Made by a program: the position numbers and the translations under genes
Shown: positions 1-64,000 of the stretch, one piece after another
Numbering within the stretch: the first letter of the stretch is position 1
Layout: each line of letters opens with the position of its first letter
NCBI GenBank assembly: GCA_003193925.1
Contig: PSPG01000003.1
Span: forward strand, 40,797 to 104,796
Source of the DNA: Candidatus Thalassarchaeum betae
Lineage (GTDB): Archaea > Thermoplasmatota > Poseidoniia > Poseidoniales > Thalassarchaeaceae
Reading direction: 5' to 3'
Length of the DNA: 64,000 bases
The notes under the pieces: generated by a model
Database searches by the model: none
What the model was told of the DNA's origin: nothing
What the model saw: the letters and a program-made list of their open reading frames with translations, nothing else

Positions 1-1409
1 TCGGTCGGGGTCATGTCCGGATTGGCCTGCATCATCAGCGCGGCTATTCCTGCCATCAGCGGTGTGGCCATGCTGGTGCCGGACTTGCTGGTGTAGCCGT
101 CCTTAGTGGCTGCATCGGGGGCCATGATGTTCGAGCCTATCGTGGCGACATCTGGCTTCACTCGCAAATCGGAGGTGTAGCCCCTGCTGCTGTAAATGGC
201 GAGGCTGAGGTCCTTGTCCAGGCTAGCCACCGTAACGGGCAGTCGGGCGTCGCCCGGGCTGTCGATGGTGTTGCAGCCTGCGAGGGTGGCACCGCCGAAC
301 TCGTTGCCCGCGGACAGCGTGGTGATGATGCCGGCCTCGACCACCATGTCCATCTGGCGGCTCCAGGCAGAGTTGCCGTCGTTGTCGACGTGGATCTCGA
401 ACTGCTGCTCGCCGAGCGAGGAGGTGAGGATGTCGATGCCATGACCACCATCCCACTGACGATCCTTGTTGTCGATAGCCCACTGGGCACCCTGCATGAT
501 GTCCTCGATGTCGCCGTCGCAGCACGACAGGATGTTGATCAGGAATGCTCCCGGTGCTGCTCCGATGTAGCGTAGCCCGGTGCTGGGGTCGGTCTGACCT
601 CCTCCCGTTCCAGCAGCGATGCCGGCAACATGGCTGCCATGGTCACTGGAGTCGTAGGACTCAGCCGGATCTTGCTCCGCGTCGGTTATCACGGCGTCGA
701 AGAAGGCGATGATCTTCGGGTCACAGTCGGCTGGTATTGGGTCGGGGTTGGGGTCTAGTGGATCAGGTGGGTCATCGAGGCAGGTGAACGGGTCGTCGTC
801 CATGTCGTTGAGGCCCTCATGGTCACCGCGAATCCCGGTGTCTAGGATCGCGATCACCGAGCCGGTGCCATCGAGGCCGAGTTCGGTCCAGACCTGGTCG
901 ACCCCTAGGGTCGGGACGGCTTCGTGCATGTTCGGCTCGGCCAGGCCGAGGTCCTCGACCATCACGACCCCGGGAAGGGCGCGGACGCCTTTGGGGTCGA
1001 GGAGCGCTGCGAAGGGGACCGTGGCAGCGAACAGGTCGAGGTACTTGGCCCGGAACGTGACCTCGGCGCCAAGCCGCTCGAGGACCCTGACGTCGGCGTC
1101 GGTAGGATGGTGGTCGTAGTCGACGAACACCCTGGCGCTCCCGGCCGGTGCTCGGCGCCACCAGTCCTGCTGGACGTCAGCCGGCTGCTCGAGCAGCCAC
1201 TCGAGCCTGTCATCCAGTTGGTTGGCGTCCTTGTCGCGGCTCCAGTAGAGCCACCAGTAGGCATGGATGTCGGATTCCACCGAGGCACTCCAGTTGCCGT
1301 CTGCGTCGAATCCGCCGCGCCCGTCCTCGGCCATTATGGTCGATGAGGCGAGTGGCAGCAGGAACAGCAGGACGACTGCTGAGGCCAACGCTGCACGCCG
1401 TCCTGCCAT
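1..1409 (-). CDS. Secreted subtilisin-like serine peptidase (S8), runs off the window start
   Basis: Not in the ORF track because it has no stop in the window. Manual minus-strand translation from ATG 1409 gives signal peptide MAGRRAALASAVVLLFLLPLASS and the catalytic motifs VIAILDTG (~840-860), DHGSHVAGI (~620-645) and SGTSMATP (~60-85). Confidence 0.92.
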   Translation of the reverse strand, partial: MAGRRAALASAVVLLFLLPLASSTIMAEDGRGGFDADGNWSASVESDIHAYWWLYWSRDKDANQLDDRLEWLLEQPADVQQDWWRRAPAGSARVFVDYDHHPTDADVRVLERLGAEVTFRAKYLDLFAATVPFAALLDPKGVRALPGVVMVEDLGLAEPNMHEAVPTLGVDQVWTELGLDGTGSVIAILDTGIRGDHEGLNDMDDDPFTCLDDPPDPLDPNPDPIPADCDPKIIAFFDAVITDAEQDPAESYDSSDHGSHVAGIAAGTGGGQTDPSTGLRYIGAAPGAFLINILSCCDGDIEDIMQGAQWAIDNKDRQWDGGHGIDILTSSLGEQQFEIHVDNDGNSAWSRQMDMVVEAGIITTLSAGNEFGGATLAGCNTIDSPGDARLPVTVASLDKDLSLAIYSSRGYTSDLRVKPDVATIGSNIMAPDAATKDGYTSKSGTSMATPLMAGIAALMMQANPDMTPT

Positions 1410-1459
1410 GGGCAGGACGAAAGTGGGGTGGTGTTTGAGACTTAGGTCGTCATCAGTCG

Positions 1460-2329
1460 TCAACTGACCTTCATTCCCTGATTGTCGTAGTCCCACTCGA
1501 TGACTTCCCAGCCGGCCTCCTCGACCGCGGAAACCGCTGTACTGACGCCCGTCGGGGAGCATAGCAGGCCCACTGAGCCACCGCCGCCTGCGCCCAAAGC
1601 CTTCCAAGCCACCGCCGAGCCCGCCTCCAGAAGGGGGTCAATCACGCCTCGAAACGGGTCGTGGATCGCCGGATCCAGCATGTCGACTCCCTTGCAGACC
1701 TCATTGAGGGCATGGACCACGAGTTCGCGCCGATCGCGTTGAAGCCCCTCGGCCATGGTTCGTGCGGCCCCTCTGATGAGATGCAGGCCGCCGATCACCG
1801 ACTCGTCGCCCTGATCGTAGCGCTCCCAGACCCCGGAGTGCATGTCTCCTGAGGTGTGCTCGATTCCCGTATAGGCGATGACGAAGTGCTTGCGCAGCCA
1901 GTTCCTCGCCGAGCGCATCGGCTCGAACGGCATCTCCTCGACCTCGTCGCCGAGGAAGAGCAGGTGGTTGAATCCACCATGTGCGGCGGCCCACTGGTCC
2001 TGCCTGCCGCCGCGGTTCTCGAGCAGGGCCTCGAACTGGAAGGCGAGCTCGGCGATGTCCTCAGGGCTCTTGTCGCCACCGGCGATGGTCGCAATCAGTC
2101 CGACGTTCATCGCCCCGCTCGTCCCGAGGCCCGATCCCGTCGGCATGTCGCTGCTGTACTCGACCCGTATCCGCCCGTCCGCGTCCTTCTCCATGATGCT
2201 CCGGATGTATCGATTGATGGCGAAGTTGACGACCTCGCCCCCGAAATCGCCGCTGTACGGCTGGACGTCGGTCCAGCCTCCTGCGAGGTCGACGCGTACG
2301 GGAACCACCACTTCCACGCGTTCCGCCAT
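1460..2329 (-). CDS. GHMP-family sugar(-phosphate) kinase (HddA/fucokinase-like)
   Basis: PVRVDLAGGWTD N-terminal motif, MPTGSGLGTSG ATP-binding loop, GGRQDQ and GAGGGG. Start placed at MAERV (2329); the track extends to 2341. Confidence 0.85.
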   Translation of the reverse strand: MAERVEVVVPVRVDLAGGWTDVQPYSGDFGGEVVNFAINRYIRSIMEKDADGRIRVEYSSDMPTGSGLGTSGAMNVGLIATIAGGDKSPEDIAELAFQFEALLENRGGRQDQWAAAHGGFNHLLFLGDEVEEMPFEPMRSARNWLRKHFVIAYTGIEHTSGDMHSGVWERYDQGDESVIGGLHLIRGAARTMAEGLQRDRRELVVHALNEVCKGVDMLDPAIHDPFRGVIDPLLEAGSAVAWKALGAGGGGSVGLLCSPTGVSTAVSAVEEAGWEVIEWDYDNQGMKVS

Positions 2330-2411
2330 CGAACACAGCAAATCTCCGACCCATGAGAAGGATTCGGTCTGCGACCGAAAATAACGGGTAGGTAAGGCCC
2401 CTCCGCCCTAC

Positions 2412-3125
2412 ATGGCCTCCGGTGTGGATCGAGCCATCGCCGCATTCGTCGCCGGTGAGCCAGTCATGGTGTTCGACTCAGCCTTCAGGGAGCGGGAGAC
2501 CGACCTGCTGTGGCCCGCGGACGCCGCGACGCCGGAGGTCATGCGGACTCTGCGCAAAGACTGCGGCGGCCTGCTGTTCCTCGCTATCGGAAACGAGATC
2601 GGCGAGCTCTTCGGGCTGCCATGGCTGCAGGACATCCATTCGCACCCTGCGCTGGTCAAGGAGAACCCGGTGCTCGCCGATCTCGTGACCAACGACCTGC
2701 AGTACGACACGCGCTCTGCATTCACAGTCTCACTGAACCACAGGGACACGTACACCGGAATCACCGACCGCGACCGCGCCCTGACCACCCGCAGATTCGG
2801 CGAACTGACCGGTGAACTGCTCGCCAGTGGGGCGGACGGTGAGGCTGCGCGAGCCGCACTCGGCGCCGAGTTTCGCACCCCCGGGCACATCCCAGTGTGC
2901 CGAGAGTCCCGGCAGGGGCTCAGGACGCGACAGGGGCACACCGAGCTGGCCGTCTCGATAGCGCGGCTCTCCGGGCACTCGCCGTGCACCATCGGCGCCG
3001 AAATGCTGCAGCCGGACGGCGACGGCGCTCTGGCTGTCGAGGATGCCCGCGAATACGCCCGCAAGCGTGGCATACCGATGATCACCGGGGCAGACATACT
3101 CGAGGCGCTTGGGATAGACGAATGA
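2412..3125 (+). CDS. ribB: 3,4-dihydroxy-2-butanone-4-phosphate synthase (archaeal type)
   Basis: FDSAFRERETD, TGITDRDRALT, EFRTPGHIP and RQGHTE motifs; first gene of the rib operon. Confidence 0.93.
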   Translation: MASGVDRAIAAFVAGEPVMVFDSAFRERETDLLWPADAATPEVMRTLRKDCGGLLFLAIGNEIGELFGLPWLQDIHSHPALVKENPVLADLVTNDLQYDTRSAFTVSLNHRDTYTGITDRDRALTTRRFGELTGELLASGADGEAARAALGAEFRTPGHIPVCRESRQGLRTRQGHTELAVSIARLSGHSPCTIGAEMLQPDGDGALAVEDAREYARKRGIPMITGADILEALGIDE

Positions 3126-3168
3126 GGCGAAGGATTGAGGCAGGTCTGCGTTTCGGGGGTGTGAGAGC

Positions 3169-3627
3169 ATGGTGCGCGTGATGGCCGTCGGCATTTTCGA
3201 TCTCCTTCACGCCGGGCACCTGCACTACCTCGAGCAGGCCAAGTCGCTGGGCGACGAACTGGTCGTCGTGGTTGCTCACGATGACACGGTCCGCAATCAG
3301 AAGCACGAGCCCATAACGGGCCAGGAGTTGCGACGCAGGATGGTTGCCGGGCTGAAGCCGGTGGACGAGGCCATCGTGGGTAACCCCCCTTCAGTCCCGA
3401 TCTTCGACATCCTCGATGTCGTCAAGCCCGACAAAATCGCTCTGGGCTACGACCAGAAGCACTCGATCGAAGCCGTCCGGGCAGGTCTGGAGAGACAGGG
3501 CCATGGCCACATCGAGGTCGTAAGGGTAGAAGGGCTCTCGGACGACTTGGACGGGACTCGCAAGATCATCTCAAAGATCCTTGACCTCTGGACCGGGACC
3601 GAAGACGGCCCCTACGAGGAGGATTGA
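3169..3627 (+). CDS. ribL: FAD synthase (archaeal cytidylyltransferase family)
   Basis: GIFDLLHAGHLHYL (HxGH), ELVVVVAHD and IALGYDQ motifs; position inside the rib operon. Confidence 0.88.
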   Translation: MVRVMAVGIFDLLHAGHLHYLEQAKSLGDELVVVVAHDDTVRNQKHEPITGQELRRRMVAGLKPVDEAIVGNPPSVPIFDILDVVKPDKIALGYDQKHSIEAVRAGLERQGHGHIEVVRVEGLSDDLDGTRKIISKILDLWTGTEDGPYEED

Positions 3628-3628
3628 G

Positions 3629-4234
3629 ATGTTCACCGGTATCGTACAGGGCACCGGAGAGGTGACTTCGATCTCGGATGGCGGCACAGTGCGTCGGTTC
3701 TCCATTGAGATGAGTGGTCTGAGCGATGAGCTCGGGATGGGTGCGAGCGTATCCGTCGATGGCGTCTGCCTGACTGTATCCGGAATGGAAGGGAGCGTCG
3801 TCGACTTCGATGCGATTCCCGAGACGCTGGAGCGCTCGACTCTCGGGGGCCTGTGTGTCGGTGATGCGGTGAACCTCGAGCGCGCCCTGCGCATGGGCGA
3901 TGAGCTGGGAGGGCACGTCCTGTCCGGGCATGTAATGGCCACAGCGGAGGTGCTCGGCCGTAGCGAGGTCGGCGAGGGCGTCGACATGGAGATCTCCGTC
4001 TCGTCGGACATCAGGCCGTTTGTCATGGAGAAGGGCTACATCGCCGTCGACGGTATCAGCCTCACCGTCGGCCGGGTCAGGGCCGAGTCGTTCGACGTCC
4101 ACCTGATTCCCGAGACCCTCGAGAGGACGACCATCGGCAGCAAGTCTGAGAGCAGCCTTGTAAACATCGAGGTCGACCCAATGACCCAAGCTGTGGTCGA
4201 GACCATCTCACGGATGATGGAGGCACGCCAGTGA
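3629..4234 (+). CDS. ribE: Riboflavin synthase, bacterial-type alpha chain
   Basis: Canonical MFTGIV N-terminus at ATG 3629; SVSVDGVCLTV, VNLERAL, GGHVLSGHV, KGYIAVDGISLTV and VNIEVD. Confidence 0.95.
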   Translation: MFTGIVQGTGEVTSISDGGTVRRFSIEMSGLSDELGMGASVSVDGVCLTVSGMEGSVVDFDAIPETLERSTLGGLCVGDAVNLERALRMGDELGGHVLSGHVMATAEVLGRSEVGEGVDMEISVSSDIRPFVMEKGYIAVDGISLTVGRVRAESFDVHLIPETLERTTIGSKSESSLVNIEVDPMTQAVVETISRMMEARQ

Positions 4235-4626
4235 ACCTCGGCATCGTCTGCGGAGCCTTCCACCGCGAGCACGTCGAGAGTATGCTGGAGTACGCCCGCG
4301 ACGAGGCCGCATCGAAGAACTGGGAGGTCGCTGATGTGGTCTGGGTTCCCGGCTCGATGGAGGCTCCTCTAGCACTGGAGAGGATGCTCCAGCGAGAGGA
4401 CATCGATGGCGCTGTCGCGCTCGGCATCATCGAGCGGGGCCAGACCGATCACGGTCTGGTCATGGGACAGTCCGTGACGAGGGCGATCATCGAGTTGCAG
4501 ATTGCACACAATAAGCCCATCGGGCTCGGGATAATCGGTCCTGGCGCCGAGCCAGAGCACATCGTGGCGCGGTTGGAACCGCATGCCCGCGCTGCTGTCG
4601 GCGCGGTCGCGGCCATGGTAGAGTGA
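4231..4626 (+). CDS. ribH: 6,7-dimethyl-8-ribityllumazine synthase
   Basis: VPGSMEAP, ALGIIERGQTDH and KPIGLGIIGPG; GTGA overlap with ribE. Confidence 0.93.
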   Translation: MNLGIVCGAFHREHVESMLEYARDEAASKNWEVADVVWVPGSMEAPLALERMLQREDIDGAVALGIIERGQTDHGLVMGQSVTRAIIELQIAHNKPIGLGIIGPGAEPEHIVARLEPHARAAVGAVAAMVE

Positions 4627-5487
4627 TCACAGGCGCGTCGCCTTGAGGGTGAATGACAGAGGAATCGGCACGTGCCCTTCCTTGAGTCGCCAGTGGTTCG
4701 GGCGCGTCGGCTCGAACAGGTCAGGCCAAGGTGCGAAGAAGTGCTCGTCGCGCTCGTTGAGGAAATCTATGCGGAAGCCGTTCTCGAGAAGCGCGTTGAT
4801 GATCGTATCGTACCTGTACTCCCAGCAGTGCGTGGTGCGCTCTATGTCAGCCTCCGCGGTAGCGTAGCTGCCCTCGCCGACCTCTGAAATCGGACCCTCG
4901 TTGAAGAGATCGTACTTCGGAACCAGCCGAGGGCCGTCAGGCCCCTCCTCCACATCGAGGATGTTGACCATCGGGGTGCTCTCCTCCAGATACAGAACAC
5001 CACCCTGCTTGAGCAGAGCGGAGCACACTCGGGCCCACTCGCCTAGGTCCGGCAACCAGCACAAGGCTCCTCGGCCCGTGTAGAGGATGTCGAACTGCTC
5101 GCCGTTCAGCGCCTCGACAGCATCCCTGACCCTGCTGACGACGAACCTCGCGTCGTCGATTCTGAGGATCCTGGCGAACCTCTCGGCCTCGGCGATTGCG
5201 TTCGGCGAGAAGTCGAGGCCGGTCACCCTCGCGCCCTCGCGCGCCCAGGAGAGCGTGTCAGTGCCGATGTGGCACTGCATGTGGAGCAGCGACTTTCCCC
5301 CGACTCGGCCGATCTCCTCGATCTCCCAGGGCGATAGCTTGGACTCGCCGGCGAGCCACTGCTCGATGCGGTAGAACTCGGCACCGCTGCCCTGCGCGTG
5401 GAGGTGAGCCATCGCGTCCCACGACTCTAGGTTCTCCCGGATCGCCTCTTCGTCGTCGGCTGGAGGCGGTGCTGGTCTCCAGGCCAT
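4627..5487 (-). CDS. Class I SAM-dependent methyltransferase
   Basis: LLHMQCHIGTDTLSWAREGARVTGLDFS motif I region, FDILYTGRGALCWLPDL and LKQGGVLY. Confidence 0.85.
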   Translation of the reverse strand: MAWRPAPPPADDEEAIRENLESWDAMAHLHAQGSGAEFYRIEQWLAGESKLSPWEIEEIGRVGGKSLLHMQCHIGTDTLSWAREGARVTGLDFSPNAIAEAERFARILRIDDARFVVSRVRDAVEALNGEQFDILYTGRGALCWLPDLGEWARVCSALLKQGGVLYLEESTPMVNILDVEEGPDGPRLVPKYDLFNEGPISEVGEGSYATAEADIERTTHCWEYRYDTIINALLENGFRIDFLNERDEHFFAPWPDLFEPTRPNHWRLKEGHVPIPLSFTLKATRL

Positions 5488-5636
5488 GCGAGTTCGTCGG
5501 GCGACTCCGATGAAACCCTATCGGCAACAAGGAGTGCCGTCATTCCTCGATTTCGATGCCTTGCGCCATCATCATCTCGGCCCCAGATTCGTACCATAAC
5601 CACGGAGCAGGGTTGAAGGACGTCCCACCGTTGCCG

Positions 5637-6572
5637 ATGCCCATGGGCGGTGAAGTCCGCAATGTGATAATCATCGGCTCCGGGCCTGCGGGCTACACTG
5701 CCGGCCTATACGCCGCCCGCGCTCTGCTCGAGCCTCTGATGTTCGCTGGCTACATGTCCGGCGGCCAGCTCATGCTGACCACGGACGTCGAGAACTTCCC
5801 CGGCTACCCGATGGGGGTCGGCGGCCCGGAGATGATGGTACACATGCGGGAGCAGGCCGAACACTTCGGCCTCGAGGTCCACGACAAGAACGTCGAGAGG
5901 GTAGATTTCTCCGAGCGCCCGTTCAGGGTCTGGGTCGAGGGCGAGGAGTTCCGCGCCGAGGCTGTGATCATCTGCACCGGCGCGGAGGCCATCTGGCTCG
6001 GCGTCGAGGGCGAGGAAGAGCACAGGGGACGAGGGATCTCATCATGCGCGACCTGCGATGGCGCTTTCTTCCGCGACGAGGAGGTCATCGTGGTCGGCGG
6101 CGGCGACTCGGCGATGGAGGAGGCGACTTTTCTCACCAGATTCGCGAGCAAGGTCACCATAATCCACCGACGCGAGGGTTTCCGGGCATCGAAGATCATG
6201 TACGAACGCGCTGCCATTCACCCCAAGATCGACATCAAGACGCACAGAAGGGTCAAGAGCTGGCTCTCCGATGACAACGGCCTGACCGGAGCCGTGCTGG
6301 AGGACCCCAGAGACGGCTCCGAGGAGGAGATCTCGTGCACTGGTGCCTTCGTCGCCATCGGGCACAAGCCGATGACGGGCTTCCTCGAAGGAGAGGTGGA
6401 GATGGATGGCTCCGGATACGTCCTGCATACCGAGCACACCATGACGAGCGTGCCTGGTGTGTTCGCCGCGGGCGACGTAGTCGACAAACGGTACAGACAG
6501 GCGGTCACCGCTGCTGGCATGGGCTGTCGAGCGGCCATGGATGCCGAGAAGTGGTTGGAAGGCCAGCATTAG
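5637..6572 (+). CDS. trxB: Thioredoxin-disulfide reductase
   Basis: IIGSGPAGYTA, SCATCDG redox motif, VGGGDSAMEEA and FAAGDV..YRQAVTAAGMG. Start at 5637 or 5643; the track starts at 5556. Confidence 0.95.
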   Translation: MPMGGEVRNVIIIGSGPAGYTAGLYAARALLEPLMFAGYMSGGQLMLTTDVENFPGYPMGVGGPEMMVHMREQAEHFGLEVHDKNVERVDFSERPFRVWVEGEEFRAEAVIICTGAEAIWLGVEGEEEHRGRGISSCATCDGAFFRDEEVIVVGGGDSAMEEATFLTRFASKVTIIHRREGFRASKIMYERAAIHPKIDIKTHRRVKSWLSDDNGLTGAVLEDPRDGSEEEISCTGAFVAIGHKPMTGFLEGEVEMDGSGYVLHTEHTMTSVPGVFAAGDVVDKRYRQAVTAAGMGCRAAMDAEKWLEGQH

Positions 6573-6583
6573 GGGGTCTCGGA

Positions 6584-6970
6584 TTGGAGCCCGAAGTTGA
6601 CAAGGGTTGGCTCAGCAACCGGTTTGCCGACTTCTTCTATCTCCTGCACGTCTCAGTCACATTCTTCTGCGCTTTTGCGTGGCTGGGCCCCTACGAGTGG
6701 ATGTGGTGGGGTGTCTTCATCCTCTACGGGGCCACCGAGGTCCTGTGGCTGTTCAGAGACGAGTATTGCATCCTCACTGACGCCGAACAGTGGTTCAGAG
6801 GCATTCCTAAAGCGGACTCCCATCTCGATCAGAGTTTCATCCGACGACTGTTCAACCTCATACTCAGACGGGATATACAGCCTGAGAACGCGAGTACGCT
6901 CACGCGCGTGTGGGGTCGTATAGGTTGGCTGGTGGCGACGGCTCGCCTGTTCGTGCCGGGTGTGCCCTGA
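6584..6970 (+). CDS. Small membrane protein, DUF2784-like
   Basis: 3' part of ORF 6335-6970 from TTG 6584: hydrophobic helices, LLH..., YCILTDAEQWFR (CxLTxxExxxR-like) and SFI motif. Confidence 0.6.
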   Translation: MEPEVDKGWLSNRFADFFYLLHVSVTFFCAFAWLGPYEWMWWGVFILYGATEVLWLFRDEYCILTDAEQWFRGIPKADSHLDQSFIRRLFNLILRRDIQPENASTLTRVWGRIGWLVATARLFVPGVP

Positions 6971-6993
6971 CGAGGCTTGCGACCGAAGCGCAC

Positions 6994-8166
6994 ATGTTGG
7001 ATTGCCCCCCTCGGCGGAGCGTGTCCGACGAGCAGAGTGCTGGCGAGAGCGCGCGGTACGCGCGTCATCTGACGCTACCAGAGGTAGGTCCCGAGGGGCA
7101 GAAGCTGCTCAGCGAGGCCTCGGTCCTCGTGGTGGGAGCAGGCGGCCTCGGCTCGCCAGCCCTGCTGTACCTCGCAGCGGCGGGAGTTGGCAGGATAGGC
7201 GTCATAGACGACGATTCGGTCGACATCACTAACTTGCAGAGGCAGGTGATTCACGGAACTGCGGAGCTGGGAGAGCCGAAGGTGGCGTCCGCTGAGCGCA
7301 GGCTCGCCGACCTCAATCCGGAGGTCGAAGTAGAGTCGTTGGAGTTCAGGCTGGAGGTGGACAACGCCCTGGACGTCATAGGCAGCTACGACTTGGTGAT
7401 AGACGGCTCTGACAACTTCTCCACCAGGTACCTCATTGGCGATGCGTGCGAAATCCTCGGCAAACCGTGGGTATTCGGCAGCATACACAGGTTCGAGGGG
7501 CAGGTGTCCACATTCAACCTCGACGGAGGGCCCAACTACCGCGACCTGTTTCCAGAAGCCCCTCCGGCCGAACTCGCTCCCAACTGCGCTGAGGCGGGAG
7601 TCCTCGGAGTCCTGCCCGGGATAGTCGGGTCAATCCAAGCCACCGAGGCAATCAAGGTGATCCTCGGAGTCGGCGAACCACTCAGCGGCAGGCTGCTGGT
7701 AATCGACGCGCTCAGCATGGGCATGCGCTCCCTCTCATTCTCCCACGACCCCAGCCGCCAGACAGTGACCGAGATTTCCAAGGAGGCCATAGAATGCTCA
7801 GCCAGACCGGGTTCGATGGAGGAGATGCAGGGGGGCATGCGGGAGATCAGCCCCTCCGAGTACGTCACCCGCGTAGACGGCGGATGGTCCCCGTTCCTAC
7901 TCGACGTCAGGAGGAGGGACGAGGAGATGATCGTCTCCCTCAACGGGACGGCCCTGCGAATCCAACACCTGTCGATCCCCTCGCGTACGGACGAGGTCCC
8001 CAAGGACCGAGACGTGGTCGTCTACTGCAGGACGGGGGGCAGGTCCGCTACCGTTGCGCGCTTCCTAGTAGCCATGGCAGGCTGGTCTGAGGAGCGCGTC
8101 TACAACCTCTCCGGAGGGATTCACGAGTGGTCGGATACTGTTGACTCTTCCGTCCCAAAATACTAA
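6994..8166 (+). CDS. moeB: Molybdopterin-synthase adenylyltransferase/sulfurtransferase (ThiF + rhodanese, MoeZ type)
   Basis: RYARH, VGAGGLGSP, NLQRQ, DGSDNFSTRY, PNYRDLFP..NCAEAGVLG and C-terminal rhodanese YCRTGGRS. Start uncertain (6994 ATG or 7021 GTG). Confidence 0.92.
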   Translation: MLDCPPRRSVSDEQSAGESARYARHLTLPEVGPEGQKLLSEASVLVVGAGGLGSPALLYLAAAGVGRIGVIDDDSVDITNLQRQVIHGTAELGEPKVASAERRLADLNPEVEVESLEFRLEVDNALDVIGSYDLVIDGSDNFSTRYLIGDACEILGKPWVFGSIHRFEGQVSTFNLDGGPNYRDLFPEAPPAELAPNCAEAGVLGVLPGIVGSIQATEAIKVILGVGEPLSGRLLVIDALSMGMRSLSFSHDPSRQTVTEISKEAIECSARPGSMEEMQGGMREISPSEYVTRVDGGWSPFLLDVRRRDEEMIVSLNGTALRIQHLSIPSRTDEVPKDRDVVVYCRTGGRSATVARFLVAMAGWSEERVYNLSGGIHEWSDTVDSSVPKY

Positions 8167-8321
8167 TTGTGGTGACTATTAGTTAAGACTAACTATTATT
8201 TGCGGTATTTTCTATCTTTTTCGATTTGAGAATACCTAGAGTATACGTATTTTCACTATTTGTGGGGATAACTGGTGCAGTGAGTCGAAGAATTGTTGTA
8301 TAAGCAGACCTTCGGGATACC
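8167..8321. promoter_or_regulatory. A+T-rich intergenic region (probable terminator plus promoter)
   Basis: Sharp drop in GC with T-tracts (tttctatcttttt) and TATA-like ttgtataag upstream of ATG 8322. Confidence 0.45.
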
Positions 8322-11198
8322 ATGGCGATTACCCGGCAGGGAGTCTGGAGATGCCCCTCCTGTGAGCATCATCAGACATGGAGGACGAAAGAATCGATCG
8401 AGAGAATTGACAGGAGGTGCAAGCACTGCGGCAAGCGGGTCCGGGCGATCCTCGACCGTTCTTCGAGCGGACAGGGTAGGCAGCGGGCGGTGCAGATCTG
8501 GGAGCGTGATACCACCTTGGACCTGGATGAGCTCAAGGATGAGGCCCTTCGCAGAGACCAGGAGTCAGAGCGAAGGGTCGAGCGGGCGGACTCGATCCGC
8601 TCTTATGCTTCCGGGACTGCTTCCCAGAGCGACCTGCCTACGATATGGGGGGCGGGCTGGGAGCCTAGCTCCGCCCTCGACTTCCCGACCCCGCTGAGCT
8701 CCTCGTCAGCCCGGGCCGAACTGCTCAGATTCGTCGTCGAGAGACATGACGGTCACCTCGGCGCTGCAGCCTCAAGTTGGGACGAGCTAGGGGCTCCGGA
8801 GTCATTCGGAGGAGAGGCTTTCCACGAGTTCTCGAAGCGTTATGTGAGTGCCCTTGAAGAGTCCCTGCACGAGCGTCTACTGACTCCTGCGCTATCCTCG
8901 TTGGGAGATGCCGAGGTCATACCCAGAAGGTCGGGTGAACTGCATCTGGAACGGCGTGCTGCGAGGCTATTGCTCGACATCGTACTATGCTTGAGGCGAA
9001 TCGCCCACTACGCTTCAATCACCCTCGAGCAACGCATGGAGTGGCAGAGGATGATGACTAGGACGAGAGCAGTAGACGAGCACCTCAAGGACCTCTTCGC
9101 GAACGGCCTGCCCACGCCCGATGGCGGAACCTTCGGAGGAAAGGGATTCCGTTCGACCTGGCAGGAGGGAGTGGTCGCGTGCGCGGGCGCGATGCGAAGG
9201 GGCATCGATATCCCAGAGGAGGAACGCGCTCGAGCCGACATCGTAGCCCCGATGATCCGGGACGTCGGACTCGCACTGGCCATGGGACAGACTGCGACCG
9301 AGGTCTTCGCCGCCCAGATAGGCAAGTCCGGCTCGTACATGGACGGCGGGCAGGAGGGCTCGGGCGGAAGGGACCTGCACATCGGCAACTGGGAGAAGGG
9401 GATCCTGCCCCCGACCGCTCCCCTGCCGATAGCGAGCGCCACCACCACCGGAGTTGCTCTCGCGGCGTCTAGGCTCGGAGTGGACCGTTTTCACCTCGCG
9501 CCAGTCGGTGAGGGCTGCAGCAGCAGCGGCGAGTTCTGGGAGGCGATGAACCTCGCAGGAGCCCGCGGACTACCGATATCTTTCATGATCCAGAACAACC
9601 AGATCGCCCTAGACACCTTCGTGACCGGCCAGTCCGGAGTCGAGACCTTCGGCGACAAGGGGCATGCCATGGGGATGCCGGCCTGGACGATGGACGGCTC
9701 GGACCCGGGGCTGTTCTACGCCTCCACCGCCGTCGCGAGGGAGTTCGCGACCGGTGGAGGGGGGCCGACCCTGATACACGTCGAGACGATGCGGGGCTGC
9801 GGGCACGCGCACCACCATGACGACCTGTACCTCGGTGCAGCCTCGGGGAACCCGCCCGGCTACGTCGACCGAGAGCTGCTCACCTACTGGGCGGAGAAGG
9901 ACCCAGTCCCGAACCACCGGGAACTGATGATCCAGCTCGGTGCGGACGAGAGGGAGATCGAGTCGATGGAGGCTCTAGAGCAGGCGTTGGTGGATGCCTC
10001 CCGGGAGGAGATGGAGGAGATGCCGTGGCCCGAGGGCCACACCGTGACAAAGGGCGTGACGAGCCTACATGACGCTACCGGACACGCCGAGCAGTACGAG
10101 AGGTTCGGGCGCGAGGTGGCTGTGGTCGATTCGCCTCTGGCTCCGGGTGAGAGCTCTCTAGAGTTCTCTGACGCCTCCAACTCCTGGACCTTCAGTCGAG
10201 CCATCCAAAGAGGGATGGTCTCGATCGCCGAGAAGCACGGCGACAAGGTCGTGTTCATGGGGCAGGACATGGAAGTCGCCGGTGCCTTCGGCATGACTAT
10301 TCCACTGATTGCCAAGGGGCATTCGGACAAACTCCTCGACATGCCACTGTCCGAGTCCGTCATCGTCCACTCCGCTATTGGCGCGGCCTTAGGCGGGATG
10401 CGCCCGGTAGCAGAGATCCAATTCGGCGGCTTCGCTGCTCTGGCGATGAACGCACTCGTCAACAACGCGGCCCAACTGCGCTGGCGCTGGGGTGCGAATG
10501 TTCCGGTCACCGTCCGGATACCCCTCGGTGGGAAGACGCGTAGTGGGCCGTTCCATGCAAACATGATCGAGTCTTGGTTCCTCAACGACCCGGGCTTGGT
10601 GATAGTCTTCCCGAGCACTCCGCAAGACGCCTACGACCTGCTCATCGAGTCTCACGAACTCGCTGACCCGGTCGTCTTCCTCGAGCACCTCGGGCTGTAT
10701 GGATTGAAGGGGGGCTTGACCGGCTGGGGGGAGTTGATCAACCAGCTCGTGGACACCGAGTCAGTCCACCAGCGACTTGCCGCTGGAGAGAACTCATTGG
10801 GAGAGGCCCGCGTCGTCCGGGGTGGCAAGGACCTGACCATCGTCACCTGGGGTGCGATGGTCCATGTCGCGATGAAAGCGGCCTCCGAGGCGGCCAAGAA
10901 GGGGATCGAAGTCGAAGTGGTCGACCTTCGGACCATACTGCCCTTCGACGCCCGGACCTGCATCGAATCGGTGCGACGGACCGGACGCCTCGTAGTCCTG
11001 CAGGAAGCGCAGTGGACTGGGGGCTTGGGCAACACCGTGAGCAGTCGCATCCTCGAGGAGGCGTTCTGGTGCCTCGAGTCCCCTCCCGTGGTCATAGGCG
11101 CGCTCGACACCCCTGTCCCCTTCGCCCCCACTCTGGAGGACTACACCATACCCACAGCCGAACTGGTGTCCCGTCACATCGAGAGGATGTGCGCCTGA
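8322..11198 (+). CDS. 2-oxoacid dehydrogenase E1 alpha-beta fusion with N-terminal Zn-ribbon extension
   Basis: ThDP motif GEG...QNNQ, ETMRGCGH; beta motifs DMPLSE, RPVAEIQF, GPFH, PVVFLEH and VEVVDLRTILPFD; N-terminus has CPSC...CKHC. Confidence 0.88.
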   Translation: MAITRQGVWRCPSCEHHQTWRTKESIERIDRRCKHCGKRVRAILDRSSSGQGRQRAVQIWERDTTLDLDELKDEALRRDQESERRVERADSIRSYASGTASQSDLPTIWGAGWEPSSALDFPTPLSSSSARAELLRFVVERHDGHLGAAASSWDELGAPESFGGEAFHEFSKRYVSALEESLHERLLTPALSSLGDAEVIPRRSGELHLERRAARLLLDIVLCLRRIAHYASITLEQRMEWQRMMTRTRAVDEHLKDLFANGLPTPDGGTFGGKGFRSTWQEGVVACAGAMRRGIDIPEEERARADIVAPMIRDVGLALAMGQTATEVFAAQIGKSGSYMDGGQEGSGGRDLHIGNWEKGILPPTAPLPIASATTTGVALAASRLGVDRFHLAPVGEGCSSSGEFWEAMNLAGARGLPISFMIQNNQIALDTFVTGQSGVETFGDKGHAMGMPAWTMDGSDPGLFYASTAVAREFATGGGGPTLIHVETMRGCGHAHHHDDLYLGAASGNPPGYVDRELLTYWAEKDPVPNHRELMIQLGADEREIESMEALEQALVDASREEMEEMPWPEGHTVTKGVTSLHDATGHAEQYERFGREVAVVDSPLAPGESSLEFSDASNSWTFSRAIQRGMVSIAEKHGDKVVFMGQDMEVAGAFGMTIPLIAKGHSDKLLDMPLSESVIVHSAIGAALGGMRPVAEIQFGGFAALAMNALVNNAAQLRWRWGANVPVTVRIPLGGKTRSGPFHANMIESWFLNDPGLVIVFPSTPQDAYDLLIESHELADPVVFLEHLGLYGLKGGLTGWGELINQLVDTESVHQRLAAGENSLGEARVVRGGKDLTIVTWGAMVHVAMKAASEAAKKGIEVEVVDLRTILPFDARTCIESVRRTGRLVVLQEAQWTGGLGNTVSSRILEEAFWCLESPPVVIGALDTPVPFAPTLEDYTIPTAELVSRHIERMCA

Positions 11199-11259
11199 GT
11201 ACCCCGGTCGCCCAACCAAATGGTCATGAGCGTAGTGCCGTCTCCCGAGAGCGAGTCGC

Positions 11260-12204
11260 ATGGCCTTGGCAGAGACTGACGGGATGCTTGTCATTGCCGG
11301 GTTCGTCCTCCTGATGCTGGGGGGCGAGTTCGTCGTCCAAGGAGCCATCACCATAGCCAACAGGCTGAAGGTCCCGCCGCTCCTGATCGGATTCACCGTC
11401 GTCGCCATCGGGACATCGCTGCCGGAGTTGGCAGTTGTCTTGGAGGCAGTCAGCGAAGGCACCCACGAGATCGCCGTCGGAGCTGTTCTCGGCTCCAACG
11501 TGGCCAATGTGATGCTGGTTCTGGGAACCGCGGCCCTGCTTGGCGCGGCATCGGACCCCGGGCCCGGCATCCGTCGCGACGCGATAGCCGTCGCCGTCGC
11601 CACCGTGATCCTGCTGGCTGCCGTGCTGATCGGGGAGATCGCGTCGCAGTTCGGCGTCCTCATGCTGCTGGGCCTCGCCGCCTACTACACCTACTCCTAC
11701 CGTGCCTCCAAGGCAGATGGGAACGATGTCGAGGACAGCAAGTCCTGGTTGCCTGACAACGTGAAACTGGCAATCCCGACCACCGTCGCGGGTGGCTACA
11801 TGATCTGGACTGGCGCTCAGATGCTGGTCGAGGGGGCCACTGGACTAGCGACCGACTACGGCATCTCCGAGTCCGTCATAGGCCTCTCGATAGTGGCGCT
11901 GGGAACCTCCCTCCCCGAGTTAGCGGTGACTCTGGTCGCTGGGCTCAGGGGGCAGGGGGGCGTTGCCCTGGGCAACGTGCTTGGCTCCAACGTCATCAAC
12001 ATCCTCGGCATCCTGGGTGTGGCCTCTACATACGCGGGAGGGCTAATCGTAGCTCCGGAATTCGCTGTGCGGGACATCTGGGTCGTCGTCCTCACATCGG
12101 GCTTCATCGTAGCCATGCTGCTGGACGAGCGTCACATCGGCAGGCGGGTGGGAGCGACGATGGTCGCCGGTTACCTGGCGTACATGGTGTTCCTGTACCT
12201 CTAG
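11260..12204 (+). CDS. Ca2+/Na+ antiporter (YrbG/NCX family)
   Basis: Two alpha repeats GTSLPELA...GSNV; about 10 TM helices. Confidence 0.92.
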   Translation: MALAETDGMLVIAGFVLLMLGGEFVVQGAITIANRLKVPPLLIGFTVVAIGTSLPELAVVLEAVSEGTHEIAVGAVLGSNVANVMLVLGTAALLGAASDPGPGIRRDAIAVAVATVILLAAVLIGEIASQFGVLMLLGLAAYYTYSYRASKADGNDVEDSKSWLPDNVKLAIPTTVAGGYMIWTGAQMLVEGATGLATDYGISESVIGLSIVALGTSLPELAVTLVAGLRGQGGVALGNVLGSNVINILGILGVASTYAGGLIVAPEFAVRDIWVVVLTSGFIVAMLLDERHIGRRVGATMVAGYLAYMVFLYL

Positions 12205-12263
12205 GTCCGGTTAGCGCTATCCGGGGTGCGAACCGCTAAGACCGAGGCCTCGCCCCTAGGGCC

Positions 12264-13409
12264 ATGGTCGACTTCAGCCTGTCAGAGGAGCAGCGTATGC
12301 TCCAGGAGGCGGCGCGCGAGTTTGCTGCTGCGGAAGTCCAGCCGCACGCTGAGAAGTGGGACCGTGAGAGCACCTTCCCGCGAGAGGCGATACGCAAGGC
12401 CAACGAACTCGGTCTGCTCACCGTCAAGATTCCCGAGGAGTACGGCGGCTACGGCATGGGCTCCTTCGAGGAGGTTCTGATATGCGAGGAAATCGGATGG
12501 GGCGACCCTGGGTTCGCCACCGCATCTGGCAGCACGATGCTGGCTTCCTACCCACTCATCACAGGCGGCACTGAGGACCAGAAGCAGCGCTACCTGTCCA
12601 AGGTCGCCGATGGCTGCATCGCAGCCTACTGTGTGACGGAACCCGGTGCCGGTAGCGATGTGCAGTCGATTCGGACGCAAGCCGTCAGGGACGGTGACGA
12701 CTATGTCGTCACCGGCAGCAAGATGTGGATCACCGGAGCCGGTCACGCTGACTGGTTCTTCGTTCTGGCATACACCGACAGGGAAGCTGGGTACAGGGGA
12801 ATGAGCGGTTTCATCGTCGACGCCGACAGCGCCGGCGTCGTGCTCGGCAAGAAGGAGGAGAACATGGGCCAGCGCTGCTCCGACACGCGCGCGGTCGACT
12901 TCAACGACGTTCGCGTGCCGGCGGAGAACCTCATCGGCGGCGAGGAGAACGGCGGCTGGATGAATGCGATGAGGGCGTTCGACCTCTCGAGGCCCACGAT
13001 ATCCGCGCACGCCGTCGGCAATGCCAGGGGCGCCATGGAAGAGGCCCTGAGGTACGCCAATGAGCGCAGCACCTTCGGAAAGCCGATCTACAGGCACCAA
13101 GCGATCTCGTTCATGATCGCTGACATGGCGACCAAGATCGAAGCTGCCAGGCTTCTGACGTGGTGCGCGGCGAAGAAGGCCGACGCCGGCGAGCGCAACA
13201 CACTCGAAGCCGCCCACGCCAAGCGCTTCTCCGCCGACATGGCGATGGAGGTGACCACCGACGCGGTGCAGGTGTTCGGCGGATACGGCTACTCCGAGGA
13301 GTATCCCGTGGCCCGCCGCATGCGAGGTGCCAAGGTGGTTCAGATCTTCGAGGGTTCGAGCCAGATTCAGAGGATGATCATCGGGCGAGAGCTGCTCCGG
13401 GGCATGTGA
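12264..13409 (+). CDS. Acyl-CoA dehydrogenase
   Basis: AYCVTEPGAGSD, GSKMWIT, RSTFGKPI, QVFGGYGYSEEYPV and IFEGSSQIQR. Confidence 0.95.
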   Translation: MVDFSLSEEQRMLQEAAREFAAAEVQPHAEKWDRESTFPREAIRKANELGLLTVKIPEEYGGYGMGSFEEVLICEEIGWGDPGFATASGSTMLASYPLITGGTEDQKQRYLSKVADGCIAAYCVTEPGAGSDVQSIRTQAVRDGDDYVVTGSKMWITGAGHADWFFVLAYTDREAGYRGMSGFIVDADSAGVVLGKKEENMGQRCSDTRAVDFNDVRVPAENLIGGEENGGWMNAMRAFDLSRPTISAHAVGNARGAMEEALRYANERSTFGKPIYRHQAISFMIADMATKIEAARLLTWCAAKKADAGERNTLEAAHAKRFSADMAMEVTTDAVQVFGGYGYSEEYPVARRMRGAKVVQIFEGSSQIQRMIIGRELLRGM

Positions 13410-13419
13410 TGGTGGTGAG

Positions 13420-14001
13420 ATGGCCGAAGACGCCGTTGCTATCGGCTGCGTCGTCCTAGCGGCGGGTGGCAGCGGGCGCCTCGGGCAGCCCAAGGCGCTG
13501 ATCGAGGTGGGTCAAGGCACCCTGATCCAATGGCTGGTCGGAAGGCTCGAGAGCCACGGCCTAGCGCCAGTGGTCGTGACGCGGGGGGAGTTGCTGGAGG
13601 ATGTGGCGGCATCCGTCGCTTGCCGGGTAATCGTCAACCCTCGTCCGGAGGATGGGCGGACCGGGACCCTCCAAGTGGGCATCGCCCACCTCGATAGAGA
13701 GATCGGTCCCGGGTACGGCCTGCTGGTGGTGCCCGTAGACCGCCCGGGCTTCTCGGACTCGACTCTCCGGAGTCTCATCTCCTCGGAGCGCACCGCCTGC
13801 CCGACGAAGGACGGGAGGGGAGCGCATCCGATCGTCATTTTAGCCGCCGAAGTCGGGAGGATTCGAAGCGCTGCGCCCGACGCTCCGCTACGCGAACTGA
13901 TAGAACCTTTCCGACTAGAGGTCGAGGACCCCCACCTGCACCTCAACGTAGATCTGCCAGGAGATTTGATCGGTCTGGATGATTCGTTGGTGAATCTGTG
14001 A
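13420..14001 (+). CDS. mocA: Molybdenum cofactor nucleotidyltransferase (MocA/MobA-like)
   Basis: VVLAAGGSGRLGQPKAL, PVDRP, GAHPIV and NVDLPGD; lies near xdhC and the xanthine-oxidase-family genes; GGTGGTGA SD upstream. Confidence 0.8.
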   Translation: MAEDAVAIGCVVLAAGGSGRLGQPKALIEVGQGTLIQWLVGRLESHGLAPVVVTRGELLEDVAASVACRVIVNPRPEDGRTGTLQVGIAHLDREIGPGYGLLVVPVDRPGFSDSTLRSLISSERTACPTKDGRGAHPIVILAAEVGRIRSAAPDAPLRELIEPFRLEVEDPHLHLNVDLPGDLIGLDDSLVNL

Positions 14002-14065
14002 TACAGAGTGCTTTGGAATAGGAAGCATATTCTTTTCAGTCAATCCACTTTCGGGAGTCCGTAAC

Positions 14066-14884
14066 ATGGGCATCGTAGCATTCATGGAAGGTTTCGACCC
14101 CATTCAACAGGCCTTGATCGCGGGCCTCTTCACATGGTTCTTGACAGCGGCGGGAGCCGCTATTGTGATATTCTTCAAGGAAATAGATAGGAAGGTACTG
14201 GATGGTATGCTGGGATTCGCAGCTGGTGTCATGATAGCAGCCAGTTTCTGGTCACTTCTCTCTCCGGCTCTAGAATTATCGGAAGGCAAGGATCTGCCAG
14301 TCTGGTTCCCTGCGCTCGTGGGATTCCTACTTGGAGGATTCTGCATGAGACTAATCGACATGTTCCTTCCGCATCTTCACCCAGGAGCGCCTCCCGAAGA
14401 GGTAGAGGGAGTCGATAGCTCCTGGCACAGAAGCATGTTGCTCGTCTCGGCGATCACCCTCCACAATATCCCAGAGGGGCTCGCAATCGGAGTGGCATTC
14501 GGGGCCGCAGCCTCAGGATTCGAGGGTGCGACCACGGGCGGAGCGATAGCACTGGCAATAGGAATCGGTATCCAGAACTTCCCCGAGGGGGCGGCGGTCT
14601 CGCTGCCCCTCAGACGTGAGGGGCTCTCGAGGAGGGGCAGCTTCCTGTGGGGGCAATTATCCGCTAGCGTCGAGCCTGTGGCAGCCGTGTTGGGGGCTGC
14701 ACTGGTGATCGTTGCGACACCCATTCTTCCCTATGCCTTGGCTTTCGCGGCGGGTGCGATGATCTTCGTAGTGGTCGAGGAACTGATACCAGAGGCCCAC
14801 AGGGGCGGGAACGGCGATATCGCCACCATGGGCGCGATGTTAGGATTCGCCGTCATGATGGTTCTCGACGTCGCCTTCGCATGA
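14066..14884 (+). CDS. ZIP-family divalent metal transporter (GufA/ZupT-like)
   Basis: LGFAAGVMIAASFWSLL, ITLHNIPEGLAIGV, IQNFPEG and EELIPE. Confidence 0.93.
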   Translation: MGIVAFMEGFDPIQQALIAGLFTWFLTAAGAAIVIFFKEIDRKVLDGMLGFAAGVMIAASFWSLLSPALELSEGKDLPVWFPALVGFLLGGFCMRLIDMFLPHLHPGAPPEEVEGVDSSWHRSMLLVSAITLHNIPEGLAIGVAFGAAASGFEGATTGGAIALAIGIGIQNFPEGAAVSLPLRREGLSRRGSFLWGQLSASVEPVAAVLGAALVIVATPILPYALAFAAGAMIFVVVEELIPEAHRGGNGDIATMGAMLGFAVMMVLDVAFA

Positions 14885-14890
14885 TTCCGG

Positions 14891-15760
14891 TTGCGCAACC
14901 ACAAAGGCACACTACCTGCTCTCAGGGACGTGACTCGCGCTGTCCTGACATGGGTGCTAGAGAGGCTCGAGGGCGGCGAGCGCGTCGCCATGGCCTCGGT
15001 AATCGAGGCCAGCGGCAGTGTGCCGGGCAAGCCTGGAGCGAGGCTCGCGATGACATCAGGGGGGGCAAAGTTCGGCACCGTCGGTGGAGCCGGGCTCGAG
15101 TTGAAGGTCGAGAACGCTCTGAAAGAGTTGCTCAACGGGAGCCGGGAGCCTGCCCGCAGCAAGGGGGGGAAGGTGGAGACCTTCCTGCTCTACAAGGATG
15201 CGAAGGGAGAAGAAGTGACGTCCCTTGACAGCCTATGCGGCGGCCGCGTTACCGTCGCCATGGAGGTCATCGAGCCCATGCCGCACATACTCATCGCAGG
15301 TGGCGGGCACGTCGGCCGCTCGGTCGCTATCGTATGCGACACGCTCGGCTGGTCGCACAGCGTTTTCGACGTTCGCCCCGAGTACGCCGACTCTGAGCGC
15401 TACCCCTTCGCAACCGAGTTGCACGCCAAGGCGGTCTCGGAGTTCCTGGACTCTGAGGACGCCGTCTCCCTGAGCAGATTCTCCGACGTTCTGCTGCTGG
15501 GCCACGACTGGGTCGTAGACCAGCAGATGCTGCTGGGGATGCTGAGCGAGTTCGACGGGGGCTCGCGGCCGAGGATTGGCGTCATCGGCTCGACCGTGAA
15601 GTGGAACGCTTTCCGTGAGGCCGCCGTCGAAGAGGGCATCTCACAGGCCGCAGTCGACTCGGTGAGATGCCCCATCGGACTCGACATCGGCGCGGACTCG
15701 CCGGAGGAGATCGCCGTAGCGGTCTGCGCCGAGATCATGGCTCTGGAGAAGCGGGATTAG
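14891..15760 (+). CDS. xdhC: XdhC/CoxF-family Moco-insertion chaperone
   Basis: GSVPGKPGA, GTVGGAGLE, LCGG, IAGGGHVG, GVIGS and CPIGLDIGADSPEEIAVAV. Alternative start GTG 14930. Confidence 0.92.
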   Translation: MRNHKGTLPALRDVTRAVLTWVLERLEGGERVAMASVIEASGSVPGKPGARLAMTSGGAKFGTVGGAGLELKVENALKELLNGSREPARSKGGKVETFLLYKDAKGEEVTSLDSLCGGRVTVAMEVIEPMPHILIAGGGHVGRSVAIVCDTLGWSHSVFDVRPEYADSERYPFATELHAKAVSEFLDSEDAVSLSRFSDVLLLGHDWVVDQQMLLGMLSEFDGGSRPRIGVIGSTVKWNAFREAAVEEGISQAAVDSVRCPIGLDIGADSPEEIAVAVCAEIMALEKRD

Positions 15761-15763
15761 AAA

Positions 15764-16162
15764 TCACTCGACGAGTTCCGTCTCGTCCTCATCCGCTGCT
15801 CCCCTAGGTTCTATTTCGACGATATGGACATCCTGGCTCTCGGTGACATGAACTATTTCGGGTTGCCTTTCCAGACTTGGGATGAAAGTGGCTATTGACA
15901 CCCATATCAACACTATAATCAGAATAACAGTTAACGAATTCTGAACAGCATTTGTCAAGTCTTCCTGTTCAAAGGATGCTATCCATGCCCATACGAAACC
16001 AGTTGCGAATGCTATTGTTAGCAATATTGAGCCTACAATCGCTAGGCCCACTCTGACAGGCATCTTCCCGAAAGCGCCGAAAACAAGATTGATGATTTTT
16101 GAAATGTTACTAGTAGTGAACCTGAAAACGCTTGAGAATAGTTTCCTGCCTATGAATCCCAC
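15764..16162 (-). CDS. Hypothetical 2-TM membrane protein, A+T-rich
   Basis: 132-aa ORF with two hydrophobic helices and an acidic tail; fills the gap between xdhC and the S8 gene. Confidence 0.6.
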   Translation of the reverse strand: MGFIGRKLFSSVFRFTTSNISKIINLVFGAFGKMPVRVGLAIVGSILLTIAFATGFVWAWIASFEQEDLTNAVQNSLTVILIIVLIWVSIATFIPSLERQPEIVHVTESQDVHIVEIEPRGAADEDETELVE

Positions 16163-16266
16163 TGTATCACCCTCGGATATGTTACGGTGAGTTCCTACAT
16201 GAATATGCCTGCAATTGCACTACAAATCCGACGAAGGCTGAAATCTCCCCAACGCCGCGGGAGAGC

Positions 16267-17487
16267 GTGCGCAACCTTGCCCTGATGCTCGCGCTTCTGG
16301 TTATCACGGCTCCGCTCAGCGGCTGCCTGTTCTGGGGGGACGACGAGGAACCCGAGGTACAGCCCGAGGAGGAGGTCGGTTTCGGTGCCTTCAGCGTGGT
16401 CGCCCCCATCGACACCGGAATCAACGTCTACCATAACCACTTCCGGATGAACGAGTCCTACCCGCAGTGGCTCCTCGACGGCTTCGGTGTGACCAAGGTC
16501 TGCGATGTGACGTTGAATGGGACCTGGCAGGAGAGGTACGAGGCCGACAAGACCACCTGCTGGGACAACATAACCTCACAGGACGTCGTCTGGTTCCGCG
16601 GCACCCGCATCATCGGCACCACTCCCGACGACAACACTGACATTCCGATCCTCGACGATCCGCAGGACGGGCACGGCACCGCCGTCACCGGAGCCGTACT
16701 CAACGCCAATCCGGATGCTGTCATTTTCTTCGTCGAGGGTTTCAGTGACGCTGCCGTGCTCGCAGCGGCCAACCAGCCCCTAGTGGATCTTATCACCACG
16801 AGTTTCGGCCCAATCCTCTCTGTTCCAGTGCCTGGCATCGAGGACGCCACAAAGTTCGCTGTGGTGCAGAAGAAAAAGCTCCACACGGGGGCGGCCGACA
16901 ACTCGCCCTCGCCGGCAGTCCAGGACTCGACGGCTGGCCCACCGTGGAGCATCGGCGTCTCGGGTTACGCCGAGGAGGGCGATGACCAGAAGGAGACGAT
17001 GAGCGGCTCCTACCCCGACGTCGCCGCGGACTGGACGCAGGTTCTGCCCAACCATGACGACATCGACGGCTACCACGAGACCTCGGGCACCTCTTTCGCC
17101 ACCCCTAGGACAGCAGGCCTGCTGTCGAAGGTCCTGATGCGGCTCCGAGCGGAGTTCGGGGACGCGTCTTCGGGAGCCGATCCTGACACACGCGACGGGC
17201 TGATGGTGAACGGGACGAACTTCACCCTGACCAACGACGACCTGCGCGACACCCTGAACCTCTCGGGATGGTATCCCTCGTTCAACACCTGGGACCCGCT
17301 CTCTGGCACCACTCCGATCTCGCCCATAGCGCCTTGCACGCAAGTAGGCTGGGGTGTGGTGAACGAGAGCAACGTCCTGCCCATAATCGGGCACTTGAAC
17401 GGCACTTCGACGATGGCTAACAGGCCCAGTGACGTGGTCATGTGCATGGAGGCCAATCAGGCTATTCGTGAGGCCTACTGGGAATAA
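16267..17487 (+). CDS. S8 subtilisin-like peptidase, lipoprotein
   Basis: Lipobox PLSGC; triad motifs PIDTGIN, DGHGTAVTG and SGTSFATP. Confidence 0.85.
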   Translation: MRNLALMLALLVITAPLSGCLFWGDDEEPEVQPEEEVGFGAFSVVAPIDTGINVYHNHFRMNESYPQWLLDGFGVTKVCDVTLNGTWQERYEADKTTCWDNITSQDVVWFRGTRIIGTTPDDNTDIPILDDPQDGHGTAVTGAVLNANPDAVIFFVEGFSDAAVLAAANQPLVDLITTSFGPILSVPVPGIEDATKFAVVQKKKLHTGAADNSPSPAVQDSTAGPPWSIGVSGYAEEGDDQKETMSGSYPDVAADWTQVLPNHDDIDGYHETSGTSFATPRTAGLLSKVLMRLRAEFGDASSGADPDTRDGLMVNGTNFTLTNDDLRDTLNLSGWYPSFNTWDPLSGTTPISPIAPCTQVGWGVVNESNVLPIIGHLNGTSTMANRPSDVVMCMEANQAIREAYWE

Positions 17488-17519
17488 CAGCGACCGCTGA
17501 ATACAATATCCGACTTGGA

Positions 17520-17538
17520 TTGACCCCACAGGGGTCAA
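17520..17538. promoter_or_regulatory. Perfect palindrome TTGACCCC-N3-GGGGTCAA, candidate operator of the hcr-like operon
   Basis: 8-bp arms with a 3-nt spacer, ending about 40 nt upstream of ATG 17580, just 5' of the expected BRE/TATA position. Confidence 0.55.
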
Positions 17539-17579
17539 ACCGAATGCTCAAAGGATGACACTGCTGGTGTGGCCACTGC

Positions 17580-18152
17580 ATGGTTCAGTTCCGACTCCCA
17601 ATGCTCCCGGCACCGGACGAGGTTTCGTGGTCCCCCAGCGTGAACGGAGTCAAGCTCGCGCTGCACATCGAGAGCAATGCGATTCTGCTCGACGTCCTGC
17701 GTGACCAGGCAGGCAGCCTGGGTACCAAGCGGGGCTGTGACATGGGAACCTGCGGGTGCTGCAGCGTACTCGTCGACGGGACTCCCAAACTGTCTTGCCT
17801 GATGCTGGCCCAGGAAGCCGACGGCTGTGAGATCACCACCATCGAAGGGCTCGCAGACGGACATCACCTACACCCCATCCAGCAAACCTTCACTGAGTAC
17901 GGCGGAAGCCAGTGTGGCTTCTGCACACCCGGTTTCCTAGTGGTCATCTCAGCTCTGCTGGACGAGAACCCAATCCCGTCAGACGACGAGATCAAGACGG
18001 CTATCGAGGGCAATCTGTGCAGATGCACCGGCTACCAGCAGATCGTCGACTCAGTGCGCGCTGCCTCTGACATCCTGGTCTCCGGCAGCGGCACGCCGAA
18101 TGCGACCGATGCGAAGAGCGATCCGGATCCGAGCTACGGCGGAGAGGCGTAG
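17580..18152 (+). CDS. hcrC: [2Fe-2S] small subunit of a xanthine-oxidase-family enzyme (HcrC-like)
   Basis: GTKRGCDMGTCGCCSV..SC, QCGFCTPG and GNLCRCTGY. Confidence 0.9.
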   Translation: MVQFRLPMLPAPDEVSWSPSVNGVKLALHIESNAILLDVLRDQAGSLGTKRGCDMGTCGCCSVLVDGTPKLSCLMLAQEADGCEITTIEGLADGHHLHPIQQTFTEYGGSQCGFCTPGFLVVISALLDENPIPSDDEIKTAIEGNLCRCTGYQQIVDSVRAASDILVSGSGTPNATDAKSDPDPSYGGEA

Positions 18153-18162
18153 GTGATTCAAG

Positions 18163-20922
18163 ATGGTCGATGAAAAGGACAGAGTGGTCGGATACCGGCA
18201 GCAGGGTGGCAAGCTACTGTTCCCCAAGCCCGGTTCCGGAGGCAGTCGCGAGTACAGCGAACCGCGTGATGAGGACAGCATCGCCAAGAGCAGGGGAGCA
18301 GGGGGCCACAAGCACGATGAGTTGCTGACCGGTTCTGCAATCGGCAAGGCCACACCGCTGATCGACGGACGCTGGAAGGTCACAGGGCAGGCCCAGTACG
18401 GGGACGACGTTCGCCTGCCAGGCGAGCTCGTCGGCAGGATAGTCCGCTCCAAGCATCACTACGCCAGAGTCCTGTCCATCGACGCGACAGCAGCGCTGGA
18501 GCTGCCTGGCGTTCTCGCAATCGCAACAGGAGCGGATGCCAGCGGCTCCTTCGGCGTACTGCCCGTCACCAAGGACGAGCACGCCATGGCGCGGGACAAG
18601 GTACGCCACATCGGTGACCTGGTTGCCTGTGTAGCTGCTGTCGACGAGGCGACCGCGAGGGAGGCGGTCCGTCTGATTGAGGTCGAGTACGAGGAGTTGG
18701 ACGCGGTCCACGACATGCGAAAGGGGCTGGACGACGCAGACGAGCCTATTCATGACAGAGGCAAGTACCACATCGGTTCGTCGAACATCCAGAAGAGGGT
18801 GTTTCAGGAGTTCGGCGACATCGCCGGTATGACGGAGAACGCCGTCGCCAGCCACAAGTCGGACTGGCTGTTCGCCGGCGCCAACCATGGATTCACCGAG
18901 CCGCACGCGGTCGTCGCCCACTGGGAGCCGTCGGGCCGACTGACCATGTACACCCCCCAGCAGGTCCCGCACTACGTCCACCGGGCGCTGGCCGAGGTGC
19001 TTGAGATTCCCATGCACCAGATTAACGTCTACCGCACCTTCGTCGGCGGAGGGTTCGGCGGCAAGTCCGACCCGTTCCCGCACGAGATGTGCGCCGCAAT
19101 CCTGGCGCGCAAGACCGGGCGGCCGGTGCGAATAAACTTCGACCGCGAGGAGGTCTTCTTGGTCAATCGCGGTCGGCACCCCTCTAGGATAGAGATGAAC
19201 CTGCACGCCGACTCCGAGGGCAGGCTGTGCGGCATCGAGACTGACGCCCTGATCGACGGTGGCGCCTTCGCATCGTTCGGCCACGTCACCACTTACTACA
19301 ACGGCGTCCTGCACACCGCCCCCTACGAAATCGGCGCCTTCCACTACACCGGCGCGAGGGTATGGACGAACAAGCCAGCGAGCGGGGCCATGCGTGGCCA
19401 CGGGGCGGTAAACTCGCGCTGCGCCGTGGAGGTGGGCCTGGACGATCTGGCCGGGCAGCTCGGAGTCGACCCGATCACATTCAGGCTCGCTAACCTACTG
19501 CCTCCGCACTCGGCCACGATCACCGGATTCAGGGTCACCAGCATCGGCATGCGAGAGTGCCTCGAGAGGGTCAGGGAGGCTTCGGGCTGGGACGAGAAGT
19601 TCCGCAAGTTGCCGGATGGCCACGGAATAGGCGTCGGCTGCGGCTTCTTCATCTCCGGTAGCGGTCTTCCGATCCACTGGGATCCCAACAAATTCCCCCA
19701 CGCCACCGTCCACCTCAAGGTCGACATGGACGGTGGCGTGACCGTCCACACCGGCGCGGCCGAGATAGGGCAGGGCTCCGACACCGTCATCGCCCAGTCG
19801 GTCGCAGAGGTCCTCGGCCTGCCGTTGGAGATGATCAGGATCAGGAGCATCGAGACTGACACCGCTCCGGTGGACCTAGGCTCTTACTCGTCGCGTGTCA
19901 CTTTCATGAACGCGAACGCCGCCATCACTGCAGCAATGGACATTCGGCAGAAACTGCTGGACGCGGCTGCCGAGGTCACCGGCGCGCCGGTCGAGAAACT
20001 GGTCATCGGTGACCGGCGCATATTCCGCAAGGACAACCCCGCTGTCGGGGTCTCCTACCTCGAGGCGCTGCACAAGGCGCTGGAGGACACCGGGGCTCTG
20101 GTTTCATCCGGGGCATACCGCACCCCGCCGATGGGGCGCGTTCACAAGGGGGCGGGTGCGGGAATCGCCCCGGCCTACTCATTCTCGGCCTACATCGCCG
20201 AGGTCAAGGTCGACATCGAGACCGGACAGACCGAGGTGCTCAAGGTATGGGCTGCCCATGACTGCGGCAAAGCCCTCAATCCACTGGCGGTGAAAGGGCA
20301 GATGATCGGTTCGTGCCACATGGGGCTGGGGCAGGTGCTCAGCGAGGAGATGCGCTACAGCAGGAACGGGCATCTGCTGAACCCGGACCTGCTCGATTAC
20401 AAGATCCCAACAGTCCACGAGATGCCGGAGATCGTGCCCATCATCGTCGAGTCGAACGACTCTGAAGGCCCCTTTGGGGCCAAGGAGGCTGGAGAGGGGC
20501 CGTTGCTGCCAATCCTCCCTGCGGTCTGCAACGCGGTCTACGACGCAGTCGGCATCCGCACAAGTGAGTTGCCGATAACCCCCGACCGGATGCACAGGAT
20601 GATCGAGGCGAGATGCAAAGACGAGGGTGCCTCCAGCCCCCTAGATCTGGCTTCACCCAGGCTGCAGCACTCGGACCTCGAAGGCGTGCTGGAGGCTCGT
20701 GCTGCCGAGCACGCCGAGCGAGACCGCTCCCGTAACACCGACCCCGACCCACCCGATTACAACAACGGGGCCCTGTTCGGGTTCGACCCGGAAATCCCAC
20801 CCGACGAGCAGGACGAGCGCTGGGTCGTCAGCGTGACGCCTGGCGACGAGTACGTCGACAGCCCACGTCTGGCCGGCAGCGCGTGGAAGCACACCGAGCG
20901 ACGACACGGGGGTGGTGCCTGA
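18163..20922 (+). CDS. hcrA: Molybdopterin-binding large subunit, 4-hydroxybenzoyl-CoA reductase alpha-like
   Basis: TPLIDGRWKVTG, FGVLP, QQVPHYVH, GGGFGGK, GAMRGHG, EIGQGS, DLGSYSSRVTFM and GPFGAKEAGEG resemble Thauera HcrA; AGGTGA SD upstream. Confidence 0.85.
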   Translation: MVDEKDRVVGYRQQGGKLLFPKPGSGGSREYSEPRDEDSIAKSRGAGGHKHDELLTGSAIGKATPLIDGRWKVTGQAQYGDDVRLPGELVGRIVRSKHHYARVLSIDATAALELPGVLAIATGADASGSFGVLPVTKDEHAMARDKVRHIGDLVACVAAVDEATAREAVRLIEVEYEELDAVHDMRKGLDDADEPIHDRGKYHIGSSNIQKRVFQEFGDIAGMTENAVASHKSDWLFAGANHGFTEPHAVVAHWEPSGRLTMYTPQQVPHYVHRALAEVLEIPMHQINVYRTFVGGGFGGKSDPFPHEMCAAILARKTGRPVRINFDREEVFLVNRGRHPSRIEMNLHADSEGRLCGIETDALIDGGAFASFGHVTTYYNGVLHTAPYEIGAFHYTGARVWTNKPASGAMRGHGAVNSRCAVEVGLDDLAGQLGVDPITFRLANLLPPHSATITGFRVTSIGMRECLERVREASGWDEKFRKLPDGHGIGVGCGFFISGSGLPIHWDPNKFPHATVHLKVDMDGGVTVHTGAAEIGQGSDTVIAQSVAEVLGLPLEMIRIRSIETDTAPVDLGSYSSRVTFMNANAAITAAMDIRQKLLDAAAEVTGAPVEKLVIGDRRIFRKDNPAVGVSYLEALHKALEDTGALVSSGAYRTPPMGRVHKGAGAGIAPAYSFSAYIAEVKVDIETGQTEVLKVWAAHDCGKALNPLAVKGQMIGSCHMGLGQVLSEEMRYSRNGHLLNPDLLDYKIPTVHEMPEIVPIIVESNDSEGPFGAKEAGEGPLLPILPAVCNAVYDAVGIRTSELPITPDRMHRMIEARCKDEGASSPLDLASPRLQHSDLEGVLEARAAEHAERDRSRNTDPDPPDYNNGALFGFDPEIPPDEQDERWVVSVTPGDEYVDSPRLAGSAWKHTERRHGGGA

Positions 20923-21905
20923 TGCGCATGCCGCCGTTCACGCTGCACACTCCCGACTCTCTCGACGAGGCGCTGTCCATCGCAGGCGGGCTCGCCGACT
21001 CCGCCGAGGAGTTCGACTGGGTCGCAGGCGGCACCGACCTGCTGCCCAACTACAAGTGGCACCTGAACGTCAAGCCGCACGTCATCTCCCTAGCCAGAGT
21101 CTCGGAGCTCTCGGAACTCTCGTACACTCACATCGGAGCCATGGTCCGACTGCAGGACCTCGCCGAGTCCGACGCCGTCCACCCGCTGATCGCCAGGGTG
21201 TCGAGCATGATTGCGAGCGTGATGATACGGCGCTCCGGAACCGTCGGAGGCAACATCTGCCTGGATACGCGGTGCTTCTGGTTCAACCAGTCGGAGGAAT
21301 GGCGCGAGTCCATCGAGTGGTGCTACAAGTGCGACTGCGGGAGCGGTGCCGACTGCAGGGTCATACCGAACCAGAACACGCTCTGCGTCGCCACCTACCA
21401 AGCAGACCTCGCACCGGTGCTGATGTGCCTGGGCGCGACCATCCACCTAGCCACCCCCTCGGGCAAGCGGTCGGTGCCGCTGACCGAGTTCTTTGAACTC
21501 GACGGGATCACGCGCAACGTCCTAGAGCCCGGCGAGCTGGTGACCCACCTCACCCTGCCCGAGGACATCTCGGAATGGCAGGGGGACTACCAGAGACTTC
21601 GACAGAGGCAGTCGTGGGACTTCCCGGAGGCTGGCGTCGCGGTGCTTTGGAAATCTGGCTCCAACGGAGCCCCCTCTGACCTCCGGGTCGCTACCACCGG
21701 CCTCGAGGCGATTCCGGGTTACCACTCGGAGGAGGCCGCCGCCGCCCTCGAGGGCTGGAGCGGCGTGGACAGCATCGACGAGCTGGCCGAGGCGGTCAGG
21801 AAAGCGGTCAGGCCGGTGCTAAACACCTGGTACCCTCCGTCGTACAGACGCAAGATGGTCAGAATTTTAACGAAGCGAGCGAGCAGCGGTCTCTTGGAAG
21901 TCTAG
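20922..21905 (+). CDS. hcrB: FAD subunit with [4Fe-4S] insertion, 4-hydroxybenzoyl-CoA reductase beta-like
   Basis: AGGTDLLPN, GTVGGNICLDTRCFWFNQSEEWR..C..C..C insertion and RLRQRQSWDFP. ATG 20922 overlaps the hcrA TGA. Confidence 0.88.
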   Translation: MRMPPFTLHTPDSLDEALSIAGGLADSAEEFDWVAGGTDLLPNYKWHLNVKPHVISLARVSELSELSYTHIGAMVRLQDLAESDAVHPLIARVSSMIASVMIRRSGTVGGNICLDTRCFWFNQSEEWRESIEWCYKCDCGSGADCRVIPNQNTLCVATYQADLAPVLMCLGATIHLATPSGKRSVPLTEFFELDGITRNVLEPGELVTHLTLPEDISEWQGDYQRLRQRQSWDFPEAGVAVLWKSGSNGAPSDLRVATTGLEAIPGYHSEEAAAALEGWSGVDSIDELAEAVRKAVRPVLNTWYPPSYRRKMVRILTKRASSGLLEV

Positions 21906-21906
21906 C

Positions 21907-22836
21907 ATGAAATCGAGACTGTGCATCGGCCTCGCCCTCCTGCTCCTGGCCTCCGCGACGCCAGTGCAGGGCCAGTTGGGAGCCTGGGACCTCGGGATCG
22001 AGTACCCCGGCGACAACGAGGACATGCCCTTCAACGTCGACAAGGACGGAAGGTCCACGATCCAGTTCTTCGTGAACAACGATGAGTTTCAGGACATCGA
22101 GGTCGAGTTCGAATACGACATTCCGTTCGCCGGCGAGGCGGATGGCCCCGAGTCAGAGACCATCAGCGGTGGCTCGAACGAGACCTTCACCCTCTCGGTC
22201 TCGGGAATAGACGTCTGGAACTACGCGGCAGACTCCAAGGGGGAGTTCACGATCACCGCTAACCTGGTCTCCAGAGCCGGTCTGCCCATCGGCCTGCCTG
22301 GAGAGAGCGAGGAAGCCAGCGGTTGGCTGAAGATCCCGAGAATCTACTCGATGGAGCTCGATGTCGCCGACCCTGTCGGCCCTATGAACGCGGGCTCGGA
22401 CGTCATCCTCCGAGTTACTGTGACCAACACGGGCAACGTGCAGGACAAGGTCGGTGAGGTGGAGGTCGCAGACAACTGTCCCCTGCTGACCACCGACAAC
22501 GGGCTCGACGTCCTGATGACCAGGGACATCAACGCGGGTCAGACGACCGAGGCTGATCTCAGAGCCACCGCATCAGAGAGCCATCCCCGGAGGAACTGCA
22601 AGATCGAGGTCACCGTCTCATCCAACGGAGCGATGAACTCGGGCGGCTCGGTGCTCGCCGGCGCGGAGACCACGGTCACCGTCGAGCCACCTCTCGAAGA
22701 ACCCGATGATAGCGGAGATTCCGATGATCCGGACGACCCTGTCGAGGTGATCAGCTCGAGTCTTCCGGCACCGGGTGTAGCATCGGTATTCTGTGCTCTG
22801 GCAATGGCATTAATCGCAAGCAATCGGAGGCGTTGA
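21907..22836 (+). CDS. Secreted Ig-like surface protein with PGF-CTERM-like tail (possibly choice-of-anchor T family)
   Basis: Signal peptide; acidic beta-rich domains (VTVTNTGNVQD, CARDB-like); C-terminal LPAPG + hydrophobic helix + RRR. Confidence 0.7.
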   Translation: MKSRLCIGLALLLLASATPVQGQLGAWDLGIEYPGDNEDMPFNVDKDGRSTIQFFVNNDEFQDIEVEFEYDIPFAGEADGPESETISGGSNETFTLSVSGIDVWNYAADSKGEFTITANLVSRAGLPIGLPGESEEASGWLKIPRIYSMELDVADPVGPMNAGSDVILRVTVTNTGNVQDKVGEVEVADNCPLLTTDNGLDVLMTRDINAGQTTEADLRATASESHPRRNCKIEVTVSSNGAMNSGGSVLAGAETTVTVEPPLEEPDDSGDSDDPDDPVEVISSSLPAPGVASVFCALAMALIASNRRR

Positions 22837-23016
22837 AAATCAACGTCTGCGACGCTGATAAGGCGGTGCTGAGAAGGTGCATAAAGAACACCGAACATGC
22901 TGAAATCGGCTCGTGCGCGCGAACTACGCTCAGCAACATATAACTGTCAAATGACGGTCGCGCGAGCACCGTAGGTGCTACCATGGTATTCAATTAGGTA
23001 AAAGGTAGGAATTATA

Positions 23017-24621
23017 ATGGCTGACGAGGGTAAGGAAGAAGTCCAGTTCACCACCTACGTGGTGGGCTCCATCGCAATTACAATCGTACTCCTCCTGCTG
23101 CTCCCGATGCTGTTCGTGATGGGCAAGTCCACCGCCTATTCGGCATACGAGGACCAAGAACTCTTCCAGCTCTCTGATATGCGCGACTCGCTCGCAGATC
23201 CTGAAGGCGATGGGGACGACTCTGACGACGGTTACTTCATTGCCAACACGATGTCGACCCCCATGTTGGTCAACGACTGGAAGGACCCTCATCGCACCAT
23301 GCTCCTGATCATCGCTCCGGAGAAGCCGATCGACGAAACCGAGGCAAATGCAATCTACGACTTCGTCACCGAGAAGGGCGGCAAGGTGATAGTCGCAGCC
23401 GACGGGACAAACGCGAACCGGCTGGCCACCAAGTTCGGGGTCACATACTTCGGATACCCATTGAACGACGAGAACCAGCACTGGCTGGAATACGATGACG
23501 ATGGCCCGCTCTACCCCTCGTGGCTGAATGTCTGGAGCGTCGCCGCAGTGCATGAAGACGTCAATGAGATGGGAGCCGGGGCTGCTAGGAAGGGCTGCTC
23601 CGAGTTCCAGATCGTGAACCAGAATCCTAGCTCGTGCAGAATCCCAGTCATGTTCCGCTCGCCCACGGGCATGAAGTTCGAGCCCTCATTGAGGGACACC
23701 ACCCATCCCGATGAAAGGGATGTCAAGATACTCGCCAGGGCTTCGTCGTCCGCGTTCATCGACCTCATGGGGGACGGTGACGCCAGCAACCCGCTGAACC
23801 CCGCCCCGGGCGACCTGTCCCTGATGATCCGCTTCGACTACCCCCACATCAGCGCTTACGACCGGGTTCGCTCCGGACAGGGCGGCTTGGTCGGAGGCGA
23901 CATCGGTGAGATGAGCGTAACCGGCAGCATCGTCTTCGTCTCCGACGAGGAGGCCTTCTCCAACCGATTGTGGACCCTGCCCCAAGCAGTCGCAACCGGC
24001 TTGAGCTCCTCCTGCGAGGGCGTGGTGGGAAGCTGCTGGATGCAGGAGATAAGCGACAACAACGAGTGGCAGGGCAACGAGGTCTACTACAAGCTTCTGA
24101 TCCACTCGATGATGGAGTTCGACAATCTCGAACTGTCCGGCGAGATCAGGAACGATGTGTCGCAGTTCCAAGTCGTCTTCGACGAGAGCCGCCACATCAC
24201 CGGAGTGATCTCCGCGCCGTTCGTCGAGACCATGGGCACCGTAGTCCTGCTGACTTCGAACACGTTCCTCAAGTGGCTGGTCGTGCTGAACGTCGGCCTC
24301 CTCCTCCTGGTAGCCATGATGGTGGTTCCCGAGAAGGAGAACTGGCGTCACGTGTTCGATTTGACCAGATTCAACCAGCGTCCGAACAAGCTCGACCCGA
24401 GTACCTACCGCCTGCGCGTCCAGCAGTCCCTGTTCACCAAGATCAGGGTGTACCATGAACTGACCCGTGACCAGATGGCGGCGATGCCGCCAGCAGAAAT
24501 CCAATCGATGATTGGTGACCCCCGGCTCGTAGAGCTGGCATACAGCCAGAGCCGATCCTACTCCCCCAAAGAGCTGCGCCAACTAATGCAGGCAATCAGG
24601 CGATGGGGGAGAAGTAGTTGA
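23017..24621 (+). CDS. DUF4350-like membrane-anchored protein
   Basis: N-terminal TM, FVTEKGGKVIVAAD, GSIVFVSDEEAFSN, VVFDESRH and a second TM; directly upstream of moxR. Confidence 0.75.
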   Translation: MADEGKEEVQFTTYVVGSIAITIVLLLLLPMLFVMGKSTAYSAYEDQELFQLSDMRDSLADPEGDGDDSDDGYFIANTMSTPMLVNDWKDPHRTMLLIIAPEKPIDETEANAIYDFVTEKGGKVIVAADGTNANRLATKFGVTYFGYPLNDENQHWLEYDDDGPLYPSWLNVWSVAAVHEDVNEMGAGAARKGCSEFQIVNQNPSSCRIPVMFRSPTGMKFEPSLRDTTHPDERDVKILARASSSAFIDLMGDGDASNPLNPAPGDLSLMIRFDYPHISAYDRVRSGQGGLVGGDIGEMSVTGSIVFVSDEEAFSNRLWTLPQAVATGLSSSCEGVVGSCWMQEISDNNEWQGNEVYYKLLIHSMMEFDNLELSGEIRNDVSQFQVVFDESRHITGVISAPFVETMGTVVLLTSNTFLKWLVVLNVGLLLLVAMMVVPEKENWRHVFDLTRFNQRPNKLDPSTYRLRVQQSLFTKIRVYHELTRDQMAAMPPAEIQSMIGDPRLVELAYSQSRSYSPKELRQLMQAIRRWGRSS

Positions 24622-24641
24622 AAAACAATGGAGAGATGTAA

Positions 24642-25697
24642 ATGAATGCAACACCACCAGCAAAGAAAACGGAAAAACGCCCGCCAGATGATGTCGAGAA
24701 GGGTTACGCGAAGAAGGCCGAGGCCGCGCGTGGAAAGAAGAAGATGAGCGAGAGGCTGACCGCTGTCGGCGCAATCTCTGGTGCCATCGCCACCGAAGTG
24801 CAGAAGGTCATCATCGGAAAGGCACACGTGATCGACAACGTCCTAGTGGACATCCTAGCGAACGGGAACCTGCTGTTCGAGGACTACCCCGGACTGGCCA
24901 AGACCCTGATGACGAACACGTTCGCCGATGCGCTCGGTTGCGACTTCAAGCGTGTATCATTCACGCCTGACCTGCTGCCAGCAGACATCACCGGCACGAA
25001 CATCTACGACGCCAAGAAGGGAGAGTTCACCTTCAAGCCGGGGCCTATCTTCTGCAACCTGCTGCTATCTGACGAGATCAACAGAGCGCCACCGAAGACC
25101 CAAGCAGCTCTGCTTGAGGCGATGCAGGAGCATCAAGTAACCATCGGTATCGTGACTCACAAGCTACCGGCGCCCTTCCTGACGATGGCAACGCAGAACC
25201 CGGTCGAGCAGGAGGGCACCTACCCGCTGCCTGAGGCTCAGCTCGACCGATTCATGTTCAAGATGAGCGTCGGATACCCCGACCGCGCTGACGAGGTCGA
25301 GATTCTCAACCGGCGCATCGCCCGAAAGAAGGACGCGGTCGATGTCGAGGTAATCACCGACCCGGCCCGAGTCGTCGCTATGCAGCAGGCTATCGAGGAC
25401 GTCTACGTCGACCCCGCTGTCAGACTGTACATGGTCGAGATAGTCTCCAGGACCCGTGAGGACCCACGAGTGCTCGTCGGTTCCTCGCCGAGAGGTTCGC
25501 AGGCTCTCCTCAAGACCGGTCGTGCCGCTGCAGCGATGCGCGGTCGCGACTTCGTGACACCTGACGATGTCAAGTCGATTGCAGAGCTAGCATTGGCACA
25601 CCGCCTGATCCTGAAGCCAGAGCACCAGATTAAGGGACTCGAGCCCGGGGAAGTCATCCAAGACGTCCTCCGCCAAGTCCCCGTGCCGACCGTCTGA
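24642..25697 (+). CDS. moxR: MoxR-family AAA+ ATPase
   Basis: EDYPGLAKT, FTPDLLPADITG, DEINRAPPKTQAALLEAM, ATQNPVEQEGTYPLPEAQLDRF and SPRG. Confidence 0.96.
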   Translation: MNATPPAKKTEKRPPDDVEKGYAKKAEAARGKKKMSERLTAVGAISGAIATEVQKVIIGKAHVIDNVLVDILANGNLLFEDYPGLAKTLMTNTFADALGCDFKRVSFTPDLLPADITGTNIYDAKKGEFTFKPGPIFCNLLLSDEINRAPPKTQAALLEAMQEHQVTIGIVTHKLPAPFLTMATQNPVEQEGTYPLPEAQLDRFMFKMSVGYPDRADEVEILNRRIARKKDAVDVEVITDPARVVAMQQAIEDVYVDPAVRLYMVEIVSRTREDPRVLVGSSPRGSQALLKTGRAAAAMRGRDFVTPDDVKSIAELALAHRLILKPEHQIKGLEPGEVIQDVLRQVPVPTV

Positions 25698-25736
25698 GGG
25701 CGATGCATAGGGGTTCGAGCCAGGAGGTGAAGGGGC

Positions 25737-27056
25737 GTGGCATGGAGTCGGAAGTCGGCGATGTTCGCAGCGCTGGCTGTCGCTCTCTACCTGCTCGGCC
25801 TCGTCCTGCGCAACCCCCAGTTGGTGACAGTAGCCGTGGTGCTGCTGTCCTTCCTCACCTGGGCGGCGTTCCGAACCTCGCACGCGGATGTCGCGGCATC
25901 CGGAAGGAGGATGGAGGACGGCGAATCGGACGAGGGAGTCCAATTGCACTCGGTTTCGGCCCTTCGTCGGATCTCCTCTGCCAGGATATTCGAGGATGGC
26001 GAGATTGACATCACGCTGCGAATCCAGAACCGCTCAAATCTCTCCAAGGTTCTGGAGGTTCGTGATAGAGTACCGGAGGTAATGCGCATCAAGAAGGGTG
26101 CGAACTACGTACTGATGGAACTCGGCCCCCAGCGAGAGACGGAAATCTCGTACACCATCGAGACACCCCTGAGGGGTTTCTACACCATCGGCCCGGTGTG
26201 CATTAGAATCCAGGACGCCTTCGGGCTGTTCCACAACGAACGTGAGATACACCTCTACGACGACTTCCTCGTCTTCCCCAAGATGGAGGACATCAAGGAC
26301 GCCATGATCAAGAGCAGGGTGCCGAAGATCTTCACCGGAGCCGTAAACATCCGGAATCCCGGAGAGGGCTCTAACTTCTACAATCTGCGAGACTACATCC
26401 CGGGTGACCCGATGAAGAAGGTCAACTGGCACGCCACCGCCCGCAGCGGTGGCAAGATGATGGTGAACGAGTACGAGCGCGACGCCGTCAGCGACATCAT
26501 CCTGATAGTCGACAGCAGGTCGGTCGCCGAGACCGGCCCTGTGAGCCGGAACTCCCTGGTGTTCAGCACCAGAGCCGCAGCGAGCCTGTCGCAGTACTTC
26601 CTGGCTCGCCGGGACTCTGTCGGCCTGGTCACTTACGGTGACGAGATTGTCTCCGTTGATCGCGACACCGGGAAAAAGCAGCTTTACGTCCTCCTGACCA
26701 AGCTTGCCGGTGCGATGGCCAAGGGTAACACGCCGCTGAGGGTGGTGACCAACCGGATCATGCCTCACATCAACCGAGGCAGCCCGATCATCATCATGAG
26801 TCCGCTGGAGGACGACCCCACGGTGATAGACGCCGTGCGCGACCTGAGGGCGAGGAACTTCGACGTGACCATCCTCTCATCGAGCAGCCTCGAGTTCGAA
26901 TTCGACGCGAGGCGCCTTGACCGAACCGGTTACGAGGTCCTCAAGACCGAGCGGGACATTCTGCTCAGTGAGTTGCGTGGCCTAGGTGCGAACGTGATGG
27001 ACTGGGAGCCTGACATGCTGCTCAACACCGCCTTGGCAGGGGCGAGGGGATTCTAG
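25737..27056 (+). CDS. DUF58 (vWA-like) MoxR-associated protein
   Basis: FYNLRDYIPGDPMKKVNWHATAR and MVNEYE; two N-terminal TMs; GGAGGTGA SD before the GTG. Confidence 0.93.
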   Translation: MAWSRKSAMFAALAVALYLLGLVLRNPQLVTVAVVLLSFLTWAAFRTSHADVAASGRRMEDGESDEGVQLHSVSALRRISSARIFEDGEIDITLRIQNRSNLSKVLEVRDRVPEVMRIKKGANYVLMELGPQRETEISYTIETPLRGFYTIGPVCIRIQDAFGLFHNEREIHLYDDFLVFPKMEDIKDAMIKSRVPKIFTGAVNIRNPGEGSNFYNLRDYIPGDPMKKVNWHATARSGGKMMVNEYERDAVSDIILIVDSRSVAETGPVSRNSLVFSTRAAASLSQYFLARRDSVGLVTYGDEIVSVDRDTGKKQLYVLLTKLAGAMAKGNTPLRVVTNRIMPHINRGSPIIIMSPLEDDPTVIDAVRDLRARNFDVTILSSSSLEFEFDARRLDRTGYEVLKTERDILLSELRGLGANVMDWEPDMLLNTALAGARGF

Positions 27057-27066
27057 AGGTGACAGG

Positions 27067-28023
27067 ATGGCAGATGACGATGTGCCTGATGAGGGAGACT
27101 ATGTCACCGTTGAGGGGGCTAGCGACACCGCGCACCTATACGAGGGCAAGAGGGTCAGTTCGGCCCCCCCGAGCCGCAGGAAGGCAGCAGGGCGCCTGAG
27201 GGGGAGCACTGAGATCCCGAAGGACGCGATTCCGGAGGTGCACGTCCCGACCATCATCGAGTCGTTCTTCGGAGGGCCCATTGTCAGCTCGATGAAGTTC
27301 CTGCCGCCGGACCGGATGGTGTCCTCGCTGCAGATTGGTTCAGCCGGGGTGCTGTTTTTGCTCTGCTTCCTGACCTTCACGGTGACTCCCGTATCAGGGA
27401 CCGTCTGGTTCACACTCACCAACATGCTGGGCTACCCGGCTTTCGGCGGCATTCTCCATATGGTAATCATACTGGCAGGCCTAATCGGCGGCGTCTACGG
27501 TATCTTCCAGAGGGACCAGAGGGCATTGCTGGCCTCCTACGTCCTGCTCATAGTGGTGACTCTGCGATTCGCCGGCAGCAAAGTCGAGTTCGGACTCAAT
27601 CTCCTCCCCGAAGAGGAGTTCTGGCAGAAAATCCTGCTGATCTTCTACGCGGTATTCCTCGTGATGTACATAGAACTGACGAGCGGCATCATCCGATTCT
27701 CGATGCTGGACACTTCAATCCGAACCGGTGAGGTGTATGTGATGCAGATCACCAAGATCACGTCGCGCTACCACAAGGCGCTGGTCATCACACCCCTCGT
27801 CGCTGGCACGGTGGCTCTCCTGACGCTGATGATCAACCTGATCATTCCTGCATTCGTCGGACTCTTCGATGAGGTGGCCGCGCATCGCCTCCGAGAGAGC
27901 GTTGAACTGACCAGCGTCTACGGAGTCGCTCTCGGTACCATCATGGTGTTCACGGTGATAGCGGCGATGTTCGCGGTCAACCTGCCTCTGCGCATCGAGC
28001 AGATGCGCGAGAGGCGCAGCTAA
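27067..28023 (+). CDS. Multi-pass membrane protein of unknown function (last gene of the moxR operon)
   Basis: About 6 hydrophobic helices after a charged N-terminus; GAGGTGA SD upstream. Confidence 0.75.
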   Translation: MADDDVPDEGDYVTVEGASDTAHLYEGKRVSSAPPSRRKAAGRLRGSTEIPKDAIPEVHVPTIIESFFGGPIVSSMKFLPPDRMVSSLQIGSAGVLFLLCFLTFTVTPVSGTVWFTLTNMLGYPAFGGILHMVIILAGLIGGVYGIFQRDQRALLASYVLLIVVTLRFAGSKVEFGLNLLPEEEFWQKILLIFYAVFLVMYIELTSGIIRFSMLDTSIRTGEVYVMQITKITSRYHKALVITPLVAGTVALLTLMINLIIPAFVGLFDEVAAHRLRESVELTSVYGVALGTIMVFTVIAAMFAVNLPLRIEQMRERRS

Positions 28024-29130
28024 TCACTCGGCCTCACCGATGAAGCCGCCGAGCATCCCGAGGTCTGCGATGACCAGCATCGCGACTGCCTCTACGATGG
28101 GAGCAGCTCTCGGTCCGATGACCGGGTCATGCCTGCCTCCGACCTTGAGTGGGCGCACCTCGTCGCTGGGCAGATGCAAGGTGAACTGCTCACGCGGCAG
28201 GCTGCTGGGTGGCTTGAAGTGGACCTTAACCCTGAGGGGGGCGCTTGTGGAGCGTCCTCCCAACGCACCGTCGGCCTGACCGGTGTGGGCGCCTTCGGGA
28301 GTCGGTTCGAAGTCGCCTGACAGCCAAGCGTCGTTGTGCTGTGAGCCGCGCATCGATGACGAGTCGACACCGTGGGCGAACTCGACGGCGCGGGCTCCGG
28401 GTATCGCCATCAGCCCGCGCGCGAGGGCGGGCTCGATACCGTCGAACCACGGTTCGCCCACGCCAATGGGAAGGCCTTCAATGAGGAGCTCGACGGTCGA
28501 ACCGACGGTGTCGAGGTCCTTCCTGACTGACTCGAGGTGCTCCGACATCCTAGCCGCCGCTTCCGGGTCCCTGCAGTTCAGACGGCCCATGTCGCTGGCT
28601 GGGTCCAGAGCCGCGGCCCTCTCCAACTCGAAAAGCGGTCTGGCACTGACTTCACCTATGCTGTGGAGATGAGCGGTGCAGGACCAGCCGACGTCATCAA
28701 GCAGGGCTCTGACCTGACTGCCGGCTGAGACCAGTCCGAAAGTCAGGCGAGCGGACTGCGAGCCTCCGCCGCGAGGGTCGTTGGCGCCATCCAAGCGAAT
28801 GCCCTCGACCATGTCTGCGTGACCTGGACGGGGATGATCGGGGAGGAAGGAGTAGTCGGATGAACGCACATCTGAGTTGCGGGTGAGCAAGAGTATCGGC
28901 CAACCGGTGGCCCTGCCCTCGTAAACACCGGAGAGGATCTCACACTCGTCGCGCTCAGAGCGAGAGGAGAGCCCCTTGCGCCCGGGACGCCGCCTAGCGA
29001 TGTCCTCGGCCAGGGCGGCTGGGTCAATCGGGGTGCCGGCTGGCATCCCCTCGATGAGAGCGCCGACGCAAGAGCCGTGACTCTCGCCGAAGAGGGTGAC
29101 TCGGAGTCTGTCGCCGAACCTCATTCCCAT
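28024..29130 (-). CDS. aroC: Chorismate synthase
   Basis: TLFGESHG, PRPGHAD, GGGSQSARLT, FKPPSS and GRHDP. Start at 29130 or 29124; the track start at 29313 lies inside aroK. Confidence 0.93.
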   Translation of the reverse strand: MGMRFGDRLRVTLFGESHGSCVGALIEGMPAGTPIDPAALAEDIARRRPGRKGLSSRSERDECEILSGVYEGRATGWPILLLTRNSDVRSSDYSFLPDHPRPGHADMVEGIRLDGANDPRGGGSQSARLTFGLVSAGSQVRALLDDVGWSCTAHLHSIGEVSARPLFELERAAALDPASDMGRLNCRDPEAAARMSEHLESVRKDLDTVGSTVELLIEGLPIGVGEPWFDGIEPALARGLMAIPGARAVEFAHGVDSSSMRGSQHNDAWLSGDFEPTPEGAHTGQADGALGGRSTSAPLRVKVHFKPPSSLPREQFTLHLPSDEVRPLKVGGRHDPVIGPRAAPIVEAVAMLVIADLGMLGGFIGEAE

Positions 29131-29987
29131 CGGGACGCCTCCTCTCTCTGCATCTGGGATTGGGTGAATGCCGCCTCTAGGACTTCCATTCTGGATTCGC
29201 GCGCGAACTCGGCGAGCAAATCCGCGTGCTGCTCGTAGCAGATGATTGCGATAGCTGGCCCAGAGCCGGTAACCCCAGCAGAAATCGCGCCTCTGGCAAT
29301 AGCCGAGTTGCAAATGCGAAGGGCCTCGTCATCCCCGATCGCCGCGGCCACCGCCATCCCGTTAGCGGACATTGCTGCGAAGAGAGAGCCGCTGGAAAGC
29401 GAAGCTAGGGCCCTCTCGAACAATTTCGACTGTTTTTCGAAGGCTTCAGGCTCGACGCGAGAGTTTCTAGCGCCTCTGAGCGCTACGAGCACAGACAGGC
29501 CGGTCTCGATGTCGCCCTCAAGCAGAACTGAGTCATGCGATGTCTGCTCAGGGTCTACGAGCTTCCATCCGGGCGAGATAGCAGCCCATGCATCGTCCAT
29601 GCTGCCCGTGAGCGTGCAGCCTGATCTTCTCTGTGCAGCGACTGCGATGTCGACTATCTGGGGGTCGGAAAGCCCCGTCCACGATGCCTCATCGAGCGCG
29701 CGAGCGGCCGCGCAAGCCAGAGCGGCGCTCGATTTCAGACCCTGTCCCACAGGAACCTCGCTCTCGACCCTCCAGCCGGTATCGTCAGGCGTCGGGTAGC
29801 CGGACTCGCCCCATACGGCGAGCACTGAGTCGAGCACCCCGTGCTCGTCCTGCGGTACGAAAGCCGGCCCTTCGACCAGACTGACCTCGGTTTCCAGTTG
29901 GAGACCGACGGAGCAGCCCTTGCCTAGTCCTGCGGCGTGGAGGATCGATATCCCGCCGTTGGCTCGACCAGTTCCGAGGACCGTCAT
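29121..29987 (-). CDS. aroK: Archaeal shikimate kinase (GHMP family)
   Basis: GGISILHA, VPVGQGLKSSAA, TLTGSMDDA and GVTGSGPA. Confidence 0.92.
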   Translation of the reverse strand: MTVLGTGRANGGISILHAAGLGKGCSVGLQLETEVSLVEGPAFVPQDEHGVLDSVLAVWGESGYPTPDDTGWRVESEVPVGQGLKSSAALACAAARALDEASWTGLSDPQIVDIAVAAQRRSGCTLTGSMDDAWAAISPGWKLVDPEQTSHDSVLLEGDIETGLSVLVALRGARNSRVEPEAFEKQSKLFERALASLSSGSLFAAMSANGMAVAAAIGDDEALRICNSAIARGAISAGVTGSGPAIAIICYEQHADLLAEFARESRMEVLEAAFTQSQMQREEASRWE

Positions 29988-30934
29988 CTCTCACTCATCT
30001 CCCCAGGCAGAGCCTGCCCGATGTGCCTCATGCTGCTGTCGAGGCGGACCAGCATCTCGTCGCCGGACTCCAGCTCGGTCACTGACACCGCCTCGCCAGC
30101 AGGAGAGACCAGGCGGACGGTCTCCGCCTGCTGGGCCATGAGTTGGCCCTCGGCGGAGCCGCACTCGAATCGTACTAGGAGGAAGGGGCGGCGCTCGATC
30201 TTGAGGCGTCCGATGCTAGCCGAGCGCCGAGCGCCGTCCGCAGCTAGCACGGCCACCATGTCACCGGCACGAAGTTCGCTGAGGTACTTGGTCGAGCCAT
30301 CTGCCATGAGGGCGTATGCATGCACCGCCCCGGCATTGATGCGGAAGGGTCGCGACGGCACATACTCTGAGGGCAGGGTCTCGCCGTGGACTAGGCAGAG
30401 GGCCCCTGAGACGGAGCCGATTGCCATTCCCTCCCCCGGAGCCAGCCTCTCGATCAGGTCGACGCAGAGTCTCTCACCGACGCCACCGGACTCTACTGAG
30501 AGCACGGTGGCCGTCGATAGCTCGCTGGAGAGCGGCTCGCCCTCGTCGTCCCCGGTACCCGCCGAGGCCCACTCCCTAGCTGCCGACCAGAGGGCCTCCG
30601 AATCGACCTCGGGCGGTAGCAGGACGGCGTCAACGCCGTGCTCGAGGGCGAAGGCCGCGCCCGGTAGGTCAACCTCGTTCGAGATGGCCGCGGCCACACG
30701 CGTCCCGCTGCCAACGGCAGCGGCGACGATGTTCTCCAGCGGTATCATCGTCCAGTCGGAGCATCGGACGAGAATCCAAGGCACCATCCCGACGAGGGAG
30801 CGGGCCTCGTCCTGTCCGCGGTAGTCGTCCAGTGCGACCTCAGCGACGTCGGGCGCGCTGCCGTCCCACACGCGACTAGCGCCCTCTGGGAGAGAGTTTG
30901 GGCCGGAGCCGGAAGCATCGAGCCAGAGTTCCAT
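29984..30934 (-). CDS. aroB': 3-dehydroquinate synthase II (archaeal AroB')
   Basis: DWTMIPLENIVA, ALEHGVD, GERLCVD, RPFRINAGAVHAY, KIERRP and QQAETVRL. Confidence 0.93.
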   Translation of the reverse strand: MELWLDASGSGPNSLPEGASRVWDGSAPDVAEVALDDYRGQDEARSLVGMVPWILVRCSDWTMIPLENIVAAAVGSGTRVAAAISNEVDLPGAAFALEHGVDAVLLPPEVDSEALWSAAREWASAGTGDDEGEPLSSELSTATVLSVESGGVGERLCVDLIERLAPGEGMAIGSVSGALCLVHGETLPSEYVPSRPFRINAGAVHAYALMADGSTKYLSELRAGDMVAVLAADGARRSASIGRLKIERRPFLLVRFECGSAEGQLMAQQAETVRLVSPAGEAVSVTELESGDEMLVRLDSSMRHIGQALPGEMSER

Positions 30935-30938
30935 GAAA

Positions 30939-31736
30939 TCACTCCCCGAGGAGCTCGGTGGCCTCAGCGGCGCTCGCCCCGTCGTGGACTATCGCTCGCA
31001 GAGCCCTGACGTGCGCGGTGGGATCTTCGGCGCCGAAAACCTGCCTGCCCATGCAGACGCCCCCGCCGCCCGCACCCATGGCCGCCTCTACGATGTCGAG
31101 GAGTTCGCGAAACGAGGTGTCTCGTGGACCCCCCGCGATGAGCACTGGAATCGGAACCGCGTCAGTGACTCGGTGGAATGAATCGGCGGAGCCGTTCCAG
31201 GGCACCTTGACGACGTTGCAACCGAGTTCCCAGGCAATCCTGGCTGCGTGGGCCACTCCACCTGTGTCATCGTCATCTGCGACTTTGAGATTTGGTCCGC
31301 GGGGGTAGACCATGCCCAGCACGGGCACGCCGAGTGGGAATGCCTCTGAGGTCAGGTTGCCTAGTTGTGAAATCATCTCCGGCTCGGCTTCGTCGCCGAG
31401 GTTGACTTGCCCGGAGACGCCCACGGCGCCACGCTGCCAGCACTCCTCGGCGCTTGCGACGCTGACCTTGTACTTCGAGCGAGGGCCCCCATGCACGGTC
31501 GAGGCGGAAACGTGGCAGACGAAACTGCCCCAGCCGGTCCTACCGAGCTGGTGGCTAAGGGCCCCCTTGTGCAAAACGATAGCGTCGGCCCCTCCCTCAA
31601 TGGCCGAATCGACCACCGAATCCATTCTCTCGAGACCAGACTCGGGATACCCCGAGACCCCGTGGTCCATCGGAATCCACACACCCCTTCCCCCGGGGAG
31701 GATACGCTCCAGTCGGTCGCCGAGGGTATCTGCCAT
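30939..31736 (-). CDS. aroA': 2-amino-3,7-dideoxy-D-threo-hept-6-ulosonate synthase (class I aldolase, AroA')
   Basis: IPMDHG, LHKG, MVYPRG, HAARIAWELG..VVKVP, IAGGP and MGRQVF; directly upstream of aroB'. Start placed at MADTL. Confidence 0.88.
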   Translation of the reverse strand: MADTLGDRLERILPGGRGVWIPMDHGVSGYPESGLERMDSVVDSAIEGGADAIVLHKGALSHQLGRTGWGSFVCHVSASTVHGGPRSKYKVSVASAEECWQRGAVGVSGQVNLGDEAEPEMISQLGNLTSEAFPLGVPVLGMVYPRGPNLKVADDDDTGGVAHAARIAWELGCNVVKVPWNGSADSFHRVTDAVPIPVLIAGGPRDTSFRELLDIVEAAMGAGGGGVCMGRQVFGAEDPTAHVRALRAIVHDGASAAEATELLGE

Positions 31737-31816
31737 GCATCCTCGCCAGTGCCTCATCACTTGAAAGGTGGCCCATCCCCCCATTTGCAGGGAAACCCGC
31801 TCCCGCAGGGAGCGGA

Positions 31817-32605
31817 TCACATGTCTAGGTCGACTATCAGAGGCGCGTGGTCAGAGACGGTCAGACCCCCCTCACGAAGCACCTCGCCCGATCTGAACAG
31901 GGGTCTTGCTGCAGCATTTGCGAGCACGTAGTCAATCCTCCAGCCGCGGTCCAACTCCCTGGCACGACCGCGGTTCGACCACCATGTGTACGGCCCCTTG
32001 CCCGGACCGATGTAGATGCGCAGGAGGTCGTGCCAGCCACTGTCGAGCAGGCGGGCGAACCACTCACGCTCGTGGTCGAGGAAGCCGGAGGTCCGGCGGT
32101 TGCCTGAGGGATTCCAGATGTCGTCCTCGGTGTGGGCGATGTTGAGGTCGCCGCATAGGAGCACGGGCTCGTCCGAGTCAACGAATGCCTTTCCCCACGC
32201 CAGCATGTCCTCAATCCACCGGTCTTTGTACAGCTGGCGTTCGAGGCTTGACGAACCGTTCGGCAGGTACATGTTGACGCAGTGGAGTCTGCCGTGCTTG
32301 GTGTGCAGGACGCGGCCATCAGGGTCGCGAACCTCATCCAACTCCGTGTCGATTCCGCGACCAACCTCGACAAGGCCCACTCTAGAGCAGGTCATCACGC
32401 CCGAATAGCCCTTCTTCTGAGCCGGGTGCCAAATCACTTCGTGCCCAGCGGGTGCCGCCCAGTCGTCCGGCATCTGCTCGGGCAGCGCTCGCGTCTCCTG
32501 GAACAGCCAGATATCCGCGTCGATGCGTCTGACGAAGTCATCCAGCCCCTTGCGGTGGGCCGCACGGATGCCATTGAGGTTCCAAGTCGCTACGCGCACG
32601 ACCAC
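31817..32605 (-). CDS. xth: Exodeoxyribonuclease III / AP endonuclease
   Basis: TWNLNGIRA, FQET, KKGYSGV, YLPNG, GDLNIAH, YTWWSNR, GWRIDY and SDHAP. Confidence 0.96.
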   Translation of the reverse strand: MVVRVATWNLNGIRAAHRKGLDDFVRRIDADIWLFQETRALPEQMPDDWAAPAGHEVIWHPAQKKGYSGVMTCSRVGLVEVGRGIDTELDEVRDPDGRVLHTKHGRLHCVNMYLPNGSSSLERQLYKDRWIEDMLAWGKAFVDSDEPVLLCGDLNIAHTEDDIWNPSGNRRTSGFLDHEREWFARLLDSGWHDLLRIYIGPGKGPYTWWSNRGRARELDRGWRIDYVLANAAARPLFRSGEVLREGGLTVSDHAPLIVDLDM

Positions 32606-32608
32606 GCC

Positions 32609-35071
32609 TCACTGCGAGAGGTCCTTGACCCTCTCGACGAGGTCCATCCTGCTGACGCGCCACATCCCGAACGGTGTTAGCGCCACTGAGATGAACACTA
32701 TGACGCCGATAAGGGTGACAGCAGCTGCTGGGTCCGCCTGCACAGAGAAGTAGAACGACCACTGAACCATGGCTGAGATTAGGTGTCGTGTCGCTACTAT
32801 GGTGAAGATGCAGGCCAGAATGCCGCCAATCAGCCCGATGGCGAAGTGCTCGCCGAGCATCATCGTCCCGATCCGACGTATAGGCGCCCCCAGGACCCGC
32901 AGGGTCGCAAGCTCGGAGTCGCGCTCTGCGAGGTTCATCAGCAGGGTGTTGAACAGCACGGCGATGGCTATGATGACGCCGAGTCCGAGGATGGCGCCGA
33001 AGATCTGCTCCTGCTGATCCATCAGCGTGTTGTATGACTCCACCATGTCCTGCTTCTGGGTGATTCCGATGGACAGTTCGCCTATCTCATCGTCCAGCTC
33101 GACTCCTTCTGGAAGTTGTATCAGCACTGTGGTGACCTCGAGTCCCACTGCCGCGGAAAGGTCAGCGCGGTGGAAGTACAGCGTGCGAGCGATTTCGCCC
33201 TGGGTAACGCCGGTAATCTCGACATCGAGGGAGTTCGACAGCCCGAACATGACCGTCTGGATCTGCCCGACCTCCCAATCCAGGAACAGCATGGTGCCCT
33301 CGTCGACCAGTACTTGAGTCGTCTCGGCTCCGGCGGCTGGGAGGGAGCCTTCTTTCAAGTCTAACACTAACATCGAATCGCTCTCGGTGGAGATGCGATC
33401 CAGCCCGTATGCGAGGAACTGCCTCGAGTCGCCCTCGGCTTTGCCGGGGAACACCAGCATGGACTCGTGGGCGGCCTCCCTATCCTCGGCCCATCCTATG
33501 ATGGCGTCCTCGCCGCCGAACGGGACATTGACCATCGCGTCCCAGTTCTGGTCCTTGATGCCCCCCGTGAAGAGTTCCTCCATCGAGCCCATCATCAGCA
33601 CCATGGAGCCGAACAACAGCATCGAGAGGCCCACGGCCACGAAAGTGAGGATGAGGCGAATCGGCTTGCGGATGCTCGAGCGAATGGTCAGTCCGACTGT
33701 TGCAGGCAGGCGAGAAGTGAGCCTCTGAATACCTCGAGATGACAGTCTGACCTCGTGTTGGCCGCTCAGTACCTCGAGAGGCTGCATCTTGGATGCCTGC
33801 CATGCCGGGCGGATACCGGAGAGCAGTGCTATGGCCATAGCGATGGCGCAGGTCTGGATGACCAAGGAGGCCTCAACATGGTAGCCTATGGCAGGAATGC
33901 CGATGATTGCCTCGTACATACCCACCATAGCAGGTGCGCCCAAAGTGATTCCCAGCACGGTGCCAATCACGCAACCGACCAGTCCGATCGCAATCGGGGC
34001 GATGATGTAGCCGGGCATTATGGAGGAACTGGGAATGCCCAGTGTTCGCAGGACGGCAATCTCCCTCGCCTGCGACTGGATGAGCCTCTGCAGGCTCAGG
34101 AAGATGGTGATGCCTGCCACTATCGCGATCATCCCTGTGATGAGCGGGAACGATAGTTGCGCGCCCTCGGCGTCGGCGCGCAGGAACTCGACGGACTGTA
34201 CACCTGAGCGGTCGTACACCAGCGAAGATTCGTGTTTGCCGACAAGGGAAAACCAGTCATCCACGATGCCGGAGATATCCCCTATCAACACACCGAGCTG
34301 TTCGCCCTCGACCTCGTCGGTCGACTGCAGGTCGTAATCCGGGGTGTCCTCGATGTCGAGCAGCAGCAGGTTGGCGGAGCCAGCGGTCAGATTGGCAAGT
34401 CGCTCTAGGCCGGCGTCCGACAAGTATCCTGTGGCGAAGGTCCCTGCCTCAGCGGGTAGCAGGACGCCTTCCTGCGCGAAGTATAGGTGATTGGAGTGGT
34501 AGCCGATGCCGACCACGGTGTAGTCCGTGATACCGTGTCCCGCGCCGAGCGAGATGCTGTCTCCCAGTTCGATTCCCATTCCCGAGGCGGCGTGCTCGTC
34601 GAGCACTATCTCATCGTCCGCAACTGCCATGGTGCCTGAGCAGCAGTCGTGGTCGGGGAACCAGACCCGATCGACCTCCCCCTCGTCGATGCCGTGCCAC
34701 ACTGCGACGACGAGCCTCTCCTCGCCTGCATCGTCTGTATGGAACATGAGGCCGTCCATGACCAATCTGGGCTCGCAGACATCGAGCGCGAGCGATGGCT
34801 CGGGCCATTGGTCCAAAATGGCCTGACAGAGCGAATCAGCGGTAGCCCCGTCCCACGTGCCGCTAGGGTTCTCGATCCACACATCCGGGAGGTTGACGCC
34901 TTCGTCATCATCGGCGTAGATGTCGTCGTACAGTCCTGCCGCGGAGTCGGCGTAGGAACCGAATGAGATGCCGGAGAAGACGCCGATGGCGATCATCAGG
35001 ACGACCGCTACCAGCCTGAGCTTGGTGCGCCACAGGCTCCGGGCGAGCCGCTTGGTGAGCAGCATGGACAC
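32609..35071 (-). CDS. ABC transporter permease, FtsX/MacB family (duplicated)
   Basis: Two FtsX halves (REIAVLRTLG; ERDSELATLRVLG) with large acidic external domains. Confidence 0.9.
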   Translation of the reverse strand: MSMLLTKRLARSLWRTKLRLVAVVLMIAIGVFSGISFGSYADSAAGLYDDIYADDDEGVNLPDVWIENPSGTWDGATADSLCQAILDQWPEPSLALDVCEPRLVMDGLMFHTDDAGEERLVVAVWHGIDEGEVDRVWFPDHDCCSGTMAVADDEIVLDEHAASGMGIELGDSISLGAGHGITDYTVVGIGYHSNHLYFAQEGVLLPAEAGTFATGYLSDAGLERLANLTAGSANLLLLDIEDTPDYDLQSTDEVEGEQLGVLIGDISGIVDDWFSLVGKHESSLVYDRSGVQSVEFLRADAEGAQLSFPLITGMIAIVAGITIFLSLQRLIQSQAREIAVLRTLGIPSSSIMPGYIIAPIAIGLVGCVIGTVLGITLGAPAMVGMYEAIIGIPAIGYHVEASLVIQTCAIAMAIALLSGIRPAWQASKMQPLEVLSGQHEVRLSSRGIQRLTSRLPATVGLTIRSSIRKPIRLILTFVAVGLSMLLFGSMVLMMGSMEELFTGGIKDQNWDAMVNVPFGGEDAIIGWAEDREAAHESMLVFPGKAEGDSRQFLAYGLDRISTESDSMLVLDLKEGSLPAAGAETTQVLVDEGTMLFLDWEVGQIQTVMFGLSNSLDVEITGVTQGEIARTLYFHRADLSAAVGLEVTTVLIQLPEGVELDDEIGELSIGITQKQDMVESYNTLMDQQEQIFGAILGLGVIIAIAVLFNTLLMNLAERDSELATLRVLGAPIRRIGTMMLGEHFAIGLIGGILACIFTIVATRHLISAMVQWSFYFSVQADPAAAVTLIGVIVFISVALTPFGMWRVSRMDLVERVKDLSQ

Positions 35072-35080
35072 CTGACCACC

Positions 35081-35764
35081 TCACTCGACCGGAACATCGG
35101 ACATTATCTGGCCGCTGTCCAACCTGACGACTCTGGTCGCGTATTGCATCAGAGACTCGTCGTGGGTAACGAAGACGCAGGTGATTCCCTCGGCCTCGCA
35201 AGCCCTCACGAGCACCTCCATCACCATCGCCGAAGTCTTGGAATCTAGGTTGCCGGTCAACTCGTCGCCCAGCAGCAGCCTCGGGCTCTTGGCGAGGCTG
35301 CGCGCGATTGCGACCCGCTGCTGCTGGCCGCCGCTGATCTCCGCGGGGAAGCGGTCGATCTCGACCTCTAGTTCAACGAGTTCGAGCAGCTGACGGGCGC
35401 GAGCCTCGTCACGCCTGCCTGCCAGTTCCTGTATCAGCAGGATGTTCTCGAACACGGTGAGGTCCTGCAGGAGGTTGAAGAACTGGAAGACATAGCCGAT
35501 GTTGTCCCTGCGGAAGGTGGTCATATCCTCCGAGTTGTGTCGTGGGACTGGAATGCCTTCGAAGGCGTAGGAACCCGCAGTGGGGCTGTCCAGCGCCGAG
35601 ATGCAGTTCAGCAGAGTCGTCTTGCCCGAGCCGGACGGGCCGAGCAGGATGATGCGTTCCCCTTGGTAGATGTCGAGATCTATCCCGTCGAGCGCCCTGA
35701 CGGTCTCCGAGGACATCACGTAGTGCCTCTCCATCCCCCTGATTCTCACCATAGGCTCCGCCAT
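35081..35764 (-). CDS. ABC transporter ATP-binding protein (LolD/MacB type)
   Basis: GPSGSGKTT, GYVFQFFNL, ISGGQQQRVAIAR and LGDELTGNLD. Start placed at MAEPM. Confidence 0.95.
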   Translation of the reverse strand: MAEPMVRIRGMERHYVMSSETVRALDGIDLDIYQGERIILLGPSGSGKTTLLNCISALDSPTAGSYAFEGIPVPRHNSEDMTTFRRDNIGYVFQFFNLLQDLTVFENILLIQELAGRRDEARARQLLELVELEVEIDRFPAEISGGQQQRVAIARSLAKSPRLLLGDELTGNLDSKTSAMVMEVLVRACEAEGITCVFVTHDESLMQYATRVVRLDSGQIMSDVPVE

Positions 35765-35823
35765 CTGAACTACTCCGTAGTTCACCGAGAGTCGCGGACT
35801 AATCAACTTCACCGCGAGCAAGG

Positions 35824-37899
35824 TCAGGACTTCGAGGCCCCGGCGAAGAAGGCCATCGAGTCGCGGAACAGCTCTTCTCTGCGACGAATCTTGTTGTCCC
35901 TTACCTTGAGCCAGGTCAATGCGACTGCGATGGCCAGCAAGATCGGGACGAAGACCTCAGCCTGGTACCTCTCCATGAATTCGATTATCCCCCTAGCGGT
36001 GTAGGCCCAAGTCAGCGAAGCCGCAGTCCCCCCTATCATGCAGGCTGCGAGAACGCGCTCGAAGGGCATCCTAGCCACCAGTCCGAGCATCGCTCCGACG
36101 AGCACCCCGCTGGCCATGAAGGGGATCCAGACGAAGACGATGAGCCCCCAGTAACCGTAGCGGTCAATCCTACCCTGGTTCTTGTGGGCCACGTACTCCA
36201 CCGACGACAGGATATCCCCCATGAACGGGTTCTGCAGGAGGGCGCCTGCGATTCCGCCCATCTTGGCCACCATCGCCTCGCCGGTGTACTCTTTCACACC
36301 CTGCTCGACCCTGCCTGCGATGGCTCGGTCGGCCAAAGTCGATTTCTCGTTGCGGGCGCTGACCACCAATGACCGCCCGCGCAAGTGCGGCGCTAGGTCG
36401 GAGGAGAGCTGCTTCTCGAGGTCGTCTTGCAGGTCCTTGTAGGACGGTTTGAACAGGAAGTAGGCGAAGCGCTGCACGGGTCGGTAGATCACCCGTACGA
36501 AGACCGCTTCCTCATCGGCCATGATGGCGGTCCCGAAGCCGACGAGGTCGTGCTTCCTGAACCAGCGCGCCAGGCTCTCCTGACCCGCCACTTCGAGTTT
36601 GCCGAAGGCGCTCATCTCCGAGAAAAAGCCGCTGTAGTCCTCTGCGAGAGGTATTCTGCTGCTTCCCCAAGCCATGAAGTTCGAGTCCAAGGAGGTGAGG
36701 TCGTCGCCTGAGGTCACCGAATCGGTGCACACCACCTTCAACTGGAGTGGTCGCATCTCACCGAAGACCGCGTACTCCTCGAGCAGGTACTTGGTTATCT
36801 CAGTGCGAACGTCGATCGGGGTGGCAATGGTCTTGCCAGTGGTGCTGTAAGGCAGGTAGACATCGATGGATATCGGTCTGTCCTGCAGTTTCATCTCGTC
36901 GAAGTCGACATCGAAGCGGAGGTCCTTGGAGACCCTCCTGATGGTCCTCTCGATGAGTCTCCTCATCTGGGGAGTGGTCAGAAGGTCGGCGTCGTCCCTG
37001 TGGTAGAGTCTGTGCATCAGCGGGTACTGCACGCAAAGGAAGAAAATCGACATGCCCAGAGAGACGAATGCTAGCCACCAAGCAGGTATGCCCGCGCTGC
37101 CCCCCCAGAGCATGGCGGTCTCCCTGCCGCCACCCCACTCGGCGCCCATCAGCCTCCATCCCCACTTTCCCAATCCCTCGGTGGTCCAGCACGAGCGTGA
37201 CTCGGTGTCGATGATCTCGGCCTCCTTCTCCTTCACCTGACTGAAGGGTCCGCCAGTCGTTTCGGTATGCACTTCGACTGAGACCACCTTGACCTTGACT
37301 GGGAACAGCGAGGCTTCCTCTTCGTCGAAATCTTCCTGACTGGCTACGGGTGACAGGTCGACAGCGGAGTCCGAGGCGAACAGTGTGACGTTGACTGTGT
37401 AGGTGCCATCGGCCAGTTCGTCATCCAACAGCAGCTGCGACCTGATATCACCCAAGCCTCCCTTGAATATGGAGGTCATTGGGTTCTCACCGCTGACGAC
37501 CAGTGAGATGACGAGAACGGTGCCCCTCTCTGGTGCATTGTGGGTCTGGACGAAGATCTCGTCGTTAGAAGCCCAGATGTTGAACCAGAACTCCTCAGTG
37601 CGGTCGACGCACTGCTCGCCCGTGTCGAGGGGGGTCTTGGAGAGGGCCCCATCCACCACGACCGAATCGGCGGCGATGTAGCCGGATGACATCAGCATGA
37701 CGCCGCCGAAGAACACCACCCCGGCGATGAGGCCGAAGAGCAGGGTCCAGTCGTCGAAAGTCCCTCTGAAGAACTGCCTGCGACCCTCTCTGCGCTGCCG
37801 TATCCGATCCAGCTCCCTGTCGATGGGGGAGGGGGCCGTTGGGTCCTGCGGAACTTCTTGCGCTGCCGTCACGGTGGCGGCAGGAGAGGAGGGTCTCAT
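35824..37899 (-). CDS. Membrane protein with a split 'small multi-drug export' (COG2426-like) domain
   Basis: C-terminal RYGYWGLIVFVWIPFMASGVLVGAMLG and N-half GGGRETAMLWGG..GIPAWW, separated by a soluble insert. Confidence 0.65.
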   Translation of the reverse strand: MRPSSPAATVTAAQEVPQDPTAPSPIDRELDRIRQRREGRRQFFRGTFDDWTLLFGLIAGVVFFGGVMLMSSGYIAADSVVVDGALSKTPLDTGEQCVDRTEEFWFNIWASNDEIFVQTHNAPERGTVLVISLVVSGENPMTSIFKGGLGDIRSQLLLDDELADGTYTVNVTLFASDSAVDLSPVASQEDFDEEEASLFPVKVKVVSVEVHTETTGGPFSQVKEKEAEIIDTESRSCWTTEGLGKWGWRLMGAEWGGGRETAMLWGGSAGIPAWWLAFVSLGMSIFFLCVQYPLMHRLYHRDDADLLTTPQMRRLIERTIRRVSKDLRFDVDFDEMKLQDRPISIDVYLPYSTTGKTIATPIDVRTEITKYLLEEYAVFGEMRPLQLKVVCTDSVTSGDDLTSLDSNFMAWGSSRIPLAEDYSGFFSEMSAFGKLEVAGQESLARWFRKHDLVGFGTAIMADEEAVFVRVIYRPVQRFAYFLFKPSYKDLQDDLEKQLSSDLAPHLRGRSLVVSARNEKSTLADRAIAGRVEQGVKEYTGEAMVAKMGGIAGALLQNPFMGDILSSVEYVAHKNQGRIDRYGYWGLIVFVWIPFMASGVLVGAMLGLVARMPFERVLAACMIGGTAASLTWAYTARGIIEFMERYQAEVFVPILLAIAVALTWLKVRDNKIRRREELFRDSMAFFAGASKS

Positions 37900-37947
37900 A
37901 GCCCTGTCCCCAGGGGGGGACAGGGACTACCTAGTTCGCAAGCAGAT

Positions 37948-40665
37948 TCAGTCGCGACGGGTCGCGAAAGCTGCTCCCAGAAGCACAACCACTGCCATCA
38001 GCGCGCCGAAGCCCGGTAGCATCTCAGCAGTGGCGAACGAATCGGATGTGTACTGGTCTGCCCAGGTGTCGTACAGCTCGACCTGGACGCCCGGCATGAG
38101 ATTGTCAATGACCAAAGTGTCCATGTCTGAAATCAATCCATCACCGTCGTAGTCTAGGTACTCGTAGGTGAATTCGTACTCGGCGATCGCGGGATCGACC
38201 GTAGCTGAGCCCTCGGTAAGTCCGTTCGAAGCGGCGATTGTGCAGTTCGAGATAGGGGGCTCGTTGCCCTCCTCGTCGGGCTCACCGCAATCGACAAGGA
38301 ACCTGACCTCGAAGTCCGAGATAGGAGCGTTCAGGGTCTGGCCCATGACCATCATGGTGACTCGGGAGGGCTCGTCGTCGCCTCCTTCACCATCGTCATC
38401 GTCACCATCGTCATCATCGGCACAGCAGAAGGCCCAGAAAATCTCGAACTCGTACAAATCCAGTCCGCCGCTGTCATCGTCGTCGAACATGTCAATGATG
38501 TCAGAGAGGCCATCAAAGTCTTCTTCTGACATCTCCTCGCCGTCCGTCTGATTATCGAAGTCAGCCCACTCCGAGGCAGTGAGTTGTCCGTCATCGTCAG
38601 CGTCCATCCAGTCGAAAATCTGCTCTGGATTCGCCTCCCCGGGATCGAACATGACTCCTATGCCATCGATGACGCACTGTACCTCGTTGATGTCGATCAT
38701 GTCGTTGCCATCATAGTCGCAATCATCCCACAGAGCTGCAATCGAGTCCGAGTCGAGTTCGGGGTTCGATGGGTCGGACTCCCAGAAATCCTCGAACTCC
38801 TGGAAGGACACGTAGCCGTCTTCATTCGCATCTGCCGCCTCCATGGCCTCCTCGGGAGTCGGTGCGCCATCATCGTCATCGTCTGATCCCGGCCACTCAT
38901 CTCCTCCAGAGGTCCACTCGTAGTCCTCGCTCTGTCCGAAGTCGTCAGTGCAGTGCCAGCCGTCATCCTCGTGGTCCTCGCAGTAATACCACCAAGTGTT
39001 CCATTCTGTTTCTTCAGAATACTTGCAATACCAAGCGTTCTCTTCTCCATCTGCGTCTCCTTCCCACTCGCAGTGGCCGCCCTCGTAAGATTGCCAGTAG
39101 ACGTCGTTTCCATCGTCGCCGCCATCGTCATCGCCAGAGGATTCCAACAATTGCGTAAATTCGTCGAGGTTCAGCAGGTCGTCCCCATCGATATCACCGC
39201 TGTAGAACCAGTTAGCCGTTCCCTCCTCGTCCTCGCTGGACATAGGAGGTTCCCCGTCCTGCTCGTTTTCGTTGTTGATGTAATCGATGAGTTCCTGCAG
39301 GCTCAGATAGCCGTCGTCGTCCGTGTCCATGTAGTCCATCATCTGCTCTGGATCCTCATCGCCACCATCGTCACCAAAGCCGCCCAACATGGCCCCGATG
39401 CCGTCGATGAAGCACTGCATCTCGTCGATGTCAATCAGGTCGTTGCCGTCATAGTCGCAATCATCGAACAGAGTTGCAACCTCTTCCGAATCGAGTTCGG
39501 GGTTTTCTGGATCGGATTCCCAGGCGTCCTGGAACTCCTGGTGGCTCATGTAGCCGTCACCGTCGGTGTCTACGTCCTCCATAGCCTCCTCGGGAGTCGG
39601 GATGTCGCCGCCTTCGCCGTCATCGTCAGACTCGTCGGAGCCGTCGCCACAGTCGTCCCAGCCGTCGTCGACCCAGTCCATCGGAATCTCGTTTCCGTTA
39701 TCGCAGTAGAACGTGTCATCGCCGCCATCGTCCTCAGGCATTCCCTCAATGTGGAAATTAATCGGTATCGAGGTCCTCGGCAGGGTGTCGTCGACCTCGA
39801 TGACCACGGCGTCTCCCCACATCACTGTGTAACTGATTGAAGAGCTGGCAGACCCAGGCGCGTTCCTCGACCCGTAGTCGGTTGATATCTCGTAGGACAT
39901 GAGGTCCTCGTTCTCATCGATCAGGATGACGATGGAGATGTCGTGCCCGGTGTCGTTGGTGTACTCGAGGGTCATGGTGTGGACCCCGGTCTCATCCTCG
40001 AAGGTGATTACGGGCTCCGTATCGGCAGGCATCTCGCTGGACAGGTCGCTAAGATCTCCCGTAGGCAGATCGAGGCCTATCTCTTCTCCGGTGTCGCCTG
40101 CATCAGACACACTCACCAGCGAGGATATGACATCCATGACGTCGGGGTCCGCATCCCTGGTCTGGTACGAGCCCATTCCGGCATTCTCAGCGGCCAACAT
40201 CCCACCCATGGTGTAGTGGATGTTGACGAGTTCGCCGACCTGGACCTGGATGTACTCGTAGGTCATGAAAGGCACCATCGACATGCCCATCTTCACGTAG
40301 ACCGAATCGGTATCTAAATCGGCCATCACCATCTCTTCGATGACTGTGTCCGTCTGCATGTTCATGTCGGTATTCCACTCACTCATCGTGATTGACATTG
40401 AATATCCCGCGCGCGGAATAATTTCGAGCATCTCGTCTATTTCCATCTGCTCGGTAGCGGCGGTCATGAACGCCTCCATCGAGGCTAGGTAGAAGCAGTC
40501 TCCCAACAGCTCCGCGGTGGCGTTATCGTCGTAGTTCTCGGCGTTCTCGTCCATGCAACCTAGGATATCGTCGACGATTTCCTCGATTTCAGGGCTGGAG
40601 GTGCATCCGGCCAAGGGGGTAGCGATCAACAACAGGCTAGCAAGTAGAGCATACGCTCGGGTCAT
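37948..40665 (-). CDS. Acidic surface lipoprotein with LDL-receptor-A module, 8 EF-hands and PGF-CTERM
   Basis: Lipobox LAGC; FYCDNGNEIPMDWVDDGWDDCGDGSDE; DxDxDG..E loops; C-terminal LPGFG + TM + RRD. Confidence 0.85.
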   Translation of the reverse strand: MTRAYALLASLLLIATPLAGCTSSPEIEEIVDDILGCMDENAENYDDNATAELLGDCFYLASMEAFMTAATEQMEIDEMLEIIPRAGYSMSITMSEWNTDMNMQTDTVIEEMVMADLDTDSVYVKMGMSMVPFMTYEYIQVQVGELVNIHYTMGGMLAAENAGMGSYQTRDADPDVMDVISSLVSVSDAGDTGEEIGLDLPTGDLSDLSSEMPADTEPVITFEDETGVHTMTLEYTNDTGHDISIVILIDENEDLMSYEISTDYGSRNAPGSASSSISYTVMWGDAVVIEVDDTLPRTSIPINFHIEGMPEDDGGDDTFYCDNGNEIPMDWVDDGWDDCGDGSDESDDDGEGGDIPTPEEAMEDVDTDGDGYMSHQEFQDAWESDPENPELDSEEVATLFDDCDYDGNDLIDIDEMQCFIDGIGAMLGGFGDDGGDEDPEQMMDYMDTDDDGYLSLQELIDYINNENEQDGEPPMSSEDEEGTANWFYSGDIDGDDLLNLDEFTQLLESSGDDDGGDDGNDVYWQSYEGGHCEWEGDADGEENAWYCKYSEETEWNTWWYYCEDHEDDGWHCTDDFGQSEDYEWTSGGDEWPGSDDDDDGAPTPEEAMEAADANEDGYVSFQEFEDFWESDPSNPELDSDSIAALWDDCDYDGNDMIDINEVQCVIDGIGVMFDPGEANPEQIFDWMDADDDGQLTASEWADFDNQTDGEEMSEEDFDGLSDIIDMFDDDDSGGLDLYEFEIFWAFCCADDDDGDDDDGEGGDDEPSRVTMMVMGQTLNAPISDFEVRFLVDCGEPDEEGNEPPISNCTIAASNGLTEGSATVDPAIAEYEFTYEYLDYDGDGLISDMDTLVIDNLMPGVQVELYDTWADQYTSDSFATAEMLPGFGALMAVVVLLGAAFATRRD
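38650..39600 (-). repeat. Intragenic duplication of the EF-hand block (copies about 39390-39600 and 38650-38862)
   Basis: PTPEEAME...NPELDS...DDCDYDGND.IDI.E.QC.IDGIG occurs twice, offset by 738 nt (246 codons). Confidence 0.85.
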
Positions 40666-40713
40666 TGTTCGTGGGCCGCTCTGAACCGCTTATGAAGAAT
40701 GGGGCGGCGTAGG

Positions 40714-41949
40714 TCACTCCCAATTTCCGGTGATGTCGCTCCACATCAACAGTGCTAGGGCATCGAGCCCGGTTTGCATTCCTGCCTCAAGGCCTCCGCG
40801 CCCGCCCGCTAGGGTGTACAGGACATCGACCCTGTCGGTGGGAGCGTGCTTGGGAGACTGCTCACAGGTGTCGTCCTCCTCCTGCAGGAACTCGTGCATG
40901 CCGCGGAACCAGGTCGCCGGCCAGCCTCGCGAGATGAAGTTGTAGTGATCCGAGTTGCCTTTGGTGTCGTCTAGGACGACTACCCATTCGGTCGGGTACT
41001 CGAGATGCTCGTACAGCACGACCCCCAGCCTGTCCTGCAGCGCTACTGCCTGCTCCCTCATCTCATCGGTCACGTTCACCCCTCGGTCCTCGTAGTACGA
41101 CCAGTCCTCGACCGGCGAGGTGAACAGGTAGAGGTGGAAGTAGTCCTCGTCGCAGCCGCTGAGCTGGCTGACCAACTGGGTCTCGACAGGCCAGTTCAGG
41201 CCGTACATGTCGAGATTGATGTATGTCGCTATCTCGACGCCTTCGGGTAGTGTGGTGACAAAGGTCTCGCTGCCATAGCCCGCACCCTCGGGGGAGCCGC
41301 TGCCCTGCCATTCCTCGTAGTCCCAAACTGCGAACTTCCAGGTGTGCTTCGGCTTGATATCCATTCCCGGTAGGGCCTCGGAGAGGTTCGACTGCCATTC
41401 CATCATCAGGCGTGCGAGCTCTAGCACAGAGGCAGTTCCAGTGGCATCGTCGTAGGCGCCTTGGGAGGTGCACCCGGGGTACTCTATCCCTATGACGATC
41501 TGCTGGCTGTAGCAGATGGCGTCGTAGTGGCCTCCGACGACGATCCACGAGTCCGGGTCCTCGCCCTCCATCGTGGCGACGTAGTTGCGGCAGTCTTCGC
41601 ATATCTGGGTGGTGAAGTTCTGGACCTCGACCTCGTAGCCCAGATCCTCGAACCTCAGTTGTACGAAGTCGCCCGCATTGGCGTGGGCGACGGTGTCGAT
41701 CTTGCGGTAGCCGAAGTCTGCTAGCGCCTCGATGTCGTCGGCTACGGCCGAAGCAGAGGGTAGTGAAGGCGGAGGGCTGTTCTCGAACTCCTCCTGCAAT
41801 TCGTCCTCGAGGTCCTCGACGAACCCCTTGAGGCCGAAGTAGATTAGCGCTCCGGCGAGCCCGGCTAGGATGATGCATGCACCGACGATTATCGACGTGA
41901 TCTTGAGCGCTGGCATGCCGTCAACTGGCTGGGTGTCCTGCTCCTCCAC
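40714..41949 (-). CDS. Membrane-anchored M28-family metallopeptidase
   Basis: VVGGHYDA, GAYDDATG, DYEE, NLDMYG, SDHYNF and HAPTD; N-terminal TM; GTG start. Confidence 0.9.
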   Translation of the reverse strand: MEEQDTQPVDGMPALKITSIIVGACIILAGLAGALIYFGLKGFVEDLEDELQEEFENSPPPSLPSASAVADDIEALADFGYRKIDTVAHANAGDFVQLRFEDLGYEVEVQNFTTQICEDCRNYVATMEGEDPDSWIVVGGHYDAICYSQQIVIGIEYPGCTSQGAYDDATGTASVLELARLMMEWQSNLSEALPGMDIKPKHTWKFAVWDYEEWQGSGSPEGAGYGSETFVTTLPEGVEIATYINLDMYGLNWPVETQLVSQLSGCDEDYFHLYLFTSPVEDWSYYEDRGVNVTDEMREQAVALQDRLGVVLYEHLEYPTEWVVVLDDTKGNSDHYNFISRGWPATWFRGMHEFLQEEDDTCEQSPKHAPTDRVDVLYTLAGGRGGLEAGMQTGLDALALLMWSDITGNWE

Positions 41950-42002
41950 GGCCGACGGAAGGAGCGCCTTCGGGAAAGTGTTCTGCCACTGGCGGGAGAA
42001 GA

Positions 42003-42087
42003 TGGTGCAGGGGACAGGATTCGAACCTGCGAAGCACTACGCACAGCGACCTGAACGCTGCCCCTTTGACCACTCGGGAACCCCTGC
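42003..42087 (-). tRNA. tRNA-Leu (anticodon CAG), CCA encoded
   Basis: Reverse complement GCAGGGGTTCCCGAGTGGTCAAAGGGGCAGCGTT-CAG-GTCGCTG...GTTCGAATCCTGTCCCCTGCACCA; 85 nt with long variable arm. Confidence 0.97.
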
Positions 42088-42163
42088 TCCGCCTTCCGGC
42101 GGGCGCCGCTCGTCTTCAATGCAGCGTAATCGGATATTGGCTCAGCACAACTGCCTTCGATTG

Positions 42164-42248
42164 TGGTGCAGGGGACAGGATTTGAACCTGCGAAGCACTA
42201 CGCACTGGGACCTAAACCCAGCCCCTTTGACCACTCGGGAACCCCTGC
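42164..42248 (-). tRNA. tRNA-Leu (anticodon TAG), CCA encoded
   Basis: Reverse complement GCAGGGGTTCCCGAGTGGTCAAAGGGGCTGGGTT-TAG-GTCCCAG...GTTCAAATCCTGTCCCCTGCACCA; 85 nt. Confidence 0.97.
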
Positions 42249-42349
42249 TCGTAACCGTGCGAGCGATTTTCCGTCAATAAGGCAACGCCCCCGTTATCCG
42301 CTCCCCCATAGGGTCATAACGGGCAGGTTGGGCCCGAAGTCCGGTTAAT

Positions 42350-43360
42350 ATGGCACGGATAGGCGTACTCGGCTTGGGCAATTGGGGCACTGCTCTCGCA
42401 CATGTCTGGTGCGAGGACGGGCACAACGTCCTCGGATGGACCATCGAGCACGAAGTCTACGAGTCGATGATGACCGAGAGTATCAACAAGAAGTACCTAC
42501 CAGGCTACGAGATTCCTCGGCTTCAGGTGACGATGGAGATGTCAGACGTCACCGAGGAGTGCGAGATCCTAGTGCTCGCCCTGCCCAGCGGGGTCATACT
42601 CTCCGTGGTGGACGACCTGATTCCCCACCTGCGTCCCTCTCACGTCCTGCTCGATCTCGCTAAGGGGCTCGCACCCTCCGAAGAGGGCGGCTCGGGGATG
42701 ATCTCCGATGCCATCGGGAGGCGCCTCGAGGCAGCAGGCAAGTCCAACCCGGTCATCGTGATGACTGGCCCCACCATCGCACCCGAGGTAGCTCGCGGCG
42801 TGATGACTACCGCTTTGGTGGCCTGTCACGACCGCAGCGTGGCAGAGCGCATCGCAGAGCGCCTGTCGACCAGCAACCTGGTCCTCAAGGCCGCCGAGGA
42901 CCCCATGGGCGCGGAGCTCTGGGGCGCCTACAAGAACACGGTCGCGATCGCGTGCGGCCTCGTCGACGGGCTGCACGGCAGCATCGGCGGTGACAATCTC
43001 AAAGCCGCGCTGGTGCTAGCCGGATTCAGCGAGGGCATCAGACTGCTTGACGCCATGGGAGCAGAGCCCAGCACTGCCTTCGGGCCTGCGGGTATAGGCG
43101 ACCTGTACGTGACGGCCACGAGCCCGCGCAGCAGGAACCGCACGCTAGGCGAGAAGTTGGGCTCGGGACTGTCGCTGGAGGACTCCCTCGAAGAGATGCA
43201 CATGGTCGCTGAGGGTGTCCGAGCATCTCGGATGTTCATCGACCGGGCTCCCGGACTCGGGGTCGAGATCCCGTTCCTGACAGCTCTGGGTGGGCTGCTG
43301 GACGGTGAGTTGGAAGTCGAGGATGCCGTGCGTCGCATGGTAGACTCGTACGAAGGCTGA
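42350..43360 (+). CDS. gpsA: NAD(P)H-dependent glycerol-3-phosphate dehydrogenase
   Basis: GLGNWGTALA, LAKG, GPTIAPEV, GAYKNTVAIACG, GIGDLYVT..SRNRTLG and VAEG. Confidence 0.94.
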   Translation: MARIGVLGLGNWGTALAHVWCEDGHNVLGWTIEHEVYESMMTESINKKYLPGYEIPRLQVTMEMSDVTEECEILVLALPSGVILSVVDDLIPHLRPSHVLLDLAKGLAPSEEGGSGMISDAIGRRLEAAGKSNPVIVMTGPTIAPEVARGVMTTALVACHDRSVAERIAERLSTSNLVLKAAEDPMGAELWGAYKNTVAIACGLVDGLHGSIGGDNLKAALVLAGFSEGIRLLDAMGAEPSTAFGPAGIGDLYVTATSPRSRNRTLGEKLGSGLSLEDSLEEMHMVAEGVRASRMFIDRAPGLGVEIPFLTALGGLLDGELEVEDAVRRMVDSYEG

Positions 43361-43408
43361 TTTCGGCAAGGTTTGATTGGGTCGTTGCATCCTCAGGGGT
43401 CGAAGCCG

Positions 43409-43636
43409 ATGTCGTTCGAGGACCTCACGGAGTTCGAGTTGCGACTGCTCAAGTGGATCTCGGCTTCGGACTTCGTCGAGGTGCCGTGGTCGACCAAGCG
43501 CGCCGCAGACGCGTTCAAGGTCACCGAGAAGGAGGTCTACGAGGCACTGGCGGCGCTGACCTCCAAGGTACGCGACAACATCCACATCTCGTACGATGAA
43601 GGTGCCATCAGAATAGTCGCTGACGACACAGCCTAG
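43409..43636 (+). CDS. Small winged-helix-like hypothetical protein
   Basis: LTEFELRLLKWI...STKRAADAFKVTEKEVYEALAAL HTH-like pattern; typical codon usage; start at ATG 43409. Confidence 0.65.
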   Translation: MSFEDLTEFELRLLKWISASDFVEVPWSTKRAADAFKVTEKEVYEALAALTSKVRDNIHISYDEGAIRIVADDTA

Positions 43637-44394
43637 GCCGGAGAGGCGCTCCTCGGAGATCCCTCGGAGCCCTTCGTGGCCGCGTAGCCGATCAGAACCA
43701 GATACGCGATGAACAGGACGGCTCTAGTGACCTCGGTCATCGCGGTCTCCTCTAGCCCGAGGAAACCAGACTCGACGAGCTCCCAGAAGCCGGTTGACAT
43801 CAGATAGGCCCCGAAGAGCAGGAGGTAGACATTGGTGATTCTGAACACCCATCGGATGTCGACCCTCATCATACCGGAGAAGAGGGCCCATCCGATGACG
43901 GCTGCAGCGGTTATTCCGACGAAGACGCCGATCGAGCCGGAAGCAACATCGCCGAGTGCTAGGGTGAAGAGCACCGTCTCAGCGCCCTCGCGCCAGACAC
44001 ACAGCGCTGTGATCGCGGCAATTCCCAGAGTGTCGTAGCGTCCGTAGCTGTCATGGGCCCAGGATTGCAGGTCTTCCTTGCCCTGATGCCTGATGAGGTG
44101 CATTAGTACCCCTGCCAGTATGACTGCGGCGAACACCATCGTGACTCCCTCGAAAAGGTCGAGATTGACGCTGAGGGCGTCAAAGACCGAGAAAATCACG
44201 GCGGCAGTGACGACGCTGAGCGAAATGCCTCCAGCCACCCCCCACCAAACCCACTTCACGCCCTCGCGGCGGTCGGTCTTGGACAGGTATGATATGAGTA
44301 GGCCGGTGACGATTACTGCCTCCATGCACTCCCTCAGTCCTATGGAGGCGCCGGCGAGAAAAGAGCCACTCATGAGTGTGTCCAAGACTGCCAT
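43633..44394 (-). CDS. FTR1-family iron permease
   Basis: Two RExxE motifs (LRECMEA, WREGAET) and about 7 TM helices. Confidence 0.9.
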   Translation of the reverse strand: MAVLDTLMSGSFLAGASIGLRECMEAVIVTGLLISYLSKTDRREGVKWVWWGVAGGISLSVVTAAVIFSVFDALSVNLDLFEGVTMVFAAVILAGVLMHLIRHQGKEDLQSWAHDSYGRYDTLGIAAITALCVWREGAETVLFTLALGDVASGSIGVFVGITAAAVIGWALFSGMMRVDIRWVFRITNVYLLLFGAYLMSTGFWELVESGFLGLEETAMTEVTRAVLFIAYLVLIGYAATKGSEGSPRSASPA

Positions 44395-44424
44395 GGGACT
44401 GTGAAATAACTAGCACTTATGAGG

Positions 44425-44440
44425 TTTAGGGTTCCCTAAA
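44425..44440. promoter_or_regulatory. DtxR/IdeR-family operator-like palindrome TTTAGGG-tt-CCCTAAA
   Basis: Perfect 7-bp inverted repeat with a TTAGG-N4-CCTAA core, 31-46 nt upstream of the FTR1 start. Confidence 0.7.
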
Positions 44441-44494
44441 TTCAATATGCACGCTGGCGATAGAATCATGTTGCTCGCTTCTGGTAGATGCCCG

Positions 44495-46495
44495 ATGGCC
44501 CGGGACACCAGTGCCTCTGCTCTCGCCCTTCTGCTGGTACTCTCGATGGTGGCATCGACGATGCCGCTCGGGTCCGGACCTGAGCATCTGGACGAGGGAG
44601 GCCTGCGTATGGAGCAAATCGGAGGAGGAGGTTCGCTCGAGGAGCAATGTGGCTCAATAACCTTCGAGGACATGTTCGCCTACACCAAAGCAGACTTCGT
44701 GATTCACATCAATGACGACTGGCAGAGCGCGGAGGTACAGGCGGTCGCCTGGGTGAACTGGACGCTCGCCGATGACCTCAGAGAGACGATGGACGAGTTC
44801 ATGGCTGAACTCGACCCCAACAACGGCGGTGACGGCTGGCTCTCCACCGACGAGCGGGAGTTCTTTCGGGCGCTCGCGAGCGAGTGCATCGAGCACACGC
44901 TGACCAGAATAGGGTTCAGGGATGGCTCGTACCACAGAGGTGGCGAGGGAGTCAGTTGGAAGAACACCAGCTGGGAGGAGGACGGAGTCGAGATTGAGGA
45001 GTTCAATCTGGTTCCCCTAAGGCACTCACAGATCCGCGACTGCACCTCCGCCTTTGGCAACGACTGCGAGGAGGTGCCTGTCGCACCCGATGAGAACCGC
45101 GACTGCGACACCGACATCCCGCCCTCGGATGGCGTCGACGAATGCAGGGCCATACTGTGGATGAACTCCACGTTGACTATCCCCGGAGTCTCTGACGGCA
45201 ACCAGTTCACTCTTGCAATCAACGCTTCCAACATGAGCAACGCCGCTCTGGAGTTCACCTTCCCAATCACTCCAGACCTCCGCCTAGACATGTGGGAGGA
45301 GTGCGAGGGGCGCGACGTGAGTTACGAGGAGGAAGCGGTGATCCCAGCCCCCATCCGTGGGACCTGTCTGGGTGATGGTTCCTCCACGTACACGCTCGTG
45401 GAGAACGACAACGGTGGTCTGACGATGACCATCCTGCCTGATGCAGATACTCTTGATTGGCCCTCGGGAGAGGACCTGTTCGCAGACTTCACCACCGCCC
45501 CCATACCCGTCGACAATCCGCCTGAGTGGACTGACGCTGCGCCTCCTGAGGGCGCCTGGTTCCCCTCTCCCAGCGGCGGGCAGCACGTCTGGGCGACCTG
45601 GCATGATGTCTCCACGTGGTTCACCGATGAGGGCAGCGTCACCCAGTTGGACATTCAGTGCACCGGCGCGTCCTCGCTCCAACTCAGCGAGGGCGCGGAC
45701 CGCTCATGGTGGGCAGAGATCCCGCGTGGAAGCACCGGAGAGGTGACCTGCCAAGCCGAGGACTCTGCCGGACAGAGCACTGGAAACAGAACCTGGAACC
45801 TCGGTGTCCCGTTCTCACTCTCGACATCCAGCCAGACGCTAGTCGACCCTCATCCGATTACCCTCAGCCCGACATCCGACTGGCCCGATCTAACCGTCGA
45901 GGTCGGACTGGTGCAGGATGGCCAGTCCTTGCCGACCTCCTCAGTCACTTTCACCGGGGAGGTCACATTGGACCTCGTGTCTTTTAACACGGTACCAGGG
46001 CCGGTGCAAGTCTGGGTCAGCGTCCAAGGTACCGACGTCTACTCGATGGAGCATGTGTATGAGCTCGGTCTGACTAAGGAGAGTTCTCCCCCGTTGCTCA
46101 CGATCACATCGACGGAATGGGACGGGTCAGAGTGGTCGATGCAGGGGCAGTATAGCGACCCTGACGGCGAAGCCGTCACCTTCACGATGGCAATAGACGG
46201 CTCCGCTACAGGCTCGGTTAGCTCGAGCGGCAACACTTGGTCGACCCCTAGAATAAACTTCGAGCTCTGGGATGAGGGAGAGCACGTGGTCACCATCGAG
46301 GGCTGTGATGCTTCGAGCAAATGCTCCAGTGTTTCGCAGACTGTGAACAACTCTCACCTCTTCGATGAGCCAGAACCAAACCCTCTCCCTACCACTGTTG
46401 ATGATGGAGGCAGTGGCTTGCTACCTGCTGCTGGCCTACCTGCACTCATCATTGCTGTAGTCGGTGCCCTCATGTATGGTAGGCGGCGCGGCTGA
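44495..46495 (+). CDS. Secreted acidic Cys-containing surface protein with Ig-like C-terminal domains and PGF-CTERM-like tail
   Basis: Signal peptide MARDTSASALALLLVLS; YSDPDGEAVTF Ig/cadherin-like motif; C-terminal LPAAG + TM + RRRG. Confidence 0.75.
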   Translation: MARDTSASALALLLVLSMVASTMPLGSGPEHLDEGGLRMEQIGGGGSLEEQCGSITFEDMFAYTKADFVIHINDDWQSAEVQAVAWVNWTLADDLRETMDEFMAELDPNNGGDGWLSTDEREFFRALASECIEHTLTRIGFRDGSYHRGGEGVSWKNTSWEEDGVEIEEFNLVPLRHSQIRDCTSAFGNDCEEVPVAPDENRDCDTDIPPSDGVDECRAILWMNSTLTIPGVSDGNQFTLAINASNMSNAALEFTFPITPDLRLDMWEECEGRDVSYEEEAVIPAPIRGTCLGDGSSTYTLVENDNGGLTMTILPDADTLDWPSGEDLFADFTTAPIPVDNPPEWTDAAPPEGAWFPSPSGGQHVWATWHDVSTWFTDEGSVTQLDIQCTGASSLQLSEGADRSWWAEIPRGSTGEVTCQAEDSAGQSTGNRTWNLGVPFSLSTSSQTLVDPHPITLSPTSDWPDLTVEVGLVQDGQSLPTSSVTFTGEVTLDLVSFNTVPGPVQVWVSVQGTDVYSMEHVYELGLTKESSPPLLTITSTEWDGSEWSMQGQYSDPDGEAVTFTMAIDGSATGSVSSSGNTWSTPRINFELWDEGEHVVTIEGCDASSKCSSVSQTVNNSHLFDEPEPNPLPTTVDDGGSGLLPAAGLPALIIAVVGALMYGRRRG

Positions 46496-46498
46496 GCC

Positions 46499-47389
46499 AT
46501 GAGTTTCTCCGGGACCGTGTCAAAGGCTTCGCATGAAGGAGGTCTTCTCATTGCCTTCGAGGGACGAGCCCCCAGACTCGGCGCCGCCATTCGGGTGGTC
46601 GGCGGCAAGACGCTGGGGCAGGTCGAAACGGTGATTGGCTCCGCCGGCGACCCGCTGATTCACATTCACCCTCTGTCAGAGGACGTGGATGCAAGGAGCG
46701 CCATCGGCTCGCCGGTCGAAATCGCCCCCCGTGGGAGAGCGAACCGAGGCCACCGGGACAAGCGACCCGGACCGGACCGCTTCAGGAGGGAGCGAGGGGG
46801 CAAGTCCGATGGCGACAGGGACTCGCACATGAGGCCGGGCGACTGGCGCTGCCCGAAATGCAAAAACCACAATTACGCAAACAAGAAGGTCTGCAATCGA
46901 ACTGGTTGTGAAGAGCCGAAACCGAGAGGCGGTGGCGGAAGAGACAGGGATTCTCGTAGCTATCGATCTAGTAACTCGGGTGGTTTCAGAGACTCAAATA
47001 TGAAGCCGGGCGACTGGCGCTGCCCGAAATGCAAAAACCGCAATTTCGCAAACAAGAAGGTCTGCAATCGAACTGGTTGTGAAGAGCCGAAACCGAGAGG
47101 CGGTGGCGGAAGAGGCGGGGATTCTCGTGGCCATCGATCTAGTAACTCGAGTGGTTTCAGAGACTCAAATATGAAGCCAGGGGACTGGAATTGCCCGAAG
47201 TGCAACAACCACAATTACGCGAGACGGGACGTTTGCAACCGCTGCGACACGAGAAAACCTGTGCCTGGGAGAGGATCCAAGACGACACCTCGGAGAGCGC
47301 GCAGACCCCACACTCGTATGAATTGGAAAGGGAAGGGGCCTTCCAAAGGTAGGAGGAACACACCTGCCAGAGGCGGAAGAGGTCGCTGA
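46499..47389 (+). CDS. Gar1-like H/ACA RNP subunit fused to three RanBP2-type zinc fingers and RGG-rich linkers
   Basis: N-terminal ~78 aa fit the archaeal Gar1 pattern (G.V....G.LI......P.LG..I....K.LG.V..V.G....P.I.I.P); three GDWxCxxCxNxN(Y/F)AxxxxCNR(xx)C fingers. Confidence 0.8.
   Translation: MSFSGTVSKASHEGGLLIAFEGRAPRLGAAIRVVGGKTLGQVETVIGSAGDPLIHIHPLSEDVDARSAIGSPVEIAPRGRANRGHRDKRPGPDRFRRERGGKSDGDRDSHMRPGDWRCPKCKNHNYANKKVCNRTGCEEPKPRGGGGRDRDSRSYRSSNSGGFRDSNMKPGDWRCPKCKNRNFANKKVCNRTGCEEPKPRGGGGRGGDSRGHRSSNSSGFRDSNMKPGDWNCPKCNNHNYARRDVCNRCDTRKPVPGRGSKTTPRRARRPHTRMNWKGKGPSKGRRNTPARGGRGR
46829..47170 (+). repeat. Near-identical 171-bp tandem repeat (2 copies), followed by a diverged third finger from 47171
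   Basis: Units start at ATG 46829, 47000 and 47171; the first two differ at only a handful of bases. Confidence 0.95.
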
Positions 47390-47442
47390 TTCGGAATTTC
47401 AGGTACCCCAGCCTTCATGCATTATCAGCGCCAGCGGGTGCT

Positions 47443-48513
47443 ATGGCCAAAAGCGCCGAGTTGACTTGGCTCGATGCGTTGGAGGCCGAGGAGTCGGGCG
47501 ACAGGGAAGCCGCCCTCGAAGCCGCCAAGGAGACGGTGAGAATCGACCCGGGACACTCCGACGGGTGGATGGGGGTGGCCCGCTGGACCCTCCCTCTCGA
47601 GGTCAAGGGCCGGCAGGAGATGCCGAACCTGCAGCAGTCTGCCAAGGCCATGGCCGCCCTTCGTAAGGTCGTGGAGATCGACCCTGAGAATTCCGATGCT
47701 TGGAGGCTTGGAGGGGTGCTGTTGGTCGACCACCTTGGGATGCTTGAAGATGGCATCAGGTGGTGGGAGGCGCGGCGCGTGGTCGCGCCGTACGAGGTAG
47801 TACCCCTCATCGAGCAGATTGGGATACTCGTCAGGCTCGGTTACTACGAGGAGTGCGCCTTTCTCCTCGAGGAGCTGTTCAGCGAGGGTATGGATGCGAC
47901 CGACCGCAAGCAACTGGCCCAGATGGAGGCAGCCAGGCGCATGGTCTCCAGAGCTGCGAAGATGGAGAAGGACGAGATATTCAAGCCCCAGAACCCCAAG
48001 CACCCCCGTTGGGCCATTATCGGGAGGATGAAGAAAAAGAAGCCCATGTCTGACACCTTCTTCCTGTTCACCTTCATCGCTCCGTTGGTATTCATCCTCG
48101 GTACTCTAGCCATGTACGCAATAGGCGACTCGACCTCGGGCAGCATACTCGTCTTCCTGTTCATACTGCTCTCGTTCATGGCGATCTCACGCCTCACATC
48201 GGGTTTTCTGCACAAGCTGAATCGGCATGCTCTCGACCTTGACCGGGCGATAGACGTTGAGACCAGCGCCGGCAAGGTCTGCATTCCCACCTCGATAAGG
48301 GCGAGCAAGCTGTACCTGGCGATGACGAAGAAGCGGATGCCAGGACTCAATGAGAGGCTCGAACTGATCGTCGAGTCGGGGGACAAGCTGTCAATCAGGT
48401 GGAAGCCAGAGATGCCGGACTTTGCCCCCGAGGAAGGCCACGAGAATCCCTGGTGGGCCGAAGGGGATGAGTCGGGGGCAGAGCAGGGGGACCTAGAGCC
48501 GCTCGAGGACTAG
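47443..48513 (+). CDS. TPR-repeat protein with two C-terminal TM helices
   Basis: TVRIDPGHSDGW and VVEIDPENSDAWRLGG TPR-like repeats; hydrophobic hairpin around aa 205-250. Confidence 0.75.
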   Translation: MAKSAELTWLDALEAEESGDREAALEAAKETVRIDPGHSDGWMGVARWTLPLEVKGRQEMPNLQQSAKAMAALRKVVEIDPENSDAWRLGGVLLVDHLGMLEDGIRWWEARRVVAPYEVVPLIEQIGILVRLGYYEECAFLLEELFSEGMDATDRKQLAQMEAARRMVSRAAKMEKDEIFKPQNPKHPRWAIIGRMKKKKPMSDTFFLFTFIAPLVFILGTLAMYAIGDSTSGSILVFLFILLSFMAISRLTSGFLHKLNRHALDLDRAIDVETSAGKVCIPTSIRASKLYLAMTKKRMPGLNERLELIVESGDKLSIRWKPEMPDFAPEEGHENPWWAEGDESGAEQGDLEPLED

Positions 48514-49790
48514 GTCCCAAAACTGAAGTCACTGCCGTACGCTATCTGTTCGGGGGTGAGCTCATCGATGGTGACGCCTGTGGTCTCCAGCTTCAGAGCA
48601 GCCAGTTCACTGTCCTGCTCCACGCTGATGTCGTAGACCCTGTTCTCGTAGTTCCCGCCTTCCGAGGCGAGGCGGCAGAGAGCGAGGAACTGGTTCGCGA
48701 ATGACATGTCCATGACCTCGCTGGGGTGGCCCTCGGCTGCTGCGAGGTTCACCAGACGCCCGCGCGCGAGCAGGTAGATGGTGCGGCCGTCGGGCATCAG
48801 GAAGGCCTCGTTGTTCTCCCTCACAGCGTGGAACCCGTCGGCCTTCGACTCGATGTCGGGGATGTTTATCTCACAGTCGTAGTGGCCCGTGTTGCAGACG
48901 ATGGCTCCGTCCTTCATCAAGTCGAAGTGGCGGCCCACGATGACATCCTTCATCCCAGTGGCGGTGCAGAAGATGTCGCCGATGACTGCCGCCTCGTCCA
49001 TCCTCATGACCCTGAATCCATCCATCAGCGCCCGCAGTGCGGGCAGTGGGTCCACCTCGGTCACGATGACGTTCGCTCCCATTCCGCGGGCCCGAACTGC
49101 GAGACCCATGCCGCAGTGGCCGTAGCCCGCGATGACGAAGTTCTTGCCCGCCAGCAGCACGCTGGTCGCCCTGATTATACCGTCGAGAGTGGACTGGCCA
49201 GTGCCGTGCACGTTGTCAAAGTCCCACTTGGTGGCCGCGTCGTTCACCGCTATGACCGGGTAGAGCAGCTCGCCTGCGACGGCCATAGCGCGCAGCCTGT
49301 GCACCCCGGTCGTGGTCTCCTCGGTGCCGCCGATGATTCTCTCGGCGAGCTCGGGGAAGCGGCTGTGGACCCTGTAAATCAGATCCGCACCGTCATCCAG
49401 AGTGAGCGTGGGGCGGAGTTCGAGGGTTCGGTCGATGCACTGGTAGAACTCCTCTGTGTCCTGTCCGTGCCATGCGTGGACTCCATATCCCTCTCGCGCC
49501 AGCCACGCCGCCACGTCGTCCTGCGTGGACAGGGGGTTGCACCCTGACCACGAAATCTCGGCACCGGCTGCAGCCAGTGTCTCGACGAGGACAGCCGTCT
49601 CCTTGGTCACGTGCAGGCAACCGGCCACGCGCTGGCCGGCTAGCGGCTTCTCAGCCTCCGCATTCGCGCGCAGTTCCGCCAGTGCAGGCATCCTGCTGCG
49701 CGCCCAAGCCACGCGCCTCCCACCGGACTCGGCCAAGGAGATATCGGCTACGGTGTGTGGTCCGGAGGTGTCCACAATCTGTGCTGACAT
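48510..49790 (-). CDS. ahcY: Adenosylhomocysteinase
   Basis: CLHVTKET, CNPLSTQDD, LDDGAD, EETTTGV, KWDFDNVHGTGQS and GRLVNLAAAEGHPSEVMDMSF. Start placed at MSAQI. Confidence 0.96.
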   Translation of the reverse strand: MSAQIVDTSGPHTVADISLAESGGRRVAWARSRMPALAELRANAEAEKPLAGQRVAGCLHVTKETAVLVETLAAAGAEISWSGCNPLSTQDDVAAWLAREGYGVHAWHGQDTEEFYQCIDRTLELRPTLTLDDGADLIYRVHSRFPELAERIIGGTEETTTGVHRLRAMAVAGELLYPVIAVNDAATKWDFDNVHGTGQSTLDGIIRATSVLLAGKNFVIAGYGHCGMGLAVRARGMGANVIVTEVDPLPALRALMDGFRVMRMDEAAVIGDIFCTATGMKDVIVGRHFDLMKDGAIVCNTGHYDCEINIPDIESKADGFHAVRENNEAFLMPDGRTIYLLARGRLVNLAAAEGHPSEVMDMSFANQFLALCRLASEGGNYENRVYDISVEQDSELAALKLETTGVTIDELTPEQIAYGSDFSFGT

Positions 49791-49838
49791 CACCCGGTCT
49801 TCAAGGTGCGTCATAGGGAAGCCGCCCGGCGGCCCGCG

Positions 49839-52800
49839 TCAACCGCCGTCTCTGCGTTGCTGTTCGTAGTACTGGGCGTAGTACTGCTGAGCGTACTGTC
49901 TGGCCGTCTGCTCGTCGTAACCGGAGGCGACCATCTGCTGGACGTAGGCCTCGACCGGGTCCATCTCTTCGACGCCACCGAACTGCTCGACTGTGTCCTC
50001 GCCCGAGTCCTCTTTGCCTCGGCCGCGCATTACCACGGTTACAACGACAACCAGCAGGAGGATGACCACACCTATTCCTCCTATCAAGAGCATGCTCATG
50101 CCCTCGCCCTGGTCCTTCGATAGCACAGGAAGGTCTGGCAGGAGGTTGATGGCCAGCGTGTCTGAGATGACGTACCGGCTGCCGTCACCCTCGGTGATGC
50201 GCACGTAGATGGTGGCAGCGACGCCGGTTTCCTGGTACAGGTCGGAGATGTCCAGAGTCAGGGTGAACTGCTGCCCGTCAGCGAGGAGTCCTGTCTTGTT
50301 GTACTTGCCAATCGACTTCTGGGTGATCTTCTGGGTCGTCGTGTAGTCGAGGACGGCCTCGGTGAGGGCGACTTCGATGACGACATCGCTGTTCTCAGCG
50401 CCCGAGACGAGGCTTCCCGTGATCGTCACGAGGTCCTCGCTCTGGGAGTCTTGGGGCCTTGGCTTGGTGAAGTCCACGACAGGCTCGTCGTCGCCGAAGT
50501 CCTCTCCGACGACAACGAAGTACATCCTGGCCTTCTGGCTCTGCTTGCCGGCCTTGTCGTAGACAATCAGCTCGACGCGGATCTGGTTCTCGAGATTGCC
50601 GTCAGGGCTGCTGGTCAGGTTCCTGAACACATACGTCCAGTCGTCGCCGGCTGCTGCGGGAATCTGGAACTCGTGACCCTGCAGAGTCGGGTTCTGGCTG
50701 TCCCAGGGGTAGTCGAAGAAGACCTTCCACTCGTATAGCACAACGCCCTTCTCACCCTCAGGGGCATCGGGGTCGTAGCTGTCCTGCGCAGTGAAAGAGA
50801 TGCTCAGGTCGCCCGTGTCTGACAGTCTGGTCCTGTAGACTGGCCAATCGACTCCGGCTACGGTCTTGGTGCCGTCCAGAGTGACGTACTCGTCGGTGAC
50901 CTCGTTCTCGATCATGGAGGCGCTGGCGATGGGCCTGAATTCGTCGGCGAGGGTGTCATCGGTCACTAGGCGGATGTAGGTGATCCTAGTGTGGCCCTCC
51001 CCATCGTGCAGGTACAGGGTCAGCATCCACTCGGCGCCAATCCTGCAGCCTGTGTCCGAGGTGGTGTCTCCGACGCAGAACGAGCCCAGAGTCGGTATGG
51101 ATGGGTTGAGCTGCTGGGTGTGGCTAAACTCCCCAGCGTCGATAATCGAGCCGTCCCAACCAGTGACCGAGTCGTTGTTACCGGACTCAAGGGTCCAGTC
51201 TGCGACGACGCCCTCGGCGGTGGTGACATAGCTGAAGTCGAGGTCGGAATTGCTCTTGATGTACATCGTAGCGTAGGCCCCGGTCACCGTGTCAATCGAA
51301 GGCGCCTCACCGTTGATGGACAGATCGAAGCTCTCGCCCGCTATACCGAAGTCGAGCGGGTACGGAGTCAAGTGGTAGGCGAGCATGTTCGACAGCAGGG
51401 GCATCGACGAGCCGCCGTACTCCTCCGAGACACTCGGGTTCTCCACGTCGATCGTGGTGACGATCAACCCGCCGGCACCGCGATTGCACACGGACAGCAG
51501 GGACTGGGTCTCGTAGTTAGTGTCACGGATCAGCGTGTGGAATGTGCCAACGGGGTCGCTGATGCGACCGCCGCAAACCTGCGGTATCTGGGTCCCCTGG
51601 ACCTGTGCAGTGTCGAGGCCAGCAAGAGCGACGTAGGAGCCGCCGTGGACCCCGCTGAAAGCCACCGGGTCGACGTTGCTCAGAATCGGGTGGAACTGGT
51701 CGATGATGGTCAGGTTGCTGTAGTGGATCCTGTTGTCGACGGTGAAGTTAGCCTGGTTCCTCATGGCGATGTCCATGCCGAAGGGCAGCCTGTTGGGCTG
51801 GTACTCGTTCCTGTACGGCCCGAGGTGAATCTGCACCGTGCCGCCGCCGGTCATGTAATCCTCTAGGGTCTCAGTGACGGTGAGGCCATCGCTCTCGCGA
51901 GTCTCGTCGAGCTTCTCGTAGTAGTCACCGTAGTAGACGTTGTAGTCGGTCTGCCATGGCAGCAGTACCTTGTCGTAGTGCTCGACCCAATCGGGCGTGG
52001 CGTAGGTGTCCCAGTTCTCCATTTGCAGCTGGGTGTAGGTCTTGCCCATCGCCTCGAGGTCCCTCTTCACACTCTGCAGGCGGTTCTGATCAGTCGGGTT
52101 GGACAGGACAGCCACGTCGATCTGTTCGAAGAACTGGATCTCGAAGTAGCGGTCGTTGCCCGAGCGCTCGTTGTCCTCGGTCAGCGTCCCGTAGAAGCTG
52201 ATGTTGTAGGTGTGGCCGTCGTACCACGAGTTGTATGGATTGGTCCAGTTGGCCTGGTCCCTCGCGTGAGGCTCGAGGTCGAACGGCCCGTTGTCGCAGT
52301 CCTCCTCGTAGACTGTCTGGCCTGTGTCAAGGTCGACTATCTTCATCGTGATCTGGTACTCGCCTGCGATGACGCCGTTAAGCAGTGGCACAGCGAAGCT
52401 GTGGGCCGAGGCGTCATCGATCGGGTAGACGCACTCGTAGGTGATGTCGGCGACGCACTCGAGCACGTCGGGCTGCATCAGGGTGATGTCCGCGCTCGCG
52501 ATGCTGAAGATGATGGAGGAGTGGTTGTTCGCGATGTTGACCTCGGACTCGTTGTACCATGAGGTAAGCGGGTCCGTGTTGTCGAAGATGGTGGTCACGT
52601 CGATCTTGTAGATGCCGCTCTGGAAGTCGTGCGTGGCGAGGTTGACCTGCTGGCGCTGTGCGGCGTCGAGGCCGGTGACGTCGACTGTGTAGGTGCCATC
52701 GTCCTCGAAGGTGAACTCCTCGACGCGGATGTTGTCGATGCCGAAACCGGCCAGGCCGGCGTTGCCGTTGACGCCGTCGTCGTTGGACTGGAATCTCCAA

Positions 52801-55800
52801 GTCAGAGACACCTCGGAGCCAGCGAGGGTCGTGCACTCGTCCCTCCACTCGGAGGTGTCCTCGTTAGTGCGGTTGAGTATGACGATGTGAGTCAGGTCGA
52901 CGGTCACCGACTTGAGGATGTTCTCGGAGTCGAACCAGACCACTGAGTTGATTCTGTCAGAGTGGTCGCCGAAGTACTCGACCTCGTCGTACCCGTTCAG
53001 GTCGAAGTCCTCACAGCGATGGAAGTTCGGGTCGTCCGGGTTGGTGTTCTGAATGCCGTTCTCGTTGAGGTCGGTCCAAGTTCCGTACACCACGCCCTCG
53101 AACACCTCACCCTGCTTGGTCCAGGTAATCTCGAGGTTTGCTGCGTCCCGGATGGCCAGTATGTTGCCGTTGCTGTCCTTGAGATAGTCCCCTTCAGCGT
53201 AGTAGTCGTAGGTCAGGTAGGTGAAGTCGGCTCCTGTCGATGCGACCGGGATTGGATCCAGTGTCAGCGTCTCGTTCCAATTGTCGCCGTAGCCGTCACT
53301 CGGGTGGCCCAGCCAGTAGGCGTGGCTGTTGAACACGCCGCGGTTCTGTGGCAGCATGTCGTTCGAGCCGGTGGAGTCGTCCAGCCTGCTGCCGTTCTCG
53401 TTGCCGTCGTCGGTCCACATCGGCTCGATGCCCGAGAAGTCCTCGATAGCGACGAGATCGGGTTCGGCGTTCTGGATGAAGGCCTCGACCTGGAAGTCTG
53501 TCACCGTGTTGCCGCAGTTCTGCACGCGCACCTCCACGTCCCTCTCGCCCGAGGCGTACCTGACGCCGTTCTCGAGGTCAACCCAGTGCTCCTCTGCGAG
53601 GCACGGGTCGAACAGGTTGTTCACTGTCAGCTGGAATCTGATATCGTCGTTGAGGCCGTCCATGTCGATGAATCCGGACGGGTTGGTCAGCTCGGTCTTG
53701 ACGTAGTAGGTCCTGTTGTCTATGAAGTCCGCAGTCAGGCTTACCTCCTCGGAGGCGCCGGCCGCGAAGTCGTTGAAGATGAGTTGCTGCGAGACTGTCT
53801 CGGTCGACCCGAAGGTGACGTCCCTCTTCCTGATGGTTATGTTGTCGAAGGCGAAGCCGTCCAGACCGGTGTCCTGAGATGACCCAACGGGTCCAACGGA
53901 GCCCATCAGGCCGCTGCGGAAGCGGAAGCGGATGTCGATGACCTGCCCTGCGTAGCGCGTGAGGTCGATTGACTCCAACTCATTGGGGTCTTCCGAAGTG
54001 CCTCCGCCCTCAGTGTAGTTGATCCATCCTGTAGCAGTGTTGGCGAAGTTGTTGCCATTGTAGGTGTTGTACTCCGGGTCGACACCCTGCCAGTAAATGC
54101 GGAAGAAGCGCTCGTTGTCCCAGCCGCCGTTGAAGAAGACGGACTCCCAACCGTTGCCCTCGGACCAGACCTCGATGCCGCAAGAGTCCTCGTACAGCCA
54201 GCGCTCCACCACCGAGTACTGCTCGGCGAGATAGAGTTCGAAGTAGGCGGTGGTGCACATGACCGAGAGGTCCATGTACGCCGCATCGGCCCCGGTCAGG
54301 TCGACGTTTTCGAGAATCAGTGCCTCGTCCATATTGTTGTAGTATCCAGAATCGCTCTCGTTGTCTCCGTTGTAGTCGATGCCGGCCCAGTAGTAGTCGG
54401 TGGGGTTGCTGTCGGCCTCGTACCAAGAGACATTCTCGGTAGCCGCAGTCGAGTTGCTCTCGATGTGCCACGAGGATGCCCCGGTTTCGTACATTCCGGT
54501 GTAGGAGTTCTTGACGAAGGCGCAGTTGGCGCAGTTAGTCGTGTCCTCGTTGCCCTCGAAGTCGTTGGAGTAGACCACGGTGTCGGTTCCGCCGACGACC
54601 TCCTTGACCTCGAGATCGACGTTGATGGAGCCTGTCAGCGGGTTAAGTCCCGTGTTCTTCACGGTCACGTTGACCCATCTCGTTCCCTCGCCGATCTCGG
54701 CCTGTCCAGTGGCGGGATTGTAGGACGCAGGCGCGATGGTGACCTCGGTGATGCCGACATCCTCGTTGTCGAGCGTGAGTACTGAGAGGAAGTCTCCAGC
54801 GCCGGCCCACCCTTGGGTGTCCAGCCACATCGCGTTGTCGGCGAATCTGTAGCCGTAGTCGCGCTGTCCGATGACGATCTCGTAGGCGCTCTCGTCACCG
54901 CCTTGCAATTGGGCGGGGATTGCCATGGTAGGCCGGCGGCCTACGTTGAACGAGAGTGACGAGAGGTAACCGGGCCCGCTGGGGTCGGCGAGGATGATCT
55001 CTACCGAGTTGATCTCGCGCAGGTTGTCGAGCAGCAGGTAGGTCTGGTTCTGTGCGGTCGAGTCCTGCAGACGGGTCAGGGTGACCTCGGTCGGCACGAA
55101 GAAGTCGACCTCGCCGTCTCGGTTGATGTCGACGATGGTAAGCGAGGCGCCGAGGTAGTCGCCGAGATAGACGTAGTTCTGGGTGCTCCAGCTGCTGCCG
55201 CTCTTGGTGGCGTAGGAGATGTTGCCTGTGATGCCGTCGATAGCGGCGATGAGGTCGATCTCACCGTCATCGTCGGTATCGGCGATGTCGATGCCGTAGA
55301 GCGGATAGTTGTGATCGGCATCGAGCTTGAACTCGTGGACCCCCTGTGCGGTCGCGTCCATGGGATTGGGATACTGATTGGTCAGACAGTCATACTCGAG
55401 CACGGTCATGTTGTCGAAGTGACCGACCGAGTAGCCCACACCAATGTTGTACGGGGGGGTCCGGAGAAGCCAGATGTCGAGATCCTCGCAGTCTCCGATG
55501 CCACCGGGTATGCCACCTCCTTGGACGGTCTCGCCCCAGTGGCCGAGCATCACTTCAACGTACAAGCCATTGGTCAGAGGCACCGGGATGGACTGTTGGT
55601 TGGTCAGCAGAGATGGGTCGGGCCCACGGTAAATCTGGATGTACTGGTTGGCCGCCGTCGCGTCTTGGGTCACGAGCACGATGTCGGCGGCGCCGTCATC
55701 GTCGATGTCCGCGACGTCCATACCAAGGTGATACGGGTTTGAGACCGTGATTTCAGTGAGGTCCCACTCGTTGACCCTCTCATTGCAATCGCCCCACATC

Positions 55801-56267
55801 GTAGTGAGGTTGCCGGGCCTGACGAAACTCTCCCCGACGAAGCGGATGTTCTCTTGGTAGTAGATGATGTCATTCACTCCATCGTCGTCGACATCGGCTA
55901 TCTCGACATCGACGGAGTTTGCTGTATCGACGAAGCCTGCGCGCTGGGAGACGTTGTTGGAGATGAACACGTCCTGCCTGTCTTGGAAGCCGCCCGAGCC
56001 GTCATTGTACAGGACCGTGATGAAGTGCCCCATCATACTGACCGCGACGATGTCGTTGTGTCCGTCGCAGTCCAAATCACCCACTGAAAGATGGGACGGG
56101 TCACGTTGGACCGCGTACTGGGTGATGTGCGATGCGCTGACTGCTGGCACTAGGGCGACAATCAGCGAGCCCAGCATCAACAGCACGAGGAAGACGGCCT
56201 TCCGGCCCTCCTTTGTTCGATTTCTAGTAGCCCCAGACGTATGCAGCATGCTCAGCCGGACTTTCAC
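49839..56267 (-). CDS. Giant (2142 aa) cell-surface protein: FG-GAP/VCBS beta-propeller, jelly-roll, CARDB/PKD domains, C-terminal TM and cytoplasmic tail
   Basis: Signal peptide; repeats GDLDCDGHNDI, ADVDDDGVNDI, ADIDDDGAADI, ADTDDDGEIDL and VDINRDGEVDF; two FRFxS...GF..DNI jelly-roll ends; SYDPD..YEW PKD-like motif; TM at about aa 2060-2080. Confidence 0.85.
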   Translation of the reverse strand: MKVRLSMLHTSGATRNRTKEGRKAVFLVLLMLGSLIVALVPAVSASHITQYAVQRDPSHLSVGDLDCDGHNDIVAVSMMGHFITVLYNDGSGGFQDRQDVFISNNVSQRAGFVDTANSVDVEIADVDDDGVNDIIYYQENIRFVGESFVRPGNLTTMWGDCNERVNEWDLTEITVSNPYHLGMDVADIDDDGAADIVLVTQDATAANQYIQIYRGPDPSLLTNQQSIPVPLTNGLYVEVMLGHWGETVQGGGIPGGIGDCEDLDIWLLRTPPYNIGVGYSVGHFDNMTVLEYDCLTNQYPNPMDATAQGVHEFKLDADHNYPLYGIDIADTDDDGEIDLIAAIDGITGNISYATKSGSSWSTQNYVYLGDYLGASLTIVDINRDGEVDFFVPTEVTLTRLQDSTAQNQTYLLLDNLREINSVEIILADPSGPGYLSSLSFNVGRRPTMAIPAQLQGGDESAYEIVIGQRDYGYRFADNAMWLDTQGWAGAGDFLSVLTLDNEDVGITEVTIAPASYNPATGQAEIGEGTRWVNVTVKNTGLNPLTGSINVDLEVKEVVGGTDTVVYSNDFEGNEDTTNCANCAFVKNSYTGMYETGASSWHIESNSTAATENVSWYEADSNPTDYYWAGIDYNGDNESDSGYYNNMDEALILENVDLTGADAAYMDLSVMCTTAYFELYLAEQYSVVERWLYEDSCGIEVWSEGNGWESVFFNGGWDNERFFRIYWQGVDPEYNTYNGNNFANTATGWINYTEGGGTSEDPNELESIDLTRYAGQVIDIRFRFRSGLMGSVGPVGSSQDTGLDGFAFDNITIRKRDVTFGSTETVSQQLIFNDFAAGASEEVSLTADFIDNRTYYVKTELTNPSGFIDMDGLNDDIRFQLTVNNLFDPCLAEEHWVDLENGVRYASGERDVEVRVQNCGNTVTDFQVEAFIQNAEPDLVAIEDFSGIEPMWTDDGNENGSRLDDSTGSNDMLPQNRGVFNSHAYWLGHPSDGYGDNWNETLTLDPIPVASTGADFTYLTYDYYAEGDYLKDSNGNILAIRDAANLEITWTKQGEVFEGVVYGTWTDLNENGIQNTNPDDPNFHRCEDFDLNGYDEVEYFGDHSDRINSVVWFDSENILKSVTVDLTHIVILNRTNEDTSEWRDECTTLAGSEVSLTWRFQSNDDGVNGNAGLAGFGIDNIRVEEFTFEDDGTYTVDVTGLDAAQRQQVNLATHDFQSGIYKIDVTTIFDNTDPLTSWYNESEVNIANNHSSIIFSIASADITLMQPDVLECVADITYECVYPIDDASAHSFAVPLLNGVIAGEYQITMKIVDLDTGQTVYEEDCDNGPFDLEPHARDQANWTNPYNSWYDGHTYNISFYGTLTEDNERSGNDRYFEIQFFEQIDVAVLSNPTDQNRLQSVKRDLEAMGKTYTQLQMENWDTYATPDWVEHYDKVLLPWQTDYNVYYGDYYEKLDETRESDGLTVTETLEDYMTGGGTVQIHLGPYRNEYQPNRLPFGMDIAMRNQANFTVDNRIHYSNLTIIDQFHPILSNVDPVAFSGVHGGSYVALAGLDTAQVQGTQIPQVCGGRISDPVGTFHTLIRDTNYETQSLLSVCNRGAGGLIVTTIDVENPSVSEEYGGSSMPLLSNMLAYHLTPYPLDFGIAGESFDLSINGEAPSIDTVTGAYATMYIKSNSDLDFSYVTTAEGVVADWTLESGNNDSVTGWDGSIIDAGEFSHTQQLNPSIPTLGSFCVGDTTSDTGCRIGAEWMLTLYLHDGEGHTRITYIRLVTDDTLADEFRPIASASMIENEVTDEYVTLDGTKTVAGVDWPVYRTRLSDTGDLSISFTAQDSYDPDAPEGEKGVVLYEWKVFFDYPWDSQNPTLQGHEFQIPAAAGDDWTYVFRNLTSSPDGNLENQIRVELIVYDKAGKQSQKARMYFVVVGEDFGDDEPVVDFTKPRPQDSQSEDLVTITGSLVSGAENSDVVIEVALTEAVLDYTTTQKITQKSIGKYNKTGLLADGQQFTLTLDISDLYQETGVAATIYVRITEGDGSRYVISDTLAINLLPDLPVLSKDQGEGMSMLLIGGIGVVILLLVVVVTVVMRGRGKEDSGEDTVEQFGGVEEMDPVEAYVQQMVASGYDEQTARQYAQQYYAQYYEQQRRDGG

Positions 56268-56336
56268 TCATCTCTTATGCCTTCGCACCAAATGAGTTGG
56301 CCAACTCCATAGGAGTTGTTGGGTTAGGGGGTATGA

Positions 56337-57005
56337 TTACTGTGCTTCCAGCCAACTGGGATTCGGGGCGTACTGAGTTTCCACGCCGCCGTGTATCCGC
56401 TCAAGGCGCCCCATCGTCCACAGGCGGTCGAGGAAGATGTCCAGATCGATCCCGTGAAGGTTGATGCGTTCGCCGACCGCCTCGTCGATTTGACTCACTG
56501 GCAGTGAGGTGTGACCATGCTCCCTGACCACCAAAGTGAGCAGTAGTTGAATCCAGGCCTCGGCCAACGGGTTTCCGGACAAGTTGTCCTTCAGAGGCTC
56601 TATCTCGTCTTGGACCGCGTCGAGTACCTCGATGATTACTGAGATGTCGGGATCGCTACGCTCCCGGCCACCGAGCTCTGCGATGCCCGAATCGACGTCG
56701 AGGCTGCCGATGACCCTCAGCACTGGAGGTATCCGGGACGGATCTGGGGGAGGCCCTGGGAGGACCGCTTCCTCGGGCAGTGGGAGTTCCTCGAAGAATT
56801 CCTCATCCCCACCAGTAGCCGATTCGGGCTCGGGCTCGTCTGAGTCGACCATGCGAGCGGCCAGCGGCTGGACGATGCCGACCTCGCCTGCCAAACCGAG
56901 CTCCTCGCGCAGCGAGGCCACCCACTTCGAGTCGCCCTCCAGCAGCACATCGACATCGTGCTCGGGAGAACGGAAGCGGAATCTGACGGTTCCTCGCAAC
57001 TCCAT
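56337..57005 (-). CDS. Hypothetical protein with a probable C-terminal winged helix
   Basis: 222-aa ORF with typical codon usage; GAGGTG SD upstream; C-terminal FLDRLWTMGRLERI..TQY is wHTH-like. Confidence 0.7.
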   Translation of the reverse strand: MELRGTVRFRFRSPEHDVDVLLEGDSKWVASLREELGLAGEVGIVQPLAARMVDSDEPEPESATGGDEEFFEELPLPEEAVLPGPPPDPSRIPPVLRVIGSLDVDSGIAELGGRERSDPDISVIIEVLDAVQDEIEPLKDNLSGNPLAEAWIQLLLTLVVREHGHTSLPVSQIDEAVGERINLHGIDLDIFLDRLWTMGRLERIHGGVETQYAPNPSWLEAQ

Positions 57006-57059
57006 CGTCTCACCTCTGGAACATCCGGGTCTTAACTGCGTGGGCTCGACATGCAGTTT

Positions 57060-59747
<2,688 letters not shown>

Positions 59748-59824
59748 GCCATCACCTACGGTGATACCGGCTATGATGGGCTCCATGAAGTTGACTCATC
59801 GAAAGCCAGAGCAACCGGGCGGGT

Positions 59825-60889
59825 TCACTCGTTCACAGTCACGTGGATCAACTGGACTTCAGTCACAGGTTTGTCTCCTGATTCGGTCTGGACCTCGCTT
59901 ATCGCCGTGACGTGCTCCAAACCGCTGACCACCCGTCCGTAGACGGTGTGGCAGGACTCCTGGCTGCAGTCCTTGCCGGGCTCCCAATCGAGATGGGAGG
60001 GGGTGCTGTCCCCTGGTACGATGTAGAACTGGCTCGAGTCGGTGTTGAGCCCTGCGTGGGCGGCAGCGAGTGCGCCGGGGACGTGCTTCAGGCCGTTAGT
60101 GTGCTCGCCGGGCAGAGACCAATCTGACAGGTCGCATGTCTCGGGGCCGTACCGGTTGCCCGAATTGTCGAATTCCTGCCCGTCGCAGTAGCCGTACCAC
60201 TTCCCCGTGTATCCGCCCGTTCCGTCCCGATTTTCCATATCCCCTCCTTGGATCATGAAACCGTCGATCACCCTATGGAAGGTGGTGAAGTCGTAACGGA
60301 AGTCTTCGACGAGCAACAGGAAGTTCTCGACGTGCAGAGGGGCTTCCTCCTGGTAGAGCTCGATCTCGATGAATACAGTCGTCCTCTCGCTGGCTCCGTC
60401 GGGCATGTATGAGATCTCCAGCCTGACCACAGGGTTGTCGGCTGACTCGCCGAACCAGTCAGTCACCACCTTGAAGGCGACGAGGACGAGCATTCCCGCA
60501 ATCAGGATGGTCAGCAGCCCGAATGGGGTCGGGTTGCCCTCGTCGAACATCTGTAAACCGACCCCGAGAGAGATCGATTTCTCGTCCATCATGGACGCGA
60601 GCTTGTTCATGCTGCGTCGCGTCCCCTTGTCCTTGGGGTCGAGGTTCAGCGCTTTGCCGTAGTTCTTGTGCGCGCGCCGCCAGTGGCGCTTCTGGTTAGC
60701 AGCGTCAGCCTCGCCAAGCACTGTCCCCGCATCGCCCGCGAAACACAGGGTCCTGGCTTTCTGTGCGCCGTTCTCGCAGGCGTCCCAAGCCTCTGAGCGG
60801 AGGATTACTAGCGCCCCTTTGGGGTCTCCTGACTCGGTCAGGAGGTTCGCTTCGTCCCAAGCCTTCTGCAGCGCCTCCGGGATTGGCAT
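59825..60889 (-). CDS. TPR + TM + cyclophilin-type peptidyl-prolyl isomerase
   Basis: N-terminal helical repeats (ALNLDPKD), a TM helix, then APLHVENF, FHRVIDGFMIQGGD, SQFYI and HTVYGRV. Confidence 0.9.
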   Translation of the reverse strand: MPIPEALQKAWDEANLLTESGDPKGALVILRSEAWDACENGAQKARTLCFAGDAGTVLGEADAANQKRHWRRAHKNYGKALNLDPKDKGTRRSMNKLASMMDEKSISLGVGLQMFDEGNPTPFGLLTILIAGMLVLVAFKVVTDWFGESADNPVVRLEISYMPDGASERTTVFIEIELYQEEAPLHVENFLLLVEDFRYDFTTFHRVIDGFMIQGGDMENRDGTGGYTGKWYGYCDGQEFDNSGNRYGPETCDLSDWSLPGEHTNGLKHVPGALAAAHAGLNTDSSQFYIVPGDSTPSHLDWEPGKDCSQESCHTVYGRVVSGLEHVTAISEVQTESGDKPVTEVQLIHVTVNE

Positions 60890-61050
60890 AACGGGCCCGA
60901 AAGCGCATCCCCTGAAAATGGCAGCGGATGCAATTTCAGTCGATGCTCAGTGAAATATGGACGGGAACGGCTAAGACTGAATTATCACCGGGCCATCATG
61001 CGCGAGAGCCTAGGTAGAGCCGAGCCGAGCCATGGGAGAAGCAGAAAACG

Positions 61051-62835
61051 ATGGAGCGCATCTACAACGACTTCACAATCAACATAGCAACAGCGAACGG
61101 GACTGGTTCCCAGTCCTCGAACCTGATTCTGCTCAATTCCATGTTCCAGATGGGCGTTCCAGTGAGCGGGAAGAACCTCTTCCCCAGTAACATCGCGGGC
61201 CTGCCCACCTGGTTCATCATCCGGGCCAGCGATGACGGCTATCAGGCTCCTGGGGACAAGGCGCATATCCAGGTTCTAATGAACAAAGACAGCTGGCACA
61301 GTGACCTCGAGAAGCTCGAGCCGGGGGCAGTCATAGTCTACAACGAAGACGTCAAGCTACCCGTCGACAGGGACGACTGCCCCGCCTTCGGGATGCCGAT
61401 GACGAAGATGGCCAGGGGAATCAACCCCAGGCTGGCCCGCCTGATGTGCAACATGTACTACGTCGGAGGGCTAGCCCACTTGCTGGGAATAGACGAGGAT
61501 GTGATCAACGACGCCGTGTCGAATCAGTTCGAGGGCAAGGAGAAGGCGATAGAGTTCAACCTGCGCGCGATAGGGGAAGGCCGAGCCTACGCGGCCGAGA
61601 ACTGGGCTGATGAGGTTCCCTATCGCGTCGAGTGCCGGGACAAGGACCCTGGCACCTTCCTCGTAGAGGGCAACGAGGCTGTGGCCCTCGGCGCCATATA
61701 CGGAGGCGTCAACCTGCTGTCCTGGTATCCCATAACCCCCGCGTCCTCGCTGGCCGAGAGCATGATCGAATGGTTGCCCGAGCTCAGAGAGGCTGACGAT
61801 GGCGGCACTACCTGCGCTGTTGTGCAGGCCGAGGACGAGCTGGCCGCTGCCGGAATGGTGGTCGGGGCCGGCTGGGCTGGCGGCCGAGGCATGACCTGCA
61901 CCAGCGGCCCGGGAATCTCACTGATGTCAGAGTTCATCGGGCTCGCCTACTTCGCCGAGGTCCCGGGCGTGATCTGGGACATCAACAGGGTTGGACCCTC
62001 CACCGGGCTGCCGACCCGCACCCAGCAGGGCGACCTCTCGATGCTCTACGAGGCAAGCCACGGCGACACCCAACACGTGGTGCTGATACCCGGCACCGTC
62101 GACGAGTGCTTCGAGTACGGCTGGAAGGCCTTCGACTACGCGGAGAGGCTCCAGACCATGGTCTTCGGCTTCAGCGATCTCGATCTCGGGATGAACCGAT
62201 GGTCAACAGCCGGCTTCCAGTACCCCGATGCGCCCATGGATCGCGGCAAGGTCGTACGCACGCAGGAGGAGATGGATGCGATAGCTAACTACGGGCGCTA
62301 CAGGGACGTCGACGGGGACGGCATCCCGTATCGGACTCTACCCGGCAGCGGCTTGGACCCTATCCTCTACCGTGGGACGGGGCACGACGAGGACGGCATC
62401 TACTCCGAGAACCCCGACGTGTACTACGCCACGGTCTCACGCCTGCGCAGGAAGATTGACGGCGCTCGCGACCTGCTTCCCGCCCCCGTCATCAGGGAGG
62501 AGGAGGAACAGCAGATCGGCGTGATCTACTACGGCTCGATGGAGAACTCCATCACCGAGATCGAAGATATGCTGGAGTCGACCGGCCTCTCGGTCAGCAC
62601 CTGCCGCCTCCGAGCGCTGCCGTACCACTCCGAGGTCGAGGGCTTCATCGAGCGCCACGAGAAGGTGATCGTGCTGGAGATCAATCGCGACGGACAGTTG
62701 TACGGCATCCTGCGCAAGGAACTGCCCTCCAACCTGCTGACGCGTCTGCACAGCGTCGCCTACACCGACGGCATACCCCCGCGTGCGCGGGTCTACGCCG
62801 ACAAGATACTGGATGTCCTGGAGGTGGTGGCGTGA
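61051..62835 (+). CDS. korA: 2-oxoacid:ferredoxin oxidoreductase alpha subunit (gamma-alpha fused)
   Basis: EGNEA, WYPITPASS, QAEDELAA, TSGPGISLM and RVGPSTGLPTRTQQGD. Confidence 0.93.
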   Translation: MERIYNDFTINIATANGTGSQSSNLILLNSMFQMGVPVSGKNLFPSNIAGLPTWFIIRASDDGYQAPGDKAHIQVLMNKDSWHSDLEKLEPGAVIVYNEDVKLPVDRDDCPAFGMPMTKMARGINPRLARLMCNMYYVGGLAHLLGIDEDVINDAVSNQFEGKEKAIEFNLRAIGEGRAYAAENWADEVPYRVECRDKDPGTFLVEGNEAVALGAIYGGVNLLSWYPITPASSLAESMIEWLPELREADDGGTTCAVVQAEDELAAAGMVVGAGWAGGRGMTCTSGPGISLMSEFIGLAYFAEVPGVIWDINRVGPSTGLPTRTQQGDLSMLYEASHGDTQHVVLIPGTVDECFEYGWKAFDYAERLQTMVFGFSDLDLGMNRWSTAGFQYPDAPMDRGKVVRTQEEMDAIANYGRYRDVDGDGIPYRTLPGSGLDPILYRGTGHDEDGIYSENPDVYYATVSRLRRKIDGARDLLPAPVIREEEEQQIGVIYYGSMENSITEIEDMLESTGLSVSTCRLRALPYHSEVEGFIERHEKVIVLEINRDGQLYGILRKELPSNLLTRLHSVAYTDGIPPRARVYADKILDVLEVVA

Positions 62836-63866
62836 GCATGATCAAGCTCAATGTGATCGACTTGGAGAAGTCCGAGTACACCGGTGGCAAGTCCACACTG
62901 TGCCCCGGCTGCGGTCACGACCAGGTATCGAACGTCATCATCCAAGCCGCTTGGGAGAATGGCATCCCGCCGGAGGGCATCGCCAAGATGAGCGGCATCG
63001 GATGCTCCTCGAAGACACCGGCCTACTTCTTCGGCAAGAGCCACGGGTTCAACACCGTCCACGGCAGGATGCCCTCGGTCACCACCGGGGCCAACATGGT
63101 CAACAAGACCCTGTCATTCATCGCAGTGACCGGTGACGGAGACACCGCCAGCATCGGCATCGGGCAGTTCGTCCACGCCATCCGCAGGAACCTCGACATG
63201 GTCTACATCATCGAGAACAACGGAGTCTACGGGCTGACCAAGGGGCAGTACAGCGCTACGGTGGAGAAGGGCTCTAGGAAGAAGAAGGGAGAGGCCAACG
63301 CGCAGCCACCGATAGACCTCTGCGCCATGGCGATAAACCTAGGCTGCAGCTTCGTCGCTCGATCGTTCTCCGGCAGTAAGAAGCAGCTTACCGCACTGGT
63401 CCGAGCAGCCATGGGCCACCATGGCATGGCGGTCATCGACGTCATCTCGCCATGTGTCACCTTCTCCAACAACGACGAGTCCTACAAGTCGTACAACTAC
63501 GTCAAGGCGAACGACGAGGTGCTGCACCTGCTCGACTACATCCCGCACTTCACGCCAATGGAGGAGGTCGACATCCCAGAAGGCGAGTACGAGGACATCC
63601 AGATGTTCGACGGCTCGACCCTTAGGCTCGAGACAATCGGCAGTGACCACGACCCGTCCGACGCTATGTCCGCGCTCATGGCGATACACCAGGCAGAGCG
63701 TGAGAACAGGCACGTGACCGGTCTGCTGTACTACGAAGCGGGCCTGCAGACCGCGGACGAGGTGCTCGGCTTGACCGAGGCGCCTCTGTCCGGCCTCAGC
63801 GAGGCCGAGATGAGGCCCAGCAGGCAGAGCCTAGACGATGTCAACGCCGCCTTCCGCGTGGCCTGA
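62832..63866 (+). CDS. korB: 2-oxoacid:ferredoxin oxidoreductase beta subunit
   Basis: LCPGCGH, SGIGCSS, HGR, GDGD..NNGVYGLTKGQ and SPCVTF. Confidence 0.94.
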   Translation: MSMIKLNVIDLEKSEYTGGKSTLCPGCGHDQVSNVIIQAAWENGIPPEGIAKMSGIGCSSKTPAYFFGKSHGFNTVHGRMPSVTTGANMVNKTLSFIAVTGDGDTASIGIGQFVHAIRRNLDMVYIIENNGVYGLTKGQYSATVEKGSRKKKGEANAQPPIDLCAMAINLGCSFVARSFSGSKKQLTALVRAAMGHHGMAVIDVISPCVTFSNNDESYKSYNYVKANDEVLHLLDYIPHFTPMEEVDIPEGEYEDIQMFDGSTLRLETIGSDHDPSDAMSALMAIHQAERENRHVTGLLYYEAGLQTADEVLGLTEAPLSGLSEAEMRPSRQSLDDVNAAFRVA

Positions 63867-63881
63867 GTGGCCTCTTTCGAC

Positions 63882-63912
63882 AGTCGGATTCGTTGAAATA
63901 GCGAATCCGACT
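63882..63912. promoter_or_regulatory. 11-bp inverted repeat enclosing the putative tRNA TATA box
   Basis: AGTCGGATTCG-ttgaaatag-CGAATCCGACT; TTGAAATA lies 25-32 nt upstream of the tRNA. Confidence 0.55.
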
Positions 63913-63924
63913 CCGTCGTTCGCT

Positions 63925-64000
63925 AGTCCCTTAGTGTAGTGGTCCATCATACGAGACTCTGGATCTCGTGACCCTGGTTCGAATCCGGGAGGGACTACCA
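63925..64000 (+). tRNA. tRNA-Gln (anticodon CTG), CCA encoded
   Basis: AGTCCCT...CGAGA-CT-CTG-GA-TCTCG...GGTTCGAATCC..AGGGACT-A-CCA; 76 nt with an A1-U72 pair typical of archaeal tRNA-Gln. Confidence 0.97.

Follow-up and report, generated by a model that had tools for sequence, protein, structure and literature searches.

[quoted passage not shown] The enzyme is encoded in a 64,000-nucleotide stretch of DNA, hereafter the window, from a Thalassarchaeaceae (Marine Group II b) archaeon. We suggest, with roughly even confidence, that it may be a ferredoxin-linked hydroxyaryl-CoA dehydroxylase feeding an oxygen-dependent BoxB-type route. The gene set is single-copy and occurs in each of the 121 sampled genomes of the order Poseidoniales and is therefore neither cryptic nor accessory, although a cryptic aromatic pathway was among the possibilities raised in the original prediction.

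The operon and its cofactor sites

The complete gamma-alpha-beta set that had been predicted is present (table 1). In each subunit the top-scoring model is that of 4-HBCR, yet the equivalog cut-off is not reached: gamma scores 172.9 bits on TIGR03193 (cut-off 257.8), alpha 827.5 on TIGR03194 (cut-off 994.55; second-best model XdhA, 534) and beta 222.3 on TIGR03195 (cut-off 404.55; second-best model 109). Among solved chains alpha matches 1rm6_A with 639 bits and beta 1rm6_B with 149, the runner-up chains giving 265 and 73, respectively. Identity is 52-55% between gamma and Aromatoleum HcrC, 41-43.5% between alpha and the HcrA-clade alphas, and 34-36% between beta and HcrB. Gamma has cysteines at 53, 58, 60/61 and 73, and also at 112, 115, 147 and 149; its N-terminus shows no twin-arginine motif, and the enzyme is therefore probably cytoplasmic. 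The alpha core spans residues 58-817, between two extensions specific to Poseidoniales, and the motifs GAMRGHG and GSYSSRVTFM lie in it as originally read. The beta ATG overlaps the alpha stop (TGATG) and gives a better fit, to residue 7 of the solved beta chain, than the upstream GTG. In this subunit the FAD_binding_5 match is spread across 209 residues against a 170-position profile, and that to CO_deh_flav_C is weak (20.9 bits, cut-off 25.5).

Table 1. Positions in the window of the operon, its parts and associated genes
Feature	Position (nt)	Strand	Remarks
MocA-like NTP transferase	13420..14001	+	Pfam NTP_transf_3 (3.9e-24)
maturation chaperone of the XdhC family, for cofactor sulfuration and insertion	14891..15760	+	Pfam XdhC_CoxI, XdhC_C
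gamma subunit	17580..18152	+	190 aa; Pfam Fer2_2 (2.2e-31) and Fer2
alpha subunit, molybdenum cofactor and substrate site	18163..20922	+	919 aa; Pfam Ald_Xan_dh_C, MoCoBD_1, MoCoBD_2
alpha N-terminal extension	18163..18333		about 57 aa
alpha motif GAMRGHG	19384..19404		alpha 408-414
alpha motif GSYSSRVTFM	19879..19908		alpha 573-582
alpha C-terminal extension	20614..20922		about 100 aa
beta subunit (FAD) with extra Fe-S loop	20922..21905	+	alternative GTG start at 20883 (340 aa)
four-Cys insertion, probable ferredoxin port	21258..21386	+	aligns with the 4-HBCR beta [4Fe-4S] loop
2-oxoacid:acceptor oxidoreductase, probably ferredoxin-linked	61051..63866

The cysteine insertion of beta had been located exactly, up to the codon at 21384-21386, and had been read as the site of an extra [4Fe-4S] cluster driving reverse electron flow. 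Part of this reading stands: C131, C147, C158 and C168 (residue numbers in the 340-aa ORF) pair with four cysteines of 1rm6_B (residues 122, 138, 146 and 155, counted along the alignment), and are invariant in 13 of 14 aligned Thermoplasmatota betas, while the extra cysteines of CYKCDC show no conservation. The loop is the probable port for ferredoxin. Escherichia coli XdhB has no insertion. However, a four-cysteine insertion also occupies this site in E. coli PaoB, annotated as the FAD-binding Fe-S subunit of an enzyme itself annotated as an aldehyde dehydrogenase, and so the insertion alone is no sign of reverse electron flow.

Two maturation genes lie upstream. The MocA-like protein (60.5 bits on the NCBIfam MocA/YgfJ model, below its cut-off of 186) probably provides the enzyme with its molybdenum cofactor in the cytosine dinucleotide form; the XdhC-family protein scores 158 bits on XdhC_rel_AOR, also below cut-off. 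A mocA-xdhC-gamma-alpha-beta cassette recurs in six of the nine other Thermoplasmatota loci compared. Besides the 2-oxoacid:acceptor oxidoreductase of the window, small ferredoxin-like ORFs are found in the genome. That the window holds neither a benzoyl-CoA reductase (BCR) nor an aryl-CoA ligase, as first stated, agrees with a Pfam scan of 45 of its 47 predicted ORFs, all but 41870-42280(+) and 1-1607(-), which is truncated at the edge of the window.

Phylogenetic placement and active-site motifs

The alpha tree (103 rows) contains a 45-row HCR-like superclade (SH-aLRT 99) composed of the HcrA equivalog clade (18 rows), a Thermoplasmatota clade (17 rows) and small bacterial clades, whose mutual relations form an unresolved polytomy. 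The window alpha belongs to the Thermoplasmatota clade, in which the six Poseidoniales rows group with support of 100; it thus branches beside the bacterial HcrA clade and outside it. E. coli XdhA and PaoC fall far from the superclade. The HcrA/HcrB affiliation first proposed consequently needs qualification, as the enzyme lies outside the strict equivalog clade but does not group with PaoABC, either in the tree or by score. We know of no enzyme activity for superclade members beyond the HcrA clade.

Of 65 columns that never vary within the HcrA clade and are rare elsewhere, the Poseidoniales sequences share only 18 with that clade. Neither GAMRGHG nor GSYSSRVTFM singles out true HcrA, since RGHG and GSYSSRVT(F/L/I)M span the wider superclade. 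At three motifs the window alpha reads GGGFGGKSD, NRGRHPS and PVDLGSYSSRVTFM, whereas the HcrA clade has the derived forms GGGFG(A/C/H)RTE, HRGR(P/Q)ET and PKDNGSYSS (PVDLGSYSS in the window). Three bacterial enzymes linked to Box genes (L167, L188 and L165; see below) carry the same motif variants as the window, in the form GGGFGGKSD, HRGRHPV and PVDLGSYSSRVT(L/I)M. E. coli PaoC and the outgroup consensus also contain GGGFGGKSD unchanged.

Among known systems, Thauera aromatica HcrCAB (PDB 1RM6) and the Aromatoleum, Sulfuritalea and alphaproteobacterial equivalogs have the same three subunits in the same gamma-alpha-beta order, all the cofactor-binding motifs and the four aligned beta cysteines in common with the window enzyme. 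An xdhC gene is nearby in both cases, 3' of hcrB in Aromatoleum and 5' of the operon in the window. In contrast to these equivalogs, the window enzyme forms part of a separate clade, scores below the cut-offs, bears terminal extensions on alpha and resides in an aerobic host in which no BCR was found. E. coli PaoABC, a periplasmic aldehyde oxidoreductase, is a heterotrimer of the same family with the insertion and GGGFGGKSD motif already mentioned, but the window alpha reaches 313 bits on the PaoC model (cut-off 1180), and PaoB is 27% identical to the window beta with other cysteine spacing. By its published description, the Enterocloster urolithin C dehydroxylase Ucdh/UcdCFO stands apart, having no [4Fe-4S] loop, an NADH donor and a non-CoA substrate.

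Gene context in bacteria and archaeal gene repertoire

Uncharacterised HcrA-like loci below the cut-off lie in Box or BCR clusters of uncultured bacteria (L165, L167, L182, L188, L195, L156 and L160). Their alphas score 785-898 bits on TIGR03194, a range that includes the window alpha, to which they are 44-47% identical. In L167 the alpha gene (898.5 bits) is followed by BoxC (925) and BoxB (863); L188 has a BoxD-like gene, a regulator, BoxC (922) and BoxB (879), and then alpha (784.8); L160 has Oah, Had and two BCR subunits (B and C) ahead of alpha (884.9). L165, a metagenomic locus, combines an alpha gene (889 bits) with two benzoate-CoA-ligase-family genes, and here genes for an enoyl-CoA hydratase (ECH; 58% identity to the archaeal ECH) and a BoxB-like protein (50% identity to its archaeal counterpart) directly adjoin an aryl-CoA ligase and the hcrCAB-like genes. 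When four betas were compared with a motif pattern for the Cys loop, L165 and L160 matched it and L188 and L156 did not. Among 80 metagenome loci fetched, box genes flank five and Oah/Had two. In the HcrA clade itself, boxB lies within the 4-kb flank of nine of 74 loci, including an Emcibacter MAG with hcrCAB-boxC-boxB, all three above their own cut-offs. All superclade members with an informative gene context thus stand alongside benzoyl-CoA genes. Because bacterial HcrA-type genes adjoin the oxygen-dependent boxB and boxC, the anoxic microniche invoked in the original prediction is not needed.

The presumption of an aerobic host agrees with the genome, which encodes a haem-copper oxidase, as do all five genomes searched. 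BCRs of both classes were looked for in five genomes per family (one of the genomes a single contig), without a match: BcrAD_BadFG, HGD-D and AFOR_N, the family of class II BamB, each gave 0/5. The search for box and ligase genes gave a divided answer. A BoxB homologue with two ExxH motifs (216.6 bits on TIGR03225; top solved chain 3per_A, E 6.4e-46) is present in 5/5 Poseidoniales genomes and in 27/28 in the phylum sample, favouring the aromatic-pathway branch of the original prediction. Neither BoxA nor a BoxC equivalog was found in that search, the best BoxC-like match being the ECH adjoining the BoxB-like gene (79.6 bits, cut-off 712), and no benzoate-CoA-ligase-type gene was found, the only AMP-binding gene of the host's own genome (91.8% complete) being FadD-like. 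Archaea and L165 have the same ECH/BoxB-like gene pair, but the bacterial loci show physical linkage of the hcr-like genes with ligase, box or bcr genes, whereas in archaea the hcr-like and boxB-like genes are on separate contigs and therefore unlinked. Outside the order the two genes co-occur only in part: 12 genomes have a Thermoplasmatota-type alpha, with a strong BoxB-like match in eight and a weak one in two, against a BoxB-like gene in 11 of 111 genomes without such an alpha; the positives are mostly from one family. Supplementary file 3 of PMC9723583 gives non-zero transcripts in several coastal samples for the hcrA, yagS and boxB (KEGG labels) of a Thalassarchaeaceae MAG, supporting transcription of the genes so labelled.

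Possible function

Most likely, by analogy, the enzyme works as its characterised relative 4-HBCR does; we infer its substrate, catalytic direction, electron donor and coupling to BoxB as follows. Ferredoxin reduced by the 2-oxoacid:acceptor oxidoreductase would give electrons to the beta [4Fe-4S] loop, from which they would pass through FAD and two [2Fe-2S] clusters to molybdenum, where a hydroxy-aryl-CoA would lose its para-hydroxyl group, with 4-hydroxybenzoyl-CoA as the prime candidate substrate. Given that no BCR was found in the genomes searched, the aryl-CoA product would be routed instead to the di-iron epoxidase of BoxB type, likewise a core protein of these archaea, and then to enoyl-CoA hydratase and 3-hydroxyacyl-CoA dehydrogenase steps. 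Phenolic acids or units derived from tyrosine would in this way be processed by a 'hybrid' route that uses oxygen. Several observations count against this proposal: the oxygen-sensitivity stated for the Thauera enzyme (PMC12771579), the scores below the equivalog cut-offs, the separate clade with its 18 shared columns, the failure to find a benzoate-CoA-ligase-type gene, BoxA or a BoxC equivalog, the lack of linkage between the archaeal hcr-like and boxB-like genes and their partial co-occurrence outside the order.

An oxidative hydroxylase or dehydrogenase of a non-CoA substrate (an aromatic or aliphatic aldehyde, or an N-heterocycle), with the loop as electron exit to ferredoxin or another acceptor, is possible but rather unlikely. 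The PaoB insertion, the GGGFGGKSD of PaoC and the outgroup, the lack of an aryl-CoA ligase among the genes found in the host's own genome, its oxygen respiration and the NCBI names of close homologues ('aldehyde oxidase', 'molybdopterin-dependent oxidoreductase') all fit such an enzyme, as does the mostly oxidative character given for the xanthine-oxidase family in PMC12771579. Nevertheless, the models for PaoC, glyceraldehyde dehydrogenase (335 bits) and aldehyde oxidoreductase (301 bits) score far below the 827.5 of HcrA, PaoC is remote from the superclade, the informative contexts all involve benzoyl-CoA genes, and GGGFGGKSD is also found in the Box-linked enzymes. Oxidation of a (hetero)aromatic acyl-CoA, by ring hydroxylation para to the thioester with electrons passing to ferredoxin, is improbable: it draws on the same family and gene-context evidence as the dehydroxylase, the sequence is compatible with electron flow in either direction and an aerobic host has ready electron sinks, but the sole characterised superclade member is reductive (PMC12771579), and the hydroxylated product would differ from the known BoxB substrate.

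We regard as very improbable the classical anaerobic role first proposed, in which 4-HBCR feeds BCR in anoxic particle microniches. Homology to 4-HBCR speaks for it, as do related sub-cut-off enzymes adjoining BCR subunits, Oah and Had (e.g., L160); against it are the missing BCR families and the haem-copper oxidase of the genomes searched, and a gene set universal in a surface-ocean order. The published xanthine-dehydrogenase (XDH) label failed a residue comparison, as Glu232 (position verified via the single-letter difference in variant entry 2w55_B) and Arg310 of Rhodobacter capsulatus XDH (1jro_B), which we take to be substrate-binding residues, align with window Ser302 and Asn380. Every XDH model, moreover, scores below its cut-off and below the HcrA model. 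Purine catabolism, as published for Thalassarchaeaceae MAGs (PMC9723583), thus appears slightly less probable still, even though xdhC and yagS appear as 'putative xanthine dehydrogenase genes' in the main text of that paper, which also describes a strongly transcribed xanthine/uracil permease; its supplement gives the alpha gene the KEGG label hcrA.

Returning to the ferredoxin-linked dehydroxylase, the universal gene set hints that the abundant, oxygen-respiring Marine Group II archaea may break down phenolic compounds as CoA esters.

The HCR-like operon and its closest relatives

The three subunit genes of the HCR-like enzyme are closely packed in one direction in a window of about 60% G+C, and beta's ATG (20922) shares the sequence TGATG with the stop codon of alpha. 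[quoted passage not shown] Upstream, ZIP transporter and S8 peptidase genes are interspersed with the mocA-like and XdhC-family genes. The alpha motifs and the beta insertion named in the original prediction were all recovered where it had placed them.

Features of the window and of the loci compared (positions are those of the window unless preceded by a locus number; scores in bits)
Feature	Position	Strand	Description
Acyl-CoA dehydrogenase	12264-13409		Short-chain-type; directly upstream of mocA; best models acryloyl-CoA reductase and cyclohexane-1-carbonyl-CoA dehydrogenase, both below cut-off
MocA-like nucleotidyltransferase	13420-14001		Upstream of operon
XdhC-family chaperone	14891-15760		Upstream of operon
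Gamma subunit	17580-18152	+	190 aa; Pfam Fer2 and Fer2_2; cysteine patterns of two [2Fe-2S] sites
Alpha subunit	18163-20922	+	919 aa; PF01315 4.6e-28, PF02738 4.3e-65, PF20256 3.3e-76
Alpha N-terminal extension	18163-18333		About 57 aa; GYRQQ ... PGSGG ... H.HD
Alpha C-terminal extension	20614-20922		About 100 aa; PRL ... EH..RD ... Y.NG.LFG.DP ... LAG.AW
Beta subunit	20883 or 20922-21905	+	FAD_binding_5 8.5e-33; CO_deh_flav_C weak, 20.9 (cut-off 25.5)
Beta insertion	21258-21386		Four cysteines
Unknown secreted protein, DUF4350, MoxR and DUF58 genes	21907-27056		3' of operon
Very large ORF	37948-40665	-	905-aa protein with EF-hand pairs
Very large ORF	49839-56267	-	2142-aa protein with FG-GAP-like repeat
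2-oxoacid:acceptor oxidoreductase	61051-63866		
FdhF/YdeP-family oxidoreductase, own genome	L111:1367-3649		868 (cut-off 582)
DmsA/PhsA-like protein, own genome	L112:1023-3752		909 aa; DMSO-reductase-type; own family only
BoxB homologue cluster, own genome (G000, contig C21)	L114:6233-9798		With enoyl-CoA hydratase, conserved 186-aa protein and 3-hydroxyacyl-CoA dehydrogenase
Archaeal locus, same class, family f4	L023:1782-13948		Gamma-alpha pair, no beta beside it
Archaeal locus, family f35	L024:5983-9693		Fused gamma-alpha protein, 943 aa; beta without cysteine insertion
Emcibacter MAG	L088:3447-10292		hcrCAB (alpha 1169), then BoxC 935 (cut-off 712) and BoxB 738 (cut-off 499)
Metagenome locus	L167		Alpha 898.5, BoxC 925, BoxB 863
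Metagenome locus	L165:1064-10743		Order: enoyl-CoA hydratase, BoxB-like, ligase, gamma, alpha (889), beta with Cys loop, second ligase; ligases of benzoate-CoA-ligase family, 672 and 650 (cut-off 375)
Metagenome locus	L160		Alpha 884.9; benzoyl-CoA reductase subunits B and C, Oah, Had
Metagenome locus	L156		Alpha 833

Among the NCBIfam models the 4-HBCR equivalogs rank first for all three subunits, with every score under its cut-off: the alpha subunit reaches 827.5 bits against TIGR03194 (cut-off 994.55; runner-up model XdhA, 534), the beta 222.3 against TIGR03195 (404.55; runner-up 109) and the gamma 172.9 against TIGR03193 (257.8), tied with glyceraldehyde dehydrogenase gamma at 172.6. The alpha cut-off is exceeded in none of 121 genomes of the order Poseidoniales (Marine Group II). 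Among solved chains, 1rm6_A scores 639 bits against 265 for its runner-up and 1rm6_B 149 against 73. All four cysteines of the beta insertion are matched by cysteines of 1rm6_B in the printed alignment, so the window shares this hallmark of 4-HBCR, for which a [4Fe-4S] cluster is predicted; they are invariant in 13 of 14 aligned Thermoplasmatota betas, the exception being the loopless beta of a fused gamma-alpha form. The extra loop of the Thauera beta subunit binds a 4Fe-4S cluster according to PMC11760930, and 4-HBCR receives electrons from reduced ferredoxin, the Thauera enzyme being reported as oxygen-sensitive (PMC12771579). The Escherichia coli XdhB lacks the insertion, unlike the window beta. 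In contrast, E. coli PaoB, which carries the annotation "FAD-binding Fe-S subunit" and belongs to an enzyme labelled aldehyde dehydrogenase, bears four cysteines, differently spaced, in an insertion at that site, and because of this the Cys loop by itself does not settle which way the electrons flow.

A scan of 1.84 billion database representatives (P numbers) gave 46,770 matches at E <= 0.001, the best 56% identical. Among 50 of the 150 representatives listed, P0016 alone passes the HcrA cut-off (1301.7 bits), the fragment P0020 reaching 980.6. With P0016 as query, 74 named or MAG loci were fetched, including six Aromatoleum species and Sulfuritalea and Thauera MAGs. The alpha tree (LG+G4, quick search, SH-aLRT support) comprised 103 rows: the window, 5 other Poseidoniales, 9 other Thermoplasmatota, 17 HcrA-clade loci, 69 representatives of at least 700 aa, and XdhA and PaoC from E. 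coli. A superclade of 45 rows (support 99, internally a polytomy) contains the HcrA clade of equivalog-level alphas (18 rows, support 100, stem length 0.44), a Thermoplasmatota clade (17 rows, support 100, as have its 6 Poseidoniales rows) and, as the remaining rows, four small bacterial groups; XdhA and PaoC fall far outside. The window alpha thus lies outside the equivalog-level HcrA clade, the two clades being separate within a common superclade. For the phylogenetic test attached to the original prediction, this means that the enzyme is not PaoABC-like but also does not belong to the strict HcrA clade.

A PaoABC-type aldehyde oxidoreductase was also rejected on scores, PaoC giving 313.2 bits (cut-off 1180) and PaoA 128.8 (cut-off 322), and in the tree no row is more distant than PaoC. 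In Damashek et al. (PMC9723583), xdhC and yagS of Thalassarchaeaceae MAGs appear as putative xanthine dehydrogenase genes, and this printed label speaks for reading the window enzyme as a xanthine dehydrogenase (XDH). However, all XDH models score under their cut-offs against it. In the HMMER alignment with R. capsulatus XDH (1jro_B), moreover, Glu232, whose position is fixed by the single letter that differs in the variant entry 2w55_B, pairs with Ser302 of the window alpha, and Arg310 pairs with Asn380. We take Glu232 and Arg310 to be the residues required for xanthine binding, and we consider a xanthine dehydrogenase very improbable.

The relation to 4-HBCR was followed further at the level of residues, using 65 signature columns whose residue is at least 94% invariant within the HcrA clade and reaches a frequency of at most 15% among 53 outgroup rows. 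Poseidoniales have 18 of the 65 in common with the HcrA clade and the other Thermoplasmatota 12. The motifs GGGFGHRTE, HRGRPET, SH..AKP and PKDNGSYSS are derived in the HcrA clade; GGGFGGKSD and RGRHP are retained by the archaeal clade, the other superclade members and the outgroup, while RGHG and GSYSSRVT.M are traits of the entire superclade. In the alignment, the compared motifs coincide with active-site segments of other enzymes of the family and presumably correspond to pocket positions of bovine xanthine oxidase. The window alpha therefore lacks the set of HcrA-clade-specific residues and differs in three motifs, as do HcrA-like enzymes linked to the Box route, the oxygen-dependent benzoyl-CoA pathway: L167, L188 and L165 carry GGGFGGKSD, HRGRHPV and PVDLGSYSSRVT(L/I)M, the window's variants and not those of the HcrA clade. 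The column and motif differences had been weighed as evidence against an aryl-CoA substrate, an argument withdrawn because these Box-linked bacterial enzymes show the same variants.

Distribution in Poseidoniales and other Thermoplasmatota

For close homologues (75-99% identity), NCBI gives the names "molybdopterin-dependent oxidoreductase" or "aldehyde oxidase" of Candidatus Thalassarchaeaceae archaeon, and JGI gives "4-hydroxybenzoyl-CoA reductase alpha subunit". Their family falls within Poseidoniales, in the phylum Thermoplasmatota. The genome of the window (1.48 Mb, 23 contigs, 91.8% complete) has one HCR-like alpha gene. Matches to the HcrA model occur in 100 of 101 sampled genomes of its family (13/13 genera; the lone miss is a 77%-complete genome) and in 121/121 order genomes at least 80% complete, from 3 families and 21/21 genera. 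Nearly all order genomes have one alpha gene, intact at 748-835 bits or divided across contig ends, and one contaminated genome has an additional alpha fragment. The original prediction had envisaged a cryptic pathway as one option; given this distribution, the genes belong to the core set of the order and are not a cryptic accessory. Across the phylum, 51 of 151 sampled genomes match the HcrA model at E <= 1e-100. Beyond the order the high scorers cluster in few families (f9, 8/8; f21, f30, f32, f35; and one genome of the same class), and many sampled families have no match (f5 0/9, f6 0/16, f15 0/10, f18 0/15).

The gene order gamma-alpha-beta-unknown secreted protein-DUF4350-MoxR is kept in all three families of Poseidoniales, and its downstream part may reflect a functional link or mere synteny. 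The cassette mocA-xdhC-gamma-alpha-beta is found in six of nine other Thermoplasmatota loci; in 7 loci from beyond the order, the neighbourhoods of the Thermoplasmatota-type operon have no recurring substrate clue. Both conserved extensions of the Poseidoniales alphas, N- and C-terminal, are missing from other Thermoplasmatota and from HcrA. As separate observations, the gamma-alpha fusion of L024 has counterparts in several bacterial representatives, and the pair at L023 is flanked by a tungsten-type aldehyde:ferredoxin oxidoreductase, an SDR, thiolases, an acyl-CoA dehydrogenase, a methylmalonyl-CoA mutase and a family III CoA-transferase.

Public RNA-Seq contigs contain gamma and alpha pieces of 152-272 nt, at least 99% alike, from two libraries of two studies; DNA carry-over is possible, and most of the operon is uncovered. 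In supplementary file 3 of PMC9723583, Thalassarchaeaceae MAG genes bear the KEGG labels hcrA (K04108), yagS, xdhC and boxB (K15512), and their transcript values are non-zero in several coastal samples, those of boxB being higher.

Family models were searched in five genomes each: five of the own family for BcrAD_BadFG and AMP-binding, and three of the own plus two of the sister family for the others, both sets including a single-contig genome. Haem-copper oxidase subunit I is present in 5/5. The genome search for bcr genes that the original prediction called for returned no benzoyl-CoA reductase (BCR): BcrAD_BadFG is found in 0/5 own-family genomes, and HGD-D and AFOR_N, to which the class II reductase BamB belongs, each in 0/5 of the mixed set. 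The AMP-binding search found no aryl-CoA ligase, the lone AMP-binding gene of the own genome being FadD-like; small ferredoxin-like ORFs are present in the latter. The idea that the HCR-like enzyme is the genome's sole molybdoenzyme was ruled out. Sulfite-oxidase-type molybdoenzymes are found in 0/5 genomes and DMSO-reductase-family matches in 5/5, in each case with one of the size of the FdhF/YdeP-family protein; since this protein and a DmsA/PhsA-like one are encoded, the molybdenum cofactor serves other enzymes besides the HCR-like one.

Gene context elsewhere and the BoxB homologue

The most informative evidence is the gene context in other organisms. Equivalog-level HcrA genes are not limited to anaerobic clusters: hcrCAB of the Emcibacter MAG is followed by box genes, and in a marine Rhodospirillales single-cell genome (alpha 1095.7 bits) it has an indolepyruvate:ferredoxin-oxidoreductase-like (IOR-like) pair on its 5' side and an acyl-CoA dehydrogenase on its 3' side; at a third HcrA-clade locus the anaerobic genes Oah and Had lie with an aryl-CoA ligase. 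Within flanks of at most 4 kb, boxB occurs at 9 of the 74 HcrA-clade loci (L088; also L090, L094, L097-L100, L102, L104), so that 4-HBCR genes are often wired to the oxygen-dependent Box route. IOR-like genes lie directly upstream of hcrCAB in 10-11 of the 74, a neighbourhood that suggests a link to aromatic amino-acid breakdown. They are seen at L062, L063 and about nine more marine Rhodospirillaceae loci, six with an acyl-CoA dehydrogenase downstream. An acyl-CoA dehydrogenase likewise adjoins the hcr-like genes in the window and at L023, but this adjacency is weak evidence, since the window gene has only 31-38% identity to its bacterial counterparts and the sister family does not conserve the arrangement.

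Eighty metagenome loci were fetched for the bacterial superclade members below equivalog level (P0006 and P0004 types); box genes flank 5 of the 80, and Oah/Had 2. Five of these loci, scanned with NCBIfam, have sub-cut-off alphas within genuine benzoyl-CoA clusters. Alpha scores in the window's range thus occur in such clusters, which indicates that the curated TIGR03194 cut-off is conservative: it leaves out HcrA-like proteins of 785-898 bits located in genuine Box or BCR clusters, and pipelines relying on it therefore under-call HcrA-like function. At L165 the enoyl-CoA hydratase is 58% identical to the archaeal type and the BoxB-like protein 50%, compared with 34-40% for the canonical BoxB genes of the metagenome loci. 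At least one organism thus has the archaeal-type module of hydratase and BoxB-like protein physically linked to an HCR-like enzyme.

A search for box genes had likewise been proposed, and it found a BoxB homologue in 5/5 Poseidoniales genomes (168-204 bits; cut-off 499). Of the further benzoyl-CoA genes that accompany 4-HBCR, neither BCR nor BoxA, a BoxC equivalog or a benzoate-CoA ligase was found in the genomes searched; the BoxA, BoxC and indolepyruvate-oxidoreductase models gave generic matches only, the best BoxC-like one being the hydratase adjacent to the BoxB homologue. In the own genome the homologue (380 aa, 216.6 bits; PaaA only 42.6) shows two ExxH motifs, and its best solved relative is 3per_A, benzoyl-CoA oxygenase component B (E 6.4e-46). 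An aldehyde dehydrogenase also flanks it, and MoaE and MoaC are close by. The pair formed with the 186-aa protein is found in four of five loci compared, one of them outside the order; this protein (unk186) matches only archaeal hypothetical-protein clusters in the Atlas. A BoxB-like gene is present in 48 of the 151 phylum-sample genomes, including 27/28 from the order. Outside the order, the 12 genomes with a Thermoplasmatota-type alpha have a strong BoxB-like match in 8 cases and a weak one in 2, and those lacking such an alpha have a match in 11 of 111. The two genes are therefore positively associated outside the order, though weakly, because one family dominates.

Proposed role and significance

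We give about even chances to the proposal that the enzyme is a ferredoxin-linked reductive hydroxyaryl-CoA dehydroxylase feeding an oxygen-dependent BoxB-type route. It would reductively dehydroxylate a hydroxyaryl-CoA with electrons linked to ferredoxin, 4-hydroxybenzoyl-CoA being the first candidate substrate, and the dehydroxylated product would pass to the BoxB-type route. What the analysis shows directly are the cofactor motifs, the position in the tree, the universal occurrence across the order, the BoxB homologue and the ties of such enzymes to benzoyl-CoA genes in other organisms. We infer the substrate, the direction, the electron donor and the coupling to BoxB, and ferredoxin-dependent 4-hydroxybenzoyl-CoA dehydroxylation is a candidate activity predicted from sequence. 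More tentatively, and with the balance somewhat against it, Marine Group II and several other Thermoplasmatota might run an archaeal "hybrid" aromatic route of oxygen-tolerant, ferredoxin-driven HCR-like reductive dehydroxylation acting on hydroxyaryl-CoA, BoxB-type epoxidation and beta-oxidation-like steps, which would do without a canonical ligase, BoxA or BoxC. If so, the order-specific alpha extensions would be adaptations, for example to partner docking or oxygen protection.

The kind of enzyme is already known. What is new is a clade of it in archaea that is universal across an abundant order of aerobes, the two lineage-specific alpha extensions, the finding of no benzoyl-CoA reductase in these genomes (five searched per family) and, probably, the partnership with a divergent BoxB. 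Rinke et al. (PMC6461757) count molybdenum-cofactor synthesis as core metabolism, the available part of the paper leaving the enzyme served unnamed. Our literature search found no paper tying 4-HBCR or benzoyl-CoA metabolism to Marine Group II: the Marine Group II papers it returned do not mention 4-HBCR, and those in which benzoyl-CoA terms and Marine Group II terms occur together make no connection between them. In a term search of Marine Group II genome papers, the main text of Tully 2019 mentions neither 4-HBCR nor benzoyl-CoA metabolism. A SAR324 paper (PMC4782131) reports box genes together with a 4-HBCR annotation in bacterial bins.

Marine Group II is uncultured, and its carbon sources are deduced from genomes. 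With the HCR-like enzyme and the BoxB homologue universal in the order, the proposed role would, if true, supply a concrete and testable substrate-class hypothesis; it would also extend 4-HBCR-type chemistry beyond anaerobes and mean that the curated HcrA model misses a large set of probable relatives in benzoyl-CoA clusters. Were the hybrid route to prove true, the planktonic archaea most abundant in surface seawater would regularly consume phenolic dissolved organic matter or tyrosine rings.

Follow-up and report, generated by a model that had tools for sequence, protein, structure and literature searches.

In the 64,000-nucleotide stretch of contig PSPG01000003.1 of Candidatus Thalassarchaeum betae analysed here (the window), one gene encodes a protein that is best read, with a probability of about 0.7, as the Gar1 subunit of the H/ACA ribonucleoprotein (RNP) carrying an added RNA-tethering tail. 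The gene would be the archaeon's single Gar1, seated on the catalytic domain of Cbf5 in the H/ACA RNP (Cbf5–Nop10–L7Ae–guide RNA). In Poseidoniales, the archaeal Gar1 of 75–90 aa appears to have acquired, on its C-terminal side, a long extension that is disordered and strongly basic and contains RG/RGG motifs. RanBP2-type fingers are embedded in this extension in most members of the order, and their number, 0–4, would have changed via tandem duplication.

Organization of the gene and its product

The position of the open reading frame (ORF) and the order of its parts agree with the initial annotation, which described an N-terminal domain, three fingers, R/G/S/D linkers and an RGGRGR end (Table 1). 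The predicted model has a beads-on-a-string layout, with folded blocks at residues 1–79, 108–144, 166–201 and 223–258 and predicted disorder (pLDDT below 50) at residues 80–107, 145–165, 202–222 and 259–294. The C-terminal 217 residues (80–296), which close with ...ARGGRGR, have a net charge of +41 and a pI of 11.3. At E ≤ 1e-3, a search with the 296-aa protein returned 247 homologues; among those listed, the ones whose N-terminus is intact begin with MSF(S/E)G. In the protein atlas, all clusters matched by the Gar1-finger protein were archaeal, labelled RanBP2-type or "hypothetical", and of its own kind.

Table 1 Features of the Gar1-finger gene, in positions of the window
Feature	Position	Strand	Description
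Whole CDS	46499..47389	+	ATG start, 296 codons and a stop; Gar1 core followed by three RanBP2 zinc fingers with basic, disordered linkers and a tail
Gar1 beta-barrel, divergent, predicted Cbf5-binding core	46499..46735	+	Residues 1–79; profile, fold, docking
Linker 1, basic R/G/D	46736..46819	+	Residues 80–107; pLDDT <50; net charge +6, pI 11.7
Zinc finger 1, RanBP2-type (DWRCPKCKNHNYANKKVCNRTGC)	46820..46930	+	Residues 108–144; PF00641; N19/K20, CX4C ending
Linker 2, G/R/S/D	46931..46993	+	Residues 145–165; pLDDT <50, composition
Zinc finger 2, near-copy of finger 1	46994..47101	+	Residues 166–201; PF00641
Linker 3, G/R/S (GGGRGGDSRG...)	47102..47164	+	Residues 202–222; pLDDT <50, composition
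Zinc finger 3 (DWNCPKCNNHNYARRDVCNRC), canonical CX2C, full ZRANB2-type ssRNA-contact signature	47165..47272	+	Residues 223–258; best PF00641 stretch
Strongly basic tail, net +14, ends RGGRGR	47273..47386	+	Residues 259–296; pLDDT <50; conserved R-x-R-R-P...R..W stretch
DNA tandem repeat, period 171 nt	46829..47220	+	2.3 copies, 92% matches; 57 aa = one finger plus one linker

The N-terminal domain as a divergent Gar1 barrel

The N-terminal domain of about 79 aa is conserved: 25 alignment columns do not vary among 28 relatives. Its matches to curated Gar1 models all fall below the cut-offs: PF04410 scores the barrel at E 0.062 and 13.5 bits (cut-off 29.3), the NCBIfam Gar1 model NF009631 at E 0.0079 and 16.4 bits (cut-off 139), and NF009632 at 13 bits (cut-off 107). 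These sub-cut-off Gar1 models are the sole non-finger families matched by the protein. PF04410 was not listed in the Pfam scan of the full-length protein, and a six-frame search of the genome gave no match to it at E ≤ 10. Support for the archaeal "Gar1 pattern" claimed in the initial annotation therefore had to come from profile and fold. Searched against PDB sequences, a profile built from 30 N-terminal relatives matched P. furiosus Gar1 (2hvy_B) with E 5.4e-5; five of the six PDB sequences at E ≤ 10 were Gar1, yeast 3u28_C included. PF04410 was matched by 23 of the 30 family members (best E 1.4e-5), and no other Pfam family was matched.

The AF2 model of residues 1–85 (pLDDT 91.2) is an all-beta barrel with six strands and one short helix. 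When this model was compared with the PDB by Foldseek, the 13 entries listed through rank 14 were all Gar1 chains (2ey4, 2hvy, 7trc, 7bgb, 3u28, 9g25, 9yfl, 9yfm, 8oue and 7v9a) from archaeal, yeast, human and insect H/ACA RNPs, with TMq of 0.68–0.74 and a probability of 1.00, while Naf1 occurred at ranks 21 and 41 only. These top entries bear out the expected Gar1-type fold. The profile and the predicted fold support the reading of residues 1–79 as a divergent Gar1 beta-barrel. The claim of an archaeal Gar1 N-terminus thus falls short by the curated models and agrees with the profile, the predicted fold and the in silico dock described below.

Predicted docking on Cbf5 and the H/ACA set of the genome

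The genome (1.48 Mb, 91.8% complete, GC-rich) encodes Cbf5 (contig 16, 307.9 bits), Nop10 (contig 6, 43.2 bits) and L7Ae-family genes, and at this completeness the ORF of Table 1 is its only Gar1-like sequence. Docking on the host Cbf5, which had been put forward as a check of the Gar1 assignment, succeeded in silico: the barrel was placed on the genome's own Cbf5 with ipSAE values of 0.84, 0.84 and 0.85 in three runs, against 0.00 for the best of three controls. The partner pLDDT was at least 87, and the contact agreement between runs was 100%. Of 80 solved complexes, 58 reach this ipSAE mark, as do 2 of 110 mismatched pairs; the two counts apply only approximately here because the prediction used our own alignment. 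Gar1–Cbf5 is a textbook pair with many solved complexes, and the docking pass, which may reflect a likeness remembered by the model, supports rather than demonstrates binding by this copy. The predicted Cbf5 contacts comprise residues 11–13, 17, 24–27, 44–53 and 55, and eight of these 19 interface residues (S11, H12, L17, P25, L27, V45, G47 and H55) are invariant in the 28 relatives. Collectively, we consider it very probable that the protein is a Gar1 orthologue that binds Cbf5. In the 64-kb window, the Rfam search gave three tRNAs only and no H/ACA guide RNA.

Zinc fingers and their RNA-contact positions

The three RanBP2-type fingers first reported, including the "x2(4)" variation in the last spacing, were recovered by PF00641 (Zn_ribbon_RanBP) in three stretches at E 1.1e-19 and 69.8 bits (cut-off 27). 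Each finger also passes the cut-off when scored singly, with 39.5 bits for finger 3 and 28.1 and 27.7 bits for the other two. No further PF00641 match occurs anywhere in the 1.48-Mb genome, which places the three far beyond chance. Finger 3, within which the peptide GDWNCPKCNNHNYARRDVCNRCDTRKP spans residues 228–254, ends C-N-R-C and fits exactly the ligand pattern W-x-C-x2-4-C-x3-N-x6-C-x2-C. Fingers 1 and 2 end C-N-R-T-G-C (CX4C), keep the ligand pattern otherwise, and align with positions 1–23 of the 30-position PF00641 model only. Finger 1 is folded in the predicted model, with a block-mean pLDDT of 86–91. Among solved sequences, the nearest are ZNF265/ZRANB2 finger 1 (E 5.6e-5), RanBP2, ZRANB2 finger 2 (2k1p/3g9y, 2.2e-4) and FUS (6g99_B, 5.6e-4), both ZRANB2 alignments involving finger 3; RanBP2 and Nup153 fingers are found among the PDB matches at E 1e-4 to 0.67, and there is no ubiquitin-binding NZF among the 20 PDB matches of the fingers. 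By sequence, these results support genuine RanBP2 fingers whose nearest solved counterparts are of the ssRNA-binding ZRANB2/FUS kind.

The position numbering and contact definitions used for the fingers were taken from the available part of PMC6384913, where the ZRANB2-type RNA contacts are W17 stacking, R19/R20 hydrogen bonds and D4. In finger 3, the contact positions D4, N14, N16, Y17, R19, R20 and N24 are all present. Fingers 1 and 2 keep D4, N14, Y/F17 and N24, with N19/K20 in place of R19/R20. In the same part of PMC6384913, a K19/S20 finger showed no RNA binding and R20 was kept in all binders named; fingers 1 and 2, two of the three, may therefore bind RNA weakly, differently or not at all because of their N19/K20. 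The assignment to the ssRNA-binding RanBP2 subtype thus holds for finger 3, with its full signature, and is doubtful for fingers 1 and 2, which have no Arg pair. That at least the last finger binds RNA is probable.

Almost every finger of the family retains D4, N14, N16, aromatic-17 and N24. Among close relatives, D4 occurs in 120/120 last and 152/152 inner fingers, and N16 in 120/120 and 151/152. In the finger-bearing representatives of the wider family, R20 is present in 38/41 last and 26/28 inner fingers, and every finger has F or Y at position 17; the commonest finger of the wider Poseidoniales family reads [A/S]18-[F/W]19-R20.

Basic linkers and tail

The linkers and tail are R/G-rich and predicted to be disordered, and residues 80–296 hold 5 RGG, 10 RG and 8 GR motifs. 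The low-complexity R/G/S/D character and the RGGRGR end of the "RGG linkers" were accurately described, but their RGG content is modest, and it is richer in some relatives, which carry 14–21 RGG/GGR per protein (e.g. P0140 and P0123) or long GGGGDRRGG runs in the tail (L009). Within the tail region, P254 and R266 are invariant in the 28 relatives, and G259, R268 and R273 nearly so. The fibrillarin of the same genome lies in a 259-aa open frame with a Pfam match covering model positions 19–222 of 227, so that it has no GAR arm; hence the genome gives no sign of a coordinated "nucleolar" set. A scan of the whole GC-rich genome for RG-rich ORFs returned mostly off-frame noise and one real match.

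Repeat structure and distribution

Repeat units 1 and 2 are identical at 49 of 57 residues. As judged from the sequence, fingers 1 and 2 are a recent 171-nt tandem duplicate, and tandem duplication of the finger-plus-linker unit is evidently the mechanism by which finger number changes. Two to three finger matches were counted among nine same-genus genomes, and 0–4 fingers per protein across Poseidoniales. Each finger offers about 25 informative columns, too few for a phylogeny against eukaryotic fingers.

The order, also called Marine Group II, is named in many marine metagenome-assembled genomes. Fingers are present in 167 of 201 Poseidoniales genomes and in 52 of the 61 that are at least 90% complete, and at each of the 11 finger loci inspected in the order, the Gar1 barrel is encoded in frame with the fingers. 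The barrels of two finger-bearing families are only 32–40% identical to the query barrel. Several genera of the host's family have a Gar1 with a basic tail and no finger (genomes G019, G007 and G025), which indicates that the fingers are dispensable for Gar1 function. None of eight genomes of the sister order has the Gar1-finger design. The profile, tuned to the Poseidoniales barrel, detected Gar1 in one of four sister-order genomes, so the other three carry no claim; one sister-order genome has a stand-alone Gar1 of 74 aa. Outside this family, 22 proteins with similar finger arrays were found, and the 14 with a known source are all eukaryotic. The Gar1-finger architecture is order-wide in Poseidoniales and absent from the sister lineages searched. 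The survey proposed at the outset therefore came out in favour of a design spread through the order, with 0–4 fingers and, where examined, always on Gar1.

Gene neighbourhood and RNA-library contigs

The eight neighbouring ORFs encode, by Pfam, an EF-hand protein, an M28 peptidase, GPDH, FTR1, a surface protein, a TPR protein, an AdoHcy hydrolase and an FG-GAP giant. None of the eight has a link to RNA modification by Pfam, and thus the neighbourhood provides no operon argument. The gar1–tfb linkage usual in archaea is seen in genomes G359 and G223 and is absent at this locus. RNA-library contigs from three studies map to the gene; one of them, a 230-nt piece, matches 46519–46748 with zero differences. 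These data are contigs from four runs, carrying neither transcript ends, strand nor level, and uncovered stretches (e.g. 46388–46431, in all four) are uninformative. DNA can occur in such libraries, so the contigs are a hint of expression and cannot prove transcription.

Comparison with known systems

The protein shares with P. furiosus Gar1 (2EY4, 2HVY, 3HAY) the six-stranded beta-barrel (TM 0.74/0.83, rmsd 2.2–2.4 Å), the place on the Cbf5 catalytic domain, here predicted, and its single copy beside Cbf5, Nop10 and an L7Ae-family gene. In contrast, its identity to archaeal Gar1 is 19–20% only, it misses the curated-model cut-offs and its gene lies away from tfb; furthermore, solved archaeal Gar1 chains have 74–104 aa, whereas this protein has an additional 217 residues with three zinc fingers. 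Eukaryotic Gar1/GAR1 (yeast, 3U28; human telomerase H/ACA lobe, 7TRC) likewise combines the core (TM 0.72–0.73) with an R/G-rich disordered extension. The GAR arms of eukaryotic Gar1 lie on both sides of the core and are not known to contain zinc fingers, while the extension here is confined to the C-terminal side, has a lower RGG density (5 RGG) and includes RanBP2 fingers.

With ZRANB2 (ZNF265; 1N0Z, 2K1P, 3G9Y), a binder of GGU in ssRNA, finger 3 shares D4, N14, N16, aromatic-17, A18, R19, R20 and N24. ZRANB2 has two N-terminal fingers, an RS-rich C-terminus and a role in splicing; the present protein has no RS domain, bears its fingers on Gar1, and has N19/K20 and CX4C in fingers 1 and 2. 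In the FET proteins (FUS, EWS, TAF15), as here, a RanBP2 finger is flanked by RGG-rich disorder, and the [A/S]18-[F/W]19-R20 finger of the wider Poseidoniales family resembles the FUS finger. FET proteins also have an SYGQ-rich prion-like domain. The Pfam scan of the protein gave no RRM or other FET domain, and no SYGQ-rich region is visible in its sequence. Membership of the FET family was rejected, since both the RRM and the SYGQ-rich domain are missing and the likeness covers the RGG-ZnF-RGG module only. What remains of the "FET/ZRANB2-like architecture" first proposed is this module and the ZRANB2/FUS-like fingers, without RRM, SYGQ-rich domain or RS domain.

In the available parts of PMC1865073 and PMC11528048, archaeal Gar1, like archaeal sRNPs as a whole, is described as lacking GAR domains, and such arms are treated as an invention of eukaryotes linked to the nucleolus; the latter source also reports phase-separated droplets driven by the GAR-domain proteins Gar1 and Nop1. 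No description of a Gar1–RanBP2 finger fusion was found in the literature. The parts of PMC7641849, PMC9258230 and the TED preprint that were available do not mention it, and the supplementary lineage-specific families of PMC9258230 might include it. The JGI machine annotation of the architecture already reads "Zn-ribbon protein / rRNA processing protein Gar1". The initial statement that no characterisation was known is therefore right for the literature found, but the architecture had been annotated by machine; the design is unpublished rather than unseen.

Possible function of the tail

The barrel would bind Cbf5, as predicted in silico, and the tail would serve as a flexible, multivalent tether for single-stranded RNA. 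A GGU/GGN-like triplet is the probable target of finger 3, and the linkers, basic and with RGG motifs, may bind RNA without sequence preference. Such a tail could enrich substrate RNA (pre-rRNA, tRNA) around the enzyme or aid substrate loading and release, as has been proposed for the GAR domains of eukaryotic Gar1. That it improves substrate capture or turnover by the H/ACA RNP is a tentative suggestion, to which we give slightly less than even odds.

A FUS/EWS/TAF15-like RGG-ZnF-RGG tail might instead act mainly as a condensate scaffold, clustering H/ACA particles and nascent rRNA into a nucleolus-like, RNA-dependent body, with capture by the single particle being secondary. The multivalent layout of three folded fingers, disordered R/G-rich linkers and a net charge of +41 would suit such a scaffold, as would the richer RGG tails of the relatives L009, P0140 and P0123 and the droplets that Gar1 and Nop1 form (PMC11528048, as far as available). 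However, only five RGG motifs occur in this Gar1 and the fibrillarin of the same genome has no GAR arm, so we regard clustering as the main effect as unlikely. The scaffold and the tether overlap, and the difference lies in the main effect. The finger-linker repeat could also have spread by replication slippage and be tolerated without a selected function, given that the repeat is recent (92% DNA identity), that copy number varies from 0 to 4 and that some genera are finger-less. Against such near-neutral expansion, two families with barrels only 32–40% identical to the query have kept the zinc ligands and RNA-contact positions of the fingers nearly unchanged. This conservation across divergent barrels argues for purifying selection, and leaves the neutral explanation with hardly any credit.

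Two further possibilities concern the partners of the protein. The fingers may be protein-binding modules, like the NZF fingers of Npl4/TAB2 that bind ubiquitin or those of Nup153/RanBP2 that bind Ran, and recruit the RNP to a partner such as a SAMP conjugate or a ribosomal protein. The RanBP2 and Nup153 fingers among the PDB matches and the missing R19/R20 pair of fingers 1 and 2 are compatible with this, but the best matches are the RNA-binding ZRANB2 and FUS, zero of the 20 matches is an NZF, and the family keeps D4, N14, N16, aromatic-17 and N24 in nearly all fingers and, more widely, R20 in most. Archaea are not known to have Ran, which counts against the Ran-type function; at the positions corresponding to the T-F/phi ubiquitin motif of NZF, the fingers have K/N-N and the motif is not visible. 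Protein binding as the role of the fingers is accordingly very unlikely. A repurposed barrel, working outside the H/ACA RNP as a lone RNA chaperone, a ribosome-assembly factor or a Naf1-like assembly chaperone, would explain a sequence so divergent that no curated Gar1 model scores it above its cut-off, and the absence of the gar1–tfb linkage. Yet the genome has retained Cbf5, Nop10 and an L7Ae-family gene and offers no other Gar1-like gene, the most conserved residues of the protein fall within the predicted Cbf5 interface, and Gar1 chains outrank Naf1 in the fold search, which makes such repurposing highly improbable. A Gar1 subunit with an RNA-tethering tail remains the preferred reading.

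Implications for Poseidoniales

The basic picture of H/ACA catalysis is unaffected by the finding. A more far-reaching version holds that the Poseidoniales H/ACA particle carries a eukaryote-type RNA-binding/condensation module (RGG plus ZRANB2/FUS-type fingers, probably captured from a marine eukaryote) that concentrates particles and nascent rRNA in a nucleolus-like, RNA-dependent assembly. We consider this doubtful, an outside chance; if true, non-Asgard ocean archaea would have re-invented, independently and in a prokaryote, the GAR-domain logic that eukaryotic snoRNPs follow. The only Gar1 of Poseidoniales, with its R/G-rich tail and fingers of the type by which eukaryotic splicing factors read GGU, contrasts with the archaeal Gar1 without GAR domains of the reviews, in so far as these were available (PMC1865073, PMC11528048). 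Cbf5–Nop10–Gar1 with and without the tail would be a small, recombinantly tractable system for the contribution of RGG arms and ssRNA fingers to the H/ACA enzyme. In the order itself, the protein would present a clean case of a "eukaryotic" RNA-binding finger that has become fixed in a core machine of a prokaryote while its copy number is still changing.

The N-terminal barrel is the Gar1 of the archaeon

The initial annotation had read the N-terminus of the 296-aa protein as an archaeal Gar1, and comparison at the level of the family bears this out. Residues 1-85, searched against 1.84 billion representative proteins, retrieved 107 at E ≤ 1e-3. A profile of 30 relatives' barrels matches Pyrococcus furiosus Gar1 (2hvy_B; E 5.4e-5), and five of the six PDB sequences found with this profile at E ≤ 10 are Gar1, yeast Gar1 among them. 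Scanned singly, 23 of the 30 relatives match PF04410 and none matches another family. The AlphaFold model of residues 1-85 (pLDDT 91.2) has six strands, and in the Foldseek search against the PDB the thirteen rows listed down to rank 14 are without exception Gar1 chains (TM 0.68-0.74), taken from H/ACA particles of archaea, yeast, human, and insect, with Naf1 at ranks 21 and 41. The archaeon's own genome (1.48 Mb, 23 contigs, 91.8% complete) encodes the H/ACA partners Cbf5 (307.9 bits), Nop10, and L7Ae-family proteins, and this ORF is its only Gar1-like sequence. Scanned directly, the N-terminus gives weak matches, with 13.5 bits for PF04410, against a cut-off of 29.3 (E 0.062), and E 0.0079 for NF009631; the six-frame search of the genome returned no PF04410 match at E ≤ 10.

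The initial annotation had proposed a docking test on the host Cbf5, and such docking is predicted. Modelled as a complex with the Cbf5 encoded in its genome, the barrel scored 0.84, 0.84, and 0.85 (best control 0.00), with partner pLDDT of at least 87 and contacts agreeing 100% between runs. Among solved complexes 58 of 80 attain this mark, and among mismatched pairs 2 of 110, counts that are only approximate because our own alignment was used. Eight of the 19 residues of the predicted interface are invariant among 28 relatives. Because many structures of the textbook pair Gar1-Cbf5 have been solved, this result shows likeness and is no proof that this copy binds. Fold, profile, genome context, and in-silico docking point to Gar1, and the curated score cut-offs are not reached. 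We conclude that the protein is the organism's Gar1 orthologue.

Layout of the fusion protein and its neighborhood

Pfam places three RanBP2-type zinc fingers behind the barrel (PF00641, E 1.1e-19, 69.8 bits, cut-off 27), and these are the only three PF00641 places in the six-frame genome search. In the full-length AlphaFold model, with an alignment of 28 relatives as input, folded beads at residues 1-79, 108-144, 166-201, and 223-258 alternate with segments of pLDDT below 50 (80-107, 145-165, 202-222, and 259-294). The barrel is slightly acidic (net charge -1), and residues 80-296 carry a net charge of +41 (pI 11.3) with 5 RGG, 10 RG, and 8 GR. A tandem repeat, whose first two units share 49 of 57 residues at the protein level, covers finger and linker together, and computation supports that the finger copy number changes via tandem duplication. 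The initial description of ORF, fingers, and linkers is therefore accurate to the residue, and a Gar1 barrel followed by three real RanBP2 fingers and disordered basic linkers is supported by computation.

Features in the window (positions of the 64,000-nt stretch)
Feature	Position	Strand	Details
EF-hand protein, 904 aa	37948-40665	-	several EF-hand pairs, E 2.8e-22
tRNA gene	42006-42087	-	Rfam
tRNA gene	42167-42248	-	Rfam
Upstream ORF, 682 aa	44447-46495	+	stop 3 nt before gar1 start; membrane-anchored
Gar1-finger gene, 296 codons	46499-47389	+	start ATG
RNA-library piece, run X6	46519-46748		230 nt, 0 differences
RNA-library pieces, runs X1, X2, X5	46814-47591
Tandem repeat	46829-47220		period 171 nt (finger + linker); 2.3 copies, 92% matches
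Segment with PRRARRPHTR	47273-47386
Giant ORF, 2141 aa	49839-56267	-	Pfam: FG-GAP-like repeat only
tRNA gene	63925-63997	+	Rfam

Behind the last finger lies a conserved basic peptide (the window and loci L012, L013, L014, L018, and L029). Its form in family f3 of the order is (F)RRARGK..GHAHNR and in genome G005 RRGKSAGHAHKR, and PRRARRPHTR in the window is possibly related. This peptide may be a short docking motif.

RNA-library contigs from three studies overlie the gene; as such contigs may include DNA and transcript ends are not visible in them, they hint only weakly at its expression.

The upstream ORF has no Pfam match. In one relative (P0138), the C-terminal part of such an ORF and the Gar1 barrel were called as one protein spanning the same junction, and the gene order is therefore conserved. 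Stand-alone Gar1 genes lie directly upstream of tfb, the transcription factor B gene, and overlap it by a few bases in G359 of the sister order (74 aa; L015 857-1734, minus strand) and in G223, another Thermoplasmatota genome (88 aa; L016 1399-2648, plus strand). This linkage is absent in the window, where gar1 has a surface-protein gene and a gene for a TPR membrane protein as neighbors. The giant ORF is probably a surface protein. The EF-hand protein also has a weak LDL-receptor class A match (E 8.3e-4), an unusual pairing in an archaeon. Rfam matched only the three tRNA genes in the window.

The fusion is conserved across Poseidoniales

At E ≤ 1e-3 a word-indexed protein search found 247 homologues. 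Counted by pattern in the query and 120 listed homologues, some of which are fragments, two fingers are found in 70 proteins, three in 34, one in 13, four in 2, and eight and none in 1 each. The genome collection has 201 members of the order, and 167 of them match PF00641 (70/99 in family f1, 0/2 in f2, 96/99 in f3), including 52 of the 61 that are at least 90% complete, and the barrel is in frame with the fingers at all 11 finger loci read. This survey, which the initial annotation had proposed, supports by computation an architecture conserved order-wide. In a phylum sample of 301 genomes (E ≤ 1e-5), the 54 with matches are the window's own, 52 in f1 and f3, and one elsewhere; none of 8 genomes of the sister-order family f4 and 1 of 237 others matched. 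This last match, in G223, was rejected as a membrane protein whose single finger is unrelated. Some genera of the family to which the window belongs are without fingers and retain a basic tail: G019, G007, and G025 (149-164 aa), G005, with GGDRRG repeats, and G009, with one degenerate finger.

Relatives in named genomes occupy 171 loci, of which 80 were kept. Archaeal titles account for 79 of these, the best being Candidatus Thalassarchaeum (70-73% identical), and others Thalassarchaeaceae, Poseidoniaceae, Poseidonia, Poseidoniales, Marine Group II, or the generic Euryarchaeota, Methanobacteriota, or Thermoplasmatota. The remaining title is a Rhodobacteraceae bacterium MAG (L056, 12.9-kb contig) with a Gar1-finger gene of Poseidoniales type that is 51% identical over residues 1-288; the contig is probably archaeal and mis-binned. 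In genome G080, contigs C37 and C38 each carry a Gar1-finger gene (L017 and L018, with 2 and 3 fingers). The two genes differ and are either true paralogues or a strain mix in the bin.

The last finger carries the RNA-contact signature

Among the 20 PDB matches of the C-terminal 192 residues, the closest is finger 1 of ZNF265/ZRANB2 (1n0z_A, E 5.6e-5); RanBP2, ZRANB2 finger 2 (2k1p/3g9y, E 2.2e-4), and FUS (6g99_B, E 5.6e-4) also rank at the top, and Nup153, RBM10, YAF2, and RBM5 lower. The cited account of ZRANB2 ZF2 describes an aromatic at position 17 stacking between bases and a hydrogen-bond network of R19 and R20, and gives D4 for roughly 80% of the fingers that putatively bind RNA; a K19/S20 finger failed to bind RNA, and RBM5 with K19/R20 binds (PMC6384913). 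Finger 3 matches fully (D4, N14, N16, Y17, A18, R19, R20, N24). Fingers 1 and 2 have D4, N14, N16, Y/F17, A18, N19, K20, and N24, with CX4C rather than CX2C as the last ligand spacing. All three are RanBP2 fingers, and the full signature of the ssRNA-binding subtype assigned by the initial annotation is present in finger 3 and not in fingers 1 and 2. On sequence, RNA binding by the last finger is thus a well-grounded prediction, and the duplicated inner ones may or may not bind.

Among close relatives, inner fingers have N19/K20 with CX4C (131 to 140 of 152), and R20 is present in 90 of 120 last fingers. A FUS-like finger is usual in finger-bearing representatives of the wider family, with F/Y17 in all. 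Of the 41 last fingers there, 29 have [F/W]19 and 38 have R20, a residue shared by 26 of the 28 inner ones.

Similar arrays occur in 22 longer proteins, none with a Gar1 barrel; all 14 with named sources are eukaryotic (protist transcriptomes, Mortierella-type fungi, a ciliate, a chytrid, a green alga, an insect, and a plant). Two proteins, P0228 (612 aa) and P0229 (561 aa), have 11-12 RanBP2 fingers with the unusual C-N-R-R-x-C (CX4C) ending of fingers 1 and 2; the variant spacing is therefore found outside the archaeal family as well.

Comparison with known systems and possible role

The protein resembles the RGG-ZnF-RGG module of FET proteins. RS and SYGQ domains are known for the ZRANB2 and FET families. 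Membership in either was rejected, because no RRM was matched and RS and SYGQ domains are not visible in the sequence. A crude scan of the genome found clear in-frame RGG-rich tails only in Gar1 and in a 402-aa open frame beyond the window (contig C1, 2755-3960, plus strand), which has hydrophobic segments and a long terminal (S/R)GGG(R)SGGGGG repeat (RRRIGGGGSRGGGRSGGGGGSRGGG...).

Archaeal Gar1 or archaeal sRNPs are described as being without GAR domains in two papers (PMC1865073; PMC11528048). Neither a Gar1-RanBP2 fusion nor RanBP2 fingers of Poseidoniales are described in the main texts covered by our full-text literature search, in keeping with the initial annotation, though JGI already applies to members the label 'predicted nucleic-acid-binding Zn-ribbon protein / rRNA processing protein Gar1'; NCBI uses 'zinc finger protein [Candidatus Poseidoniales archaeon]' or 'hypothetical protein'. 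The fusion is real, lineage-wide, and already machine-annotated, with no description in the literature searched, and its function is putative.

Less likely readings are that the tail serves as a condensate scaffold, that the fingers bind proteins, although no ubiquitin-binding NZF is among the 20 PDB matches, that the barrel has been repurposed, or that the array is a neutral expansion. The mechanism that we propose is an H/ACA one, in which the barrel would sit at the usual Gar1 site on Cbf5 and the tail would tether ssRNA in a flexible and multivalent manner. Finger 3 would likely recognize GGU/GGN specifically, and the basic and RG/RGG segments would bind RNA non-specifically. According to a review, RNA cross-links of mammalian Gar1 may stem from its eukaryote-specific GAR domains or from transient association with substrate RNA at loading or release (PMC1865073). 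The tail of the archaeal protein may bring substrate RNA to the particle, or aid its loading and release.
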